64,000 nt of DNA from an uncultured Candidatus Saccharibacteria bacterium (lineage in GTDB: Bacteria; Patescibacteriota; Saccharimonadia; Saccharimonadales; JACDBH01). This document shows positions 1 to 64,000 of this stretch, piece by piece. The stretch is taken from assembly GCA_965231105.1 (NCBI GenBank), contig OZ246417.1, positions 640,908 to 704,907 on the forward strand, given 5' to 3'. The stretch's first letter is position 1. Each line of letters begins with the position of its first letter. The notes beneath the pieces are model-generated. The model worked only from the letters and a program-made list of their open reading frames with translations. It was not told the DNA's origin and made no database searches. Made by a program: the position numbers and the translations under genes.

Positions 1-400
1 CTAAAATATAAACGAGCAGTGTTGAACCAATATGAAGCAGCAGCATAAAAACTCGACCACTTTCGAGCAATGATCCAAACAAAAGCGTTCCGCCGCTCAC
101 AATTTGCCAGAAACCTAGGATAATCCACCCTAAAGGCGCATGATCGTAACGATACGTATAAACATCGAGCCGACCATCCGTCACAAACGTCCAGGCACGT
201 GAAGTATAAGTAGCTTCATCATTCTCGTAATACGGAAACTGGAACATATTCGTTGCATGTGCCGCCACACTTACGATCAAAAGAAGAGCAATAAGACCTG
301 CTTCAAAACGATTGCTTCTGGCCCATGTCCAAAGTTCCAATACTCTCCGTTGTACGGTTCTAAGCATTTTTCTCACGCCCTTTTTAAAAACTTTTTTCAT
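1..400 (-). CDS. GT-C-type membrane glycosyltransferase (PMT/ArnT-like), N-terminal part only; continues beyond window start
   Basis: Not in the ORF track because it runs off the window edge. Own translation from ATG 400..398, which overlaps the TGA of the upstream gene (ATGA): MKKVFKKGVRKMLRTVQRRVLELWTWARSNRFEAGLIALLLIVSVAAHATNMFQFPYYENDEATYTSRAWTF..YRYDHAPLGWIILGFW. A TM helix is followed by a loop with an acidic D-E pair and more hydrophobic segments, as in PMT_2/ArnT-type enzymes. Confidence 0.5.
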   Translation of the reverse strand, partial: MKKVFKKGVRKMLRTVQRRVLELWTWARSNRFEAGLIALLLIVSVAAHATNMFQFPYYENDEATYTSRAWTFVTDGRLDVYTYRYDHAPLGWIILGFWQIVSGGTLLFGSLLESGRVFMLLLHIGSTLLVYIL

Positions 401-1734
401 GCCTCTGCCTCTTCCGTTGTCATGCGCATAGGCTCTGTCGTGTCAACAATGGGAACAGGCACTAACGAAAGTACGGCTTGAGCACGATGTGCTCCAAGGT
501 GTGTGGTCTTTTCCCAACCATGGTTGCCTGACCGATAGCGAAGATAAGCACGTATTGCACTGATAGTCAGCAGGAATTGGTATGGCAAGAACGTGATCAC
601 AAGCCATGGATAGCTGCGGAACTTTATTTTTATGTTCTGATCCTTACCAAACTCATACAACCCAATAAGGCTGGCTAAAATTGCAACAATGCTTAAAAAC
701 ATTGGCAAAAATGTCATCAGGCTCACAACCACCGAGAGCTTGAAAAGCAGACCTATTCCAATAAGAAGTGGGCTCATAAGAATAACTATTCCCATAAATA
801 CGGGCGCGCTTAAAACATACAAGATGAGTGCTCGCTGTTTAAATGTTGGGAGACCGTGCCAATCACTTTTGTTGAAAATCTGCAGGAAACCCTGATTCCA
901 GCGTGTACGCTGCTTTATAAACGCCTTTACGGTATGAGGAGTTTCCTCACGTGTGACATGCTTTGCGTCATACATAACACCAAACTTCTTACCCGCCAGG
1001 CTTAAGCGAATGCCAATATCTGCATCCTCAGTCAGACCCTCTTCATCCCAACCACCTACTTCCATGAGGTCACTTTTTCTAAAGAATACGGTATTGCCGC
1101 CAAGAGGCACGATGCCTAACTCGGCATGAAAATGCATGCGTGACTTGAACCAAAAGAAATACTCCAGGACGTTATGGGCACTATACCAGTGATTGTTGTA
1201 GTCCATGAGCTGCACACCGCATTGCAGGACATCGATATCTCGCTCAACAAACAAGGTATTTGCAATATTGAAAATATCCGGACTTACATCATCTTCTGAG
1301 TCAAAGATGGTAATGATCTCGCCTTTTGCATAAGTAAGTCCAATGTTCATTCCACGCGATTTACCTGCAGGCAATTCAAAGATAATAATCTTGGCATTTC
1401 TAATTTTATGCTCTTTAATACTCTTTTTTGCTGCAGCGATTGTTGCCTCATCATCAGGCGTACAAATAACCAAAAGCTCCAGCTTCTTCTTTGGGTAATT
1501 AGCCTGAGAAAGCTTTCGAATAGTTTCGCCAATGACCGCCTCTTCGTGACGACAAGGTAAAAGTACTGATATGGAGTGCTTGAAGCGATCGGAAAATACT
1601 TCTGGAGCCTGAGCCGCTTTCATACGTTCGGCGTTATCCCATGCGTAGAGCGTTGAATAAAGATTAAAAATACTCTGCGCAATTAAGGTCAGCGCGAATA
1701 ACGCTAAGATGACGGCAAGCAGACTAGACAGCAT
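397..1734 (-). CDS. Processive family-2 glycosyltransferase (cellulose/chitin/PNAG-synthase-like membrane GT2)
   Basis: 445 aa. N-terminal TM, then a GT-A domain with FDSEDD (DxD-like), GLTEDADIG (TED) and KQRTRWNQG (QxxRW) motifs, then several C-terminal TM helices. It overlaps both neighbours (11 nt and 4 nt). Confidence 0.85.
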   Translation of the reverse strand: MLSSLLAVILALFALTLIAQSIFNLYSTLYAWDNAERMKAAQAPEVFSDRFKHSISVLLPCRHEEAVIGETIRKLSQANYPKKKLELLVICTPDDEATIAAAKKSIKEHKIRNAKIIIFELPAGKSRGMNIGLTYAKGEIITIFDSEDDVSPDIFNIANTLFVERDIDVLQCGVQLMDYNNHWYSAHNVLEYFFWFKSRMHFHAELGIVPLGGNTVFFRKSDLMEVGGWDEEGLTEDADIGIRLSLAGKKFGVMYDAKHVTREETPHTVKAFIKQRTRWNQGFLQIFNKSDWHGLPTFKQRALILYVLSAPVFMGIVILMSPLLIGIGLLFKLSVVVSLMTFLPMFLSIVAILASLIGLYEFGKDQNIKIKFRSYPWLVITFLPYQFLLTISAIRAYLRYRSGNHGWEKTTHLGAHRAQAVLSLVPVPIVDTTEPMRMTTEEAEA

Positions 1735-2872
1735 ATGTTTTTGCTAAAGACCAGATATAACGTGAAGAAATATAATAGTTAACAACAAATGCAGTACCGA
1801 TACCAGTTAACTGAGCAAGAATGAAGTGCAGCCCGCTAAAAGTCAGAAGAACCGATACGGATAAGGTTATTGTCTGCGTTAGCAATGTGGCCCCCTCAAA
1901 GAGTGCAAAATTTCGTGCCATTATCGGCAGACGCCAGCTTCCTACGGCGTGACGATATGCTTTAAAGGTAAAGACGTTATGTAGCATGAAGTTCCACATA
2001 ACACTTATCTGAATGGCTAAGAAAGATGCCAGCACGAGATTATTTAACCCGGCATTACGGAGCATCCATAGACAAGAAAGGTTAATAATCGTACCGCTTG
2101 CTCCCACCATCAGAAACCGCATTACCTGCTTGCCTGGTGAGTCTGGATTAAGCCGATAGGCAATTTTGAAGAATTCAATAACATCTTTAACGCGTCCTTT
2201 AGGAGCACCCTCGGCTCGACTGTGAAAAGTTATCGGTATTTCGGTAACGCGGAAATCTTTGTTCGTAAATGCATTTGATAAGAAGATTTGCATGCCGTAA
2301 CCATTAGCCTGCGCACTGTTGTAATCGATTTGCTCGAGCACATGACGCCTGATCGCACGGAAATTACCTGTAATCTCTTTTAAGTCCTTGCTTACACCAC
2401 CAAGCCATCGCGCTACAAATGAAGCAATACGAGTACGAACGATGAGCATCATAGGCCAATCACCGGGGATGAAGGCTCCGGGCACATAACGAGATGCGTA
2501 GACCACGTCATACCCTTCATCAATGGTTTTAAGCAGACGTGGAATATCTTTAGGATCATGAGAAAAATCAGCATCCATCGTAAGAATAACTTCATGCTTA
2601 CGTCGTAAGGCCGCATCAAAAGAACGTTGCAGCGCTCTCCCAAGCCCTTGTTTTTGCCCTGACTCTAGGAAAAGTCGGTCTTTATACTTTGTTTCTGCTA
2701 ATTTGCGGACAATCTCGCCAGTGCCATCGGGCGAGTTATCGTCCATAACGAGCACATCCAACGACCATCCTTTATCTTGTACCTTGAGGCTAAAGATTGC
2801 ATTAAGCAATCTGCCAATATTGCCACTCTCGTTGTAAGTTGGCACTACTATTAGTACGGTTTTCTTGCGCAT
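1724..2872 (-). CDS. Polyprenol-phosphate sugar synthase (Dpm1/Ppm1/GtrB-like GT2) fused to a C-terminal GtrA-like membrane domain
   Basis: 382 aa. LIVVPTYNESGNI, MDDNSPDGT and TMDADFSHDP are typical of Dpm1-type GT2. The C-terminal ~140 aa form four hydrophobic helices of GtrA type (VGASGTIINL..FVVNYYISSRYIW). Confidence 0.85.
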   Translation of the reverse strand: MRKKTVLIVVPTYNESGNIGRLLNAIFSLKVQDKGWSLDVLVMDDNSPDGTGEIVRKLAETKYKDRLFLESGQKQGLGRALQRSFDAALRRKHEVILTMDADFSHDPKDIPRLLKTIDEGYDVVYASRYVPGAFIPGDWPMMLIVRTRIASFVARWLGGVSKDLKEITGNFRAIRRHVLEQIDYNSAQANGYGMQIFLSNAFTNKDFRVTEIPITFHSRAEGAPKGRVKDVIEFFKIAYRLNPDSPGKQVMRFLMVGASGTIINLSCLWMLRNAGLNNLVLASFLAIQISVMWNFMLHNVFTFKAYRHAVGSWRLPIMARNFALFEGATLLTQTITLSVSVLLTFSGLHFILAQLTGIGTAFVVNYYISSRYIWSLAKTYAV

Positions 2873-2986
2873 ACGTATAATTACCCCAGCTACTACGCTT
2901 GTTCATACCCTCCCCCACCGAAGCTTACGCTAATTATATACTATAGTTGTCGTTAAAGTCATTAAATAGTGGTGTAGTAAAATACT

Positions 2987-3961
2987 CTATAAACTATCGG
3001 TTTTGTCTAAAAAATTAATAATCTCTTTTGTGCTCTCTGTGGCCATCAATCGCTCCCTCATTTCCTTCGCTCCATCAAACCCATTTATGTAGATCTTGCA
3101 GAATTTATTAAGGGTATGAATGGGCCTTTCACCATGCTGCCAGGTATTCGCGAACAGCTCTACATGCTCTCTGAAGAGCCTGATCCGCTCTTCTTTGCCA
3201 ACACTTTCCCAAGGGGAGTTTGTAGCAAAAACAAATGGATCATGGAAAACACCACGGCCGATCATGATACCGTCAAGCGCATACTTCTTAGCCAATTCTT
3301 CGCCCTGCTTCCGGGACAGAACATCCCCATTACCAACGAGCTTGGTCTGAGGGGAAATTGCGTCTCTCAGCCTCACTATTTCTTCTGCATATTCCCATCG
3401 AGCGGGCACCTTACTCATGTCTTTCCGCGTACGAAAATGGATGGTAAGCATATCGAGCTTATGAGAAAGCAAAAATTCTATCCAGGTCAAATCTACGGCA
3501 CTAAAACCGATACGTGTTTTAACTGAAACAGGAAGTTTACCCGCTCCTTTTTGAGTCGCCTTGATGATTTTACTGGCTAGCGGACGATTATTAATAAGGG
3601 CACTGCAGGTACCGTTTTTAACTTCAGACTTTGCCGGACAACCCATATTAAGATCAATGCCCACATAATTAACATCTTTAGGGAGGTCTAGCTCGCGCGC
3701 AAAGGTGCCATCTGCAATCTCACGAGCGGTTTTAGTAAAGTTCTTTGGCTCTAGGCCCCATAGCTGAGCAATTAGTGGGCCTTCAGCTTCATGAAAGCGT
3801 AACTTTTTTATAAGTTTCAAACGTCCTGGGCTTTGGAGCCCATCTACATTTGCAAACTCAGTAAAGAAAAGATCAGGTGAGGCACTTCTATGTACTATCC
3901 GACGAAACACCGTATCGGTTACATCATCCATCGGTGCTAGTACAAAAAACGGCCGAGACAT
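2987..3961 (-). CDS. dus: tRNA-dihydrouridine synthase (Dus family flavoenzyme)
   Basis: 324 aa. FFVLAPMDDVTDTVFRR N-terminus, DLNMGCPAKSEVKNGTCSAL catalytic-Cys region, TIM-barrel length. Confidence 0.85.
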   Translation of the reverse strand: MSRPFFVLAPMDDVTDTVFRRIVHRSASPDLFFTEFANVDGLQSPGRLKLIKKLRFHEAEGPLIAQLWGLEPKNFTKTAREIADGTFARELDLPKDVNYVGIDLNMGCPAKSEVKNGTCSALINNRPLASKIIKATQKGAGKLPVSVKTRIGFSAVDLTWIEFLLSHKLDMLTIHFRTRKDMSKVPARWEYAEEIVRLRDAISPQTKLVGNGDVLSRKQGEELAKKYALDGIMIGRGVFHDPFVFATNSPWESVGKEERIRLFREHVELFANTWQHGERPIHTLNKFCKIYINGFDGAKEMRERLMATESTKEIINFLDKTDSL

Positions 3962-3966
3962 ATTTC

Positions 3967-4122
3967 TTAGTCCTGTACGCCTACACGCACTTTTACAGGC
4001 ACTCCGATAATATATGCTGCCGCTCGGCGCACCGTAACGGGCGTGACAAACTCATGCGGCAAGGGCTGTTCCTCTACGGCCGCATTCGACTGCTCAAGAG
4101 ATTGGTGCAATGACTCCATCAT
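3967..4122 (-). CDS. Unannotated small ORF (51 aa), hypothetical
   Basis: Own translation: MMESLHQSLEQSNAAVEEQPLPHEFVTPVTVRRAAAYIIGVPVKVRVGVQD. Its stop lies 5 nt upstream of the dus ATG and it fills an otherwise empty 190-nt gap. No clear SD. Confidence 0.3.
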   Translation of the reverse strand: MMESLHQSLEQSNAAVEEQPLPHEFVTPVTVRRAAAYIIGVPVKVRVGVQD

Positions 4123-4151
4123 ATCATTACACCATACTTATGCTTACTTGT

Positions 4152-5267
4152 CTATTCCCAGCGGAAGACTTTGAAGGCTATGGCGTAGACAATTATCGTC
4201 CACCCACCCATGATGAGCAGTTGTGGACCCAGCTCTGTTAGCCCTGCGTTCTCTGTCAGAATAAGACGCACCGAATCGATAACTGGAGTAAGTGGAATGT
4301 ACTTTGTGATTGCCTGAAGGAATTCAGGCATTAAGAAGGTTGGGAAAAATACACCGCTTAAAAACATCATAGGCAAGGTTACAAGCTGAGCGAGCGGCGC
4401 AGCCTGGTTCTCATTCTTAGCCCATCCACCCACCGCGAGGCCTATGCCAAATAGCATGGTGACGCCGAGCAGGACCACAAGGATAAGATTCAGGAAACTT
4501 CCCCGCATATTAAGATCAAAGAACAGTAGAGCTGCCACAAACATCACGGCCGCCGCAAGCAGTCCTATAAAGGCATTTGATAATACGTTACCTATAAAGT
4601 ACTGCCACACCTTGATCGTCGTGGATTGGTAGCGCCGTAGCACCCCTCTTTGCTTAAGCCGAGGGAATACGGTGGTAGGCCCAAAAATACCCAACGAAAG
4701 AAGCGTAAAGCCTAAAATACCGGAGAAAGTATAGTCAAATTGTCGCAAACCCTTAGTTGCAGTAGATTCAGCCTTAACCGTGAAAGGCTCCGTTATGGGC
4801 ACGAGGCGCTGGTTTATCTCTTTAAATGTTGCTTCCATAATTGAAGCAAGTGTCTGTCCGCCACTTTCATTACTCTGGGCATACAATACAGTTGCCTCTC
4901 CGCGAGGAACCGCATTCTCATCGGGTTGGCCAAAGTTTTCCGGCAAAATAATGGTCGCATCCATTTGGCCGCGATTCATCTTTTCTTTTGCCTCATCAAG
5001 ATTGGTCACATCTTTGTCTACTTTAAAGACTTTATCTTCTCTGATTTGCTTCTCAAAATCTTTCGCAAATTCTGTTTGAGACTGATTTATAAGACCAATA
5101 CGGAAACTCACACCATCATCACCCTTAAAGATAGAGCCAAAAATGATAAGGAAAATCAACGGAAAGAAAAATACAAAGAATATAGCTACCTTATCTCTGA
5201 AAAGTCGCTTTGTATCAATACGTGCAAATGTCCAGATAGGAAGCAATGATTTACTGAGTTTACTCAT
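4152..5267 (-). CDS. ABC-2 type exporter permease
   Basis: 371 aa. N-terminal TM, a large extracytoplasmic loop, then five C-terminal TM helices. It lies 2 nt downstream of the ATPase gene. Confidence 0.8.
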   Translation of the reverse strand: MSKLSKSLLPIWTFARIDTKRLFRDKVAIFFVFFFPLIFLIIFGSIFKGDDGVSFRIGLINQSQTEFAKDFEKQIREDKVFKVDKDVTNLDEAKEKMNRGQMDATIILPENFGQPDENAVPRGEATVLYAQSNESGGQTLASIMEATFKEINQRLVPITEPFTVKAESTATKGLRQFDYTFSGILGFTLLSLGIFGPTTVFPRLKQRGVLRRYQSTTIKVWQYFIGNVLSNAFIGLLAAAVMFVAALLFFDLNMRGSFLNLILVVLLGVTMLFGIGLAVGGWAKNENQAAPLAQLVTLPMMFLSGVFFPTFLMPEFLQAITKYIPLTPVIDSVRLILTENAGLTELGPQLLIMGGWTIIVYAIAFKVFRWE

Positions 5268-5269
5268 AC

Positions 5270-6028
5270 TTAATCCCTCAATGCCTTTCCGGTAAGATCA
5301 ATAAATACATCTTCAAGATTAGCCTGTTCAACATGCTGCTCCTTCTTAAACCCTTTTTTCAGAAGATTCTTGATAAGATTTTTGGGAGTATCGAGCGCAA
5401 TGATCTTGCCCTTATCCATAACCGCTACGCGGTCACATAAGAGCTCAGCCTCATCCATATAATGCGTCGTGAGGATAACTGTCACGCCGCGGTCTCGTAT
5501 TTCTTTAATGAGATCCCATAGATTCCGCCTCGCCTGTGGGTCAAGGCCAGTAGTAGGCTCATCAAGAAAAAATACCTTTGGACCATGCACTAATGAAGTA
5601 GCTATTGAAAAGCGCTGTCGCTGGCCTCCAGATAGCTGCTCGGGATAGCTATCTGCCTTATCGAGAAGTTGCACATCCTTGAGATACTTCTTTGGATCTA
5701 CTTTTTCCCCATAAAAAGAAGCAATCAGTTCAATAAGTTCTGTGAGTTTCGTCTTTTCCTCAAACGAAGGCGTCTGAGGCTGTACACCTATCACAGACTT
5801 AACTTTTTCTGGATTAGATGAAACATCGATGCCATCTAATACTGCCGTGCCGCCATCAATGGGTCGCATAGTTTCAATCATTTCAAGTGTCGTGGTCTTG
5901 CCTGCCCCGTTTGGACCTAAAATACCGAAGATTTCACCCCGATAGACTTCAAAGCTGATTCCATCAACTGCTTTTTTCTTGCCATACTTTTTAACAAGTT
6001 TGTCTACTTTGAGAATTGTGTCTGCCAT
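5270..6028 (-). CDS. ABC transporter ATP-binding protein
   Basis: Walker A GPNGAGKTT, signature LSGGQRQR, Walker B FFLDEPTTGLD. I prefer the ATG at 6028 (MADTILKVDKL) over the track start at 6070. Confidence 0.9.
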   Translation of the reverse strand: MADTILKVDKLVKKYGKKKAVDGISFEVYRGEIFGILGPNGAGKTTTLEMIETMRPIDGGTAVLDGIDVSSNPEKVKSVIGVQPQTPSFEEKTKLTELIELIASFYGEKVDPKKYLKDVQLLDKADSYPEQLSGGQRQRFSIATSLVHGPKVFFLDEPTTGLDPQARRNLWDLIKEIRDRGVTVILTTHYMDEAELLCDRVAVMDKGKIIALDTPKNLIKNLLKKGFKKEQHVEQANLEDVFIDLTGKALRD

Positions 6029-6077
6029 AGCCTCTAGCATACATGGTCTTATCTTATGGAAACAAGGCAAAATAAAA

Positions 6078-6100
6078 AGACCCGCGGGAAGCGGGCCTTT
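6078..6100 (-). terminator. Rho-independent terminator candidate after the 65-aa gene
   Basis: The minus strand reads GGCCCGC-TTCC-CGCGGGTC followed by TTTTTATTTT. It lies between the stop at 6120 and the next gene. Confidence 0.5.
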
Positions 6101-6119
6101 TAAAAGCTACTTGCGTAAT

Positions 6120-6317
6120 TTAGCCGCGCTTAACAGTCAAGAAACCGTTGCGTGGGTTTTCGTTTACAACCATACCTGCAGGTACAGAATCAACACCCTC
6201 TGGGCGCTCGTCCTTGCTGAAGTAGTAGATAGTCTGCTGCTTGCCGCCACGAAGCGTTACCTTCTTTGAGTTAAGGTAATATGTGACACCCTTAGAGTTT
6301 GTGTGCTTGTAAGCCAT
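6120..6317 (-). CDS. Small basic protein, unknown function
   Basis: 65 aa, MAYKHTNSKGVTYYLNSKKVTLRGGKQQTIYYFSKDERPEG.. A strong SD (GAGGGAGAAG) precedes the ATG and it has its own terminator. Confidence 0.6.
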   Translation of the reverse strand: MAYKHTNSKGVTYYLNSKKVTLRGGKQQTIYYFSKDERPEGVDSVPAGMVVNENPRNGFLTVKRG

Positions 6318-6480
6318 GTTCTTCTCCCTCTCTTAACTAATGGTACCCCTACGATAACTCCTGTGGATTTTATTTGTCAATGGTAGGTTCACTCTTTTGA
6401 CACAGAGTACATCCCAATAACAGGGGTGAGAGATGTTAGATAAATGTTACTTTTCCACTATAAATTAGAGAAAGAATGTG

Positions 6481-6510
6481 TTGCCACCGGTTATGCTTAT
6501 GCGGTACACT
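6481..6510 (+). promoter_or_regulatory. Sigma-70-like promoter candidate for the 6557 gene
   Basis: TTGCCA (6481-6486), 18-nt spacer, TACACT (6505-6510). The AAGGAAGAGGTGGA SD follows, upstream of ATG 6557. Confidence 0.3.
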
Positions 6511-6556
6511 GGACGATGTAATAATATTTAGAAAAAAGGAAGAGGTGGACCATTAA

Positions 6557-7126
6557 ATGGACATTTTGAACCAGTCCGGCCAGCAATCGGCCCCCGCACC
6601 TGCATCTCAGTCAGGTCATACAAACAAACAAGTATCTCGTAAAAGAGTAAATGGAAAAGCATTGCGCGTCCTATCGGGCGTATTGCTCATTACCGTTTCT
6701 CTACTGCTTGGAGCTCTTACGCTCTACTTGAGCATTGGCGGCACAAATAGTGAAGCAAAATACGTTGATGAAACTAAGTTTCAAGCAGTATTCCTTAACG
6801 GTGGCCAAGTTTACTTTGGTAAGGTTCGAACCTTAAACAATCGTTTCATTACGATTGATAACATTTACTACCTGCGTGTTAATCAGCAAGTACAACCAAA
6901 CCAGTCAGAAACCACTACCACCAACCAAGATGTAAGCCTTGCAAAGCTTGGTTGTGAGTTGCACGGTCCTACTGATGTAATGGTTATTAACCGCGATCAG
7001 GTTCTATTCTGGGAAAACCTTAAAGAAGATGGCCAGGTTGCACAAGCAATCAGCAAATACGTTCAGGCTAATCCAGAAGGCCAGAAGTGTCAGACCAATA
7101 GCACTACAACCCCTACTAATCAGTAA
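6557..7126 (+). CDS. Membrane-anchored hypothetical protein
   Basis: 189 aa. Gln/Ser-rich N-terminus, one TM (LRVLSGVLLITVSLLLGALTLYL), extracytoplasmic domain with two Cys. Confidence 0.6.
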   Translation: MDILNQSGQQSAPAPASQSGHTNKQVSRKRVNGKALRVLSGVLLITVSLLLGALTLYLSIGGTNSEAKYVDETKFQAVFLNGGQVYFGKVRTLNNRFITIDNIYYLRVNQQVQPNQSETTTTNQDVSLAKLGCELHGPTDVMVINRDQVLFWENLKEDGQVAQAISKYVQANPEGQKCQTNSTTTPTNQ

Positions 7127-7144
7127 GGTTGATCGGTCATAAAG

Positions 7145-7172
7145 AAAGAGAGGGATGAAACCCTCTCTTTTT
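7145..7172. terminator. Bidirectional terminator hairpin between convergent genes
   Basis: AAAGAGAGGG (7145-7154) / loop ATGAAA / CCCTCTCTTT (7161-7170). Perfect 10-bp stem flanked by A-run and T-run. Confidence 0.6.
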
Positions 7173-7785
7173 ATTGGTGCTTCTTTAGCTCGGCTCTTAG
7201 TATGTACTCGCTTATAGATCGAAGTACAAAGAGAACCAGCATGCCTATCGCGAGAATGAGACTCCAGCCCGCAAGATCGGGAGACCAGGTTGGTGAAACA
7301 AAGTCGAACTTATAAAGGGCGTCAGGGATAGGATTTTCTCTAGCGCCATGAGCCGTTACATACTGCTCAACGCAAGGCACTCTATTACGACCTGAGAAAT
7401 CTGCCGGGAAACGACGCTCACAGTCTGCTTGTCCTTCGGTATAAATCCGTGAGTTGATCGTTTCTACTCGAGCTTTCTCGGCAGCAACCAGACGTTCATA
7501 TCTATACTTGAGCTGAATCGGTGGGCGAACAGCACTATCACTTGATGCAAGGCTGGTATTCATGTGTGCATGGACGTATTCTCGTAACTCCCTGAGCGCC
7601 GTCTCGACATCGCCGTCTTTCTCATCGGCAGCAAATACTGCTGCCTTTAGGTTAACCATGGTTTGGTTATTGTGCCTAAGAGCAAAGACCGAGATCAGCA
7701 AAAAGACAACGCAGAGGCCAACAAGCCATCTGTAATCAACCTTTTTAACTAAGGTGAGAAGATGGTGCAGTTTCTTTTTATCCAT
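7171..7785 (-). CDS. Hypothetical membrane protein (N- and C-terminal TM)
   Basis: 204 aa. TM at WLVGLCVVFLLISVFAL and at WSLILAIGMLVLFVL. No recognisable motif. Confidence 0.55.
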   Translation of the reverse strand: MDKKKLHHLLTLVKKVDYRWLVGLCVVFLLISVFALRHNNQTMVNLKAAVFAADEKDGDVETALRELREYVHAHMNTSLASSDSAVRPPIQLKYRYERLVAAEKARVETINSRIYTEGQADCERRFPADFSGRNRVPCVEQYVTAHGARENPIPDALYKFDFVSPTWSPDLAGWSLILAIGMLVLFVLRSISEYILRAELKKHQ

Positions 7786-7838
7786 ATTTTTATTTTAGGC
7801 TAACTTTCAAGACCTATTGTATCAGTTTCAGGAGAAAA

Positions 7839-8426
7839 TTAATTCGACAAAGGGTCCGTAGCGGGAGCTGAGCAGTTGAATGTTGCATTCACTGCTGGTG
7901 TACTTGGGTTAGAGTAAGCGACATAGAAGTCGATAACGCAAAGTGTTTCATCAAAGAATTTTTGATGATATGCATCAGGATTCCAATCAACACCATTCAA
8001 TACGTCTTTAAACCACTGCCCAAGTTCATAATTTCCACGCTGCCAACCGTTCTGTTCTAAGGTAAGACTTAATTGTTCAGCAGCCTGTATAGTTGTCGCT
8101 TTTACGGTTTCATCAGGAAAGTCACGATAGCTGGTCATCGTTGTATTGCAGTCGCCAGGACTACCGAGGGGACCATTTTTATTCACATCATTACACAATG
8201 CTTCACCCTGTTTTATATCAGTGAAGCCAAGAGCTTTTAATGGTTCGCCAAGTTTAGCATTTTCGTCTTTAAGGCTTGCTTCAGCCTTCTTGCTATAAAA
8301 TGAGCGCCGCGCCGCTTCTTCGTTACGATCTTTGTGAGCAAAGTACAAAGCAGCACCAAAACCCAGTACAAAGATAGTGAGTAGTATTATCCGTTTCTTT
8401 GCGTTAGATATTTTTGATTTCTTCAT
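7839..8426 (-). CDS. Signal-anchored hypothetical protein
   Basis: 195 aa. The MKKSKISNAKKRIILLTIFVLGFGAALYFA anchor is followed by a Cys-containing soluble domain. Confidence 0.55.
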   Translation of the reverse strand: MKKSKISNAKKRIILLTIFVLGFGAALYFAHKDRNEEAARRSFYSKKAEASLKDENAKLGEPLKALGFTDIKQGEALCNDVNKNGPLGSPGDCNTTMTSYRDFPDETVKATTIQAAEQLSLTLEQNGWQRGNYELGQWFKDVLNGVDWNPDAYHQKFFDETLCVIDFYVAYSNPSTPAVNATFNCSAPATDPLSN

Positions 8427-8511
8427 ATGCTCATAATAGCAAGAGTTTTGGTTAATAAATATTCTTCGTCTCTACTTGCTACTTTGTTAATCCTCCTTAA
8501 TACTAGAGCTC

Positions 8512-9810
8512 ATGCATATTTTCTTTTCTGGCATAGGAGGAGCAGGACTAAGTCCTCTTGCACTTATTGCCAAGCAAGCTGGCTACGAAGTCAGCGGTTC
8601 CGATAAACAAGATAGCCAGTATATCCACTACCTTAAAGATCATGGCATAACTGATATTCATGTTGGGCAAACAGAAGCCGCCATTGCTGCGCTCCACCAG
8701 GCTAAGCCTATTGACTGGTACGTATACTCGTCCGCTGTTATAAAAGAAAACCCTGATCATCCAGAACTAGCTTTTGTAAACTCGGCAGGTATAAGAAATA
8801 CGAAACGTGATGAACTTTTAAATCAAATTCTTAAAGAAAAGAATCTTGAGCTTATTGCTATTGCCGGCACACATGGCAAGACAACAACGACCGCCATGAC
8901 AACCTGGCTATTTAAGGAGCTCAACATATCAATTAGCTACCTTCTGCCTGCCAAAGTAAGTTTTGGGGAGATGGGACAATATGATCCTGCAAGTCAGTAT
9001 TTCATCTACGAATGCGATGAGTTTGACTGGAACTTCTTAGCTTTCCACCCTTACATGAGTCTTATTACGGGCGTAACCTGGGATCATCATGAAATCTTTG
9101 AGTCAGAAGATATATACCATAAGGCATTCCGAGACTTTATCAATCAAAGCGAACGAACTTTTGTCTGGGATGAAGAAGCCGAACGCCTTAAGCTCACAGC
9201 CAGCAATGATATTTCGGTTCTTGATCCTAAAGTAAAAGAACTACATGATATCAGTCTTAAGGGCGAATTTAACCGTCGAGACGCATGGCTTGCCGTTCAA
9301 GCCGTTCATGAACTTACCAAAGAACCTGTTGCTCGGCTCATTGAAATTATGAATGAGTTCCCTGGCCTTTCAAGGCGTATGGAACAAATTGCCCCTAATC
9401 TTTACACAGACTACGCTCATACTCCTGAGAAGATTAAAGGCGCAATGAGTGCCGCACTCGAAATGGCGAAAGAAAAGAATCAAGAAGTAGTTGTCGTATA
9501 TGAGCCGCTTACGAATCGACGCGCACACTTCACCAAAGAGCAGCATGCCGATGTCTTTACGGGCGCCAAGAACATTTACTGGGTGCCGAGCTACCTAGCC
9601 CGCGAAGACCCGAATCAGGCCGTGCTTTCACCGGCAGAGTTAATTAAATACTTAAATCCTGATTTGAGACTCATAGCCATGCCTATGGAATTAAATGAAG
9701 AATTGAAGCAAGTTATTGCAACACATATGCAAAATGGCGACATGGTAGTTGCGATGACCGGAGGTGGTGGTAATTCGCTGGATGAATGGCTACGGGAGAA
9801 TTTTGCTTGA
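8512..9810 (+). CDS. murC: Mur ligase family protein, MurC-like (UDP-N-acetylmuramate--L-alanine ligase-like)
   Basis: 432 aa. IFFSGIGGAGLSPLA..GYEVSGSD N-terminal Rossmann, P-loop AGTHGKTTTTAM, ECDEFDWNF, DYAHTPEKI. Confidence 0.65.
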   Translation: MHIFFSGIGGAGLSPLALIAKQAGYEVSGSDKQDSQYIHYLKDHGITDIHVGQTEAAIAALHQAKPIDWYVYSSAVIKENPDHPELAFVNSAGIRNTKRDELLNQILKEKNLELIAIAGTHGKTTTTAMTTWLFKELNISISYLLPAKVSFGEMGQYDPASQYFIYECDEFDWNFLAFHPYMSLITGVTWDHHEIFESEDIYHKAFRDFINQSERTFVWDEEAERLKLTASNDISVLDPKVKELHDISLKGEFNRRDAWLAVQAVHELTKEPVARLIEIMNEFPGLSRRMEQIAPNLYTDYAHTPEKIKGAMSAALEMAKEKNQEVVVVYEPLTNRRAHFTKEQHADVFTGAKNIYWVPSYLAREDPNQAVLSPAELIKYLNPDLRLIAMPMELNEELKQVIATHMQNGDMVVAMTGGGGNSLDEWLRENFA

Positions 9811-10544
9811 AGCTTATTCAGTTAAATATTTGGCAAGGAAAACTCCTTAAAAATGCTGTCTCGTTTTTAAAAGAACAAGATGCAGATTTTGTGTGCCTTC
9901 AAGAAGTGTATAGCAGCCCAAAACTTGTCCCACTCGTTGATATGTTTAGTACGCTCGAAACCCTGAAAAAAGAGTTGGGCTACACGGAATGCTATTTCGA
10001 GCCTACTCAGACTTTTCAGGCAAACGGACTCACTATCTCATTTGGAAATGCTATCTTAAGTAAGCACCCCTTCGCTTCAAAACGCGTTGTATTCACAAAT
10101 GGATCGTTTCATGAATCTACCCATGCCGACGACCTTATTCCTAATATTCGCAATGCCCAGCTTGTTACTGTTTTGGCAAATGGTATAGAGCTCAATCTTA
10201 TTAACCATCATGGTTATCATGAGCTTACCCCCGAAGGCAGCGAACAGACAGCTGTCGCTATGCAAAAACTTGTCGCAGAACTTAAAAAACTGGAAGGACC
10301 GCTTGTCCTAGCAGGAGACCTAAATGTTATAGCTCAAGCGCCGGCAATGCGGGTATTTGATAATTGGCTTAAAGACCTCACAGCTACCTATAACGTTCGC
10401 GATACGCTTACCGAATTCGGTAAGGTACGCAATGTACCGTGTGATCATATCCTTGTGAGTAAAGAAGCCCGGGTAAAAACATTCTCAGTAAGCCCAGTGC
10501 TTGTCTCTGACCATACACCGCTTATATTAGAGTTTGATCTTTAG
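9786..10544 (+). CDS. Endonuclease/exonuclease/phosphatase (EEP) family protein
   Basis: 252 aa. LIQLNIWQG, FVCLQEV, LAGDLNV and C-terminal SDHTPLILEF motifs. The start could instead be TTG 9807, overlapping the murC-like TGA. Confidence 0.8.
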   Translation: MATGEFCLKLIQLNIWQGKLLKNAVSFLKEQDADFVCLQEVYSSPKLVPLVDMFSTLETLKKELGYTECYFEPTQTFQANGLTISFGNAILSKHPFASKRVVFTNGSFHESTHADDLIPNIRNAQLVTVLANGIELNLINHHGYHELTPEGSEQTAVAMQKLVAELKKLEGPLVLAGDLNVIAQAPAMRVFDNWLKDLTATYNVRDTLTEFGKVRNVPCDHILVSKEARVKTFSVSPVLVSDHTPLILEFDL

Positions 10545-10981
10545 CTGTCCCAACCAAACTCTCCATATGACTGACCTGCTGCAATTTGTTCAAGCGCGTA
10601 TTTTTGGTAATCCATAATGTTTTCAGGCAAGTGACCGATTGGCAGCCACTCAATATGGCTATGTTCATGCGGGGCGTTATTAACCGGCTCATCAGTCCAT
10701 TCATCAGCTTCGAAAAATATATCCACCCACTGTGGTCTGTTGCTTGTTTTACTAAATCGATGCTGCGTATATACATAACGAAGATTCGTAGGATCAATGG
10801 TAATACCTGCTTCCTCGAGCGCCTCACGAATAGCACCTACCGAAAAGGTCTCGTTTTCCTCTACGCGACCTGCTGGCAAAGAATAATTACCATCCATATA
10901 GCCAGTCTTCTCGCGCATAACAAATAGAAACTTGTTATCCTTGCGCACAAGCACATAACACGCAGGATAGTTGGGACTCAT
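10541..10981 (-). CDS. NUDIX hydrolase
   Basis: 146 aa. Nudix box GRVEENETFSVGAIREALEEAGI. Confidence 0.85.
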   Translation of the reverse strand: MSPNYPACYVLVRKDNKFLFVMREKTGYMDGNYSLPAGRVEENETFSVGAIREALEEAGITIDPTNLRYVYTQHRFSKTSNRPQWVDIFFEADEWTDEPVNNAPHEHSHIEWLPIGHLPENIMDYQKYALEQIAAGQSYGEFGWDS

Positions 10982-11322
10982 CGGTTGTCTCCGCTCCCCT
11001 TCAGAACATTTCGTTCCATACGACTTTTAAGTTTTTCAATATTTAGCTCCGCAACTTCCTGTAGTGAGATATCGAGATAGGTGCACACAACGCTTATATA
11101 CCAGAGTATATCTCCTAACTCTTTCACCATCTCCTTCTTATCTTCAGTACTTAAAATACCGTCTTTATCCCGATAAATTTTCTTGAATTTTTCAGCAATT
11201 TCTCCAGTCTCGCCTACCAATCCGAGAAGCTGTGCCAAAAATGCATGGGAGTCGATGGGCTGTGGCTTACCCCCCATTGTATCTGTAACAATTGCCATCT
11301 TTTGATAGGCAGCAAAATCCAT
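10978..11322 (-). CDS. MazG-like nucleoside triphosphate pyrophosphohydrolase (small all-alpha type)
   Basis: 114 aa. LGLVGETGEIAEKFKK and ELGDILWY metal-binding helices. 4-nt overlap with the NUDIX gene. Confidence 0.8.
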   Translation of the reverse strand: MDFAAYQKMAIVTDTMGGKPQPIDSHAFLAQLLGLVGETGEIAEKFKKIYRDKDGILSTEDKKEMVKELGDILWYISVVCTYLDISLQEVAELNIEKLKSRMERNVLKGSGDNR

Positions 11323-11361
11323 GAGATCCCTCCTTATATCCGCCTTATTGTAACGTAGAAA

Positions 11362-13113
11362 CTAACGCAGAACGCCAATAATAAACAATACTATAACGAA
11401 CAAGATGCCCACGACCCAAATTGTTGGACTTAAGATGTTTCGTTCTATTTGCTTATGAGCAGGAAGTACAGGGTCAGAAGTCGTGCCATCTGCAAATGAT
11501 GAGGAATGTGCCGAGGAACTAGTCGAGATACCTTGCGAAGAAGAGACTAAAGAACTGTCTTGGCTTGCGCCAGCAATGGCAGCCATCCCGCCCAGTTTTG
11601 CAGCTGCCCCAACCGAGCCCATTCTATTGGCGCGTAATACTTCCTTTTGTTTTTCGCGCTTGAACTCTTCGCCATATGCAATCTCAGGATTATCTATAAC
11701 CTGACCAGTCTTCTTATCAATTTCTATACGATGCCAACTGCTTGTTTCCACGCGCCTACCTTCTGGTGCTAAATAGGTGGCTTCGGTGATTTCCTGTTCT
11801 TCGGGCGACAACTCTTTAATGATTTCTTTTTCTGCTAGTCCAGGAGTGCGCTCAGCTTGTACCCTGCCCTTTTCATCGATCGAATACCGCACATGTTCAC
11901 GCGAACCAATCGCAAACGGGGCCACTAATACTTCGGGTGGTAATTGTGATATCTCAGGAGTTCTTTCAGGTCGTGGTACCGCTGCAGTAGAAGCCTGCCG
12001 TGCTTCTGCTACTGCCTCAAGCGCGACTTGAGCCGCAGGTATTTCACGCTCTTTCTCTCTAATAACCGTCTGTAGGTGCTCTTGGGTTTGTTTAAAGGTA
12101 CTCAGTCGTTCTTGGCTAATAGCCTGCTCGGATTTAATCTGCTTAAGTTCGCTGTCTTTTGCTTTCAGCTCTTTTTCAAACCCACGGGCCATCTTCTTTT
12201 TACCGCGTCTACCCACCAACCATCCGAACGCCAGACCCGCTACGAGTCCCTTTCGTACACCACGCTTCTCGGCATAATACTCAGCATCCGCACGAGCACG
12301 TTCAATTGCTCGTATATCAGGAGCAGCAGCTTCTCTTCGAGTAGTAACGGGCGGCTCAAAGTATCCTTCACTGAACGAAGGAGTAGGGACATAGGCGGGT
12401 CGTATGGGTTCCGGCTCTGATGCATCCTCTATAGGACCCTCGGGAACTTCAGGAGGCGGGCCTTCTCCCCCACCCCCTAAGTCGACGTCGGTTTCAAGCG
12501 GTACGGTTGGTTCATCTTCGGTGAGGGGTGCAGCTTCGTTTGCGAGTGGAGTAACTGCTTCGTTTTCTTCTTGTGGAGGCTCTTCGTTAGTATCTGCATA
12601 TACGGGTCTTTTTACTCCTTCTGGAGCAGGGGCTGTCTCTTCTTTAGTTTCGGTAGAAGGACGTGATAAAGGAATCTCTCCATCACTCTCGAATTCACCT
12701 TCCCATTCAGCGAAATCTTCGTCGTTTTCAGTCTCAACCGATTCGCTTGTTGCTAGCTCAGTGTCTTGATCTTCTATATGCTCTCCCTGATCAAGGTCTG
12801 GCACAGTATCAGTCTTTTTGCTCAAGAAAGCATCCGCTGCCTCAGCATCTTCCTCGTCTAAAGCTTCTTCCCTCGATTGTAGTTCGGCAGCTTCAATTTC
12901 TTTTCGTTCTTTTTCTTCTCGGCTTTTTCGCAGACTTTCTAAAAGAGAGAGTGGTTTTTCTTCAGGAGATTGTTCGGCTGGTTTTGGTACTGCAATCTTA
13001 CTTAGTGGTACGTGAGCGATTTTAGTAGTAGACTTGCCCTTATCCTTAAGTTCTTCGTCATCATCGTCTTTAGACTGTTCATCTTCAGCCGTTGAAAAGG
13101 GTTTCCACTCCAT
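11362..13113 (-). CDS. Acidic low-complexity protein with central and C-terminal TM segments, unknown function
   Basis: 583 aa. The N-terminal ~290 aa are extremely Glu/Asp/Pro-rich. Then a hydrophobic segment (LVAGLAFGWLVG), a coiled-coil-like stretch, a Ser-rich region and a C-terminal TM (IWVVGILFVIVLFIIGVL). Confidence 0.6.
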   Translation of the reverse strand: MEWKPFSTAEDEQSKDDDDEELKDKGKSTTKIAHVPLSKIAVPKPAEQSPEEKPLSLLESLRKSREEKERKEIEAAELQSREEALDEEDAEAADAFLSKKTDTVPDLDQGEHIEDQDTELATSESVETENDEDFAEWEGEFESDGEIPLSRPSTETKEETAPAPEGVKRPVYADTNEEPPQEENEAVTPLANEAAPLTEDEPTVPLETDVDLGGGGEGPPPEVPEGPIEDASEPEPIRPAYVPTPSFSEGYFEPPVTTRREAAAPDIRAIERARADAEYYAEKRGVRKGLVAGLAFGWLVGRRGKKKMARGFEKELKAKDSELKQIKSEQAISQERLSTFKQTQEHLQTVIREKEREIPAAQVALEAVAEARQASTAAVPRPERTPEISQLPPEVLVAPFAIGSREHVRYSIDEKGRVQAERTPGLAEKEIIKELSPEEQEITEATYLAPEGRRVETSSWHRIEIDKKTGQVIDNPEIAYGEEFKREKQKEVLRANRMGSVGAAAKLGGMAAIAGASQDSSLVSSSQGISTSSSAHSSSFADGTTSDPVLPAHKQIERNILSPTIWVVGILFVIVLFIIGVLR

Positions 13114-13118
13114 ATTTC

Positions 13119-13754
13119 TTAGACCTCAACCGCCTGCCCATCAATGAGCGGAATAAATGTAATGCCTTGCTCTTTAAAGAAAGCTTCACACCGAGCATAT
13201 GCTTGGCTTCGAGCTTCGTCATTCCAATGCCAATCATGAACCGGCACGATCTTTTGGGGTTTAAGTGTAAGTGCCATTTTGACAGCTTCCGCCATGGAGC
13301 CCCATGGTGCGGTTATAGTAAGTGCAAGAATCTGTTTTGATTCTTCAAGGTCGTGGCGATCTCCACCAACCGTAAGCATATCGGCAAAATGAATGGCAAT
13401 GTTTTCGGGAGTTTCGCCTAGAGGTGATAGATCCGCATGTTGTTTAGTTGAAAATACATGCACAGGTCCCATACTTTCGCAGGCAGCATTAGCAATACCG
13501 GCCTCATGGAGCTTATGCACCACTGCTTCAGTAGAGATAATCCTCACTTGAGGAAATTTCGCAACTAAAGCCTGTACAAAAGGTAAATGAAAATGGTCAA
13601 AGTGCTCATGCGTGATGACAATATAGTCAAGCTTTTCTAATGCAGCAATATCAAACAACCCTGAATTCCAGCTAAATTCGCCTGGATCAAATAAGACAGA
13701 TGCTTCATCTGTCTGCGCCAATAGACAAGCATGGACATACTTGGTAATTTTCAT
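13119..13754 (-). CDS. MBL-fold metallo-hydrolase
   Basis: 211 aa. The VITHEHFDHF (HxHxDH) motif and further His/Asp ligands lie downstream. Confidence 0.8.
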   Translation of the reverse strand: MKITKYVHACLLAQTDEASVLFDPGEFSWNSGLFDIAALEKLDYIVITHEHFDHFHLPFVQALVAKFPQVRIISTEAVVHKLHEAGIANAACESMGPVHVFSTKQHADLSPLGETPENIAIHFADMLTVGGDRHDLEESKQILALTITAPWGSMAEAVKMALTLKPQKIVPVHDWHWNDEARSQAYARCEAFFKEQGITFIPLIDGQAVEV

Positions 13755-13786
13755 ACCTTCTATTATACCCTGTTATACCAGGGGCG

Positions 13787-14386
13787 CTACAGGCCTAATG
13801 TCGTGTCGCTTAATTCGCCGCTATCGAAATCTGCTGTATCATCTAAATCCGCGATACTTTCATCAATTGTGGCACTTACATCATCGGGGTTAACTGCTGT
13901 TTCTTCAGTTGAGGTCTGGGTGGTTGTCTCCGGCGTCGTAGCAGACTTTTCATCCTCTTTCAAAAACGCAAAATAGCCAGCAACCGCTAAAGCGGCCACT
14001 ATAATCACAACGATGAGAATCACAAGGCCCATGCCTTTTTTCTTTTTAATAGCATCTGCAGCGCTTGGAACCGTCGCAGCTGTTTCGGTTTCTTCCGCTG
14101 GAGATACTGGAGGCTTCGGGGCCGCAGCTGGAGTTTCGTTGGCAGGACCCTCGCTTTCAAGACCAGGCATAACGTCATCCTTGGGCGCTTCAGTCACATC
14201 AATAGGGCTCGTAGTTTCCGCGACAGGCACATCAATTACAGGTGCTGTAGCAATTTCATTGCCGACTGCTGGCGGTGTCGCAGATGTAGCACTTGGGGGA
14301 GTTTCAGAGGCAAATGAAGTATCTGCTATGTCTTTAGTATCTACAGGCTGATCATTTGGTTTCTGAGGAGTAGTATCTTCTGGCAT
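13787..14386 (-). CDS. Pro/Thr/Ala-rich single-pass membrane protein, unknown function
   Basis: 199 aa. Low-complexity N-terminal half, a lysine patch then TM (LVILIVVIIVAALAVAGYFAF), acidic Thr-rich tail. Confidence 0.5.
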   Translation of the reverse strand: MPEDTTPQKPNDQPVDTKDIADTSFASETPPSATSATPPAVGNEIATAPVIDVPVAETTSPIDVTEAPKDDVMPGLESEGPANETPAAAPKPPVSPAEETETAATVPSAADAIKKKKGMGLVILIVVIIVAALAVAGYFAFLKEDEKSATTPETTTQTSTEETAVNPDDVSATIDESIADLDDTADFDSGELSDTTLGL

Positions 14387-14390
14387 AGGA

Positions 14391-15029
14391 TTATTCCGTT
14401 TCTTGCTTTTGTTCTTTTAAGGCTTTCAGGGTTGGCTTAACCGTGTCTTGAAGATAAGTCTTAATTCCGGCTGCTACTTGGAGGGTAGCAGCTTGCTTTG
14501 TGCGTGCCGTTTCAAGTGCAGCCTTAAATGCCGTTGGATCAGTCTTGCAATCAAGTGCTTCTAGATCACTGAGTGCTTGTTGGTAATCGGTAAGTGAGGT
14601 TTTGAAACTTTCAACCCGAGATTTAAGCTCAGTGATATTTGCCTGCAATGCTGTAACATCCAAACCACTTTCACCTAAGCGAGTGGCAGCATTTTCAAGC
14701 GCACTAATAATTCCGCCGTAATTTGCGTTGCGTAATTTTGCTCGCGTATTAAGGCGAGCCGTATGCGTCTTTATCACTCCTTGAGCTGCTACACAACGTT
14801 CGCCGATTCGTTTCTGAACCGTAGTACTTAAGCGCTCTTTGTAAGCTTTTTTGTACTCCTCAACACGCGTGCTACGTGCTTTCTTTTCAGTTTCGTCTGT
14901 GGTGCTCGTTGTGGAACTACTGTCAGTTGATGTTGAGGTATCCCTATCTCCTTCTACAATCGCAGATGCGGTCATAGAGAAAGCGGGCACCATTAACAAT
15001 GCAATAGCTAAAGAGATGATCTTCTTCAT
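14391..15029 (-). CDS. Secreted alpha-helical protein, unknown function
   Basis: 212 aa. Signal peptide MKKIISLAIALLMVPAFSMTASA, then a Ser/Thr-rich linker and heptad-like helical sequence. Confidence 0.55.
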   Translation of the reverse strand: MKKIISLAIALLMVPAFSMTASAIVEGDRDTSTSTDSSSTTSTTDETEKKARSTRVEEYKKAYKERLSTTVQKRIGERCVAAQGVIKTHTARLNTRAKLRNANYGGIISALENAATRLGESGLDVTALQANITELKSRVESFKTSLTDYQQALSDLEALDCKTDPTAFKAALETARTKQAATLQVAAGIKTYLQDTVKPTLKALKEQKQETE

Positions 15030-15052
15030 ATATGCATTGTAGCATAAGCGTC

Positions 15053-15895
15053 TTACTCTAAAGAGAACTGCTGTTTTGATTTACGTATAAGTCCTTCATT
15101 TAAAAGATCTTCACAGATGCTTTCAAGCCTATCGTCGTGAATTATGCGCTTCAGCTGTTCAAGGTCCTGACTTTTAGCCCCCAATGCACGCAAAACCATG
15201 CCACGAATTTGACGCCGCGAGCCTATAAAAGCAGACTGCTTAACATACGCTTTTGCTTGACGACTTTTATTGCCTTTCGTTGTTTTTAGCCATGTCCCGT
15301 AATCCATGAGCGCCCAGTACCACTTGCGGAAGTCTTTATTTGGCAGGGTATTTTTGACTAAACTAAGAATCTCCTCATCGCTTACATCATGCCTATCTTC
15401 AAAAAAATGATATATAAACACGGTGCGGATATTAGTTTCTATAAATATAACGGGTTTATTATACGCATAGGCACAGACTGCTGCTGCCGTATTCTTCCCT
15501 ATGCCGGGGAATGTTACTAATGATTCTACGGAGTCCGGAATTGTGCCTTTAAATTCTTGCTCCACCTTTTGCGCTGTCTGCCAAAGATATTTCGCACGAC
15601 GATTATAACCAAGTCCACTCCATACTTTTAATACTTCTCCTAAAGAAGAGGCCGCAAGCTTCTGAATTGTCGGGAAGCGAGCAATAAACTCCTGGTATTT
15701 TGGTGTTACTCGATTGACCTGTGTCTGCTGCAACATAACTTCAGACACAAGAATTTTATAAGGATCAAACAAACCATTTTTTTCGGGCTCTCGCCATGGC
15801 ATCGTGCGAGCATTTTTAGAAAAATGGTCTAAAACTGTTGCTTGAAAAGATCTAATTTCTGAATCGGTAATCTGCCACATAGTTGTAACGTACAT
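15053..15895 (-). CDS. HhH-GPD DNA glycosylase, MutY-like but atypical (no Fe-S Cys cluster, no MutT-like C-terminal domain)
   Basis: 280 aa. LPWR-like MPWREP, DPYKILVSEVMLQQTQV, GLGYNRRAKYL, HhH FPGIGKNTAAAV. Only two Cys in the whole protein. Confidence 0.7.
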   Translation of the reverse strand: MYVTTMWQITDSEIRSFQATVLDHFSKNARTMPWREPEKNGLFDPYKILVSEVMLQQTQVNRVTPKYQEFIARFPTIQKLAASSLGEVLKVWSGLGYNRRAKYLWQTAQKVEQEFKGTIPDSVESLVTFPGIGKNTAAAVCAYAYNKPVIFIETNIRTVFIYHFFEDRHDVSDEEILSLVKNTLPNKDFRKWYWALMDYGTWLKTTKGNKSRQAKAYVKQSAFIGSRRQIRGMVLRALGAKSQDLEQLKRIIHDDRLESICEDLLNEGLIRKSKQQFSLE

Positions 15896-15910
15896 TATAA
15901 TAATTTCTTA

Positions 15911-16750
15911 ATGATTGCGTGGTTTATCCGGCTTTTAAAGCGTCTGGCTGTTTTTGGCCTTGGTATTGTTATTGTGTACCTCACGGTATGGGAAATTTTT
16001 CCGTTCTTTGACCACCGTGTTCCCATTGCATTAGCGCTGCTCGCAACATATATATTTACCGCCTACTTCTTTATACCGGCAGTAATTCGAGTGATTCGGA
16101 TTTTCCTTGAACCATCACACATTCCTCTTTACTGCATCACGCCCGATGGTTTTGCGAGTGATCCAATGAATGTGGGAGTTATTGCTACTCGTAAAGAATT
16201 AATCTATGCCATGATCGACGCGGGATGGTATAAAGCTGATCCAAAAAATATTCGGACATCATTTAAGCTCGCCATGGCGACATTGTTAAGACGCCCGTAC
16301 CCCAATGCGCCATTTAGTGGACTGTACCTTTTTGGGCGCAAACAAGATTTAGGTTTTGAACGTCCAGTTGGAGATAGCACTTCTCATAGACACCATGTGC
16401 GATTTTGGGCATGTCATCTTGAAGGTCCGGAAGACTTTCATGAACATGTCCATTTTTGGCGCCGGTTTCATAGGCCACGCCATAGTGGAGATGAACGGCA
16501 GCTATGGGTGGGAGCAGCCTCGAAGGACACCGGCATTATTCCTATTCGTCACAATGCTCAGTTAACCCACATGATAGATCCTGACACAAATAGTGAGCGT
16601 GACTTAGTAGTAGAGAGCTTGCGTGCAGCCCATAAAGTCGCCCGTGTTAAAACCGTCAAGGTGGGGGCACCTTACGAACTACGTAACCGTACGATTGGAG
16701 GCTTCTTTCATGCCGACGGCAAAATGCGTATCTGTATTCTTAAGGATTAA
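15911..16750 (+). CDS. Membrane protein with LssY-like C-terminal domain
   Basis: 279 aa. Two N-terminal TMs, then AGWYKADP, PFSGLYLFGRKQDLGFE, SHRHHVRFW, QLWVGAASKDTGI, IDPDTNSERD. This pattern is as I remember the LssY_C family. Confidence 0.65.
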   Translation: MIAWFIRLLKRLAVFGLGIVIVYLTVWEIFPFFDHRVPIALALLATYIFTAYFFIPAVIRVIRIFLEPSHIPLYCITPDGFASDPMNVGVIATRKELIYAMIDAGWYKADPKNIRTSFKLAMATLLRRPYPNAPFSGLYLFGRKQDLGFERPVGDSTSHRHHVRFWACHLEGPEDFHEHVHFWRRFHRPRHSGDERQLWVGAASKDTGIIPIRHNAQLTHMIDPDTNSERDLVVESLRAAHKVARVKTVKVGAPYELRNRTIGGFFHADGKMRICILKD

Positions 16751-16756
16751 GTCTTT

Positions 16757-18853
16757 TTAGTAGTAGAACCAGCGTTCGGTTGCCTTTGTATCGGTCACAT
16801 CCGTAATTTTTTTCGCGTCACCACCATTAACACTCATAACAAAGTCTGCCGTTTCCCGGCTATCACTAACTCGAAATACGAGCAGCGTTGGGCTCAACCA
16901 ATAAAGCGGCGTCTTTATGCCGGTTTTTGTGAGAAGTGTCGCGTCCTTATCGGTAGCTTTATCGTAGTTAAGTAGCACCCCCTTACCATCGCGCTCATCA
17001 ATCCATGCGCTTGTTTTACCGTCTGGCCCATCGGTGTAGAATCTGCTGTAGGTTGCAGCAAGACTGTTAGGAGTAACTGTTGTACCACCAAGTTTATGGC
17101 CAAACCATCCGCCCTCCGCGCTGAGCGTGAGCGTATCATAGGAAGTTCTAAATATAGTCCACACAGGCTTATCATAAATCGTTGTGACAGCCGTACCATC
17201 AGGTTGTACACTAAAGAGCCCTGACTTAGGGGGATCTTGGAAATCTGCCGATGGTGCATAGTAAATCTTATTACCGATCATGAGCACATCGTTAAAGTAG
17301 TTGGTAGCATACAGCTCTTTCGGCGTCGAGCCAGTTGAAGGACTATAACTCATTAAACGATTGCGCTTTGGATTGGCCGCACTCGCACCTGCAGCAATTT
17401 TTACATATGAAATACGACCATCATCCGACCAACCGATAAGCTGGACCTGCTCAGACTGATCAACCTTCGTAAGCGAACCATCTTTTATATTAATGGTATA
17501 AAGAGTGCTCAATAGATAACCATCGTTGTTGCGTACATTCTCACGCGTCGCAACAAAAGCCGCGTACTCACCACTTTTGTCTGGTAATAAGGCTAGATCG
17601 CTTCGCTCAATGCCTGTTCCCGTAACTATTTTCTTTTCATTTTTGCCGTCTGCATCAATCGTATAGACATCGTAATTGCCTGAGCGTTTTGAGACAAAGG
17701 CGTGCTTACGAGCCGTGACCATCTTTACGTTTTGCACCTCTTTATTGCCGGCTGCGATAGTAACTGTTTCGCTACGGTAATTAGCAGCTGTGATGTGAAT
17801 TTCTATCGGTTCATCATCGGCTTTGCCTGCAGTATCAAGCGTAAGAACGAGCTTACCCTCTTCGTCTCCAATCGCGTTACCCTCTCCACTTGTAGCCTCT
17901 GCTTTGTCGATTGGCTTGCCGCTAAAGTAGTCGGTCACGACAAAGCTATACTGCGTACCCACGGCGGATAAATTAAAGTCCCCTAAAGGATTGCTGCCCC
18001 ACCCAACTGTGATGGGCTTTCTCACTTCTTCAAAAGCTCGTTTTTCAATGATGAGTGTCGTCGCGCCAAGCTTTAAATGGTCTAATCTTGCAACACCCTC
18101 ACTATCTGTAAGTGCACTGACTCCAGCCGCAGAAACCTCTACATTTTTTAGAGGTTGCAGCGTACCGTTATCAATCACCTTCACGCTGAGTGAAGACCGT
18201 ACACCTACATTATTCAGGATAAAATAACGACTTGGCGGGATAAGAATGATCGCCAATACAATAAAGATAATTCCTCCGATAATTCCCCAACGAGCCCCGG
18301 GCTTTGCCCATACCCCTCTGAGCCAGTTTCGTAGTTTACCCTTCTTTGGTGGCTCTTTAAGAGTTTCACTGGTCTCAAGCTTCTCATCTTCTGCTGCCAG
18401 TACTTCATCACCCTCATGAGCAACAATATCTTGCACAGCCTTCACGCTAACTGCATCATCTTTATCCACACCCTCTGGCGGTTCTGGTTCTTCAGAAGTT
18501 TCAGGAGGAGTTGATGGCGTGGGCGAAATCTCTACCGGCTCGGATTCAACGGGTGGAGGACCTGTCGGTTCAACAATATCACCTGCTTCTGTACCTTCTG
18601 GTAATTCATCAATTTTTGTAATGGTAGCATTACCGAGGTCAGGCGACATCGCCTTTAGTACCTCGTTTGCTTCTTCTGCTGCAGTCGTGAGACTTGGATC
18701 ACCTTCTTTCTTCTTTGAGGACTTCTTTTTGTCTTTCTTATTCTCAGGAGGGGCAAGACCTTCGTCCGGAAGCGGACCCATCATTTCGCGAATACGATCC
18801 ATGTCTACACTGCTATTTTGAGAGTCTTCAGATGTAGTGTTAGTTTTGCTCAT
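16757..18853 (-). CDS. Single-pass envelope protein with carboxypeptidase-regulatory-like fold and TolB/PD40-like beta-propeller region
   Basis: 698 aa. Acidic/Pro-rich N-terminal ~180 aa and TM (WGIIGGIIFIVLAIILI). An Ig-like segment follows (VKVIDNGTLQPLKNVEV..TDSEGVARL). PD40-like strands follow (RSGNYDVYTIDADGKNEKKIV). Confidence 0.55.
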   Translation of the reverse strand: MSKTNTTSEDSQNSSVDMDRIREMMGPLPDEGLAPPENKKDKKKSSKKKEGDPSLTTAAEEANEVLKAMSPDLGNATITKIDELPEGTEAGDIVEPTGPPPVESEPVEISPTPSTPPETSEEPEPPEGVDKDDAVSVKAVQDIVAHEGDEVLAAEDEKLETSETLKEPPKKGKLRNWLRGVWAKPGARWGIIGGIIFIVLAIILIPPSRYFILNNVGVRSSLSVKVIDNGTLQPLKNVEVSAAGVSALTDSEGVARLDHLKLGATTLIIEKRAFEEVRKPITVGWGSNPLGDFNLSAVGTQYSFVVTDYFSGKPIDKAEATSGEGNAIGDEEGKLVLTLDTAGKADDEPIEIHITAANYRSETVTIAAGNKEVQNVKMVTARKHAFVSKRSGNYDVYTIDADGKNEKKIVTGTGIERSDLALLPDKSGEYAAFVATRENVRNNDGYLLSTLYTINIKDGSLTKVDQSEQVQLIGWSDDGRISYVKIAAGASAANPKRNRLMSYSPSTGSTPKELYATNYFNDVLMIGNKIYYAPSADFQDPPKSGLFSVQPDGTAVTTIYDKPVWTIFRTSYDTLTLSAEGGWFGHKLGGTTVTPNSLAATYSRFYTDGPDGKTSAWIDERDGKGVLLNYDKATDKDATLLTKTGIKTPLYWLSPTLLVFRVSDSRETADFVMSVNGGDAKKITDVTDTKATERWFYY

Positions 18854-18896
18854 ATGAGTTTAAGCATAACAGAAATACGAAGTTATCTCGACTGCG

Positions 18897-19295
18897 CTAA
18901 CGGCTGTTGCGTCGCTTAGAGCGAGACTGTTTCTTTTTTCCTACTGGTTTCTTCTTTGGCCGCGCCGCTACAACGGGTGCACTCACCGGCTCAGGTACTT
19001 CAGAAACTTTCACTGGAGCAGCCTTAACCCATCTATAAAGTCGGGCGCTCAGAAGTACGAGAGCAAGAATAACAAGAATGAGTGGTAGATATGCCGTAGC
19101 AGAGGGTTCTTTAGCCGCTTCTGTGCGGATAGGCTCGCCGGTATTTACCACTTCGAGCGTTTGACTCTGACTCAACGCTTCTATACCTGCACTCTGCTGA
19201 AACTGGGTACTGTCGCTTGCACCGATACGAGGAGACGTAGTTTGAGGATTGGAGGTTTGCGTTACGGACTGAGTTTGGGAAAGGTCACTGTTCAT
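18897..19295 (-). CDS. Small single-pass membrane protein with Lys/Arg-rich tail
   Basis: 132 aa. Ser/Thr/Gln-rich N-terminus, TM AYLPLILVILALVLLSA, C-terminal KKKPVGKKKQSRSKRRNSR. Confidence 0.5.
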   Translation of the reverse strand: MNSDLSQTQSVTQTSNPQTTSPRIGASDSTQFQQSAGIEALSQSQTLEVVNTGEPIRTEAAKEPSATAYLPLILVILALVLLSARLYRWVKAAPVKVSEVPEPVSAPVVAARPKKKPVGKKKQSRSKRRNSR

Positions 19296-19338
19296 AGACT
19301 TCTATTATATACCCCTTTTAAGAACTTACAGCGAGCTC

Positions 19339-20001
19339 TTACTGTTGCATTGCCATCGTCACTGAAGGGTCTCTTAATTCACGCATATTAAACTTAATTC
19401 CTGCCGCACACTTTGGCCAAGATCCCGCTCCGCCGTCTGGATGGCGCAATAAGACTTCACCCATATATAACTGCTCGTAAAGTGTTGCCTGATAGGCAAA
19501 TGGAGCAAACTGTTCACCTCCAATTGCCCTCCATGTTCTTGGATGGAATTGTATTATCCCCGAATAGCCATTACCCGTATTTATATCCACCGTATTCTGA
19601 GACTCACAAGGACCAACCTCCTCCATCCATAGATCAAAATTTGGTATATCAAGTCCACCATGAATATCTGGATCCGATGGAGGCGGAGCTTCTGTGGGAG
19701 TAACCTGGATCGCTTCTCCACGCTCTGCCACAGCCGTACTATCAACTGTAGCGGCTTCTGATATTGCGTTTATAGGCAGTTCCGAGGTCGTGGTTGTTGC
19801 TTCAGGTAATTCAATTTGAATGACTGCCTGAGTTGCGTCATGTCCAAGTGCTTCAATGGTTGCTTCGGGTATATATGCAGCTTCCGGTGTACTTATAACA
19901 AGTCGTTCAGGTGGGGTTTCGGAAGAGCTCAGGGTGAGGGAACCAAGCGCTATCGATACTCCAACGCCCGCATATAATGTCTTTTTTACTTCACCTCGAA
20001 T
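19339..20001 (-). CDS. Secreted Rpf-like transglycosylase-domain protein; start extended upstream of the track call
   Basis: The C-terminal domain CESQNTVDINTGNGYSGIIQFHPRTWRAIGG matches the Rpf/transglycosylase-like signature. The frame stays open 90 codons upstream of the GTG at 19731 and encodes a signal peptide (KKTLYAGVGVSIALGSLTLSSS). The only start-like codon there is ATT 20001, 7 nt after AGAGAGGA. Confidence 0.65.
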   Translation of the reverse strand: MRGEVKKTLYAGVGVSIALGSLTLSSSETPPERLVISTPEAAYIPEATIEALGHDATQAVIQIELPEATTTTSELPINAISEAATVDSTAVAERGEAIQVTPTEAPPPSDPDIHGGLDIPNFDLWMEEVGPCESQNTVDINTGNGYSGIIQFHPRTWRAIGGEQFAPFAYQATLYEQLYMGEVLLRHPDGGAGSWPKCAAGIKFNMRELRDPSVTMAMQQ

Positions 20002-20078
20002 AGGCCTATCCTCTCTTTCTACTTTACCTAGTTAAAAGGAGAGTGTACCACATCATCTCTTTAAATCTGTGAGATTAC

Positions 20079-20999
20079 TTACCGTGCAACTATTCGATTA
20101 AGAGCGGTTCTAAGGATCTCCTTGCGAAGCATCATGGTGTGTGGCGTAGAAACTCCACCACTAAATGCCACATCAAAGAGACTTGTAAGCTTCGCTTGGG
20201 CATCAGGATTTTCGGCAAGAAAATAACTTCTATTTTCAGAAATACTTATGAGATTTAAGCCCCAGTCTTCTCCATACTCCGCCAAAACTCCTGCCATAAT
20301 CGCCTTGTCTTTTTGCAGGATTCGATGACCATTCCATACAACAAGCTGCCCAAAATAACGAGGGATTAACTCCGTTTCAGTTATTTCTTTTAAGTCATTC
20401 TTGATTGCATTTTCTAGATCAGCGTCTATAGCAGCTTCACATTCCGAGAAATAATCGGCAGCAAAAGTAGAGGGTAATTTTGCCTGCTGTTCTAATGCAT
20501 TAAACGCTGCTCGATCGCGATCCGTTGTAACAGCGGCAGTGAAATTAAGGGTATTGTCTAGTATGCCTGCCGCCAACAGTGCGGCGGTAGCTTTATCCAT
20601 TTGTTCGAGCAGCTCTGCCTTCTGCCAACGCTCAACAATCTGCGTACACGCTGCACCTACATGCTCAATCTGAGCTTTAGAGCCTAGCTTATCATTCCAG
20701 TACTGCTCGTGGCCGGGATGATGATCGATAACCTCTACTATGACGCCATTCTTAACGACGGGATCAAAGAAGCGTTCATTGGATGTGTCGATCACCACAA
20801 ACTGATCTTTATCTCCCTTTTTGTACAAACTCAGATTTTTCCCAAGGCGTCGTAAACTATCGGTTACACTGGCATTAAGCGGTGCAGTGCTCGAAGCAAT
20901 GGCATGTTCACCTTGAAGATTCAGCAATTCTGCATATGCAATGATGCTCGCGTACGCATCGATATCAATATATGCCGCACCTGCTGTAGCAACTATCAT
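20079..20999 (-). CDS. DHH-family phosphoesterase
   Basis: 306 aa. IDIDAYASIIAYAELL N-terminal motif, VIDTS, EVIDHHPGH (DHH). Confidence 0.7.
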   Translation of the reverse strand: MIVATAGAAYIDIDAYASIIAYAELLNLQGEHAIASSTAPLNASVTDSLRRLGKNLSLYKKGDKDQFVVIDTSNERFFDPVVKNGVIVEVIDHHPGHEQYWNDKLGSKAQIEHVGAACTQIVERWQKAELLEQMDKATAALLAAGILDNTLNFTAAVTTDRDRAAFNALEQQAKLPSTFAADYFSECEAAIDADLENAIKNDLKEITETELIPRYFGQLVVWNGHRILQKDKAIMAGVLAEYGEDWGLNLISISENRSYFLAENPDAQAKLTSLFDVAFSGGVSTPHTMMLRKEILRTALNRIVAR

Positions 21000-21001
21000 A
21001 C

Positions 21002-22315
21002 TTATGGAGCGAGTCTATTAATGTCTCGTGGGAAGAGCGTTGCCTCTTTAACGTTGTTTAAGCCAATTATCTTCTGTGTTAAGCGCTCGAGGCCCATACC
21101 AAACCCACCGTGCGGTGGCATGCCAGCCTGCATGGCCATAAGGAAATACTTAAAGCCTGGTGCTTCCGGATCGCCTTTTGCTTTTTCTTTCAGCTGCTTG
21201 AGTACTGTGGCGTGATCATTCTCGCGCATACTACCCGTTACGATCTCGACACCCCGGAATAGAAGATCGAAGCGATCAGCAAATTCTGGTTTGCCAGCCT
21301 GAGCCTTGTGGTAAAACTTCATTTCTGAGGCTGGCCAGTCCGTCACGAACACCGCTTCAGAACCCAGCTTTTTCTTCGCATATTCGCAGACCCATTTTTC
21401 TTCAGCTGGCATTAAATCTTTTTTATCAGTAATAGTCTCACCCGTGGCCTTTTCGTAGAGTTCATGTATCTCTGCCATAGAAATAGACGGGAAGACTTTT
21501 GTAAGGCTTGGCTTTGTTGCGTTTAGCCTCTTTAATTCTGCCTCGTGTTCTTTCCAAGTCGTGTCAACGACGGCATTAATAAGACCGCTCAAAAATGCTT
21601 TGATATCTTCAATCGTTACAAAACCCATTTCACCATCCACCGAGATGTACTCGGTCATGTGGCGGACAGTAGCGCTTGCCTCGGCACGATATACTGGTGC
21701 GATTTCAAAGACTCGCTCGAACACGCCTACCATCATTTGTTTGTAAAACTGAGGGCTCTGGGCAAGTGTTGCTTCTTGTCCAAAATAATCCATTTTAAAT
21801 ACTTCTGCTCCACCTTCGGTTGCGGCAGCAAGAAGCTTTGGTGTTTGGATTTCAGTAAATTCGTTTGAGTAGAAATAATCACGAATAGCCCGTGTAACCG
21901 TTGCACGAATTTTGAAAATTGATGTCTCTTGGAGATTCCTTAAAGAAACGACACGATACTCAAACAATGTATCGAGATTATCTGGCTTATGATCAATGGG
22001 CTTATCAATTTCAACGGCTGGAACATCAAGAATCGGTACTTTAACGTCCAGCTTAGCTTCGTGCAACTCAACGCCACCCGGAGCACGTTCTTCTTTTACA
22101 ACCTTACCTTCTATGGCAAGGACGGTGCCAATTTGTAAAGCACGGAGCTTTTCAACTTCATCTTTGTCCTCAACAACAACCTGCGTAACACCGCTTCGAT
22201 CGCGAACTAAGATAAAACTTAAACCACCCAAAAGCCGCTTCTTATGCAGCCAACCTTCAATCGTTACTGCTTTTCCAATGTGTGCAGCAACTTCTTTATG
22301 TAATGTGCGTGTCAT
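21002..22315 (-). CDS. aspS: Aspartate--tRNA ligase, type 2 (archaeal-like, probably non-discriminating)
   Basis: 437 aa. OB-fold N-terminus (GWLHKKRLLGGLSFILVRDRSG), class II motifs FRGVEIVTGSMRE and GMPPHGGFGMGLERL. The length fits the short type-2 enzymes. Confidence 0.85.
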   Translation of the reverse strand: MTRTLHKEVAAHIGKAVTIEGWLHKKRLLGGLSFILVRDRSGVTQVVVEDKDEVEKLRALQIGTVLAIEGKVVKEERAPGGVELHEAKLDVKVPILDVPAVEIDKPIDHKPDNLDTLFEYRVVSLRNLQETSIFKIRATVTRAIRDYFYSNEFTEIQTPKLLAAATEGGAEVFKMDYFGQEATLAQSPQFYKQMMVGVFERVFEIAPVYRAEASATVRHMTEYISVDGEMGFVTIEDIKAFLSGLINAVVDTTWKEHEAELKRLNATKPSLTKVFPSISMAEIHELYEKATGETITDKKDLMPAEEKWVCEYAKKKLGSEAVFVTDWPASEMKFYHKAQAGKPEFADRFDLLFRGVEIVTGSMRENDHATVLKQLKEKAKGDPEAPGFKYFLMAMQAGMPPHGGFGMGLERLTQKIIGLNNVKEATLFPRDINRLAP

Positions 22316-22373
22316 CGTATTTCCTTAATGTATGAGTTAGTTTGGTGGTTTTTGGTTCCGGGCTCTGAGCGCT

Positions 22374-22413
22374 ATGAATCAAACCGGCTTATAGCGCCAG
22401 CCCGTTGATTCAT
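22374..22413 (-). promoter_or_regulatory. Long imperfect hairpin in the aspS 5' leader with a competing alternative stem
   Basis: ATGAATCAA (22374-82) pairs with TTGATTCAT (22405-13) plus an inner 6-bp helix with one mismatch. GCGCTAT (22369-75) can instead pair with ATAGCGC (22391-97). Confidence 0.3.
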
Positions 22414-22442
22414 ATTATTATCAGCCAACCATTTCATCTCTG

Positions 22443-23459
22443 TTACTCTACCATATTTTCTTTATTTTGTTTACGATGGCTTTTCGCGGCACGAGCCGCA
22501 ACTTCACGCATATCATCATAGCGGTCAAACTCATCAATAATTAACTTACCGAGTATCTGCTCGATAACATCCTCGATTGTAATGAGGCCAACTGCTTCAG
22601 CGAATGAATTTACTACGACAAATAGGTGTTGTTTTGTTTTTAAAAATGCCTGCAAAACATCATCAAGCTCCCGGTCTTCATGCACAAAGTAGACTTTTGA
22701 TCGCATAACTTCTTTTACCAACGCATGCGATTTCATTTTCATCATGTCGTGTAGGTATAAGATGCCGACCATTTCCTTGCCATCTTCATTTAAAACAGGA
22801 AAGCGTGAATGCCCACTCTTATGAAGTTCGTCTAACACAACCGGGCTGAGTGTGTCGTTCACCTTTACTGCAGTCATAACACTACGTGGAGTCATAACAT
22901 CGTGGACGGTTTTATCTGAGAAGTTTAATGCGTGCTTTAGAATACGCAGTTCATCGGTTGATATGTCTGTATCTTCTGGCTCAACTTCAGTAATAAGTTT
23001 TGAGAGATCGGCTTTAGTGAGGGTAACGGGCTCTTCATCCAAAAAGCGATCAAAAATCCGACCAAGCGGAAGAGTAATTGGTTTGAGCAGCCGAGTTAAA
23101 AATAATAGTCCGCTACTAAAAAAGGTAAGGGCACGTAAACCGAATTGCTTAAGATAAAGCTGCGTTAAAACAATGAATGCTACAAAAAAGGCCGTTGATG
23201 CAAAGGCCCAGGCAATTAAAGTCGGCACCATATGAGCAAGCAAAATAAGGGCAGCGCTGATAATGAGAGCTCGCAAAAGTTCGATGGTAAGCATCGTTGC
23301 CGAACCTTGAGCTTTAAGTGGATATAGTTTTGTAGCCGTGGGATCTTTTTTGCGTCCCCAATGTCTCAAATGAGGGGTGGAGAGTGTTCCATATGCAGTT
23401 GCCATTGCAGTGAGACACAGCCCGGCAGCGGTAAGTAAAAGCAGAAGTAAGACGCTCAT
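22443..23459 (-). CDS. CNNM/DUF21 + CBS-pair membrane protein (CorC/TlyC-like)
   Basis: 338 aa. Four N-terminal TMs, then a CBS pair (VHDVMTPRSVMTAV.., VKEVMRSKVYFVHED..) and GLITIEDVIEQILG. Confidence 0.85.
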   Translation of the reverse strand: MSVLLLLLLTAAGLCLTAMATAYGTLSTPHLRHWGRKKDPTATKLYPLKAQGSATMLTIELLRALIISAALILLAHMVPTLIAWAFASTAFFVAFIVLTQLYLKQFGLRALTFFSSGLLFLTRLLKPITLPLGRIFDRFLDEEPVTLTKADLSKLITEVEPEDTDISTDELRILKHALNFSDKTVHDVMTPRSVMTAVKVNDTLSPVVLDELHKSGHSRFPVLNEDGKEMVGILYLHDMMKMKSHALVKEVMRSKVYFVHEDRELDDVLQAFLKTKQHLFVVVNSFAEAVGLITIEDVIEQILGKLIIDEFDRYDDMREVAARAAKSHRKQNKENMVE

Positions 23460-23548
23460 GGCTTTATTGTAGCATCAAGACAAGGAGTGGCACGTTTGGT
23501 CTAAATCAATTATTATGAGAGGACTAACGAGGGGATTTTGTAAAGCAT

Positions 23549-24193
23549 ATGAACAAACGTTTCATTGGCATTGTTATCGCGAGTATTTTACTTATTGCCG
23601 GGTTTATATGGGCCACCCAGCCTAAGGCTGATTCGCCATCGGGCGAAGGTGCAGCAAGTAACCATACCTATGGAGAGGGCGCAAAAGGCGTAACGCTTAT
23701 TGAATATGGTGATTTCCAGTGTCCCGCCTGTAGAGCGTATTACCCAATTGTTAAAGACTTAAAAGAAAAATTTAAAGCCGATATAACCTTCCAATTCCGT
23801 AACCTCCCCCTTGAACAGATTCACCAGAATGCACGAGCAGCAGCCCGCGCAGCCGAAGCAGCCGCTATGCAAGATAAGTTTTGGGAGATGCATGACGTTC
23901 TGTACGAAAACCAGGATGCCTGGAAAGACTCAAGCGATCCTTTAAGTATGTTTAATACTTACGCACAACAAATAGGCATAGCTGATACGAGCAAGTTTGC
24001 AAGTGATTATAGAAGCAGTGCGGTAAACGGCATCATCAATGCCGACCTTAAGGAAGCACAGAAGATAAGCGCAACCTCTACTCCGACCTTTGTGATTGAC
24101 GGCAGAAAGCTAACCGAAAATCCTAGAGACGCCGAAGCTTTCGATAAACTCATCGTTGACGCGATTGCTGCAAAAGCTGCACCTACGAATTAA
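23549..24193 (+). CDS. DsbA-family thiol:disulfide oxidoreductase, membrane-anchored
   Basis: 214 aa. N-terminal anchor IGIVIASILLIAGFIW, thioredoxin-fold active site FQCPACRAYYP. Confidence 0.85.
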   Translation: MNKRFIGIVIASILLIAGFIWATQPKADSPSGEGAASNHTYGEGAKGVTLIEYGDFQCPACRAYYPIVKDLKEKFKADITFQFRNLPLEQIHQNARAAARAAEAAAMQDKFWEMHDVLYENQDAWKDSSDPLSMFNTYAQQIGIADTSKFASDYRSSAVNGIINADLKEAQKISATSTPTFVIDGRKLTENPRDAEAFDKLIVDAIAAKAAPTN

Positions 24194-24226
24194 AAGCCAT
24201 CCTCAGCTTTAGGGACGGCTTTTAGA
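24192..24226. terminator. Hairpin between convergent units (terminator candidate)
   Basis: AAAAGCCATCC (24192-24202) pairs with GGACGGCTTTT (24213-24223). 11 bp with one mismatch, 10-nt loop. Confidence 0.45.
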
Positions 24227-24236
24227 AGGGACTTAC

Positions 24237-24329
24237 TTAGTAGTGTATAAACTGCTGCCATGGAGCGCGCTTAATGCGCACGGGCACTTGGCTTGGGCGA
24301 CTCGATACAATACGAACTTTGATAGGCAT
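24237..24329 (-). CDS. Orphan 30-aa basic small ORF (may instead be part of a non-coding RNA)
   Basis: Own translation: MPIKVRIVSSRPSQVPVRIKRAPWQQFIHY. A GGAGAG SD lies 5 nt upstream of the ATG. It sits between a strong promoter and the hairpin at 24192-24226. Confidence 0.3.
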   Translation of the reverse strand: MPIKVRIVSSRPSQVPVRIKRAPWQQFIHY

Positions 24330-24452
24330 GATAGCTCTCCATACCTAGCTCTACACCAACCAAAAAGCTGGTTATATGCTATGTTTTTTTATTTTTGTTA
24401 ATTTTTATTTCCTAGGTGTGGCTCTCGCCTTCCACTCCAAAGATATGCGAGC

Positions 24453-24482
24453 AGTATACGTGCCGGTTATGCTTAGTGTCAA
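24453..24482 (-). promoter_or_regulatory. Near-consensus sigma-70 promoter facing the orphan small unit
   Basis: The minus strand reads TTGACA (24482-24477), an 18-nt spacer, then TATACT (24458-24453). It lies immediately after the stop of the iron-permease gene. Confidence 0.45.
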
Positions 24483-24497
24483 CAAGATTTTTTGTAG

Positions 24498-25001
24498 TTA
24501 TTTCTTATCTGTGTGGTCACTAAAAGGATTAAGCATATCAACCACTTTCTCAGCCACACTCATCCCTTTATTTAAACCGTATTTACGCCGCTGTTCATGA
24601 GCAGTCTGAATCTTTTTATGAAGCTTATTAAGTGTGGGGTTAGGGGTCTTGTATGTTTCGTGAATTTTTTTGAATTCATCATCAAGCCACTGCAACTCTT
24701 CATCGCTCATGTCTTCTATATCTATAAGAGAATCTCGACCTCGACCTGCGCGAAGCAGCTCATCGAGCTTTAAATGCATAGCCTTACTATCTCGATTCTG
24801 GGTATTCTGAATTAAAAAGACCATTAAAAAAGTAACGATAGTTGTTCCAGTATTTATAACCAGCTGCCAGGTGTTAGAGAAATTAAATAAGGGACCAGTT
24901 ATTGCCCACACAATAACAATAGTAAGAGCCGCTAAAAATGCACTTGAGTGACCGGCAGCCAACGAAACCTTCGAGGCAATCCTTCTAAATACTTCTTTCA
25001 T
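24498..25001 (-). CDS. Low-affinity iron permease family protein
   Basis: FSNTWQLVINTGTTIVTFLMVFLIQNTQNRDSKAMHLKLDELLRA is the family signature as I remember it. I prefer ATG 25001 (MKEVFRR) because the track start at 25151 would overlap the divergent antiporter gene. Confidence 0.75.
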   Translation of the reverse strand: MKEVFRRIASKVSLAAGHSSAFLAALTIVIVWAITGPLFNFSNTWQLVINTGTTIVTFLMVFLIQNTQNRDSKAMHLKLDELLRAGRGRDSLIDIEDMSDEELQWLDDEFKKIHETYKTPNPTLNKLHKKIQTAHEQRRKYGLNKGMSVAEKVVDMLNPFSDHTDKK

Positions 25002-25077
25002 ACTTATAGATAATACTCGTTTTTGGCGTATTCTGCTTATACTTGTAAAATAATAGTGGAACTCACTTTTAATAAAC

Positions 25078-26784
25078 ATGCATAGCATCTTTTCAGAACT
25101 CAGTCTTGTCATAGCCGTTGCCGTCGGCGTGAGTTTACTTATGCGGATCATTCGTCAGCCGCTCATCATCGGTCATATTTTAACGGGTCTTTTAGTAGGA
25201 CCCACGGCGCTACATCTTATTAAGTCTCCAGATACCATTCAGGTGTTTTCGGATTTCGGTATTGCTCTTCTACTCCTTATTGTTGGGCTCGGTTTGAACC
25301 CCCGCATTATTAAAGAGGTAGGTAAAATCGCCTCTACTATAGCCATAACGAAAGTCGTGCTTACGACTGGTTTCGGTTATCTTATTTCTCGTTTATTCGG
25401 TTTTAATACCACCACTTCGCTGCTTATAGGTATTGGGCTTTCGTTCTCAAGTACCATTATTATCCTTAAGCTATTGAGCGATAAAAAGGAGCAGTCGCGA
25501 CTTTACGGGAAAATCTCGATCGGTTTCTTATTGGTAGAAGACCTTATTGCTACACTAACGCTCGTTGCTGTCTCTGCTTCAGGTAACGGAGGCGTTACAA
25601 TTGCCGACTTCGGCGGGTTATTCCTAAAGAGCATCCTACTTATCCTGGCTATCATTTTTGTACGAGTAGTGATTATCAACAACCTCGGCAGTCTTATCGC
25701 TAAGTCGCAAGAATTTTTATTCTTGTTTGCCATTGGATGGGCGTTAAGTATTGCTGCATTATTCCAAAAAGCTGGCTTTTCGCTCGAGATTGGCGCCCTC
25801 ATTGCAGGTGTGACTCTCGCCTCCCTGCCCTATGCACAAGAGGTGGCATCTCGTCTTAAGATCTTACGCGACTTCTTTATTGTATTGTTCTTTATTAGCC
25901 TTGGTTCTCACCTGGAACTTCATAGTGTTTCACAGATTATGCCTAAGGCACTTATCTTATCTCTCATTGTTCTTATCGCAAATCCTTTAATTGTGATGAC
26001 TGTTATGGGTATTGGCGGGTATACAAAGAAAACGAGCTTTAAGACAGGACTTGCAGGCGCCCAGGTAAGTGAGTTCTCTCTTATTCTTCTACTATTGGCC
26101 AACAAAATGGGTCAGGTAAGTCAGGAGGTTTTATCCCTCGTAACTATGGTCGGGCTACTCACTATTGCCGTTTCGACCTACCTCATCATTTACTCAGATA
26201 AACTTTACGCAATTTTTGAACGCTATCTTAACATCTTCGAACGTAAAGAAATCAAAGAAGAACGTGAGCATAAACATCATTACGAACTCGTTTTGATTGG
26301 CTACCAGAAAGGCGGTCAGGAATTCCTGAAGCTCTACCAGCAGCTTAAAAAGCGCTATGTTGTCGTAGATTACGACCCTACCGTTATCGATATCCTGGAG
26401 CATCGCGGTGCTGAATATTTGTATGGTGATGTAACTGACCCAGAAATGCTTGAAGAAATAAACCTTCAAGAAAGTAAGCTTATTATCTCAGCCATAACGG
26501 ATCTGCCTACAAACCTATACCTCGCTGAGTGGCTTGAGAAACATAATCCAAATGCCGTCTTTATCGCGACGGCCGATAGCAGCGAAGAAGCCTCTGAACT
26601 GTATACACGAGGCGTTACCTATGTCATATTGCCGCATTTTATTGGATCAGAAAAAATTGGTTCATTTATTAAGCGGAACGGCTTCAATAAGACTGAGTTT
26701 AAAAAATACCGTGAAAAGCATCTTGCTTATTTACAGACACACTACGACTTATTAGCAGACCCTGAGCCTGCTACAAATTCATAA
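25078..26784 (+). CDS. Cation:proton antiporter (CPA2/Kef-type) with C-terminal RCK/TrkA-N domain
   Basis: 568 aa. About 12 TM helices (PLIIGHILTGLLVGP..), then a soluble Rossmann-like domain (LVLIGYQKGGQEF..YGDVTDPEML). Confidence 0.85.
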   Translation: MHSIFSELSLVIAVAVGVSLLMRIIRQPLIIGHILTGLLVGPTALHLIKSPDTIQVFSDFGIALLLLIVGLGLNPRIIKEVGKIASTIAITKVVLTTGFGYLISRLFGFNTTTSLLIGIGLSFSSTIIILKLLSDKKEQSRLYGKISIGFLLVEDLIATLTLVAVSASGNGGVTIADFGGLFLKSILLILAIIFVRVVIINNLGSLIAKSQEFLFLFAIGWALSIAALFQKAGFSLEIGALIAGVTLASLPYAQEVASRLKILRDFFIVLFFISLGSHLELHSVSQIMPKALILSLIVLIANPLIVMTVMGIGGYTKKTSFKTGLAGAQVSEFSLILLLLANKMGQVSQEVLSLVTMVGLLTIAVSTYLIIYSDKLYAIFERYLNIFERKEIKEEREHKHHYELVLIGYQKGGQEFLKLYQQLKKRYVVVDYDPTVIDILEHRGAEYLYGDVTDPEMLEEINLQESKLIISAITDLPTNLYLAEWLEKHNPNAVFIATADSSEEASELYTRGVTYVILPHFIGSEKIGSFIKRNGFNKTEFKKYREKHLAYLQTHYDLLADPEPATNS

Positions 26785-27374
26785 AGCCAGTGCTCATTCG
26801 CATACTGCATAGCTGCATCCAACATGCCATCAGGCTTTTGCCCTTTTCTTAACTGCGTACGAATCTGCCGTGACGAGGCCATTTTATAATTACTCACCAG
26901 TACATGACTTTCTGGAGGCTCAACTGGCAAAAGACTTAAGAGCTGATGCGCATGTCGCTCATCTTTCTCTCCACGCACCGCAACCACAAGCCCAACCGTT
27001 TTAAGTAACTGCCTAATATGCGGCCATACGGTGATGTGGGATAGGACGTCGGTGCCAATAAGGAGAAGTAGTTGTTGATTTGGATAAGACTGATTGAGAC
27101 GCGGTAGGCTGGTGGCTACAGTAAACTGCTTATCAGGTATTTCGAGCAGTTTAATTTTTGGGTAAGGCTTAATTGCACGTTTTATCATGGCAATCCGGTG
27201 ACTTACATGCGTGACGTCATGTTTATGACGAGGCTTTGGCTCGGGGAGTAAGACAACTTCACTTAGTCCCGCAGATTCAATGGCTTGCAGGGCAAAACTA
27301 ATATGACCCTTATGTATCGGATCAAAGGTACCGGCTAAAATGCCGATCCTTTTCAACCTCTCCCTCGCAGCCAC
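26742..27374 (-). CDS. nadD: Nicotinate-nucleotide adenylyltransferase
   Basis: 210 aa. IGILAGTFDPIHKGH (HxGH) motif and the C-terminal SSRQIR-type motif. The start is uncertain (GTG 27374 or TTG 27356). The 3' end overlaps the convergent antiporter gene by 43 nt. Confidence 0.85.
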   Translation of the reverse strand: MAARERLKRIGILAGTFDPIHKGHISFALQAIESAGLSEVVLLPEPKPRHKHDVTHVSHRIAMIKRAIKPYPKIKLLEIPDKQFTVATSLPRLNQSYPNQQLLLLIGTDVLSHITVWPHIRQLLKTVGLVVAVRGEKDERHAHQLLSLLPVEPPESHVLVSNYKMASSRQIRTQLRKGQKPDGMLDAAMQYANEHWLYEFVAGSGSANKS

Positions 27375-27392
27375 CCATTTTGTGTACGCTGC

Positions 27393-27563
27393 TTATTCAT
27401 CAATTCCAATTCCCTCACAACACTTTGATTTATACCGACAGTTAGGACATTCAAAATGGCCATGGACCGGAACGATTGGGTAGTATTCACAATTATCACA
27501 GAAAAATTCAGGTGATTTTTCTTTCACCATTTCCTGATAAATATTTTCTTCCTCGCCTTCCAT
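27393..27563 (-). CDS. Unannotated 56-aa zinc-ribbon mini-protein
   Basis: Own translation: MEGEEENIYQEMVKEKSPEFFCDNCEYYPIVPVHGHFECPNCRYKSKCCEGIGIDE. Two CxxC knuckles. It lies 9 nt after the preceding ORF and 18 nt before nadD. Confidence 0.55.
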   Translation of the reverse strand: MEGEEENIYQEMVKEKSPEFFCDNCEYYPIVPVHGHFECPNCRYKSKCCEGIGIDE

Positions 27564-27572
27564 GATTCTATT

Positions 27573-27776
27573 TTAGCGCTTTACCGTTATTTTGCAGGCC
27601 GGACAATGAATGGTTGTTGGGGTAAGCTCTGCAGTTACAATTTCTTTGCAAAACGGACAAGTCACGCAAGGCATTTTGGTCTCATCATATGTATCAATGC
27701 GATCATGGTCTATTTTACAAAGCCCTTCACATTCTGCAGCTTGATGCTCGTATAGCTCTTTGGTTAGTCTATTCAT
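27573..27776 (-). CDS. 67-aa zinc-ribbon mini-protein
   Basis: MNRLTKELYEHQAAECEGLCKIDHDRIDTYDETKMPCVTCPFCKEIVTAELTPTTIHCPACKITVKR. I prefer ATG 27776, which overlaps the upstream stop by 8 nt, over the track start at 27797. Confidence 0.6.
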   Translation of the reverse strand: MNRLTKELYEHQAAECEGLCKIDHDRIDTYDETKMPCVTCPFCKEIVTAELTPTTIHCPACKITVKR

Positions 27777-29430
27777 CTTCTTCCGCCTCCGGTGCATCTT
27801 TAGTTTTATCTGCTTTATGTACGGTCATCTGTTTGGAATTTTTTCCGTCTTTTGAATTTACAACTTCTTTTACTGCAGACTTCACGCCCGTATATAGCTT
27901 GGTAGGGTCACGTCCCTTATCAAACCATCTCTGACAGCACCGACATACTTCACAGGGACCTACCTCAGTCTGTCCGGGTCGTGTAGGACAATTGTCGACC
28001 CGGCAAACACCCCTTTTCCATCTCCATCCTTTTTTATTTTCCCCGTCTTCTGAGTCTTCATTCTTTTGGTCATCCAACATACCGCCAAAGACTTTTTGTG
28101 GATTTCCCCATACATCATCTTTATCGCCACCCAATGATATGGATAATCCGCAAGCAGAATAGGTACGCCCATTTCTTGCGCCATCTGCTCCAAAACCGCT
28201 CAGCATACTCTGGAAAGATGCCGGATCAATATACTGTAGGTCTTCCGGAGCTAATTGTGCGTTCACAGACTGCAAACCGCCCTTGTTAAGATGAAGGGCT
28301 CGCATCATTTCGATAGTTGAGTAGACCAGCATCTCATGTAGCACTGCGGCATCATCGTCAGTAAATTTATCTTTGTTAGCTCGCATTTTATAAAGAGCGG
28401 TAGCGTAGTGGCCATTGAAGGAATGGGCATTATTTGTGAATTGATCAATCAATTTTGCAGCTTCTTCTGTCTGACGACCTCTTACTAATGACTCGCAAAC
28501 ATGAACATAGGACTCGTTAAATACCTGATCCATAACCGGCCCATATTCTCGTGTTACGTCGATTGTATTGGTAGTCTTCCTATACTTAGGATCAGCAGCT
28601 TGATTTGCAATCCCTAATGCAAGCGCTTTCGCTTCGTTTTCGGTGAGCGTTCCCGTAACTGCATACCGGAGCCAATTGTCTGTTATCTCGCCGTCTGGTA
28701 TATCGACGCCATGCTTGCTAAATACTTCTCTCAATCGTTGCTTGTTACTGCCATCAAATGATAAAGATCCAGCAAGAACCTCTCCATTTTTGGTTGTGTG
28801 ATACAACTGTACAAACCCACGCTTTAGGTGAGGCACATAGCCTACTCTACGCCAATATTCTTCTCCACTTCGTGCTGCTGCTTCTTCCGGGAAAGGGCTT
28901 ATAACGATACGGGTGTTATATTCTGTTTTGCCTTGAGCCATTTCGTCTACAATAACGGCGTTATGGTGATCCCATTGCGAGCGTGTTAGTTGTGGCGAAA
29001 AATGTCGGTCCTTTTTTGCGGTTTCCTCTGCACATATAAGTCCTGCTTCTGTCATGCGGGAAACAGGAGTTTTTAGATCCTTTGCCATAACCTTGCCGTC
29101 TATAACTGGTCGTCTATCAAAATCGCGAACCTCGAGCCCCTTACCCAGCTCCATGTCAGTACCGAAACCTTCCTCTACAGAAGTATAAAATTCAACCCTC
29201 GCCTGCTCTGCTTCTGGGCTTAGAATAACCTCTGACAAAGATCTATCAATCATAAAGGCCCCAAGCCGACGAATCGTACTGAGTGAACGACCGTACGTTT
29301 CTGACTCGGGAGCACGGAAATAATTACTCTCATCTAGAGAATCGGGCTCACCATCCAAAAGCACATACCTCGTTCGTCCAACGCTCGTAGGAAATCTTAT
29401 ATCTTTGGGCTTTTCTAAAAGTGTTTGCAT
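27769..29430 (-). CDS. 553-aa protein of unknown function with a C-terminal Cys cluster
   Basis: Long uninterrupted ORF with no family motif I can recognise. The C-terminal region GVCRVDNCPTRPGQTEVGPCEVCRCCQRWF is zinc-ribbon-like and is followed by a Lys/Glu-rich tail. Confidence 0.7.
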   Translation of the reverse strand: MQTLLEKPKDIRFPTSVGRTRYVLLDGEPDSLDESNYFRAPESETYGRSLSTIRRLGAFMIDRSLSEVILSPEAEQARVEFYTSVEEGFGTDMELGKGLEVRDFDRRPVIDGKVMAKDLKTPVSRMTEAGLICAEETAKKDRHFSPQLTRSQWDHHNAVIVDEMAQGKTEYNTRIVISPFPEEAAARSGEEYWRRVGYVPHLKRGFVQLYHTTKNGEVLAGSLSFDGSNKQRLREVFSKHGVDIPDGEITDNWLRYAVTGTLTENEAKALALGIANQAADPKYRKTTNTIDVTREYGPVMDQVFNESYVHVCESLVRGRQTEEAAKLIDQFTNNAHSFNGHYATALYKMRANKDKFTDDDAAVLHEMLVYSTIEMMRALHLNKGGLQSVNAQLAPEDLQYIDPASFQSMLSGFGADGARNGRTYSACGLSISLGGDKDDVWGNPQKVFGGMLDDQKNEDSEDGENKKGWRWKRGVCRVDNCPTRPGQTEVGPCEVCRCCQRWFDKGRDPTKLYTGVKSAVKEVVNSKDGKNSKQMTVHKADKTKDAPEAEEDE

Positions 29431-29431
29431 T

Positions 29432-29462
29432 AAAAAACCTGCTCGGGTATTCCAAAAGCAGG
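29432..29462 (-). terminator. Terminator-like hairpin + U-run abutting the 553-aa gene start
   Basis: The minus strand reads CCTGCT-(13 nt)-AGCAGG, then TTTTTTA, then ATG (29430). Confidence 0.45.
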
Positions 29463-29560
29463 CAAAAAAGATTTTGCTTCTGCTCGGAAGACTTTATCGC
29501 CAGATCGGACTCTAACCGTTGCGGCACAGTGGAGGAATTTCACCTCACTTCCAGCTGTTT
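29463..29560 (-). promoter_or_regulatory. Structured 5' leader (possible antiterminator plus closing-helix element)
   Basis: The hairpin GCAG-AA-GCAAAA-TCTT-TTTTGC-CTGC (29483-29458) shares 4 nt with the terminator 5' arm. Upstream, a 7-bp helix with a 1-nt bulge (29554-29548 with 29490-29483) encloses 57 nt that include a GAGG/CCTC hairpin. Confidence 0.35.
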
Positions 29561-29633
29561 GTATTGTTAATAAGTCGAAGTATAAACCAATCCGGTTACG
29601 CTAGATATAGTATTTTTTGCTGCATTTGGTGCG

Positions 29634-30185
29634 CTATCGGACAGTCTTTTTGCGGTGTTTCTTATATTCAGAATAAGTCATATAAGTTTTTGTGTCTTTT
29701 ACTTTATCGACGAATAATATTCCGTTTAAATGATCGACCTCATGCTGTATAACGTGCGCCTGTAAACCTTGAAACTCTTTGGTGTGTTTTTTTCCTAACT
29801 CGTCCAGATACTCTACCTCAATTTTTTTATAGCGTGGCACCTTTGCAAATAGCCCCGCCTTACCGGAACCAGAGCTAATACAACCTTCCCATTCTTGAAT
29901 TTTGCGGCCAATTCGTCTTGTGATGACCGGATTAATAATGGTGAGACTAAATTCTTCAACTTTAGGCCTAAGAGATGTTTTCTGAATATGAATGGCTGCG
30001 ATTGCCACACCTTCACCGACCTGTGGTGCCGCTAATCCTATGCCTAATTTCTTTTCTGTAAGCGTAAAGTGCATATTCATAATAAGTGCTTGGGTTTCTA
30101 AAGATAAAATTTCTGGAACCGTAAGCTGCCGTGCTACCTGTCTAAGAATTGGATCACCAAATTGTATACGAGGCAAAACTCTCAT
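29634..30185 (-). CDS. def: Peptide deformylase
   Basis: 183 aa. GIGLAAPQVG, EGCISS and HEVDHLNG motifs. Confidence 0.9.
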   Translation of the reverse strand: MRVLPRIQFGDPILRQVARQLTVPEILSLETQALIMNMHFTLTEKKLGIGLAAPQVGEGVAIAAIHIQKTSLRPKVEEFSLTIINPVITRRIGRKIQEWEGCISSGSGKAGLFAKVPRYKKIEVEYLDELGKKHTKEFQGLQAHVIQHEVDHLNGILFVDKVKDTKTYMTYSEYKKHRKKTVR

Positions 30186-30211
30186 CGAGGCTAATCATAA
30201 CACCTTAGGTA

Positions 30212-31057
30212 TTATCTGATAAACCGTGCGATAACTAGGATCAAGACAAACGATCCAAACAGAATGCGGTAAAGAGCAAAGTTCTTAAAGTCATGGGTCG
30301 AGATGTAACGAAGCAACCAGGACACCGCCATTAATGCAGTAATAAAAGCTGTGATCGTGCCTACTATAAGCGCTGCAGAACCACCAGGAAGATTTGGTAT
30401 CTCTTCGTGTTCCTTAATAAGCTTATAGCCCGTAGCAAGTACCATGATAGGAATGCTCAAATAAAATGAAAACGCAGTGGCAGTAACTCGATCAAGTCCA
30501 GCTAGTATTCCGCCCACGATTGATGCGCCACTCCGTGACACACCAGGAATAAGCGAAACGGTCTGCGCCAACCCAACCCCAATAGCCTGACGTGGCGTGA
30601 TTGCATCTAATTCTGGCTCGCCCTTATGATGTGGGCGTCGTGGTGAGTCCTTACGTTCCTTACGGCTATTTTCTACGGCAAGCAACACAAATCCACCAAG
30701 TATTAACGCAACTGCTACAACTCCTGGCCGTGCCCAACTTTGTACGGTCTTATCGAGTAAGAATCCTATAAGGCCTGCTGGGATGGTTGCGATGATAAGG
30801 TTAACCCAAAAACGCACATGCATAGGGTCTCTTTTAATAAGCCCTGCTATACGACGAATGATGTCGAGGCGATAAAACCATAACACCGCAGCAATTGCAC
30901 CAATTTGGATAACGACAGTAAATAATTCCGCAGTATCCTTAAAGCCAATCACTTCTTGAGCTACGATCAAATGGCCGGTACTTGAGATAGGCAAAAACTC
31001 AGTTAGCCCTTCAACAATTCCGAGAATAATAGCTTGGAAAATTTCCATTCCCTTCAT
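30212..31057 (-). CDS. uppP: Undecaprenyl-diphosphate phosphatase
   Basis: 281 aa. GIVEGLTEFLPISSTGHL and PGVSRSGASI motifs, polytopic. The start may be ATG 31048. Confidence 0.9.
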   Translation of the reverse strand: MKGMEIFQAIILGIVEGLTEFLPISSTGHLIVAQEVIGFKDTAELFTVVIQIGAIAAVLWFYRLDIIRRIAGLIKRDPMHVRFWVNLIIATIPAGLIGFLLDKTVQSWARPGVVAVALILGGFVLLAVENSRKERKDSPRRPHHKGEPELDAITPRQAIGVGLAQTVSLIPGVSRSGASIVGGILAGLDRVTATAFSFYLSIPIMVLATGYKLIKEHEEIPNLPGGSAALIVGTITAFITALMAVSWLLRYISTHDFKNFALYRILFGSFVLILVIARFIR

Positions 31058-31090
31058 TATACAGGGCTCCGTACGTTACAATGCCTTTGT

Positions 31091-31495
31091 ATGCAATTCT
31101 TTCTTGTCAAAACTGATCCAGACACATATAGCGTTGCTGACCTGCAAAAAGAGGGATCAACTATTTGGGATGGCGTTCACAATTACGCTGCAATCGGTTT
31201 CATTAAGCAAATGGAGCCTGGCGACGAAATTTTTTTGTATGAGTCTCAAGGTCCCAAAGCAATTGTTGGCTTAGGAAAGGTAGCAGGTAAGCCATTCGAG
31301 AATAAGGATGATTCGCGCTTCAGTTGGGCAGTAAGAATACAGTTCGCACAGCGTTTCAGTAGACCACTCACCCTTGCCGAGATCAAAGCCGACCCCACTT
31401 TCAAAGAATTTAAACTCGTCCGTGAATCGCGTTTAAGTGTTATGCCCGTACCTGACGAAATGGCTCGCAAACTATTTATGCTACTGGGCCAATAA
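31091..31495 (+). CDS. EVE (PUA-like) domain protein
   Basis: MQFFLVKTDPDTYSVADLQKEGSTIWDGVHNYAAIGFIKQMEPGDEIFLYES..IVGLGKV fits the EVE pattern. I prefer ATG 31091 because the track start overlaps uppP. Confidence 0.75.
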   Translation: MQFFLVKTDPDTYSVADLQKEGSTIWDGVHNYAAIGFIKQMEPGDEIFLYESQGPKAIVGLGKVAGKPFENKDDSRFSWAVRIQFAQRFSRPLTLAEIKADPTFKEFKLVRESRLSVMPVPDEMARKLFMLLGQ

Positions 31496-32078
31496 TAGCC
31501 AGAGAAGCTTCAATTCGTATATTTGTAGGATGGACTTTCAGCCATTCGTCTACGGCTTTTTGCGTTCCAGGTAGTGCCTCGTTTTGATAATCATCAATCA
31601 CGACAATGGCGCCACTTGAAAGTTTTGGCCATACCAACTTCAATGAATCTCTGATCGATTCATAAAAGTCTCCGTCTAAAAACGCAAAAGAAATTGCTTC
31701 AGGTAAATCTTTGTCTTTCAGCTCATTGAACCAAGCCTTTTTTATAACCGGGACATGGAGGCCTGCTTTTTTAAATAACTTTACTACTTCTTGTTTTGTA
31801 GCGGGCAACTCGCCTGCCTTAAATTGCTCGCCCGCAGGGCTTTGATCTTTCGGGACTTTTGAAGGTAGCCCCTCAAACGAATCATATGCATAGAGTTTTT
31901 TATTTGAACCGGCGGTTTTTAGTGCCCGGGCAATTTCTAAAGATGTTAGCCCCTTATAACAACCCAACTCTATTACCTCTCCCCGAACATTCATAACAAG
32001 TACTTGGCCTAATTCGCGCAACAGCACACTAAGCTCTTCTTCATTGAATTGATCGTTTTTTGGTGTAGCCATTGCCAA
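31476..32078 (-). CDS. Class I SAM-dependent methyltransferase (TylF/macrocin-O-MT-like)
   Basis: 200 aa. VIELGCYKGLTSLEIA (SAM motif I), FAFLDGDFYESIRDSL, IVVIDDY. Confidence 0.7.
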   Translation of the reverse strand: MAMATPKNDQFNEEELSVLLRELGQVLVMNVRGEVIELGCYKGLTSLEIARALKTAGSNKKLYAYDSFEGLPSKVPKDQSPAGEQFKAGELPATKQEVVKLFKKAGLHVPVIKKAWFNELKDKDLPEAISFAFLDGDFYESIRDSLKLVWPKLSSGAIVVIDDYQNEALPGTQKAVDEWLKVHPTNIRIEASLAIIGPVA

Positions 32079-32151
32079 AATTATAAGTCATTTTAGGCAT
32101 TACAGATTATTGCTTTTGTTTAATAACTTTATAGCTGCGATACTACCAATC

Positions 32152-32751
32152 ATGAGCTCTAATTTTGACCGCCTCTCTCAGACACAAAATTTGGTTTTGG
32201 ACATGCTTCAGGTGACACGGAACCATCAGATACCAGGTAGTGAAGAACATGAGAATGTCGTTACGCATAGTTCCGGCGTAGCTATACTTGCATGGCAGCT
32301 TCATGAAATGCTTGGTCTCGATCTTGATGTGTCAAAGATATTAAAGTATGGATTAGTGCACGACTTCCCCGAACGTGGGCAAGCGCGCGACACAAACACG
32401 TTTGCAACGACGGCCGAGCGAATTGCAAAAGCAGAGCGTGAACGTCGAGAAGTAGCAAAACTCACCGCCGAGTTTGTCCATTTTGAAGATCTAACCAGCA
32501 CAATAGCCGACTACGAGACTAAAGACGATGAGGAATCAAAGTTTGTATGGACGGTCGATAAAATGCAGGCAATTGTACTGGGCAGAATGGATGATTGGCG
32601 ACCATATAAAAGGCTTGGCATAACCTACGACGAATTTTGCGCTAAAAAAGCAGAGTTGCTCGCCCGAAGCTCACCCTATCTTTATGATATATTCGCTGAA
32701 ATTATTGAAGTCGGGAAACAAACGTACTATGATCGGCCTGCTGCAGAATAG
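32152..32751 (+). CDS. HD-domain phosphohydrolase (YfbR-like 5'-nucleotidase type)
   Basis: ENVVTHSSGVAILAW and LKYGLVHDFPE (H..HD) motifs. ATG 32152 preferred over TTG 32110. Confidence 0.7.
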   Translation: MSSNFDRLSQTQNLVLDMLQVTRNHQIPGSEEHENVVTHSSGVAILAWQLHEMLGLDLDVSKILKYGLVHDFPERGQARDTNTFATTAERIAKAERERREVAKLTAEFVHFEDLTSTIADYETKDDEESKFVWTVDKMQAIVLGRMDDWRPYKRLGITYDEFCAKKAELLARSSPYLYDIFAEIIEVGKQTYYDRPAAE

Positions 32752-32754
32752 TCT

Positions 32755-33144
32755 TTACTTTAGCCGCTCTAATCTGCCCTTACGCTTCACAATATTTTTG
32801 TAATCCCACTGGATTTTTTTAGATTTTTCGAGCCAGAATGCTAAATTTTTCTTGTCGATTTGGTCGGGGCTCGTATAGCGAACTTCTGCCGCCTTAAAAC
32901 TACCTTCAGGCGACAAACCAGCTTCATTAAAAGATTGGCCGCTCCAAAATAATACTCTTACACTATCTTTTAGCCTATGATATCCAACGATCGGATTTCC
33001 GTCTAAAAACCAAACCGGATGGCCATGCCATACTTTGTTTTCTGCTTCAGGTAAACCCTGATTAATTTCGTGCGCCAATAGCTCACATATCACTTTAGAT
33101 TCAGCATCAAGAGATTCATTATAGGCACGAATATCTGCGTTCAT
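32755..33144 (-). CDS. DUF1801/YdhG-like small protein
   Basis: 129 aa. KVWHGHPVWFLDGNPIVGY and the overall length resemble the YdhG-like family. Assignment from memory only. Confidence 0.5.
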   Translation of the reverse strand: MNADIRAYNESLDAESKVICELLAHEINQGLPEAENKVWHGHPVWFLDGNPIVGYHRLKDSVRVLFWSGQSFNEAGLSPEGSFKAAEVRYTSPDQIDKKNLAFWLEKSKKIQWDYKNIVKRKGRLERLK

Positions 33145-33178
33145 ATTATTACTCTATCACTTTTACTAAATGAGGATG

Positions 33179-33541
33179 TTACTTTGTCTTAGCTACCGTT
33201 GAGCGAACAAGCTCGATAAGGGTCTGCGGAGTGAGGTCCGCCTTAAGCTTATGATTATGCGCACCAAGCTTGAGAGCTTGGGTTACCATTTCTCCCGAAG
33301 AAAGGTTACTTAAGATAATTATTTTGGCATTTAAATCTCGGGCCTTTTGCAAGAATTCGATACCATCCATTACGGGCATCATGAGATCCAGCAGGACGAT
33401 ATCATAACTTTGTTCTTTACAGAACTCTAAGGCCTCACGGCCATTTGCTGCTACATCAACTGTAAAATCGGCCGACTTTAAAATAATATTAAAGGCTTCG
33501 CTAATTAATTTCTCATCTTCGACTAGCAAAACTTTTGTCAC
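33179..33541 (-). CDS. Stand-alone response-regulator receiver domain (CheY-like)
   Basis: KVLLVEDEK, DIVLLDLMMPVMDG, IIILSN and a conserved Lys region, with no output domain. GTG 33541 preceded by AAGGGGA is preferred over the track ATG at 33589. Confidence 0.8.
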   Translation of the reverse strand: MTKVLLVEDEKLISEAFNIILKSADFTVDVAANGREALEFCKEQSYDIVLLDLMMPVMDGIEFLQKARDLNAKIIILSNLSSGEMVTQALKLGAHNHKLKADLTPQTLIELVRSTVAKTK

Positions 33542-34727
33542 CGTTATTCCCCTTTGGAATGATGATAGCAAAGTCTGACCCTTTGCCAATAGCAGATGTC
33601 ACCTTGATCTTTCCGCCATGCAGCTCCGTTACTTTGTTGGCCCAATATAGTCCCAGGCCACTGCCTCCAACACTATCAGACAAACTGTTTGGTATCCGGC
33701 CAAATTTAGTGAAAAGCTTCGCTATATCGCTTTTCTTTATGCCTACACCATTATCAGCAATTGATATCCGCGCAAAATTATGAGCATTGCTGAGCGTAAT
33801 CGTTATTGTGCCCTTCTCGGGAGTATATTTACTTGCATTATCTATTAAATTCTCTAAGACCATGCGAAAGCGCATACTGTCCACAATGACCGGCATGCTC
33901 TTTCTAGAAGATACGAGACTAACCTGCTGCTTACGAGCCTTGAAAGAGTCAATCAGCTCATCAATGATGTCTTCGACCATTTCGTATATGTCTGTCTGGC
34001 TTTTCTCTAACACTACCTTCCCCGCATCAACCTGTGCTACTCGCAGGAGGTCGTTTATCATATCGATCTGCCGGTCGTTACTGTCGTATGCTTTTTGCAC
34101 AAAATCACGCTGCTGTTCGGTAAGCGCGCCCGCATAACCCTGGAGTAATAGTCCAAGGAACTGCTTTACGCCCGTTGCAGGCGTACGAAGCTGATGTGAA
34201 GCAAGTGATATAAACTCATCTTTTGACGTATTAAGTTTTTCAAGTTCACCTTGCTGCTCGCGTAACCGTATATTGGTGAGACTGAGCTCATCTTCAAATA
34301 ACTTGCGTTCCGTTAGGTCTCGGGTTACTTTAGCAAATCCTACATGTTTGCCATTTTCATCCTTGAGGGCAGTAATAATCACGTTTGCCCAGAAACGTGT
34401 ACCGTCTTTTCGAATGCGCCAGCCTTCGTCTTCAATGCGCCCGTGTTTTAGGCTCTCCGCTAACACCCGCTCAGGTTTCCCCGCTTCTTTATCTACTTTT
34501 GGGTAAAAAATCGAAAAGTGTCTCCCTATGATCTCTTTTGCCTTATAGCCTTTAAATCTTTCGGCACCTTTGTTCCAGCTCGCAACATTACCCTTAGGAT
34601 CAAGCAAGAAGATGGCATAGTCCTGAACACTTTCTATGAGAATACGATAGTGCTCAAGCTGATCAAGCGCACTCTGCCGCTCCTTTATATTAAGGCTAGT
34701 GAGATTCGATTTCTTCTTTAGCGTCAT
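33513..34727 (-). CDS. Cytoplasmic PAS-domain sensor histidine kinase
   Basis: 404 aa with no TM. PAS (GNVASWNKGAERFKGYKAKEIIGRHFS), H-box SHQLRTPAT, N-box DNASKYTP, G-boxes DNGVGI and GGSGLGL. Confidence 0.85.
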   Translation of the reverse strand: MTLKKKSNLTSLNIKERQSALDQLEHYRILIESVQDYAIFLLDPKGNVASWNKGAERFKGYKAKEIIGRHFSIFYPKVDKEAGKPERVLAESLKHGRIEDEGWRIRKDGTRFWANVIITALKDENGKHVGFAKVTRDLTERKLFEDELSLTNIRLREQQGELEKLNTSKDEFISLASHQLRTPATGVKQFLGLLLQGYAGALTEQQRDFVQKAYDSNDRQIDMINDLLRVAQVDAGKVVLEKSQTDIYEMVEDIIDELIDSFKARKQQVSLVSSRKSMPVIVDSMRFRMVLENLIDNASKYTPEKGTITITLSNAHNFARISIADNGVGIKKSDIAKLFTKFGRIPNSLSDSVGGSGLGLYWANKVTELHGGKIKVTSAIGKGSDFAIIIPKGNNGDKSFASRR

Positions 34728-34932
34728 TAGAGAATAAGGTTAGGTATCATCTATCGATTTAAACAGAATAATTTATGAACAGAGTAATAATTCCAACACG
34801 GATAACCAGAAAAACAAAAAGCGCTTCTTACAGCATGCTTATGCTTGGCTCACAACGATAGAGGAAGTTATAACCACACCGAAACTAGGTTTTACTTCAC
34901 TGGTAGATTCAGATTGTAGCAGCTGCGCTGAT

Positions 34933-35226
34933 TTAAAGTAGGTTTGAGGCGACACAATTTTTGGCAGCCTTGATAACTCCAACATGGAAATTTCCCTCGC
35001 CTAGTTCTATAACTTCTTCCTCAGGTATAAACCATTGTCCTGCGCCATCTTCTCCAACTTGTACCACTCGGACTTCATGTCTGTCAGTAGGAAGAAATTT
35101 CATATCAAATAGCCCCAGCTCGGAGCCATCCTTTAATGTAATAGGTTCTCCAATTGGCTGCACGTCCACGTTGGGATTATTGGCATATTGTTCGTAAAAA
35201 TATTCAAGTACATTTCTCTTTGTCAT
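34933..35226 (-). CDS. 97-aa hypothetical protein
   Basis: MTKRNVLEYFYEQYANNPNVDVQPIGEP.. The track version (to 35301) runs through the tRNA and its hairpin, so I use ATG 35226. Confidence 0.45.
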   Translation of the reverse strand: MTKRNVLEYFYEQYANNPNVDVQPIGEPITLKDGSELGLFDMKFLPTDRHEVRVVQVGEDGAGQWFIPEEEVIELGEGNFHVGVIKAAKNCVASNLL

Positions 35227-35233
35227 AAAACAA

Positions 35234-35257
35234 AAAATACCATCGAAATGGTATTTT
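35234..35257 (-). terminator. Perfect 10-bp hairpin + U-run after tRNA-Asn
   Basis: The minus strand reads AAAATACCAT-TTCG-ATGGTATTTT, then TTGTTTT. Confidence 0.5.
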
Positions 35258-35266
35258 GTAAATGCT

Positions 35267-35341
35267 TGGCTCCGGGGACTGGATTCGAACCAGCGACCCA
35301 TTGGTTAACAGCCAATTGCTCTACCGCTGAGCTACCCCGGA
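35267..35341 (-). tRNA. tRNA-Asn (anticodon GTT), CCA encoded
   Basis: TCCGGGGTAGCTCAGCGGTAGAGCAATTGGCTGTTAACCAATGGGTCGCTGGTTCGAATCCAGTCCCCGGAGCCA. It folds by hand into a cloverleaf: 7-bp acceptor, GCTC/GAGC D-stem, ATTGG/CCAAT anticodon stem with loop CTGTTAA, and T-loop TTCGAAT. Confidence 0.9.
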
Positions 35342-35381
35342 ATATGGCCAAGTACAGGTGCAAATTATATGGTCTTATCTG

Positions 35382-36551
35382 TTAATCGTCAACCACATCC
35401 TCCTTATCACCTCGATGGCGAAAACGTATTTTTTCTGTTGCCTCACGGAATGACTCTGAGGTTATATGATATTGATGTCGTACGTGTGTAGCTTGCTGGG
35501 CTAGGTCGGCAACTTCTGTCATTAACATATGCAGGCCTGTTTCATCTGCGGGAGCTTTATGCACGGTACCAATCGCGGATTTGGGATGGGAATGATCGAC
35601 ATTAACAGAGACTGTGACCACTCGTGAGTTTCTCAGTAGACCAACAACACCCCGTGATGCCGGCCCCATATGCGCCGCACTTGGCTGTTTCTTCTTGGCG
35701 AGAAATCGCGAAACATATACATCCGCCGTTCCACTGCCTGCAAGAAAATCCACCACCGGTTTTGTAGGTGTTGGCAACTCCTGGTTATTCGGCTCTGTAA
35801 GCTGAGGATGTTCCCTAATCTCTTTGAACGACCGGTTATAGCGAGATAATAATCTTAATGATATCCCCGCATTCTTAACGCTTCGGGAGGGAGGTATACT
35901 CATACCTACTATGCCCTGCTGCGTTAGCACTTGCATTGCAGGCAAGCCAAATGCACGTATGCATGCGAGCTGCCTACTAACCGTAAGGCGTGAGTAATAC
36001 TCTGGCACTTCTTCCTCTAATCGCTCCGCTGCTTGCTGTATGCCCGCCTGAATGGCGACTTGTCCCAAGGGAACATTAATAATACGGCCATGATCAAAGA
36101 GAAACGAATAATTCTGACCAACCGCTAAACCTTCGGCAACTGCACCGAATACTGGATTGTTTTGCGGTTTTAAGAATTGCCGCTTTAGACTGGGAAACTC
36201 CGGATAGGCAGCTGTGGCGAATGACTCTAGCACCTTCTGATCTGCAGGTTTTGGCACGCGCGCCTCTACTACATCAAGCCGCTGAAATGGGTATCGATCC
36301 GGATCAAAGGGCAATAGCGAAAGAAGACCCTTTGATGCTTTGATGTGTTTTTCCGCAAGTTTTTCAAACGCCGTATGGACTAATAGCTCATGTTCACGAA
36401 GTTCCGCTAAAGACTCATCGACAACGTATAGGTACGTACTGTTGTCTTCCTCAGCCGTATGCTCAATCACTTGGAAGGAGTTTTCAGTCATTTGATCACC
36501 TTGACCATAATGTGCCTCGTATCGTATCACAGCTTTATCTACTTGCGTCAA
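35382..36551 (-). CDS. Hypothetical protein, unknown function
   Basis: 389 aa (TTG start; alternative ATG 36491 after AAGGTGA). No recognisable motif. Soluble. Confidence 0.55.
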   Translation of the reverse strand: MTQVDKAVIRYEAHYGQGDQMTENSFQVIEHTAEEDNSTYLYVVDESLAELREHELLVHTAFEKLAEKHIKASKGLLSLLPFDPDRYPFQRLDVVEARVPKPADQKVLESFATAAYPEFPSLKRQFLKPQNNPVFGAVAEGLAVGQNYSFLFDHGRIINVPLGQVAIQAGIQQAAERLEEEVPEYYSRLTVSRQLACIRAFGLPAMQVLTQQGIVGMSIPPSRSVKNAGISLRLLSRYNRSFKEIREHPQLTEPNNQELPTPTKPVVDFLAGSGTADVYVSRFLAKKKQPSAAHMGPASRGVVGLLRNSRVVTVSVNVDHSHPKSAIGTVHKAPADETGLHMLMTEVADLAQQATHVRHQYHITSESFREATEKIRFRHRGDKEDVVDD

Positions 36552-36671
36552 ACTTCTTTATGCCCTCGTATGTCACCTGTGCACAACCCCTGATTGTTTA
36601 GGGGTAAAAAGCATAAACAATTCCGCCATTAGGTGATACACTGTGTAACAGATTGAATACTGAGGGAAGTT

Positions 36672-39600
36672 GTGTTCCGCCGTCTTATAACAAATAGTGC
36701 GCAATTACTCCGTACGTTTTGGAAGCGTTATTTACGTGTGTTTTTGGTAAAAAGTGCCCGGCTTACTCATAAATATTCTCGTAAGTTTTCCCGCATTATG
36801 GCAAGGGTTACTAAAAAAACTGCCCGCTTTCTCCATCACCACGCCGCCAAACGGCCCCATAATCATCTGATGCAAAGATGGCAATGGTATGGCAAGTGGC
36901 ATGAATGGAACTTTCATCCTCATGTCCATTTTTCTATTCTTGCCGTATACGTCGTGATCGTCGGAGCTATAGTGCTTTCATCTTATGGCCGAGTTAAGGC
37001 GGTTTCTGATCTCTTTCATGACTGGGACTTTGATAACGGTTCAGAATTTAGTTTAGAGAACGGTGTTGAAACGAGTGGCACCAGCGCTCGCCTTAAGGCA
37101 CAAAACTACACCAGTGACGCTAACACCGCTGCGCTCTTTCATTTTGATGAGATAAATGGCAGTTCGGCCGATGACGCCTCAAGCAATAATAACGATGGCA
37201 CGGTAACAAACGGCACATTTGGTTCTGGACAGTTAAATAATGCTGTTTCTCTTAATGGTACCAGTGCGTTTGTACGAGCAAACGACAGTGCGTCGCTTTC
37301 CTTCCAGCAGTCTCATACGCTTGAGGCCTGGACAAAATTTTCCTCAACCTTCGATGCAACCTCTCACAATAACCGACAAGGTGTGATTAATAAGGGCAAT
37401 TATCAGCTCTACTATGATCATGAAACCGGAAAAGTGGTTTATGAGATTTCTCCGAATGATGCCAATGACTGGGAACAGGCAGGGGGTGGCAGCACTACAA
37501 CTGGTGCTTCTACTGACGGTAGCTGGGATCTGAATGGTAAATTAGCTATCGAAGACTCAGTCGTTGTTGGCAGCAACTATTATGTAGGGCTCGGTAATGC
37601 CGTAAGCGATGCAGAAGTTTGGATGTGGAATGGTACAACTTGGGCTCAAATAGGTGGTGACGGGCTCAATAGCGGTTGGGCTGATGGTACCTATGAAGCA
37701 GTTACTTCTCTGAAAGCCTATGGCACAGATATTATCGCGGGCTTGGGCACAAGTGCGGCGGGAGATGCGGAAGTTTGGCGCTGGAATGGAAGTGCATGGA
37801 CGAAGATTGGTGGTGATGCAAGTGGTACGAGCGGACAGAGCTGGACTAATGCTTATGAATCTGTTCGCACCATGACGGTTAATAGCTCTAATTTATATGT
37901 GGGTCTCGGTGATAGCAGTGGCGACGCAGATATTTATACATGTAATCTTGCCGCAACCTGTAGCACGACTGCTGGCTGGACAAAGATTGGTGGTGATGGC
38001 AACAACGGCGTCACGACAGGTTGGGGTACCGGATATGAAGCCGTAACGGCTATGGATGTATCAGGAACAACCCTTATCGTCGGCATCGGTACTACCGCTG
38101 GTGATGCTGAAGTGTGGAGCTGTACAATTGGCAGCTGTGCCGCAGCAACTAACTGGACAAAGATTGGTGGTGATGGAACAGGAACAAGTGGACAGAGTTG
38201 GGTAACCGCAGTCTATGAATCAGTCACCGGCATAGAAGTTGTAAGCTCAACACTGTATATCGGGCTTGGCAACAGTGCCGCCGGTGAAGCTGAAGTCTGG
38301 AGCTGTACCGTAGGGAGTTGTGCGGTTGCTTCAGGCTGGACTCAAATTGGTGGTGATGGTGTTGGTTCCTCTTGGAATACTAACTACGAACAAGTTTGGG
38401 CGCTTGAATCAGATGGTACCTACTTATTTGCCGGTATTGGTAATACCGGTGGAGACCAGGAAATTTGGCGCTGTACATTATCGGCATGTTCTACATGGAC
38501 TCAAATTGGTGGTGATGGTGTTGGGAGTGGCTTTACCGGCACCACCCATGCACGCGTCCAGTCTCTCGCCATTGGAGGTTCTACACTGTATGCCGGCATT
38601 ACTGGAGCGGCTGCAGCAAACGCAGCCGAAGCTTGGACTTGTGACAGTGGATGTTTTAACTCATCCCCCGCCGCCGCCTGGACTCGCATTGGTGGCGACT
38701 TTCTGAATAAGTCTTGGGGCTTTAATACGATGCGTAGTGTTGAGGTACTTGCTACAGCCGGCGGAAAACTGTATGCCGGAACGGGTATTACCGATGCAGG
38801 CAACGCTCAAGTGTGGGAGTACAACGGAACAACCTGGACCATGATCGGAGGTCAGGGCATAAATAGCAGTTGGGCTTATCGTACCTATGAAGTCGTAACG
38901 AGCATGGTCGGTAATAAAGGTAATTTGTATGTTGGACTCGGGTCAACAGCTGGCGATGCGGAAGTTTGGATGTGGAATGGCAGTACCTGGACCCAACTTG
39001 CAGGTGATGGAAGTGGAACGGGCGGACAAAGCTGGGGCACCGGCTATGAACAAGTAATGGCCATGGCCGTTTCTGGTAATACCTTGCTCGTTGGGCTTGG
39101 TATTAATGGTAATGACGGTGAGTTGTGGAGCTGCAATATTAGCGGTAGCTGTACGAATACCAGCGGTTGGACAAAACGTGGAGGTGATGCAACCGGTACA
39201 GGTGGACAGAGTTGGACTAATGCCTTTGAACAAGTAGTGAGTTTGGCGGTCAGCGGTACAAATGTATATGTAGGTGTTGGAAGTAGTGCGGGAGATGGCG
39301 AGATTTGGACATGTGATATCGGAGCGACTTGTAGCACCACAGCCGGGTGGTCAAAGATTGCGGGAGATGGCGTTAACAGCTCATGGAATACCAACTACGA
39401 AACGGTTGAGTATCTTGTGTACTATCAGGGCAAACTTATCGCTGGATTAGGTAACAGCGCAGGAGATGCGGAAGTCTGGGAGTTCAACGGTACGAATACT
39501 TGGACTCAAGTGGGTGGTGATGGACTCAATAACTCATGGGCTGATGCAACCTATGAGCGAGTCCGCACAATGACTTCCTATAACGGTGAATTATATGCAG

Positions 39601-42600
39601 GTCTGGGTGTCACTGCAGGAGATGGTGAGGTATGGCGATACGATGGTTCTACCTGGACTAAGGTGGGTGGTGATGGACTCAATAACGGCTGGACGGGTAC
39701 AGAAGAATCGGTGGGTGCGTCGAGCGTCTATAAAGGTAGGCTTTTCGTAGGTACAGGCGATGGACAGAATGCTGATGCAAAGGTCTGGGCATATGGTAAT
39801 AACGCCGTCCTGGAATCAGCTGCTACATCGCAGGATACCAACTGGCATCATATAGCCGCTACTTACGATGGCAGTACGATGAAAATCTTTATTGATGGTA
39901 CAGAAAACGCGACTCGTAGCGCGACATTACTTATGCCTGATAAGAATACCCCTTTGTTTGTTGGTACCATGGGCGGTTCACGTGAGGGTGGCATGAGCCA
40001 AGGTTACTTTACGGGCTCAATTGATGAGGTGCGTATAAGCAACTCTGCTCGTTCAAGTTTTACTACCCTTCCCTATCCCGCTGCTGCTCAAACGGTTACC
40101 CCAACCGCCGCCGTGTATATAAGTGGCGTAGAATCTTGGGATGGATTTACTACTGATGAAACTGCGAATGGTGGCACCATTACGTATCGATTATCCGACG
40201 ATAACGGGGCTACCTGGAAGCGTTGGGATGGAAGTGGTTGGGTTTTGTCTGCCAATACCACAGAAGCCAACAATGCTGCTACCATTAATACCAACATTGC
40301 GAGCTTCCCTGTCACGTTTTATGGCCTTAAGTGGCAGGCGATACTCACCGGTAACGGCAATCAGCAAGTTACTCTTAATGAAGTAAGTCTGGCGGCCACT
40401 TCCGATATAGCTGCTCCGTCTGCAAACGCGTCAACTATCTTAGGCTATAAGAGCCAGGGTGGTACTCAATTAAATTCTAACGATTGGTCTAACGGCTCCT
40501 CACCATACTTCAGCTGGACGGCAGGAACAGATGGCGGTGCGGGCATAAAGGGTTACTGTCTCTACCTCGGTACAGACAACACAGCAGATCCCGTTACAAC
40601 AAAAGGCTTATTAGGTACCAGCCCACTCTATACCGGCGGACATTGTCAGTTTGCAGTAAGCGGTACTTCTATAGATCTTGCAACATCTGGTTATATAGGT
40701 ACCGCTATGACGACTTCAGCTAACGCATATTACTTACTCGTTAAGGCCATGGATAATGCGGGAAATGTTTTTGGTAATACGGCTGAGTTCCACTTCCGTT
40801 TTGATAATACCCCACCGTCCAACCCTGGCTTTATAACTGCACCTTCAGGATTTATTAATACGAAGAACGCTACCCTTACTTGGCCCACTATTGGCGGACA
40901 GGCAGCCACAGATACAGGCTCAGGTGTAGCCGGTCTGCAATACCGCATTAATAGCACGACATGGTACGGCGATAGTCACAGCGGAACCGGAGATATCAAT
41001 GATCTTCTTACGAACGATGGCTCGTATGCAACAACTGACCCGCCCGATTTCGACAACATTGATGAAGGCATCAATACTGTTTACTTTAGGACATGGGATA
41101 CGGCAGGTAATGTCACGAGTAGCTACGTAACGGCTGCCTTGAAGGTAAACACAGCCGGCGCTCCTTCTGAACCCCAGAATGTTACCCCCACCCCTTCAAG
41201 CAATACCACGAACTCCTTTGCCTTTTCATGGTCACAACCCGCAAGCTTCATTGGCGATGCGGACAATCTTACTTACTGCTATACCGTCAATACGCTGCCA
41301 AGTATTAGTACATGTACTTTTACGTCGGCAGGCGTGACCAGTCTTGGTGCCGGACCATATGCCACCCAGCCTGGTACGAATACTATCTACGTTGTAGCCC
41401 GAGATGAATCAAGCAATATAAATTATGCCAGCTATGCTAGCGCTAACTTTGCCGCCAATACTCCTTCCCCTGGCATTCCGACCAATACAGACATTGTGGA
41501 CGTTTCTATTAAATCAACAGGTAACTGGCGCTTAGCCTTAACATGGGATGCACCATCCGACGTAGGAGCTGGCATAGCCAGCTATAAGATATACCGCTCC
41601 CTTGATGGCGTATCATTTAATTTTGTTGGTAGTAGCACGAGTACGACATACATTGATGCAGGTTTAAGCCAACAATTCTACTACTACCGTGTGCGTGCCT
41701 GTGACAGCACAAATAACTGTGGCGCAGATAGTGCCATTGTTTCAATGTTGCCAACCGGTAAGTTTACGTCACCGGCCGCCCTAACAAGCGATCCTGTCGC
41801 AAGCAACCTAACTACTAAGAAAGCAACAATTACATGGGCTACAGATCGTGCCAGCGATTCTAAGGTTGCGCTTGGCACAAGCAGTGGCCAGTATGGCGCA
41901 TCAGAAATTGGTAACTCTAGCCAAACGAATCTTCACACCCTTCAACTCGATAACCTCTCTGCAGGTACAACGTATTACTATGTTGCGAAGTGGACAGATG
42001 AAGACGGTAACACCGGAACGAGTCAAGAATTCACCTTTACGACTGCTCCTGCTCCTATTATTAAAGAGGTGGAAACACTCTCGGTGAGTTTGACCGGCGC
42101 AACCGTTACATTCACTACCACAGGAGCAAGTAAAGTTAATCTCTACTACGGACTTAGTGAAGGTTTTGGTGGACTCAAGACTGTAAATACTTCACAGTCT
42201 GAATCTGAATATTCATTTGCGCTGGATGGTCTCAATGACGGCACAAAGTATTTCTACCGTCTCAGTGCATTTGATAGTGAAGGCGGTGAGTATTTAGGCA
42301 ACGTCTTCTCATTCAATACACCGCCTCGTCCTCGCATAACAAACCTACGCTTCCAGCCCGTTGAAGGCAAACCTACAAGCACACAGTCTGTAACATGGAA
42401 CACAAACGTAGCATCGACTTCAATGGTGAGCTATAGCAAGGTAGGTGGGAACAGTATCGACATGCAGCAGTCAACTCTTACGACCAACCATGAGGTCATC
42501 ATTAGTAACCTTGAGGACGACAGCGAATATACTATTATTGCCCAAAGTCGAGATGAGTCTGGTAATCTTGCCACATCCGACCGTCAGCAATTTAGAACCG

Positions 42601-42977
42601 CTCTTGATACTCGCCCTCCAACGGTGAGTGAAATTAACGTAGAATCATCAGTGCGAGGCACCGGTGCCGAGGCCCGTGGACAGGTTATTATTTCATGGAA
42701 GACCGACGAGCCATCTGCCAGCCAAGTAGCCTATACAGAAGGCTCGAACGCAGTGACCTTTAACAGCAAGACTGCTGAAGATGGCACGCTCACGACTGAC
42801 CATCTTGTTATTGTGTCTGACCTTCCTACTTCAAAGGTATATAGCCTGCAACCACTTTCGAAAGATAAAGCCGGTAACGTAGGAGCGGGAGAGGTTCAGT
42901 CGGCAATCATTGGACGAGCCAATGAAAGCGTTCTTACTATCATTCTCAATACATTGCAGAAAGTGTTTGGGTTCTAG
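36672..42977 (+). CDS. Giant (2101 aa) membrane-anchored surface protein: LamG - 14 tandem propeller-like repeats - LamG - multiple FN3 domains
   Basis: Basic His/Trp-rich N-terminus and one TM (FSILAVYVVIVGAIVLSSY). LamG-like segments follow: LFHFDE..DDASSNNNDGTV..NAVSLNG, later NWHHIAATYDGSTMKIFIDG..GSIDEVRISN. Between them lie 14 repeats built on (G)DAEVWxWNGxxWTxIGGDG..YE.V..LYVGLG. The C-terminal third consists of FN3-like modules (e.g. LALTWDAPSDVGAGIASYKIYRS). Confidence 0.85.
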   Translation: MFRRLITNSAQLLRTFWKRYLRVFLVKSARLTHKYSRKFSRIMARVTKKTARFLHHHAAKRPHNHLMQRWQWYGKWHEWNFHPHVHFSILAVYVVIVGAIVLSSYGRVKAVSDLFHDWDFDNGSEFSLENGVETSGTSARLKAQNYTSDANTAALFHFDEINGSSADDASSNNNDGTVTNGTFGSGQLNNAVSLNGTSAFVRANDSASLSFQQSHTLEAWTKFSSTFDATSHNNRQGVINKGNYQLYYDHETGKVVYEISPNDANDWEQAGGGSTTTGASTDGSWDLNGKLAIEDSVVVGSNYYVGLGNAVSDAEVWMWNGTTWAQIGGDGLNSGWADGTYEAVTSLKAYGTDIIAGLGTSAAGDAEVWRWNGSAWTKIGGDASGTSGQSWTNAYESVRTMTVNSSNLYVGLGDSSGDADIYTCNLAATCSTTAGWTKIGGDGNNGVTTGWGTGYEAVTAMDVSGTTLIVGIGTTAGDAEVWSCTIGSCAAATNWTKIGGDGTGTSGQSWVTAVYESVTGIEVVSSTLYIGLGNSAAGEAEVWSCTVGSCAVASGWTQIGGDGVGSSWNTNYEQVWALESDGTYLFAGIGNTGGDQEIWRCTLSACSTWTQIGGDGVGSGFTGTTHARVQSLAIGGSTLYAGITGAAAANAAEAWTCDSGCFNSSPAAAWTRIGGDFLNKSWGFNTMRSVEVLATAGGKLYAGTGITDAGNAQVWEYNGTTWTMIGGQGINSSWAYRTYEVVTSMVGNKGNLYVGLGSTAGDAEVWMWNGSTWTQLAGDGSGTGGQSWGTGYEQVMAMAVSGNTLLVGLGINGNDGELWSCNISGSCTNTSGWTKRGGDATGTGGQSWTNAFEQVVSLAVSGTNVYVGVGSSAGDGEIWTCDIGATCSTTAGWSKIAGDGVNSSWNTNYETVEYLVYYQGKLIAGLGNSAGDAEVWEFNGTNTWTQVGGDGLNNSWADATYERVRTMTSYNGELYAGLGVTAGDGEVWRYDGSTWTKVGGDGLNNGWTGTEESVGASSVYKGRLFVGTGDGQNADAKVWAYGNNAVLESAATSQDTNWHHIAATYDGSTMKIFIDGTENATRSATLLMPDKNTPLFVGTMGGSREGGMSQGYFTGSIDEVRISNSARSSFTTLPYPAAAQTVTPTAAVYISGVESWDGFTTDETANGGTITYRLSDDNGATWKRWDGSGWVLSANTTEANNAATINTNIASFPVTFYGLKWQAILTGNGNQQVTLNEVSLAATSDIAAPSANASTILGYKSQGGTQLNSNDWSNGSSPYFSWTAGTDGGAGIKGYCLYLGTDNTADPVTTKGLLGTSPLYTGGHCQFAVSGTSIDLATSGYIGTAMTTSANAYYLLVKAMDNAGNVFGNTAEFHFRFDNTPPSNPGFITAPSGFINTKNATLTWPTIGGQAATDTGSGVAGLQYRINSTTWYGDSHSGTGDINDLLTNDGSYATTDPPDFDNIDEGINTVYFRTWDTAGNVTSSYVTAALKVNTAGAPSEPQNVTPTPSSNTTNSFAFSWSQPASFIGDADNLTYCYTVNTLPSISTCTFTSAGVTSLGAGPYATQPGTNTIYVVARDESSNINYASYASANFAANTPSPGIPTNTDIVDVSIKSTGNWRLALTWDAPSDVGAGIASYKIYRSLDGVSFNFVGSSTSTTYIDAGLSQQFYYYRVRACDSTNNCGADSAIVSMLPTGKFTSPAALTSDPVASNLTTKKATITWATDRASDSKVALGTSSGQYGASEIGNSSQTNLHTLQLDNLSAGTTYYYVAKWTDEDGNTGTSQEFTFTTAPAPIIKEVETLSVSLTGATVTFTTTGASKVNLYYGLSEGFGGLKTVNTSQSESEYSFALDGLNDGTKYFYRLSAFDSEGGEYLGNVFSFNTPPRPRITNLRFQPVEGKPTSTQSVTWNTNVASTSMVSYSKVGGNSIDMQQSTLTTNHEVIISNLEDDSEYTIIAQSRDESGNLATSDRQQFRTALDTRPPTVSEINVESSVRGTGAEARGQVIISWKTDEPSASQVAYTEGSNAVTFNSKTAEDGTLTTDHLVIVSDLPTSKVYSLQPLSKDKAGNVGAGEVQSAIIGRANESVLTIILNTLQKVFGF
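37608..39810 (+). repeat. 14 in-frame tandem repeats of 51-61 codons inside the giant gene
   Basis: The D-A-E-V-W-type cores start at 37608, 37764, 37923, 38103, 38286, 38454, 38622, 38802, 38955, 39114, 39294, 39465, 39621 and 39774. An exact 29-nt duplicate TGGACTCAAATTGGTGGTGATGGTGTTGG occurs at 38337-38365 and 38496-38524. Confidence 0.85.
41790..42900 (+). repeat. Four tandem ~90-95-aa FN3 / purple-acid-phosphatase-N-like modules at the C-terminus of the giant protein
   Basis: KATITWATDRASDSKVALG..TTYYYVAKWTDEDGN; ATVTFTTTGASKVNLYYG..TKYFYRLSAFDSEGG; QSVTWNTNVASTSMVSYS..SEYTIIAQSRDESGN; QVIISWKTDEPSASQVAYT..KVYSLQPLSKDKAGN. Confidence 0.7.
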
Positions 42978-42978
42978 T

Positions 42979-43761
42979 ATGGCTGATCCAAAAGTATTGG
43001 TAAAAGTAAGTAACATTGAGCAAAGCTTCCAGGTAGGAGATGAGCTTATTCATGTCCTTAAGAAATGCGATTTTGAGATATTAAATAATACATTTAACAT
43101 CATCTTCGGCCAATCCGGCTCAGGTAAATCTACCCTGCTTAATGTGCTAACCGGGTTACAAAAACCCACGAAAGGCACCATTGAGTTTGAGGGTGAACGC
43201 GTTTATGAATTAAGTCCTAATGACCTGGCGTATTTCCGCGCAAACCGCATTGGGATCGTCTATCAGCAAAACTTCTGGGTTAAGAGCCTTAACGTTATAG
43301 AGAACGTTTCTATTCCGCTCTTTTTCTTAGGATACAGCCGTTCTATGGCCGCTAAAAAAGCCTACGCCGCACTTGAAATGGTGCACATGGAAAGCTATGC
43401 CAAAAAATTTCCGCTCCTCCTATCCGGTGGTGAGCAACAGAGAATTGCAATGGCGCGAGCCATTGTTAATGACCCCCTCTTTATCATCGCCGATGAACCT
43501 ACCGGAAGTCTTGATAGCACAAGCGGAGACATGATCATGAACCTGCTTCACGATTCACAGGTAAACTTTGGCCGTACCATCATCCTTGTTACGCACAATA
43601 TGGAATACCTCCCGCTCGCAGATCACTTGCTTCATATTCAGGACGGTGTTGTTGAACAAATGGTAAACGTGAAGGAAGCCACCGGAACGCTCATTGAGGA
43701 CATGAAAACCCGTATTATGCATTTGCAGGAGCTCAAAGAGAAGGATGCACGACATGGGTGA
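42979..43761 (+). CDS. ABC transporter ATP-binding protein (MacB/LolD/FtsE-type)
   Basis: Walker [10 protein letters not shown], signature LSGGEQQR, Walker [15 protein letters not shown] 42979 lies 1 nt after the giant gene's TAG, and the track start at 42910 lies inside the giant gene. Confidence 0.9.
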
Positions 43762-44992
43762 AAATGGTAAGAAAATCTTTGGTCGCAAGCGTATCTATAC
43801 CTCCATTCACCGGAAGGTCCTATTTTATATAGCCTGGAGAAACCTTACGAGCAAACGCCTCCGCTCGCTCCTTACTATATTCGGCGTGGTCATTGGTATA
43901 GGAGCCATCTTCTTCCTAATGTCATTTGGGCTTGGTTTGCAGCACTTAGTAACCACTCAGGTTATCGGCGATCAATCTATTAAATCTCTTGACATCACCT
44001 CTCCCAATTCAAAACTCATAAAGCTCAATGATGAAGCAGTGAATAAAATCCGTACCTATCCGCATGTTGAAAAAGTTGGCGTGCAGTATTCATTCCCTGG
44101 CAGTCTTAAAAACCAAGGTGCTGAAATCGACAGTGTCGTGTATGGTGTTGATCTTAATTATCAAGAAATTTCCAACCTTACCCTAATCGCCGGACGATTG
44201 TTACAGAACGAAGATTTTAAAGCCCTTGTTATCAATACTTCGGCAATGGAAGCAATAGGAATTAAAGACAAGGACGCTGCCTTAGGACAAGAGATTGCAT
44301 TAACTGTTCCACTCCAGAGCGTAACGACTGATAAAAAAGAGGTCTCGGATAACTTTAAAATCGTTGGAGTTATAGATTCCGGATCGGGCAGCGAAGTCTT
44401 CTTGCCGAGTGCTGTTTTTAACGTCGCGGGTGTAGAAATCTACGAAAACGCCCGAGTGATTGCTGATAACTCAAGTAATGTTGGCTCAATCCGAGTGCAG
44501 GTACAGAGCTCTGGTTTTGAAACTACCTCACCCGTTGATACGCTCGAGCAGATTAATCAAATCTTCAAATTCTTCACCTTCATTCTGATCGGCTTCGGAA
44601 GCGTTGGTATGATTGTTTCAATCTTAGGTATGTTCAACACCATGACCATTTCCTTACTTGAACGCACCAAAGAAATCGGACTTATGATGGCGCTGGGTGC
44701 AAGGAATTCGGACATGCGTAAGCTGTTTGTTTTTGAGGCAGTTATTATTTCGTTTATGGGTGCGTTAATCGGTATTGGCCTGGCTATCTGCCAGGGTATG
44801 ATTGTTAACTTCTTTATGAACCAGTTCGCAAAGCGCAGAGGTGTACAGGAAAGCTTTATGCTCTTCTCTTTCCCCTTATGGGCAATTCTTCTCTTAACAG
44901 GCTTTACCGTTGTTGTGGGGCTTTTGGTTGTATTCTTCCCTGCCAGACGCGCTCAGAAAATCGATCCTATCGATGCGCTTCGGCGTGAATAA
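43754..44992 (+). CDS. FtsX/MacB-type ABC permease
   Basis: TM1, a ~230-aa extracytoplasmic domain, three C-terminal TMs and a terminal IDPIDALRRE. The start overlaps the ATPase stop (ATGGGTGA). Confidence 0.85.
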   Translation: MGENGKKIFGRKRIYTSIHRKVLFYIAWRNLTSKRLRSLLTIFGVVIGIGAIFFLMSFGLGLQHLVTTQVIGDQSIKSLDITSPNSKLIKLNDEAVNKIRTYPHVEKVGVQYSFPGSLKNQGAEIDSVVYGVDLNYQEISNLTLIAGRLLQNEDFKALVINTSAMEAIGIKDKDAALGQEIALTVPLQSVTTDKKEVSDNFKIVGVIDSGSGSEVFLPSAVFNVAGVEIYENARVIADNSSNVGSIRVQVQSSGFETTSPVDTLEQINQIFKFFTFILIGFGSVGMIVSILGMFNTMTISLLERTKEIGLMMALGARNSDMRKLFVFEAVIISFMGALIGIGLAICQGMIVNFFMNQFAKRRGVQESFMLFSFPLWAILLLTGFTVVVGLLVVFFPARRAQKIDPIDALRRE

Positions 44993-44993
44993 A

Positions 44994-45455
44994 CTACTCG
45001 TTTATGTCCGCACGTTCTTTAATGGTAGTTAGGCGCGGTACAAGGGCGCGAACTGCCTCGTCTAACCCTAGGACATGTAATGCTCCAATAAGCACATAGA
45101 CATCATCAATTTTCTTCATAGCAGGACGCGCTTCGGCCTCAAGCTCTTCCAGGAGCTTATGGACACGAGTAATAAGCCACTTCTCTTCACGCTCAATAAC
45201 AGACTTAAGCGCACCGACTGGACCAAGATCTGCGCTTACCACTTCGAGCGAACGAGCCGAACGATCGCGCTTTCGTAAGTGCCCTCTTTTAATAAGATTA
45301 TTAACATGCAATGCAACGGTAGCAACAGAGTTATATTGCATACCATTCATAATTTCGCGGTAGCTTGGACTATAGCCATGCTCACGAATAAATGCCTCTA
45401 TAAACTCCAGTAGTGCTCTTTGTTTTTTTGTTGGACGAACAGCTTCCTCGCTCAT
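44994..45455 (-). CDS. LexA-type winged-helix DNA-binding protein lacking the S24 peptidase domain
   Basis: 153 aa. KKQRALLEFIEAFIREHGYSPSYREIMNGMQYNSVATVALHVNNLIKRGHL matches the LexA N-terminal domain. The C-terminal ~75 aa are helical, without Ala-Gly cleavage-site or GxSM/Lys protease motifs. Confidence 0.65.
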   Translation of the reverse strand: MSEEAVRPTKKQRALLEFIEAFIREHGYSPSYREIMNGMQYNSVATVALHVNNLIKRGHLRKRDRSARSLEVVSADLGPVGALKSVIEREEKWLITRVHKLLEELEAEARPAMKKIDDVYVLIGALHVLGLDEAVRALVPRLTTIKERADINE

Positions 45456-45889
45456 CGCTTTCTCCTTGGCTTAAGGCCTTTCTTATGTTGCTCAGGGAAG
45501 ACCCAAAATCGATACCATAGGTAGTTCCAAACGGTAAAGAACCCGCTCGAAACAAACTGGCCAATGTACGGTGTGATACCAAGACTCTTGAGGCCTGCCA
45601 CAATAAGGTAATCGAGCCCAAAGTTAACAAGTGTAATAAGCATATACCTGCCTGTCGTTTCAGCAAGATGCCCCTTCAAATGCGGATTACGAAATACCCA
45701 GTAGCGCTGCAGTATGAAGTTAACTGTCCAGCCAATGATATTTGCCGTTAGTTTTGCCCACCACAAACTCCAGCCTAAGCCTTTGTCGGCGATGAAAAAT
45801 ACAAGATAGCCCGTCCAGAAATATGCTCCACCACTGATCATATATTCAACAAACTGTATGAGCAGTTTCTTCTGACGTTTTCGTAACAT
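45452..45889 (-). CDS. GtrA-family membrane protein
   Basis: LIQFVEYMISGGAYFWTGYLVFF..NFILQRYWVF..WNYLWYRFWVF, four TMs. ATG 45889 preferred because the track start overlaps the upstream gene. Confidence 0.75.
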   Translation of the reverse strand: MLRKRQKKLLIQFVEYMISGGAYFWTGYLVFFIADKGLGWSLWWAKLTANIIGWTVNFILQRYWVFRNPHLKGHLAETTGRYMLITLVNFGLDYLIVAGLKSLGITPYIGQFVSSGFFTVWNYLWYRFWVFPEQHKKGLKPRRKR

Positions 45890-45896
45890 GCTTATG

Positions 45897-47219
45897 TTAT
45901 AGTGTAGCGCGTTTTTCGCTTTTTGTACTCTTTTTTGTGTAGATTGCAAAACCCACTGCACCAAAGAATACATACGCAAGTGTGTCGTCTGCCCAGGCGT
46001 GAGATACAAGGTTAACAACTATAAGACCGAGTAGGGAAGCGAGTAGGGCTCGAGGTACCCCTTCGTCTCGTCGCTGCCATAACTTGTAGCCGATAACCAC
46101 TAAGATTCCGATAAGTAAGGCAATGCCCACCATTCCCATCTCTTGGCCGATCTGTAAGAAGAAATTTTCATTTATTGATGCCATAGCCTTATCATTACGC
46201 AAGGAAGCGGGTCCTGCACTTCCAACACCCTTACCAAACGGATCACTCAGTACGGCTTGAGCACCTTGTTTCAGCCCGGTGAATCTTTGGGCGTTTGAGC
46301 TTTCGGGAGAAGCCGATAGCTCATTGGTGTGGAATACCAAATTCTGGAACGTGTCATTATGACGAAGGATGTATACAGCACTAGCACCTATCACAATAAA
46401 AATACCAAGTGTGATATATAATGCTTTCTTATGCTGATTGGTACGTGCTGACAAATAAAGAAAACTTACTGCCGTAACAAATAATCCAATCCACGCACTT
46501 CTTGAGTAACTACCAAACAATACTGCCAAGCCCACGATAAAAAAGCCTAGAATTACGCGTTGCTGCCTCTTAAAAAATAGCGCAGCCGATCCGGCCAGGG
46601 CAAGTACAGGCACGAGGTATGCTCCAAGTGGATTGGGCCCTCGTAGCGTTGACTGAATGCGCGCAAAATCTTCCTTATTATCAACTGCTTGATAGGCGGG
46701 AAGTGTTGCATCACCGTAACCGAAATGACGCAAAAAATCGTTAGGCAATACCAAGAGCTGCAGTAGTCCAAATATCCCTACTGCAGCGGCCGGCCATAAT
46801 ATCCACCGCAGCCATTTTGTATCTTTGGGTAACTTATGCGCTGCAATTATAGTAATTAAGAGAAAGATAAGATATCTGCTATCAATAACCGCCCCATATA
46901 CTGCCGCCTCAAAACCAACTCTCCGAGCCATAATCCCTGAAAAAGTCATTAACAGGGTTAAGAGGAGCATAAGACATACGAGTTGAACGAGACGATCAGT
47001 TTTGAGCTTTGCCCATAAAACATCATCACGCATAACCACTATTGCTGCAGCAATACTTAGCAGCATAAGAAGTGCTTCTTTCCAAAGACGTACTGCGTCA
47101 AAATATCCAAAGTTACTGGCAAACCATGCCGTGAAGAAAGCGTGAAAGGGAACAAGCAAAAAGATTGCCGCAGTTCCAGCGATGAGGAAACGAGCTGCAA
47201 CGGAGTTCTGCTTCTTCAT
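45897..47219 (-). CDS. O-antigen ligase/polymerase-like (Wzy_C) polytopic membrane protein
   Basis: 440 aa, at least 10 TMs. FGSYSRSAWIGLFV motif and a periplasmic loop before the last TMs. Confidence 0.7.
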   Translation of the reverse strand: MKKQNSVAARFLIAGTAAIFLLVPFHAFFTAWFASNFGYFDAVRLWKEALLMLLSIAAAIVVMRDDVLWAKLKTDRLVQLVCLMLLLTLLMTFSGIMARRVGFEAAVYGAVIDSRYLIFLLITIIAAHKLPKDTKWLRWILWPAAAVGIFGLLQLLVLPNDFLRHFGYGDATLPAYQAVDNKEDFARIQSTLRGPNPLGAYLVPVLALAGSAALFFKRQQRVILGFFIVGLAVLFGSYSRSAWIGLFVTAVSFLYLSARTNQHKKALYITLGIFIVIGASAVYILRHNDTFQNLVFHTNELSASPESSNAQRFTGLKQGAQAVLSDPFGKGVGSAGPASLRNDKAMASINENFFLQIGQEMGMVGIALLIGILVVIGYKLWQRRDEGVPRALLASLLGLIVVNLVSHAWADDTLAYVFFGAVGFAIYTKKSTKSEKRATL

Positions 47220-47332
47220 ACCTCTAGTATACGGGCATTATGCAATAGTGAACAATTTGCGATCTTTTGTGGTAGATGGTCCAATTTTTATGTAACTTTC
47301 GCTTATTATTCTATGAAATACCCTATGCGATG

Positions 47333-47360
47333 TTGTGAGGTAATGAACATAGATTATACT
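47333..47360 (+). promoter_or_regulatory. Promoter candidate for the glycan-initiation operon
   Basis: TTGTGA (47333-38), 16-nt spacer, TATACT (47355-60). It lies 14 nt before ATG 47374, which implies a very short leader. Confidence 0.3.
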
Positions 47361-47373
47361 GTCTAGTTAGAGC

Positions 47374-48813
47374 ATGAAGAATAACGCCTCATTAACATAT
47401 GGTTTCTTCCTGATAATTGGTGATTTCCTTGCCCTTGTGGCAGCTTTTGTAACGGCATATATTCTTCGCGTATCAATTGATGCTCGTCCTTTAACCGCAC
47501 AGATTACTTCTCGTGAATATCTGCGCGCCTTTCTCTTCTTGTTACCTTTTTGGCTGATTATTTTTGGATTACTCGGCCTCTATAACAAGAATGTTTATGA
47601 GAAGCGCTTTTCAGAATTAGGCCGCATTATAATAGGGTCGGCCATTGGTATCCTTTTCATTATTGGGTACGGCTTCTTTACAGATCAAGCAATCTTCCCC
47701 GCTCGCTTAGTTCCTATCTATGGACTTGGGCTGGGTCTTTTCTTCCTTATAGCATTTCGTACACTGGCTCGTTCAATTCGACGTGAACTCTTTAACTACG
47801 GTATTGGGATTAATAACGTCCTTATTATTGGCGACACGCCGGTTACCCGCGAACTGCTGGTTTCATTGTCCGATATCAAGCTTACGGGCTACCGCGTAGT
47901 AGGTGTGGTAGGGGGCAAGAAGCATCGTATTGGTGACTTCCCTTCAGAGCTTGTTTTTGACACATTTGAAACAGCCATAAAAAAGCTCCGCAAGGAGCCG
48001 TTCCATAGCATTATTCAGACTGAACTTTACGCCGAGAACGGACATAACAGCGAAATTCTTACCTATGCTCAAGAAAACCACATTAGCTATCGATTCGTAC
48101 CCGGTAATAGTGAACTTTTTGTAGGAAATATAGAAGTTGATCTTTTCCGCTCAATTCCTGTTATTGCCGTGCACCAAACCGCATTGATTGGTTGGGGACG
48201 AATTGTAAAACGGTTATTCGATCTCGTGTTTGGTACTATATTTTTCCTTATCGCCCTCCCTATCATCTTATTCATCAGTCTGCTTATGATCGTGTTTGAT
48301 CACGGCGATCCAATCTTTGGTCAAACTCGTCTGGGACGCTTTGGACGTAAGTTTAAGATTTATAAATTCCGCACATATAAACACGCCTATAACCGCATGA
48401 CGCCGGAAGAAGGCTTCGCAAAGATGGGCCGACCTGAATTAGCCATAAAATACCGTGAGAATGGCGATTTCCTCGTGAACGATCCACGAGTTAGTCGTTT
48501 GGGTCGTTTCTTGCGCAAAACAAGCTTGGACGAGTTACCGCAGCTGTGGAATGTTGTGAAGGGAGATATAAGTCTTGTTGGACCACGACCACTTGAGCCA
48601 TTTGAGCTTGATCAATACAAACACAAGAATCTTATGCTCAGCGTTAAGACCGGCTTAACCGGACTTGCTGCTATATCGGGACGACGGGATATTCCGTTTG
48701 AGGAGCGTCGTAAACTGGATCTTTACTATGTACAAAACTGGAGTTTTTGGGGAGACATTGTCATCCTACTTAAAACTGCGTCTGTTGTACTGTTTCACCG
48801 CGGAGCACGATAA
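47374..48813 (+). CDS. Polyprenyl-phosphate hexose-1-phosphate transferase (WbaP/CpsE-type initiating sugar transferase)
   Basis: 479 aa. N-terminal TMs and a central Rossmann-like region. The C-terminal domain has [54 protein letters not shown]. Confidence 0.9.
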
Positions 48814-48816
48814 TAC

Positions 48817-49926
48817 ATGAAGGTTGCGATTGTTCACGATTGGCTCGTAGGCGGAGGGGCTGAAAGGGTAGTCGAGCAATTACATGTGCTGTACCCCGAC
48901 GCACCTATTTATACTTCCTATGCAACCGAGGAGTGGCGGCAAAAACTTGACGGTAAAGTCGTTACGGGTTGGCTTCAGCATTTGGGCTCCATAAGAAAAT
49001 TCATCCCTTTTCTTCGTATTTGGTGGTTTACTCATTTAGATCTTAAGGGTTACGATCTGGTTATAACAAGTTCAGGCAATGGCGAAGCAAAGGGTGTCAT
49101 TACGGACGAGCGTACGGTTCATATTAATTATTGTCACACTCCTACTCACTTTTACTGGCGTCATTATGATCAATATCTTAAAGAGCCAGGTTTTGGATTC
49201 CTTAATCCTATCGTCCGACTGGGTCTACGCCTTTTCGTACGCCCCTTGAAGAAATGGGACTACGAAGCTGCTCAACGAGCCGATTATGTTCTTGCTAACT
49301 CATCTCACACTCAAGACGAAATTAAGACATTTTATAATCGTGAGTCAACTATTGTACATCCACCCGTTAACGTAGAGCGTTTTCATATTGCTCATATTCC
49401 AAAGCGAGAAGGCTATGTAACGGCTGGACGCCAGGTACCTTATAAAAAGACTGCTCTTATTATTGAAGCTTGCAATCAACTTCAGCTGCCCTTAACGGTA
49501 ATCGGGAAAGGTCCCGAACACCAAGCATTAATACGCATTGCAGGACCGACCATAAAACTCGTTGAGTACGTCACAGACAATGAAATGCCTACATACCTTG
49601 CAAGCAGCGAAGGCTTCATCTTTGCAGCTTATGAAGACTTTGGTGTCACGCCTGTAGAAGCCATGGCAGCTGGCACTCCCGTATTGGCATTTAATAAAGG
49701 TGGGGCACTGGATTATGTCGTGCCTGGAAAAACTGGCGAATTCTTTAGTGAACAATCAATAGAAGCGTTAGTTGAAGCACTTAAGAAATTTAATCCCACA
49801 CAATATGATTCTGCCACTGTTAGTGCGCATGCTCAGAGCTTTAGCGAAGCACGATTCCGTCATCAAATCGAAAGTTTTGTCGGCAACATTAAGTTAAGCA
49901 GTCCTGTCGATATAACGTTAGAATAG
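48817..49926 (+). CDS. GT4-family (GT-B) glycosyltransferase
   Basis: 369 aa. MKVAIVHDWL..GGAERV N-terminus and EDFGVTPVEAMAAGTPVLA motif. Confidence 0.85.
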   Translation: MKVAIVHDWLVGGGAERVVEQLHVLYPDAPIYTSYATEEWRQKLDGKVVTGWLQHLGSIRKFIPFLRIWWFTHLDLKGYDLVITSSGNGEAKGVITDERTVHINYCHTPTHFYWRHYDQYLKEPGFGFLNPIVRLGLRLFVRPLKKWDYEAAQRADYVLANSSHTQDEIKTFYNRESTIVHPPVNVERFHIAHIPKREGYVTAGRQVPYKKTALIIEACNQLQLPLTVIGKGPEHQALIRIAGPTIKLVEYVTDNEMPTYLASSEGFIFAAYEDFGVTPVEAMAAGTPVLAFNKGGALDYVVPGKTGEFFSEQSIEALVEALKKFNPTQYDSATVSAHAQSFSEARFRHQIESFVGNIKLSSPVDITLE

Positions 49927-49948
49927 TAAAGGTAAACGAGGGTACGTA

Positions 49949-50965
49949 ATGAAAAATATTCTAGTTACGGGTGGTGCAGGTTTTATTGGCAGCCATACTG
50001 TTGTCGAACTTCATGATGCAGGCTACCGCCCTATTATTGTAGATAATCTCAGTAACTCGTTAGAAAGCGCAATTGACGGTATCACAGCCATAATTAAAGA
50101 AAAGCCGGTTTTTTATAAGACTGACTATACGGACACTGACGCCCTGCAGAAAATAATTAAGGACGAATCTATTAATGGTGTTATTCATTTTGCCGCACTA
50201 AAAGCAGTGGGGGAGTCCACACAAGAGCCGCTAAGATACTACGAAAATAATGTTGCTGGGTTTATCGGCCTTTTAAAGACCCTTGAAGAACATGGCATCC
50301 CTCTTGTCTTCTCATCTTCCTGTACGGTGTACGGCGAGCCCGACAAACTGCCAGTCAATGAGCAGGGCGTTTTCAAGCCAGCCGAATCACCCTACGGTTC
50401 TACGAAACAAATGGACGAGACTATCTTGCGTGACGCCACAAGGGTAAGTCGCAAATTAAAGAGTATAGCACTTCGTTACTTTAATCCTATTGGCGCTCAT
50501 CCTTCCGGTCTTATTGGCGAATTACCTCTTGGGATACCAAGCAATCTATTTCCTTTCCTTACCCAGACTGTAGCAGGTATACGTGATGAGCTTACCGTGT
50601 ATGGTAATGATTACGATACACCTGATGGGAGCTGTATACGTGACTACATTCATGTGGTAGATCTCGCAAAGGCGCATATTAAAGCGCTGGAATACCTGGA
50701 TAAACAACCTGCTGCATACTTTGACGCCTTTAATCTCGGCACTGGTCAAGGCAGCAGCGTATTAGAAGTCATTAATACATTTGAGAAAGCCACGGGTAAA
50801 AAAGTACCGCACAAAATTGGCGCTCGCAGACCAGGCGATGTGGTAGCAACGTACGCAGATCCTTCAAAAGCCAACAGTGAGCTTAACTGGAAAGCCGAAA
50901 AGACATTGGCGGATGCATGCAAGGACGCTTGGAACTGGCAAGTTAAATTAGGTGAAAAAGCCTGA
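49949..50965 (+). CDS. galE: UDP-glucose 4-epimerase
   Basis: 338 aa. ILVTGGAGFIGSH, SSSCTVYG, YGSTK, DGSCIRDYIHVVDLA. Confidence 0.9.
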   Translation: MKNILVTGGAGFIGSHTVVELHDAGYRPIIVDNLSNSLESAIDGITAIIKEKPVFYKTDYTDTDALQKIIKDESINGVIHFAALKAVGESTQEPLRYYENNVAGFIGLLKTLEEHGIPLVFSSSCTVYGEPDKLPVNEQGVFKPAESPYGSTKQMDETILRDATRVSRKLKSIALRYFNPIGAHPSGLIGELPLGIPSNLFPFLTQTVAGIRDELTVYGNDYDTPDGSCIRDYIHVVDLAKAHIKALEYLDKQPAAYFDAFNLGTGQGSSVLEVINTFEKATGKKVPHKIGARRPGDVVATYADPSKANSELNWKAEKTLADACKDAWNWQVKLGEKA

Positions 50966-50968
50966 AAA

Positions 50969-51844
50969 CTATTTTTTCGGGTTTAAGGCAATAAAGTCTC
51001 GAATGTAATCCAAAATATCTACGGTTGTGTCCCAGCCAAGTTCGTCGCGGGCTTTAGTGGGAGAGTCGCCTGATTCCATTCTGCCTGGTTTGCCTTCTAC
51101 ATATTCAAGTGGGCCACCGAATGCTTGGGCTATTTCTAAAATAGAATGCGCTTTTTGATTATTAAGTGCATACCCATCCCCCTTACCCCTTTCGGCGGCG
51201 AGAATAAGGCCCCGAGCTAGGTCTTCAACATATGTAAAGTTGCGCTTTTGAGTACCAGGCAATACTACCGGCAGAGGATATCCGTTTAAATAAGCGTGCT
51301 CAAAGTTAGCGATAACTGTTCCATATTTTTTGTCTGCTTTTTCACGAGGACCAAATGCATTATAGAAATAGCAAATCGCATAGGGAAGGCCATACCATTT
51401 TCCATAATTTTTTATGAGGTCGACATTGGTAGCCTTGGTGAATGCATACGGACTTTGATCTCGACCGGTCCCATCATCAGCAAATTTAGTGCTTGATGCA
51501 GCATATACGAGCTTTGAGACATTTCGAGTGCGGCAGAATTCTAACACTGCGCTTGTGCCAACAATATTAAGATCTATAACTCGTGCCGGTTCATCAAATG
51601 ATGGTGCAATACGAGCATATTCTCCTAGGTGATAGACGATGTCTGGTGTTTCAGGAGCTAAACGATCTATGTTTTTTGTATGACCTTTTCGATACTCTGC
51701 GCCTCGAATATGATTGGCTTTGCTTCCGTTCGAGTAGTTGTCGAGTGAAATGACTCGATTATTTGGATCTTTAAGTAGCTGCTCAATGAGATGAGAACCA
51801 ACATGACCAGCCCCACCCGTTACCAGCACCAGTCTTTGAGCCAT
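50969..51844 (-). CDS. NAD-dependent nucleotide-sugar epimerase/dehydratase (short SDR)
   Basis: 291 aa. VLVTGGAGHVGSH, SPYAFTK (YxxxK). Confidence 0.8.
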   Translation of the reverse strand: MAQRLVLVTGGAGHVGSHLIEQLLKDPNNRVISLDNYSNGSKANHIRGAEYRKGHTKNIDRLAPETPDIVYHLGEYARIAPSFDEPARVIDLNIVGTSAVLEFCRTRNVSKLVYAASSTKFADDGTGRDQSPYAFTKATNVDLIKNYGKWYGLPYAICYFYNAFGPREKADKKYGTVIANFEHAYLNGYPLPVVLPGTQKRNFTYVEDLARGLILAAERGKGDGYALNNQKAHSILEIAQAFGGPLEYVEGKPGRMESGDSPTKARDELGWDTTVDILDYIRDFIALNPKK

Positions 51845-53187
51845 TACGCAGCTTTCTTATCGGAAGTTTTACCGATTGTGACGTACTTAAAGCCAGCCGC
51901 CCGCACTCTTTCTGGCCTCTTCCACACATGCCGGCCATCAAATATAACCGGCTCTTTCAGCAAGTCTCGTACGCGACGCAAGTCCATGGTGCTAAATTCG
52001 GGCCAGAGAGTAGCAGTTATAAGCGCATCGGAGCCAGTAACCGCCTCTTCAATTGAGTCAACCAAGCGAAGGCCCCTGATGTTAGGGAGTTCTCGTTCAA
52101 TTTTTCGCTGAAATGTTTCTTTTGCCTGAGGGTCATAAGCAACAATTTCTGCTCCAGCGTCAGTTAAATCTCTGACAATATCAAAGGCAGGCGCTTCACG
52201 CACATCATCAGTATTCTCCTTGAACGCAAGTCCCAACAGAGCAAATCGTCTACCGCTTAAGTCCTGAGTCTCGTAAAAATTCTTAATTTTAGCTGGCATG
52301 AGTCGGCGCATTTCACCATTCGTAACAGTGGCCTCCTCTACAATGCCGGGGTTCACACCTACTTCTCTTGCCATCATAATGAGTGCCTGAACGTCTTTAG
52401 GGAAACAACTGCCACCCCACCCAATTCCCGCATTCAAGAAGTCGCGACCAATACGCGGATCGTCTCCCATGATCTTTGCTACTTCCTGAATATCTGCTCC
52501 GTACTGCTCACACATTTGTGCCAAGAAGTTAGCAAATGAAATCTTCGTTGCCAAGAATGCATTGCTCGCATACTTACCCATTTCCGCTGAAGCGGGGAGA
52601 ACAAAATCGATGGGGTGATCGTTTCTTACTAGCCGTTCATATACCTCTTCCATGATCGGCCGTGTACGTTCGTTATCCGTACCGATCACAATGCGGGCAG
52701 GCCTTTTAAAATCATCCACTGCGTAGCCTTCTCTTAAAAATTCTGGGTTGGAAATCACGTCATACTCAACCCTAGCGCCGCGAGCAATGCGCTCATCTAC
52801 TTTAGGCACCGTCCCTACCGGCACAGTACTCTTGTTAACAATTACCGTGTAGTTGGTGAGTAGGGGGCCAATGTCTTCTGCCGCTTGCAGAACATAGGAT
52901 AGGTCTGCCGACCCGTCATCACTTTCAGGGGTTGGTAATGCCAAAAAAACTACTTCGGTATCTAAAATGGCTTGGCTTAAATCAGTTGTAAAACGCAGGC
53001 GATTCGCTTCTATATTTTTCTGAAATAAATCTTCGAGCTGAGGTTCATAAATGGGAATCTCCCCATTCTGCATTCGTTCAACTTTTTGCTCGTCTATATC
53101 TACACACGTCACCTCATGACCTATATCAGCAAAACATGTTCCACTTACCAAGCCTACGTAGCCCGTACCAACAACTCCTAGCCTCAT
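51844..53187 (-). CDS. ugd: UDP-glucose 6-dehydrogenase
   Basis: 447 aa. MRLGVVGTGYVGLVSG, GWGGSCFPKD catalytic Cys motif. Confidence 0.9.
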   Translation of the reverse strand: MRLGVVGTGYVGLVSGTCFADIGHEVTCVDIDEQKVERMQNGEIPIYEPQLEDLFQKNIEANRLRFTTDLSQAILDTEVVFLALPTPESDDGSADLSYVLQAAEDIGPLLTNYTVIVNKSTVPVGTVPKVDERIARGARVEYDVISNPEFLREGYAVDDFKRPARIVIGTDNERTRPIMEEVYERLVRNDHPIDFVLPASAEMGKYASNAFLATKISFANFLAQMCEQYGADIQEVAKIMGDDPRIGRDFLNAGIGWGGSCFPKDVQALIMMAREVGVNPGIVEEATVTNGEMRRLMPAKIKNFYETQDLSGRRFALLGLAFKENTDDVREAPAFDIVRDLTDAGAEIVAYDPQAKETFQRKIERELPNIRGLRLVDSIEEAVTGSDALITATLWPEFSTMDLRRVRDLLKEPVIFDGRHVWKRPERVRAAGFKYVTIGKTSDKKAA

Positions 53188-54221
53188 TTACCCTCCTGCA
53201 ACCTCTTTGCAACATCACCCACTTTTTGGGCATAATTTTTATTAGTAACTAAAAATCCATTCGCCGTGCTGACAACAACGATATTATCAAGCCCGATCAC
53301 TGCAACTGGTATATCGGTGTCATTACGAACATAACTGTTGGTGGTGTTTTCCATTTCTACACCATTACCCATCACATGATTACCGCCATCATCTTGCAGG
53401 CTAATCTCATGAAGGTCCTTAAATGATCCAACATCAGCCCAGTCAAAGGTACCGGGCACCACTACAGCATCGGTTACTTTCTCGGACAGAGCAGTATCAA
53501 TTGGTTCGGAAGAAAATTTAAGATACGTCTTTTCTAAATTCTTTGTGCCGAGTAGTTTATGGTAGTTCTTCCAAAGTTTTTTAGACCGCTCATGTATTTC
53601 GCGTTCAAATGTTTCAAGCGTGCCGATAAGATACCCTGTGTTCCAGAAATATTTACCACTTTCAAAGTATTTATCTGCAGTCTTCTTATCGGGCTTTTCT
53701 TTAAAGCTCGCTAAATGGTACGCGCCCGGCCAGTTTTTTAACTTGCCGTTACGTTCTAAATACCCGAAGCCCGTTGAAGGGTAGGTTGGCTCAACGCCTA
53801 TAAACACAAGTCTTTTCTCGTCTTCAGCTATGTTGCCGGCCTTTGAGATTGTGGCGGCAAATCCATAGCTATCCCGAATTAGATGATCAGCCCACAGAAA
53901 TAGGATTGGCTCATTATTAAAACCACGCTGCTTAATTTCGCTTAGGGCAAGCAGGAGACATGAAGCAGTTCCTCGGCGACCCGGTTCGATAAGAATATTT
54001 TTTTCATCAATTTCCGTTAGCTGTTCACGCACATGATTCGCATGTGATGTTTCGGGAATAATAAAGATTTTATCAGTACTTGTAAGTTGAGCAGCTCGAT
54101 CAACAGTGTTCTGAAGTAGGCTCTTTTCGTTCGTGAGACGAAGCAAATGCTTAGGGTATGCGTGTGTCGAAAGTGGCCACAAGCGTGTTCCCGACCCCCC
54201 GGCAATAATCACGGTTATCAT
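53184..54221 (-). CDS. manC: Mannose-1-phosphate guanylyltransferase (nucleotidyltransferase domain only)
   Basis: VIIAGGSGTRLWPLS, EPGRRGTA. ATG 54221 preferred. No cupin/isomerase C-terminal domain. Confidence 0.8.
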   Translation of the reverse strand: MITVIIAGGSGTRLWPLSTHAYPKHLLRLTNEKSLLQNTVDRAAQLTSTDKIFIIPETSHANHVREQLTEIDEKNILIEPGRRGTASCLLLALSEIKQRGFNNEPILFLWADHLIRDSYGFAATISKAGNIAEDEKRLVFIGVEPTYPSTGFGYLERNGKLKNWPGAYHLASFKEKPDKKTADKYFESGKYFWNTGYLIGTLETFEREIHERSKKLWKNYHKLLGTKNLEKTYLKFSSEPIDTALSEKVTDAVVVPGTFDWADVGSFKDLHEISLQDDGGNHVMGNGVEMENTTNSYVRNDTDIPVAVIGLDNIVVVSTANGFLVTNKNYAQKVGDVAKRLQEGK

Positions 54222-54296
54222 TCCACATAATAATACCAAAACCTCAAGACCGGGACCAGATTATTAATGAGTTTTTAAGAGTATTTTTTACATTCT

Positions 54297-55988
54297 TTAG
54301 CGAACAGGAAATTTGCCGTCAAATACCTGATAAATATCATAATTATAGATAGCTACTTGATACTGCTCATTGATATCTACCACTTCCTGTGGCCTACCCA
54401 ATTGCTCTACCGCCTCTTCAGGTGAGCAGTCACGAGTGTAAAATCCTTCTTTGTCATAAATGTAGAAGCTATTTGAACTCTCTTTGATATACGGGCCGCT
54501 GTCCACTAACCATTCCATAGGCTGCAAGCGTCCTTCTGGATTGCAGTATACCTGCAGGAAGGCGATGGACTGCTTCGAAAAGTACGTATTGGTGTTACCG
54601 CTCCAGTAATCGGCATAACCCTTGGTAAGATTCCGTTTTGTCATGAAATCGACCATCGTATCATTAATGGCATTTGGTCGCATATCTCCCTCGATAACTC
54701 GCGGCACAATATACAGAGTATTCATAAGGGACAACAAAAGCACAAGGGTAGTGACTGCAACTCTAAGTCCTTTCTTTGTCGTCTCAAGCAAAAGAGCAAG
54801 GATAAATGCGAGTCCAAATGGTGCAATAACTAAATAGCGAAATTCATTAAGATATTCGGACGGCTGCAGCATATAGATCACGCTGATTGTGATGGGCAAG
54901 ACCGCAATAAATATTTGCCAAGGATCCTTGTTTTTCTTACGCAAGCACCGCACAAGAATGTAGAGAGAAAATATAAACAACACGGCGATAAGAACAAAAT
55001 TCTGAAAAGCCAACACAAATGAATCGTTTGAAGCAGGATGTCGTATGTCTGCATTAAAGACTCTCATCATTGACTTGCCCCACAACTTTACATTTCCAGG
55101 TAGCTCATTAAGCTCCGCAACATGAATCTCACTGCCCGGTGACAGTACACCAAAATGGGCTATAGTTGGCGTCCACAATTTTGCCAATAGAATACTCAGC
55201 ACTAATACTCCTAAGATAATGCCTGTATTGCGTCGGGACTTAGGAGGTGCATCACGCCAGGTAAATAACAAAATGGCCATCAGAGGAACAAAAAATACAT
55301 AAAGAAAATAGGGATCGCTAAAAAGAAAGATACTCATACCCAAGACGAGAATTGGCAGCAATTTTTTATTAAGCTTACCTAGAAAAATAAATACTAATGG
55401 AATAAGTAATAGAAATGCGAGGCCAATCTCAAGATTACGAACATTAAGATTTTTAGCAATCATGTAAAGTCCTGGATTCGAAGCTAAGAAAAGCGTAGCG
55501 ACTGCCAGATGTTTATCGTGGAACCAATTAAATACACGCGAAAGTCTCGCCATCGCGTAATAGAAGAGCAGAAACATGCCGTATATAAATATAATGAGCG
55601 TAAGAAAGGCCGTCTTACGAGGGCTGAGATTTAAACCCTCCAAAATAAAGTAAATCGGCAATTTTAGAAAGAAATTATCCGTACCTAGAAAGGTAGTCTC
55701 GTGCGTTCCGCTTTGCCACCAATGAAGGTTGTTCTGCACGAATGTATCATCGCTATGAATAGGAATAGTAAAGATAATCCGCAAAAGATGGAAGCCAATT
55801 TCTAAAGCTAGTACCACAAAGAAAGTGGCCCGCCAATGTCTCTTTAAAAATACCGTGCTCTTTATATATGTATCAGTTACTCGTACGTAAGCTGACTTTG
55901 ATGCGCTCACCTTTTTCGGAGACGGCTTTTCAACCGACCTTTTTACGGTCTGCCGTTTTAGTTTTGTCTGCATTTTTCTTTGAGCCAT
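54297..55988 (-). CDS. Large polytopic membrane protein, possible GT-C-like glycosyltransferase
   Basis: 563 aa. Basic N-terminus, about 12 TMs, an acidic pair in the first loop (IPIHSDDTF), and a C-terminal soluble ~130-aa domain. Confidence 0.45.
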   Translation of the reverse strand: MAQRKMQTKLKRQTVKRSVEKPSPKKVSASKSAYVRVTDTYIKSTVFLKRHWRATFFVVLALEIGFHLLRIIFTIPIHSDDTFVQNNLHWWQSGTHETTFLGTDNFFLKLPIYFILEGLNLSPRKTAFLTLIIFIYGMFLLFYYAMARLSRVFNWFHDKHLAVATLFLASNPGLYMIAKNLNVRNLEIGLAFLLLIPLVFIFLGKLNKKLLPILVLGMSIFLFSDPYFLYVFFVPLMAILLFTWRDAPPKSRRNTGIILGVLVLSILLAKLWTPTIAHFGVLSPGSEIHVAELNELPGNVKLWGKSMMRVFNADIRHPASNDSFVLAFQNFVLIAVLFIFSLYILVRCLRKKNKDPWQIFIAVLPITISVIYMLQPSEYLNEFRYLVIAPFGLAFILALLLETTKKGLRVAVTTLVLLLSLMNTLYIVPRVIEGDMRPNAINDTMVDFMTKRNLTKGYADYWSGNTNTYFSKQSIAFLQVYCNPEGRLQPMEWLVDSGPYIKESSNSFYIYDKEGFYTRDCSPEEAVEQLGRPQEVVDINEQYQVAIYNYDIYQVFDGKFPVR

Positions 55989-56041
55989 GTATCCTTCTAT
56001 TCTAAAAATATTGCATGCTCAAAGAAAGGGTCTTTATTGAC

Positions 56042-57505
56042 CTACTTCTTTTCGACCAATCCCGTTTTAGTAATGACGGATGATTCTTGGTAGTTTTCGT
56101 AGTCAGTATTAATACCCCACAGATCATGATCTTTGCCTTCAGCAATATTTTCAGCAGCTAATAAACCCATAAGAATGCTGTGATCCTGGTTGTTATATTT
56201 GAATGCACCATAGCGACCGATAACTTGTAAGTTTTTATATTCACTTACAAATTTCTGAATTGTATTTAGTGGCTTCTTGTAACCAGTTTTATAAACTGGG
56301 TAGCAACGAGGGACACGAATTACTTTTCCATCTTCAACTTTTCCTGGCTTTACTAATCCGGTTTTAACAATCTCTTCTTTTGCAAGGTCAATATACTTTT
56401 TGTCAGTCCAGTGCCAAAAATCATCCTCATCAAAGCACCAATACTCAAGCGCAAGGATAGTTTCTTTCTTGCCGTTATTAATGCTCGGCACCCAGTTGCT
56501 GAAGTTAGTAATACGACCAGTGCGAAGTTCTGCACTATGCACATAAATCCAGTTGTCTGGGAAAATCTTACGAGCTTTAACTTTCAAATACACAATTAAC
56601 GTGTTGCGAAATTTTAAGTATTTATTTGCACGCTCAACTTTAGGCGGCAAGTTTTTAATACGACTCACAAGCAGAGTAAGTGGCATTGATGAAACTATTT
56701 GATCATAACTAATTTCCTTACCACTCGTAAGCTTAAGCCCGATCACCGTTTTGCCGCGCGTGAGCAATGAGTCAACGGGAGTTTCAAGATGAATAGTACC
56801 GCCATTTTTTTCAATGTATTTCTTCATGTTTTCATACACCTGCCCGGTACCATGGCGAGCATAGGCAAATTGGTCTACGAGTGTTTTGTGCTTCTCGCCC
56901 CCACCTCCAAATACCGCACTTTTAATGGCTTCGTAGAGTGAAAGTTTCTTAATGCGTTGTGCTGCAAAATCAGCATCAAGTTCAGTACAAGGAATGCCCC
57001 ACAGTTTTTCAGAATATGTCTTAAAGAAGTGCCGATAAAGGCGCTTGCCAAAACGAGCAGTCACCCAAGATTCAAACGTATCACCAAGTTCTTTTTTACC
57101 AGGCTTAATACGCTGCCAACCATAACTTCCGACGCATAGGATTGCTTCAAACACGCCGAGGTTTTTTAAAGCATCAAAGGCCTTAATGGGATAGTGATAA
57201 AACTTGTTGCGGAAGAAAATGCGCGTGAGGCGATCGACCATTTCATAGTCTTTACCAATCGCTTCAAGCCAAATTTTATTTACACGCGTGTCGCTACTGA
57301 AAAAACGGTGCGGTCCGATATCAACTGTCTGTCCCCATAATTTTATTGAGCGCGCCATACCCCCCACATGCGGTGAAGCTTCGTATAAATCAACTTTTAC
57401 GCCACGTTTTGTGAGCTCATATGCTGCAGCCATACCTGCTGGCCCAGCACCAATTACGGCCACTTTTAATTTCCCCTTTTTTCGTGCGCTCCCCGTCTTT
57501 GGCAT
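56042..57505 (-). CDS. FAD-dependent oxidoreductase, UDP-galactopyranose-mutase-like (tentative)
   Basis: 487 aa. Dinucleotide fold VAVIGAGPAGMAAAYEL..DLYEA and C-terminal GRYGAFKYNNQDHS resembling the GRLxxYxYxxMD motif of Glf. Confidence 0.6.
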   Translation of the reverse strand: MPKTGSARKKGKLKVAVIGAGPAGMAAAYELTKRGVKVDLYEASPHVGGMARSIKLWGQTVDIGPHRFFSSDTRVNKIWLEAIGKDYEMVDRLTRIFFRNKFYHYPIKAFDALKNLGVFEAILCVGSYGWQRIKPGKKELGDTFESWVTARFGKRLYRHFFKTYSEKLWGIPCTELDADFAAQRIKKLSLYEAIKSAVFGGGGEKHKTLVDQFAYARHGTGQVYENMKKYIEKNGGTIHLETPVDSLLTRGKTVIGLKLTSGKEISYDQIVSSMPLTLLVSRIKNLPPKVERANKYLKFRNTLIVYLKVKARKIFPDNWIYVHSAELRTGRITNFSNWVPSINNGKKETILALEYWCFDEDDFWHWTDKKYIDLAKEEIVKTGLVKPGKVEDGKVIRVPRCYPVYKTGYKKPLNTIQKFVSEYKNLQVIGRYGAFKYNNQDHSILMGLLAAENIAEGKDHDLWGINTDYENYQESSVITKTGLVEKK

Positions 57506-57514
57506 ACCCTCTCC

Positions 57515-57985
57515 CTAATATAAAATCTTTTTGCGTGCCAAAAAATTCCAAAAGAATACGACTATTGTAGACACGGCTTTTCCCACCCGATAGTCGATCT
57601 TTAATAACTCTACCATACCGGCTATGATTAGCAGATTAAAAATTAAACCAAACCCAGTAATTACAACAAAAATTAAAAACTCGTGCGAACGTTTAGCAAG
57701 TTTTCTTTCGGCAAAAACCCACGTCACACTTAATACATAGTTCACTAAAACACCCACGCTAAAACCGAGCGCTGCTGCAACAAGATAATTAATCCCAACG
57801 ACTTGTTTTAAAAACACAAGCGTAGAAAAATCTACGATTAATGCAATGACTGACACGATTAAACTTCGAATAAACTGAATCATGTAGTTACTGCTGCGCT
57901 CTAACGTGCAGGTTTCTTTAATAAGCAAAATCCCTCGATCAAAAAGACCAACCGGTACTGCGTTTGTGTTTTCCTTATTTCCCAT
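57515..57985 (-). CDS. GtrA-family membrane protein
   Basis: MIQFIRSLIVSVIALIVDF..NYVLSVTWVF..FFWNFLARKKILY. The real start is probably ATG 57883. Confidence 0.7.
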   Translation of the reverse strand: MGNKENTNAVPVGLFDRGILLIKETCTLERSSNYMIQFIRSLIVSVIALIVDFSTLVFLKQVVGINYLVAAALGFSVGVLVNYVLSVTWVFAERKLAKRSHEFLIFVVITGFGLIFNLLIIAGMVELLKIDYRVGKAVSTIVVFFWNFLARKKILY

Positions 57986-58052
57986 ACGTCTTTCTAGTCT
58001 AGCAGGAATCTTGCATTAGCATGAGCACTTACTTATAATAGTAGGTCCTAAT

Positions 58053-58685
58053 TTGAATATTTCCATTGTGCTTATGTTAAATATATTATATCGTAAAAAG
58101 GTGAAAACTATAAAAACAAAAAGATATAAAAATGGCCGTGTTTCCTCTAGAAAAAAGCTTCCGCTTAAATTAATTGTGCCGATTTTAATTATCGCCATCG
58201 TGGCTGCGGGTATTCTTATATATAAGAACCGCGAAAATAGTCCCGTAACAACCACAACTGCTGATGTAGCGCAGCCTGAAGAAGAACCAAAAATAGATCT
58301 AAATCCTCCAACCGAACAAGATAGAGAAGCAGTTGACCAACATAAGGAAGATTTAGGCAACCAGCAGCCTACACCTCCAAGCACATCTTCTAATGTCACC
58401 CCTATTATAAGTAGCGCAAATGATCTCGGGGATAGCATTGAGGTCCGGGCCTATATACCAGGTATTGTTGAAGCAAGTGGTACGTGTACGCTAACTCTCA
58501 CAAAAGATTCGCAACAAGTTACGGCTACATCTGCTGGCGTTGATAATGTCTCTCAAACAATCTGCACTCCTTTGTATGTTAATCAGAGCGAACTAAGTCT
58601 TGGAACATGGAGCGTAACCGTTTCATATAAGTCAGCAAAGTCAGCAGGCACCTCAACGCAGAAATCGGTAGTAGAGGTAAAATAG
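58053..58685 (+). CDS. Signal-anchored hypothetical protein
   Basis: About 195-210 aa (start ambiguous: TTG 58053, ATG 58074 or GTG 58101). Basic N-terminus, TM LIVPILIIAIVAAGILIY, Pro/Glu-rich linker, small Cys-containing domain. Confidence 0.55.
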   Translation: MNISIVLMLNILYRKKVKTIKTKRYKNGRVSSRKKLPLKLIVPILIIAIVAAGILIYKNRENSPVTTTTADVAQPEEEPKIDLNPPTEQDREAVDQHKEDLGNQQPTPPSTSSNVTPIISSANDLGDSIEVRAYIPGIVEASGTCTLTLTKDSQQVTATSAGVDNVSQTICTPLYVNQSELSLGTWSVTVSYKSAKSAGTSTQKSVVEVK

Positions 58686-58689
58686 AAAT

Positions 58690-60681
58690 ATGGGCAAGAG
58701 ACGAATAGCCTTTTTCCTACCAGTCCTGATCGCAGGATTTGTAGCAGCTTTTAGCGTAATTTCGTCACCCGTAGCAAATGCGCTTTCAGGCAGCGAATTT
58801 CAACCTGGCCGTATTATTGATAACAGTTTTTTCTTTCATAAAGACAGTATGAATGCTGCGAGCATTCAGTCGTTCTTAAACTCAAAAGTTCCTACCTGTG
58901 ATACGAATGGTGACCAACCATATCCCGGCTATGCAAATCGTCGTGAATACTCTGCGTCACGTGGCGTATCGACACCGTTTACATGTCTGAAAGATTACCG
59001 CGAGAATACTCCAACAAAATCAGCTGAGACGGGGTTATGCGGAGCATATGGTGGCGGTAACAATAGTGCCGCAGAAATTATCTTTTACGTTTCTCAAATT
59101 TGTGGCATCAATCCGCAGGTCTTAATTGTGCTCTTACAAAAAGAGCAGAGCCTTATTACGGACGATTGGCCATGGCCTATTCAATATAGAAGCGCAACTG
59201 GTTACGGCTGTCCTGATACTGCGCCGTGTGACAGTGAATATTATGGATTCTTTAACCAAGTCTACAATGCGGCCCGTCAATTTAAACGTTACGAGCGAAA
59301 CGCTAATTTATTTACCCACCGCGCCAATAATACGAGCTTCATTCAATACAACCCCAATGCCAGCTGCGGGGGTACAAACGTATATATACAAAACCAAGCA
59401 ACTGCCAATCTTTATAACTACACCCCATACCAGCCAAACGCGTCAGCCCTTAGTAATCTGTATGGTAGCGGAGATAGCTGTGGCGCATACGGTAACCGTA
59501 ATTTCTGGCGGATGTGGCGTGACTGGTTTGGCCCTACCATGGGCAAGGACTATGACTGGAGCTATGCCGGCATCAGCTTCTCTACAGGCTCTTCTAATGT
59601 AGTAGGCAATACAAAGGTCACTATTACCGTTAGCGCACGTAATACAGGCAATCAATCCTGGTCCGACAGCAACTTTCCTGTGCGACTTGCAACTTTCGCC
59701 CCAACTAATCATGCGAGCGCTCTTTATGATTCCACATGGGTAAACGCGACACAACTTGCCACCGTCAGTCCATCGGTTGTTATGCCCAATGAAATCGGCA
59801 CATTTACATTTGTAGCGAATATTCCTAATCGAGATGGCGCTTACTATGAACGATTTAATTTAGTCTCACAGGGGGTTGCCTGGTTCCCTGATCCTGAATT
59901 CTCGATTCAGCTTAACATTTCAAAATCGACCTATAAGTGGCAAATGGTCTCACAAAGCTCAACAACCGGATTCAGCATGCTGCCTGGTGCTACTTCACAG
60001 TTCACATTAGTCGCTAAAAATACCGGTAATACAACGTGGAGCAAAACTACCAACCCGGTACGGCTTGCGACATGGGCCCCATCATACCGCACAAGTCCCT
60101 TTGATGCGGGCGACTGGGTGAGTGCAGTTCGGGCTGCTACCTTATCTGAAGCATCGGTAGCTCCGGGACAAAACGGCACCTTTGTCTTTAATGTACGCGC
60201 CCCAAACCAGCCGGGCTTCTACGTCGAACGCTTCAACTTAGTCGCTGAAGGAGCGGCATGGTTCGAAGATCCGTGGATGGAATTCAATATCAATGTCGGA
60301 CGCCAACTTACATGGCAGATGGTTTCTCAGAGTTCAAACAAAGGCTTTGCGCTCACACCTGGCGAAACTGCACAATTTACCCTTGTCGCTAAAAATACTG
60401 GGAATAGCACCTGGAACAACAGCACGAATCCGGTACGATTAGCTACCTGGGAACCTTCGTATCGTACGAGCAAGTTCGATGACGGCAGCTGGGTTAATCA
60501 GTTCCGCGCAGCAAATCTTGTAGAGTCGTCAGTGGCTCCGGGGCAAAATGGTACATTTGTCTTTAATGTTCGAGCACCAAACCAACCGGGCTTCTACGTT
60601 GAGCGTTTTAATCTTGTTATGGAAGGGTTGGGTTGGTTCGTAGATCCGTGGATGGAATTCAATATCCACGTCCGACCGTAA
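58690..60681 (+). CDS. Secreted protein: Cys-rich N-terminal domain (possible wall-hydrolase-like) + three tandem ~125-aa Ig-like modules
   Basis: 663 aa. Signal peptide (FFLPVLIAGFVAAFSVISSPVANA). The N-terminal domain has GINPQVLIVLLQKEQSLITD and GYGCPDTAPC. Three modules are built on NTGNxxW..NPVRLATW..VAPGQNGTFVFNVRAPNQPGFYVERFNLV..W. Confidence 0.75.
   Translation: MGKRRIAFFLPVLIAGFVAAFSVISSPVANALSGSEFQPGRIIDNSFFFHKDSMNAASIQSFLNSKVPTCDTNGDQPYPGYANRREYSASRGVSTPFTCLKDYRENTPTKSAETGLCGAYGGGNNSAAEIIFYVSQICGINPQVLIVLLQKEQSLITDDWPWPIQYRSATGYGCPDTAPCDSEYYGFFNQVYNAARQFKRYERNANLFTHRANNTSFIQYNPNASCGGTNVYIQNQATANLYNYTPYQPNASALSNLYGSGDSCGAYGNRNFWRMWRDWFGPTMGKDYDWSYAGISFSTGSSNVVGNTKVTITVSARNTGNQSWSDSNFPVRLATFAPTNHASALYDSTWVNATQLATVSPSVVMPNEIGTFTFVANIPNRDGAYYERFNLVSQGVAWFPDPEFSIQLNISKSTYKWQMVSQSSTTGFSMLPGATSQFTLVAKNTGNTTWSKTTNPVRLATWAPSYRTSPFDAGDWVSAVRAATLSEASVAPGQNGTFVFNVRAPNQPGFYVERFNLVAEGAAWFEDPWMEFNINVGRQLTWQMVSQSSNKGFALTPGETAQFTLVAKNTGNSTWNNSTNPVRLATWEPSYRTSKFDDGSWVNQFRAANLVESSVAPGQNGTFVFNVRAPNQPGFYVERFNLVMEGLGWFVDPWMEFNIHVRP
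59554..60678 (+). repeat. Three in-frame tandem modules (period 375-383 nt); copies 2 and 3 are nearly identical
   Basis: NTGN cores are near 59618, 60001 and 60376. Copies 2 and 3 share an identical 30-aa block SVAPGQNGTFVFNVRAPNQPGFYVERFNLV. They also share an exact 25-nt string AGATCCGTGGATGGAATTCAATATC at 60267-60291 and 60642-60666. Confidence 0.8.
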
Positions 60682-60684
60682 TTC

Positions 60685-62340
60685 TTAGTATGTCGTTGGT
60701 TCAGGTAGCTTATAAATATATGCTGCCCAGTTACCAGAATTGTAGCTCTTACTTGGCATGCTTAAGTCTTGATTAAATCGTTCGCGTACTCGAGCTTTAT
60801 TAGGATCAGCAACCAGTATTACTACTTCGTTTATTCCTTGGCTCGGAAGAGTTTGCAACCGCTTCATGAGCTCTTCTATGGGCTTATCGTCCAGGTTGTA
60901 ATACCACACCTCCTGTTGAGGAGCCGCATAGAGATTGTTCATAAAATACGTGCCCCATGTCACGTTTATAAAGGCCGTTTTCGGATTTTGATTATCCGCT
61001 TGAACTTGTGCCAGCAACTCATCTTTGCTCCTTGTCGTACCTTGATAGACTGGCGCATTATTAACGCGCATCAGGAGATTAAGCCAAAATAGCCCGGTGA
61101 GTATTGCTATGCCGATAACTGCTCGATCCGGCAGTTTATTAAGCAGCAGAGCAACCAGCATGACCAAAAAGACCACAACAAGCGGAGCATGGTGCGTGGC
61201 GATTCCAAACGACACAATCGCAAATACAAAGACAATGACTGCACTTATAAATAAGTAGACCGGACGCCGATCTTTGAGAAGTTTCTTATTGCGGCTCCAC
61301 CACCATACGATTCCCACAAACAGGACGCCTGGGAAAAGATCACGAAGTCGTGAGGTCACATCAACAGCTACGGACGATATATGGTTTCCCTGGAATATCA
61401 AAGGAAAGAGCTTTTTAGTATTAATAACCGCTTCCCTTACACTCTCTACTCTTAAATTGAGCATTGAAAGATATTCGGCATAAAAATATCCTTTACGGTC
61501 AACCGTAAGAAGCAATAGTGCGGTGAGCGGTACGAAACTTACAAGAAAGGGGAGGCCCTGGCGTATCGTTGTGCGAACATTCACTAGCAGCTTACTTCTC
61601 TTTCTGTACGCGCGGTACGTGATATAGAGTGCAACCACCGGAAGCCACCACCCAAAACTTGGCTTAATCCAAAAGCCCACGAAAGCCAAGGCGCCTGCAC
61701 TGAGCATATATAAGTCTCGAGTCCGTTGCGGCTTTCTCTCAAAGCCTGTACGTATAAGTAACAAAATAATAAGAAGCAATATTGCAGAGAGCCCTATGGG
61801 GCCAGTGTCAACTATGAAGGAAAAGACAAAGGGCGCAAATATCAGTGCCGCCAAGAGTACATAGGTTAGTTTTACTCGGAGAAACTTAGCCATCAAAAAG
61901 GCAGTGATGAGGAAGAATACAAGTCCCTGAAATCTCACACTAAAGGGGGAGTTAAAAAGAAGATGGAACGGTGCATAAAAGAGGCCCGAGATACTGCCGA
62001 TGTAGTTATACGTCCGAAGTGGCAACCAAGTTGTTGTCTTAGGAAAACGCAGATTATCTTTCCTGCAACTTTCAGTGGCTACTTCTTCTATAACATCCGC
62101 ACCATCCGGCCGCACAACACACCCTACCGTCTGATAGGCTATGAACTCATCCATGTTATAGGGAATAAGTCGTGGTGAAGCAATCGTTACCAGCAAAAGA
62201 CCCAGCACAATAGCAACACCAAGCCCTCTAAGCCAATATTGAGTTAATACCCTCCGTGCGGTTTGCATTTCATGTATTGTACTAAATTTTGAAAACTCCT
62301 TAATACATATTGCTTGTTGTTTTTTGTTCTCATCGCCCAC
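60685..62340 (-). CDS. Large polytopic membrane protein, possible GT-C-like glycosyltransferase
   Basis: 551 aa. TM1 followed by a loop with IPYNMDEFIAYQ (D-E pair), about 11 more TMs, and a C-terminal soluble domain. Confidence 0.45.
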   Translation of the reverse strand: MGDENKKQQAICIKEFSKFSTIHEMQTARRVLTQYWLRGLGVAIVLGLLLVTIASPRLIPYNMDEFIAYQTVGCVVRPDGADVIEEVATESCRKDNLRFPKTTTWLPLRTYNYIGSISGLFYAPFHLLFNSPFSVRFQGLVFFLITAFLMAKFLRVKLTYVLLAALIFAPFVFSFIVDTGPIGLSAILLLIILLLIRTGFERKPQRTRDLYMLSAGALAFVGFWIKPSFGWWLPVVALYITYRAYRKRSKLLVNVRTTIRQGLPFLVSFVPLTALLLLTVDRKGYFYAEYLSMLNLRVESVREAVINTKKLFPLIFQGNHISSVAVDVTSRLRDLFPGVLFVGIVWWWSRNKKLLKDRRPVYLFISAVIVFVFAIVSFGIATHHAPLVVVFLVMLVALLLNKLPDRAVIGIAILTGLFWLNLLMRVNNAPVYQGTTRSKDELLAQVQADNQNPKTAFINVTWGTYFMNNLYAAPQQEVWYYNLDDKPIEELMKRLQTLPSQGINEVVILVADPNKARVRERFNQDLSMPSKSYNSGNWAAYIYKLPEPTTY

Positions 62341-62389
62341 ACATACCCCTTACTCCGTGCTACAATATCTCGGTAAATGAAGGATTATC

Positions 62390-63451
62390 GTGGATAAAAA
62401 GGCCAAGATTTACATTGCCGGACATCGAGGCCTTGTCGGCAGTGCTATCGTACGTAATTTAACCAAAAATGGTTATACCAATCTTATTTACCGGACTTCG
62501 AAAGAACTTGATCTCACTGATGCAGTCGCCACCGATGCATTCTTTGCCACTGAAAAGCCTGAATATGTTTTCCTTGCTGCCGCTAAGGTAGGGGGCATTC
62601 TTGGAAATTCTCTGTACAGAGCAGATTTTATTTATCAGAATCTTTTAATTCAAAACAGTGTGATTGGAGCAAGTTATAAGCATGGCGTTAAAAAACTACT
62701 TTTCCTCGGTAGCAGCTGTATCTATCCTAAGGATGCTCCGCAGCCCATAACTGAAGATAGTTTGCTTACGAGCGATCTCGAATACAGTAACGAACCATAT
62801 GCAATTGCTAAAATCGCTGGTATTAAATTGATTGAGAGTTTCAATATCCAGTACGGCACAAACTACCTCGCAATCCAGCCCACCAATTTGTACGGTCCTA
62901 ACGATAATTACGATTTAGAAACTGCTCACGGCTTTCCTATGATTATCAGAAAGTTCATTTTGGCACGATGGTTAGAAGAAGGAAACTTTGATCGTATCCG
63001 CAGTGATCTTGGCGTTGCGAATAAGAGCAACGACGAAATTAAGAAGCAGCTTGAAACCTATGGAATCTTTGAGAATGGAGGCAAGGTTTCTATTAAACTG
63101 TGGGGGAGCGGCAAGCCATACCGAGAATTTCTGCATTCCGATGACATGGCTGAAGCAAGTGTATTTGTTATGAATAGCGTTGATTTCTCTGATCTTACGA
63201 ATGGTCAGAAGGAAATTAAAAACACTCAGATTAATATTGGTACGGGCAGCGACATTACCATTAAAGACTTTGCTGAGCTGGTCAAGAAAATTACCGGCTT
63301 TACGGGCGAAATAGAGTTTGATCATTCTCATCCAGATGGTACTATGCGTAAGCTTTTAAATGTCGGTAGGATTCACGGTCTTGGATGGAAACACCGAATA
63401 GATCTTGAAGAAGGCGTGAAAGAAACCGTCGAAAGATATAGAGAACAGTAA
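62390..63451 (+). CDS. fcl: GDP-L-fucose synthase
   Basis: 353 aa (GTG start). IYIAGHRGLVGSAI, AAAKVGGI, ADFIYQNLLIQ, LLFLGSSCIYPK, NEPYAIAKIAGIKL, PTNLYGPNDN, REFLHSDDMA. Confidence 0.9.
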   Translation: MDKKAKIYIAGHRGLVGSAIVRNLTKNGYTNLIYRTSKELDLTDAVATDAFFATEKPEYVFLAAAKVGGILGNSLYRADFIYQNLLIQNSVIGASYKHGVKKLLFLGSSCIYPKDAPQPITEDSLLTSDLEYSNEPYAIAKIAGIKLIESFNIQYGTNYLAIQPTNLYGPNDNYDLETAHGFPMIIRKFILARWLEEGNFDRIRSDLGVANKSNDEIKKQLETYGIFENGGKVSIKLWGSGKPYREFLHSDDMAEASVFVMNSVDFSDLTNGQKEIKNTQINIGTGSDITIKDFAELVKKITGFTGEIEFDHSHPDGTMRKLLNVGRIHGLGWKHRIDLEEGVKETVERYREQ

Positions 63452-63459
63452 AAAAGAAA

Positions 63460-64000
63460 ATGCGCAGTCTTACTCCAGAAATTGCTATCTCCGCCAAAGC
63501 TCCTAATAAGCTGAGCTTTCGAGAGCTTTGGCTATTTCGCGAACTGTTTTATTTTTTTGCTTGGCGAGATATTAAAGTTCGTTACAAACAAACTGCGTTG
63601 GGCGCTGGATGGGCTATTTTGCAGCCCCTTCTCGCCGCCATCATATTCACTGTGTTTTTTAACCGAGTAGCTAAAATATCTTCCGGTGCAGCTCATATTC
63701 CCTATCCGGTTTTTGCCTACTTGGGGCTTATGTACTGGAACGGCTTTTCAAGTGCCCTGACGAGTATTAGTAATTCATTGGTGGGGAGTACGGGTGTCAT
63801 GACTAAGATTTATTTCCCGCGCCTTATTCCTCCATTGGCAGCCGCCGCACTCAGCGTCGTCGATTTCATGTTTGCAGCAATTGTATTCTTCCTACTACTC
63901 ATAGGGTTTCGCGTTATGCCCGATGCTGTTGGTCTCCTACTTATTATCCCTTCCTTAGTTCTTAGTACAGTTGCCGCTTTTGGGGTTGGTCTGTTTTTCT
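63460..64000 (+). CDS. ABC-2 polysaccharide/teichoic-acid exporter permease (Wzm/TagG-like), truncated by window end
   Basis: Own translation from ATG 63460: MRSLTPEIAISAKAPNKLSFRELWLFRELFYFFAWRDIKVRYKQTALGAGWAILQPLL.. This is the typical Wzm N-terminus. Confidence 0.8.
   Translation, partial: MRSLTPEIAISAKAPNKLSFRELWLFRELFYFFAWRDIKVRYKQTALGAGWAILQPLLAAIIFTVFFNRVAKISSGAAHIPYPVFAYLGLMYWNGFSSALTSISNSLVGSTGVMTKIYFPRLIPPLAAAALSVVDFMFAAIVFFLLLIGFRVMPDAVGLLLIIPSLVLSTVAAFGVGLFF

Follow-up and report, generated by a model that had tools for sequence, protein, structure and literature searches.

Much of bacterial diversity belongs to the Patescibacteria, whose life in attachment to other cells makes their surface proteins central. 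We know of no account of the way in which these proteins are fixed to the cell. The 64,000-nucleotide stretch of DNA analysed here (the window) comes from a member of the Saccharibacteria (TM7), tiny epibiotic bacteria, and raises this question in a precise form: why should the gene of a giant, apparently extracellular protein be followed at once by the ATPase and permease genes of a MacB/FtsX-type ABC system? The first-pass annotation held such a pairing to be undescribed, and our reading of the literature on Saccharibacteria and Patescibacteria surface proteins and on MacB/FtsX-type ABC systems agrees, as no description of it was found there. A paper on Vampirococcus mentions giant surface proteins, with no ABC link there. 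The C-terminal stalk and tail of the giant protein, which all such operons share, suggest, as far as sequence can indicate, that these bacteria mount large surface proteins in a manner not yet described.

The giant gene is a single, undisrupted ORF of 2101 codons, as first annotated, starting with GTG and ending with a TAG at 42975–42977 (Table 1). DNA-level tandem repeats are absent from the gene, so the repeats of the protein must be of old date and did not arise in assembly. A promoter and terminator scan returned nothing above chance. Full-length orthologs form more than 120 clusters, at 53–61% identity by BLASTP and 54–63% in a MAFFT alignment. Host attachment, for which the first-pass annotation saw a natural candidate here, is a hypothesis, and an identity of 53–63% over about 2000 residues across the whole class is atypical of a host-specific adhesin. 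The protein appears to have no ortholog in the cultured oral epibiont Southlakia epibionticum, where PF16656 and PF13385 proteins are absent from the annotation tables and no large gene lies upstream of the MacB-type pairs.

Table 1. Features of the three-gene locus (positions are those of the window; residues are those of the encoded protein).
Feature	Position	Strand	Basis or remark
Shine-Dalgarno-like GAGG	36662..36665	+	about 5-6 nt upstream of the GTG start; read from sequence
Giant ORF	36672..42977	+	2101 aa plus stop; intact reading frame
Basic n-region, residues 1-84	36672..36923	+	net charge +19
Hydrophobic h-region (residues ~85-106) and c-region ending V-K-A (residues 108-110)	36924..37001	+	candidate signal-peptidase I site between A110 and V111
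N-terminal half of split LamG (Laminin_G_3) jelly roll, residues ~140-262	37089..37457	+	chimera Pfam match
14 Kelch-like 4-stranded blades, residues ~293-1048	37548..39815	+	AF2 model, Foldseek
C-terminal half of split LamG, residues ~1049-1135	39816..40076	+	Pfam Laminin_G_3
Stalk, about nine beta-sandwich (FN3 / Pur_ac_phosph_N / Ig-like) domains, residues 1136-2075	40077..42896	+	Pfam, AF2
C-terminal tail, residues 2076-2101	42897..42974	+	ends ...AIIGRANESVLTIILNTLQKVFGF; amphipathic family signature
ABC ATPase, 260 aa, LolD/FtsE/MacB-like NBD	42979..43761	+	catalytic motifs intact
Type VII ABC permease, 415 aa	43745..44992	+	TM1, MacB periplasmic core domain (~res 64-280), TM2-4 (FtsX domain)

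The protein begins with the basic, His/Trp-rich head seen in the first reading: together with its charge of +19, the segment of residues 1–84 contains 10.7% His and 6% Trp, and residues 55–84 bear the conserved motif HHHxAxRPHxHLxxxxxWYxxWHxWxxHxxxH. This motif recurs in distant members of the giant-protein family. We rejected it as the mark of a general signal-peptide class, as it occurs only in that family within 1.8 Mb of Saccharibacteria DNA. The head is followed by a hydrophobic stretch of about 20 residues, the only one in the protein, and to that extent the previously annotated single transmembrane segment stands; a permanent anchor is disfavoured by the AXA end and by the signal peptides of relatives, which point to cleavage. 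Ala110, at position −1, is nearly invariant in orthologs, with V, T or A at −3, and paralogues and many relatives harbour at the matching place ordinary signal peptides ending in AxA, directly preceding the conserved mature start TFTWxQxxWxGG. On the basis of this conserved end and of these ordinary signal peptides, the N-terminal segment is probably a long cleavable signal peptide, cut after Ala110; the length of the hydrophobic stretch and the conserved n-region also fit a signal anchor that stays uncleaved.

The region behind the signal had been described as two LamG domains flanking a set of propeller repeats, a layout that had to be revised. In the uncut protein, Pfam places Laminin_G_3 at residues 1023–1128 (E 2.5e-16). 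Tested alone, the C-terminal half scores 60.6 bits and the N-terminal half gives no match, but a chimera of residues 140–262 and 1040–1135 reaches 83.9 bits and covers positions 1–146 of the 151-position profile. Since the fused halves match nearly the whole of Laminin_G_3, the predicted LamG is a single complete jelly-roll domain split by an inserted propeller pair; two independent LamG domains were rejected, as the two halves together build one. The 14 propeller-like repeats themselves reappear in the AF2 model as fourteen four-stranded blades (pLDDT 80, pTM 0.79), which make up two tandem 7-bladed beta-propellers inside the LamG. The propellers carry seven lineage-specific Cys-x4-5-Cys loop insertions. 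In Foldseek, the best matches of the head are double 7-bladed propellers, including the glycan-binding GH74 and BT4663 sensor structures; a GH74 oligoxyloglucan cellobiohydrolase is among the top matches (E about 3e-15 to 1e-14), and non-enzymatic WD40 double propellers score as well. GH74 xyloglucanases and the BT4663 hybrid two-component sensor domain resemble the predicted head in having two tandem 7-bladed propellers, but identity is only 10–14%, and here the pair sits within a LamG jelly roll. In other proteins, this class of LamG and tandem-propeller folds binds glycans. For the giant protein, glycan binding by the head may be taken as a lead only, the fold matches being generic to double propellers at 8–14% identity.

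The long FN3 array reported for the remainder of the protein was recovered by Pfam, with matches to Pur_ac_phosph_N (58 bits, cut-off 30) and fn3 (32.9 bits, cut-off 25), and the AF2 model depicts it as beads of beta-sandwiches with fold matches to FN3/Ig arrays. This stalk is the best conserved region of the giant protein and contains three invariant Cys pairs; the domain types and the conserved Cys pairs support the extracytoplasmic location supposed from the outset. The stalk leads into the near-invariant amphipathic tail of the family, IIGRASDSVLTIILNTLQKVFGF. Modelled alone, the tail is a short helix with pLDDT <50 and a hydrophobic moment of 0.33–0.44, and neither its length nor its polarity allows it to cross a membrane. 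The C-terminus (...IIGRANESVLTIILNTLQKVFGF) shows neither the LPXTG motif of a sortase anchor nor a segment of transmembrane length. When the last 216 residues were used as the query, 740 representative clusters were matched at E<=1e-30, and the tail motif stands at the C-terminus in 98 of the best 150 module matches, against 5 of 2980 control windows. Proteins ending in this C-terminal module range from 183 to 6321 aa, differ in their N-terminal parts, and include hundreds of proteins of 250–6300 aa from other Patescibacteria.

The ATPase ATG lies at 42979, with 1 nt separating it from the stop of the giant gene, and the end of the ATPase gene is overlapped by that of the permease over 17 nt, in agreement with the original description. 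The ATPase matches ABC_tran (Pfam, E 5.7e-28) with intact Walker A, Q-loop, signature, Walker B with catalytic Glu, and H-loop (VTHN). The permease matches FtsX at residues 284–408 (69.6 bits, cut-off 25.5) and MacB_PCD at residues 41–254 (67.7 bits, cut-off 27), and has four hydrophobic segments, TM1 being separated from TM2 by a large extracytoplasmic domain. These sequence features place the pair among type VII (MacB/FtsX fold) ABC systems, whose mechanotransmission, in which no substrate passes through the membrane domain, it may share. By sequence, the nearest solved relatives of the permease are YtrF, MacB, Spr0694-0695 and LolF; its best 120 matches are all orthologs, labelled 'ABC-type antimicrobial peptide transport system permease' in some sources. 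The best-scoring models of the ATPase are LolD, FtsE, MacB and bacteriocin export, every one below its cut-off.

The pair does not fit FtsEX, LolCDE, MacAB-TolC or type I secretion. FtsX models score 27–37 bits (cut-offs 225–255) and FtsE 181 (264.85), and the three-gene module is devoid of hydrolase and activator domains. The lolCE model gives 53.9 bits against 362 and LolD 200.9 against 307.75, and no Lol partners occur among the annotated neighbours. MacB models reach 105–168 bits against 966, the NBD is encoded by a separate gene, and the neighbours contain no match to the HlyD/MFP family. As for type I secretion, neither the giant protein nor its neighbours have a Pfam match to RTX repeats, an HlyB-type ABC exporter or an MFP, and the protein possesses an N-terminal hydrophobic signal, unlike the adhesins of that pathway.

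Co-expression of the giant protein with the pair was initially proposed from gene spacing in the window, and the finding of unrelated neighbours beside the ABC pair in relatives would have spoken against it. The linkage is in fact maintained, in support of co-expression and of a functional link. The ATPase and then the permease directly follow the giant gene in all 78 informative orthologous loci of the Saccharimonadia. In these loci the inferred gap between the giant gene and the ATPase gene ranges from −5 to +38 nt, with 3 nt as the median, and none of the other window neighbours of the triad is conserved. The giant gene, ATPase and permease constitute one conserved Saccharimonadia module. 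Paralogous modules at three loci (L016, L072 and L073) encode proteins of 1381–1445 aa with a DUF2341 head and the shared stalk and tail, each with its own ATPase and permease, the latter 42–45% identical to that of the window. For distant relatives, related metagenome loci were examined, chosen as the 80 with the highest similarity to a single query and hence not a random sample. Where 1.2 kb or more of DNA follows the end of a tail gene, an ATPase and a MacB_PCD/FtsX permease lie immediately downstream in 25 of 69 cases, and five further tail genes are followed by an ATPase and then the contig end; at L096, L129 and L158 the module was verified with Pfam. Since the pair directly adjoins only about 45% of the sampled tail genes in distant Patescibacteria, several proteins may share one pair, or the pair may be dispensable for some tails. 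Heads vary among the ABC-linked relatives (DUF2341, Ycf48-like propeller) while stalk and tail remain constant, and it is this C-terminal part, rather than the N-terminal region, that accompanies the ABC pair. The idea that the ABC complex contacts an N-terminal membrane-proximal region has therefore given way to one centred on the C-terminus, which is what co-occurs with the pair.

Our preferred reading, to which we give about an even chance, is that the giant protein is secreted as a surface fibre, and that a dedicated type VII ABC machine holds its C-terminal tail or extracts it. The protein would be exported via Sec by an unusually long signal peptide with a His/Trp-rich n-region, which would be removed after Ala110. 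The mature fibre would display a distal head, made up of the LamG with its nested tandem 7+7-bladed propeller, in front of a stalk of about nine beta-sandwich domains, and in the orientation that we infer the amphipathic tail would lie near the membrane. The ABC complex, presumably ATPase2-permease2, would act on the conserved C-terminal module, a step that presupposes physical contact with the tail. It may dock the tail and tether the fibre to the cell, or it may spend ATP on pulling the tail out of the outer leaflet and passing the fibre outward, much as LolCDE treats the anchors of lipoproteins.

Other readings place the function of the pair elsewhere. The N-terminal transmembrane anchor may be kept, with the His/Trp head in the cytoplasm, the FN3 domains outward, and the ABC complex packing on the helix to transmit ATP-driven movements to the membrane-proximal region of an adhesin. 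This would accommodate the single hydrophobic segment behind a strongly basic head, as well as the conservation and distant recurrence of the His/Trp motif, which suggest a cytoplasmic or interfacial function; it also has a precedent, since the single N-terminal TM helix of MacA packs on MacB in MacAB-TolC structures (e.g. 5nik). We nevertheless consider it unlikely, because paralogues and many ABC-linked relatives lack the His/Trp head and have ordinary short signal peptides instead, the AXA is conserved and followed by a conserved mature N-terminus, and the C-terminus is the element common to all ABC-linked members. Alternatively, the pair may export a small molecule, lipid or peptide, or confer immunity to it, like any other MacB/SalXY-type pump, and share no more than a transcript with the surface protein, which might for example bind or need the exported compound. 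The annotations of permease orthologs, the sub-threshold ATPase models and the envelope polysaccharide genes nearby in the window are in keeping with such a role, but the latter genes are not conserved beside the triad, and the module includes no peptide precursor, adaptor or lipid-synthesis gene. The tight spacing, and the duplication of the pair along with tail proteins, which it adjoins at about 30–35% identity across Patescibacteria, further make this explanation distinctly improbable.

FtsEX controls EnvC/PcsB/CwlO/RipC via a helical element, a well-established case of a type VII ABC governing an extracellular partner, and by analogy the complex here may allosterically switch an enzyme in the head, either a GH74-like glycan hydrolase or one for wall remodelling. 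The GH74 fold matches invite this thought; however, hydrolase families of Pfam and NCBIfam give no match, the WD40 propellers do equally well, the FtsX models are far below cut-off, and the heads are interchangeable over a constant stalk and tail, so that we regard such a switch as very improbable. Finally, the adjacency could be inherited synteny devoid of functional meaning, given that the close orthologs all belong to one class in which ancestry alone could preserve gene order. This is hardly credible, as all other neighbours have been reshuffled around the triad, and the triad is found again in paralogues, as well as in lineages where the C-terminal module has no more than about 30–35% identity to that of the window.

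Extending the preferred reading of a tail-handling ABC machine, we propose, tentatively and with more doubt than conviction, that the C-terminal module and its dedicated pair represent an unrecognised sorting or anchoring system for Patescibacteria surface proteins, a type VII ABC-powered counterpart of LPXTG/sortase or Lol. It would serve hundreds of large proteins with interchangeable heads, a subset of them coupled to the His/Trp-rich extended signal peptide. The C-terminal module with its tail signature, the dedicated type VII ABC pair and the class-wide giant member can now be searched for and tested. If the pair does anchor or extract the tail, mechanotransmission ABC systems, so far linked to cell division, lipoprotein release, efflux and lipid extraction, would gain a fifth job, and entire groups of surface proteins could be labelled or removed in bacteria that are otherwise difficult to study.

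With regard to known systems, FtsEX-EnvC/PcsB/CwlO/RipC, LolCDE-LolA, MacAB-TolC and YbbAP-TesA all tie a type VII ABC to an extracytoplasmic partner, as the triad does, and share with it a separate NBD and a 4-TM permease in which TM1 and TM2 flank a large extracytoplasmic domain (MacB_PCD, Porter/Sabre type). Here the partner is instead a 2000-aa secreted fibre defined by a C-terminal stalk and an amphipathic tail, with no MacA/HlyD adaptor, LolA-like carrier or coiled-coil hydrolase activator; FtsX, LolC/E and MacB equivalog scores are far below cut-off, and the organism is a monoderm-type Patescibacterium. The giant adhesins of type I secretion (LapA/RTX) are likewise giant repetitive proteins beside ABC genes, with relevant information at the C-terminus, but the ABC here is of the MacB/FtsX and not the ABC_membrane (HlyB) type, a Sec-type signal is present at the N-terminus, RTX repeats, retention module, MFP and OMF are lacking, and no outer membrane is expected. 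A comparable logic is found in LPXTG/sortase, PEP-CTERM/exosortase, PGF-CTERM/archaeosortase and the T9SS CTD, where a signal peptide (sometimes special, e.g. YSIRK), a variable distal ligand-binding head and a repetitive Ig/FN3-like stalk precede a short conserved C-terminal signature, common to many proteins of one genome or lineage that otherwise differ. Compared with these, the system proposed here has a tail without an LPXTG, PEP or PGF motif, without a membrane-spanning segment and, in its Saccharibacteria type, without a terminal basic cluster, and the partner linked to it is an ABC ATPase with its permease in place of a transpeptidase or protease.

The MacB/FtsX-type ABC pair beside the giant open reading frame, noticed in the first-pass annotation, is confirmed: the frame is intact, a single base separates its stop from the ATPase ATG, and the permease gene, which matches two Pfam families, overlaps that of the ATPase by 17 nt. 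The permease has four hydrophobic segments. Both ABC proteins score far under the curated cut-offs for LolD, FtsE, MacB, LolC/E and FtsX, and their nearest solved relatives are YtrF, MacB, Spr0694-0695 and LolF, so that the pair is classed as type VII (MacB/FtsX-fold) and as an equivalog of no named system.

BLASTP revealed full-length relatives of the giant protein in more than 120 clusters (1944-2141 aa, 52-61% identity), with query coverage of 95-100% in nearly all; the named ones go under Candidatus Saccharimonadales or Saccharibacteria, apart from a few recorded as Patescibacteria group or Candidatus Nomurabacteria. When one genome per GTDB species was scanned with a pattern, relatives turned up in 215 genomes, from which 80 loci were fetched. 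In 78 of these, tblastn placed the ATPase (43-74% identity) and permease (41-67%) directly 3' of the giant gene, the gap from stop to ATPase start having a median of 3 nt (range -5 to +38, corrected for unaligned residues). The proposed linkage, as opposed to a pair found among unrelated neighbours, is thus borne out, the other two loci being contig-limited (they stop within ~135 nt of the giant gene). No other window neighbour tested by tblastn in the 80 loci keeps its place next to the module; those tested were the 389-aa divergent gene, the LexA-like gene, GtrA, the Wzy-like gene and the kinase/regulator pair. TRF found no DNA-level repeats; the propeller blades are therefore old rather than a product of assembly.

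Features of the window and of related loci (L-numbers)
Feature	Sequence	Position	Strand	Remarks
553-aa ORF	window	27769-29430	-	downstream of AdoCbl-II aptamer
AdoCbl-II (cobalamin) riboswitch aptamer	window	29494-29570	-	37.4 bits vs Rfam gathering score 36.5
PAS histidine kinase, single-domain response regulator and tRNA-Asn	window	33179-35341	-	upstream of module
tRNA-Asn	window	35267-35341		upstream of module, with kinase/regulator genes
Giant ORF, 2101 aa	window	36672..42977	+	uninterrupted; GTG start, GAGG upstream, TAG stop
His/Trp motif (R/K)PHxxLx5WYxxWHx4HxxVH	window	36834-36923		just before signal-peptide hydrophobic core
Cys-x4-5-Cys loop insertions	window	37940-39335		residues 424-887
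ABC ATPase, 260 aa	window	42979..43761	+	Walker A, signature, Walker B and H-loop motifs intact
Permease, 415 aa	window	43745..44992	+	exceeds the Pfam cut-offs of MacB_PCD (67.7 bits) and FtsX (69.6 bits)
LexA-like gene and envelope polysaccharide cluster	window	44994-50965		
Paralogous module	L016	3025-9396		
Paralogous module	L073	103-9887		
Paralogous module	L072	tail gene ends near 3780	-	
Paralogous module	L070	607-1857		
His/Trp motif, distant member	L158	2958-3200		
Extended ATPase	L096	8821-10164		
Extended ATPase	L129	8683-9951		
Extended permease	L129	10031-11767		578 aa

Around the module, the LexA-DNA-binding-domain gene converges on the permease gene, one base separating the stop codons, and the polysaccharide cluster, which comes after it and is not conserved beside the module in relatives, encodes GtrA-like, Wzy_C/O-antigen-ligase-like, Bac_transf sugar transferase, GT4 and NAD-dependent epimerase/dehydratase proteins. 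Weakly similar kinase/regulator pairs occur near the module in some relatives, at varying positions.

With regard to the head, residues 100-1140 were modelled with AlphaFold2 on the basis of 19 sequences (pLDDT 80, pTM 0.79), and the model contains fourteen 4-stranded blades, in agreement with the fourteen propeller repeats first described. Its top PDB matches are tandem double 7-bladed propellers, namely, Elp2, GH74 OXG-RCBH and the BT4663 sensor domain; these modelled fold matches do not establish glycan binding. The second LamG domain did not stand. Pfam Laminin_G_3 matches residues 1023-1128 only (profile 45-146) and the N-terminal flank alone has no Pfam match; a chimera of residues 140-262 and 1040-1135 is matched over the full length (profile 1-146/151, 83.9 bits versus 60.6). 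The two LamG-like stretches are therefore halves of one jelly roll, which the double propeller interrupts. In its blades the window protein has seven Cys-x4-5-Cys loop insertions (e.g. WSCTIGSCAAATNW) at sites that in most orthologs read WRWNGxxW; they account for ~60 extra residues and suggest lineage-specific, disulfide-stapled loops. At 38001-40000, in the propeller region, G+C is 0.505 versus ~0.44 and GC skew +0.23; this local rise and strongly positive skew are consistent with Gly/Trp-rich repeats rather than foreign DNA.

The extracellular part is evenly conserved, peaking in the C-terminal domains (per-column identity ~0.8), and the N-terminal 60 residues are variable among orthologs. 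Residues 1-84 have a net charge of +19 (10.7% His, 6% Trp) and harbour at 55-84 the conserved motif HHHxAxRPHxHLx5WYxxWHxWxxHxxxH, followed by a ~20-residue hydrophobic stretch and a c-region ending in [V/T/A]-x-A; Ala110 is nearly invariant and the conserved SDLxDxWDFS comes next. Many family members possess an ordinary signal peptide, in which AxA directly precedes the conserved mature start TFTWxQxxWxGG, and the AxA position is likewise conserved in the giant orthologs. This favours cleavage, so that the mature protein would not be held by its N-terminus: the basic His/Trp head and hydrophobic segment initially reported hold, and a permanent anchor there is unlikely. The His/Trp motif recurs in distant members (locus L158 and proteins P0373, P0250, P0251 and P0255) and was not found outside the family in 1.8 Mb of Saccharibacteria DNA; this n-region may represent a family-specific, extended class of signal peptide.

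The long FN3 array is supported by modelling, since residues 1136-2075 form about nine beta-sandwich domains (pLDDT 76) with fold matches to FN3/Ig arrays. Three invariant Cys pairs in this stalk fit an extracytoplasmic location. The tail (residues 2076-2101, ...IIGRASDSVLTIILNTLQKVFG[FL]) hardly varies among orthologs and is amphipathic (hydrophobic moment 0.33-0.41), the last 19 residues being modelled as a short helix at low confidence.

In four Saccharibacteria loci (L016, L070, L072 and L073), a second module lies beside the first, consisting of a 1381-1445-aa protein, an ATPase and a permease (42-45% identity to the window permease). The paralogue heads contain DUF2341 in place of the LamG-propeller, and the stalk is retained in full from residue ~1220 onwards, as is the tail. 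The L016 paralogue keeps the His/Trp pre-signal motif, and that of L073, where two tail-bearing genes precede one ABC pair, carries a short signal peptide of the ordinary kind, with ALA at its end and STFTQNDWSGG after it. An exhaustive HMMER search whose query was the C-terminal 216 residues retrieved 5169 representatives at E<=1e-3, of which 2492 reach E<=1e-10 and 740 E<=1e-30; the tail motif lies in the last 45 residues of 98 of the 150 best matches versus 5 of 2980 control windows, and tail-module proteins among these 150 span 183 to 6321 aa. A second tail flavour, LLTPQKxESIIQIIIxNFExTFGW plus a few, often basic, residues, has named examples in Patescibacteria group, Candidatus Nealsonbacteria, Candidatus Falkowbacteria and one "PVC group bacterium" record. 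Five such modules were used to scan metagenomes, giving 539 relatives; the 80 loci kept were ranked by similarity, not random, and their taxonomy rests on few named relatives. Of the tail-gene ends in them, 69 have 1.2 kb or more of DNA downstream: 25 of these are directly followed by ATPase and MacB/FtsX permease, 5 by an ATPase beyond which the contig stops, and 39 by no pair, a few having it upstream or in part; the figure of ~45% with the pair downstream describes a similarity-ranked sample, and contig ends limit many loci. Three distant modules were confirmed by Pfam, one of them (L158) with a 1997-aa protein bearing a Ycf48-like propeller head. This sharing of stalk and tail beneath differing heads in ABC-linked relatives shows the C-terminal module to be the constant partner of this ABC clade, the heads being interchangeable.

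Two distant modules (L096, L129) encode ATPases with a ~200-aa C-terminal extension (422-447 aa in total), and L129 a permease with a ~180-aa N-terminal one; the extensions have no Pfam match. P0422, a 273-aa metagenome protein, combines a tail-module match with a MacB_PCD annotation; a gene-call fusion or a frameshift where a module joins might explain it, as might a real fusion.

The ABC pair is linked to the giant gene and co-varies with the C-terminus; beyond this anatomy and co-occurrence, we infer the mechanism, including cleavage, orientation, physical contact and ligand type. We can propose that the protein is exported by Sec and its signal peptide cleaved, the mature product being a fibre whose head, distal and lectin-like, is borne on a beta-sandwich stalk that ends near the membrane in an amphipathic C-terminal tail. 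A dedicated type VII ABC complex would either dock the tail as a tether or, in an ATP-driven hand-over resembling that of LolCDE, pull it out of the outer leaflet. To such a Sec-exported fibre with a docked or extracted tail we give about an even chance. The reading first suggested, in which the ABC pair drives a protein anchored by its N-terminal hydrophobic segment, is unlikely given the AxA that favours cleavage. A small-molecule or peptide pump co-transcribed with the giant gene we judge improbable, the pair being kept, at close spacing, beside genes for tail-bearing proteins. FtsEX-like control of an enzymatic head, for which a GH74 fold match could be cited and against which the low FtsX scores speak, seems very improbable, and synteny without meaning is hardly credible for a triad kept while its other neighbours changed.

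An ortholog is seemingly absent from Southlakia, a cultured oral epibiont, so that published Tn-seq is not directly informative on the giant protein. The remark that this is not a described adhesin system agrees with the searchable literature, where no account was found of a family of large secreted proteins, defined by a common C-terminal module, being coupled to type VII ABC transporters; that this is a truly novel sorting or anchoring system for surface proteins is a possibility that we entertain tentatively. Taken singly, the parts are familiar, the ABC pair having the MacB/FtsX fold and the domains being LamG, propeller and FN3, and the module that they compose falls outside FtsEX, LolCDE, MacAB-TolC and the type I secretion adhesins, as the giant protein does the LPXTG proteins.
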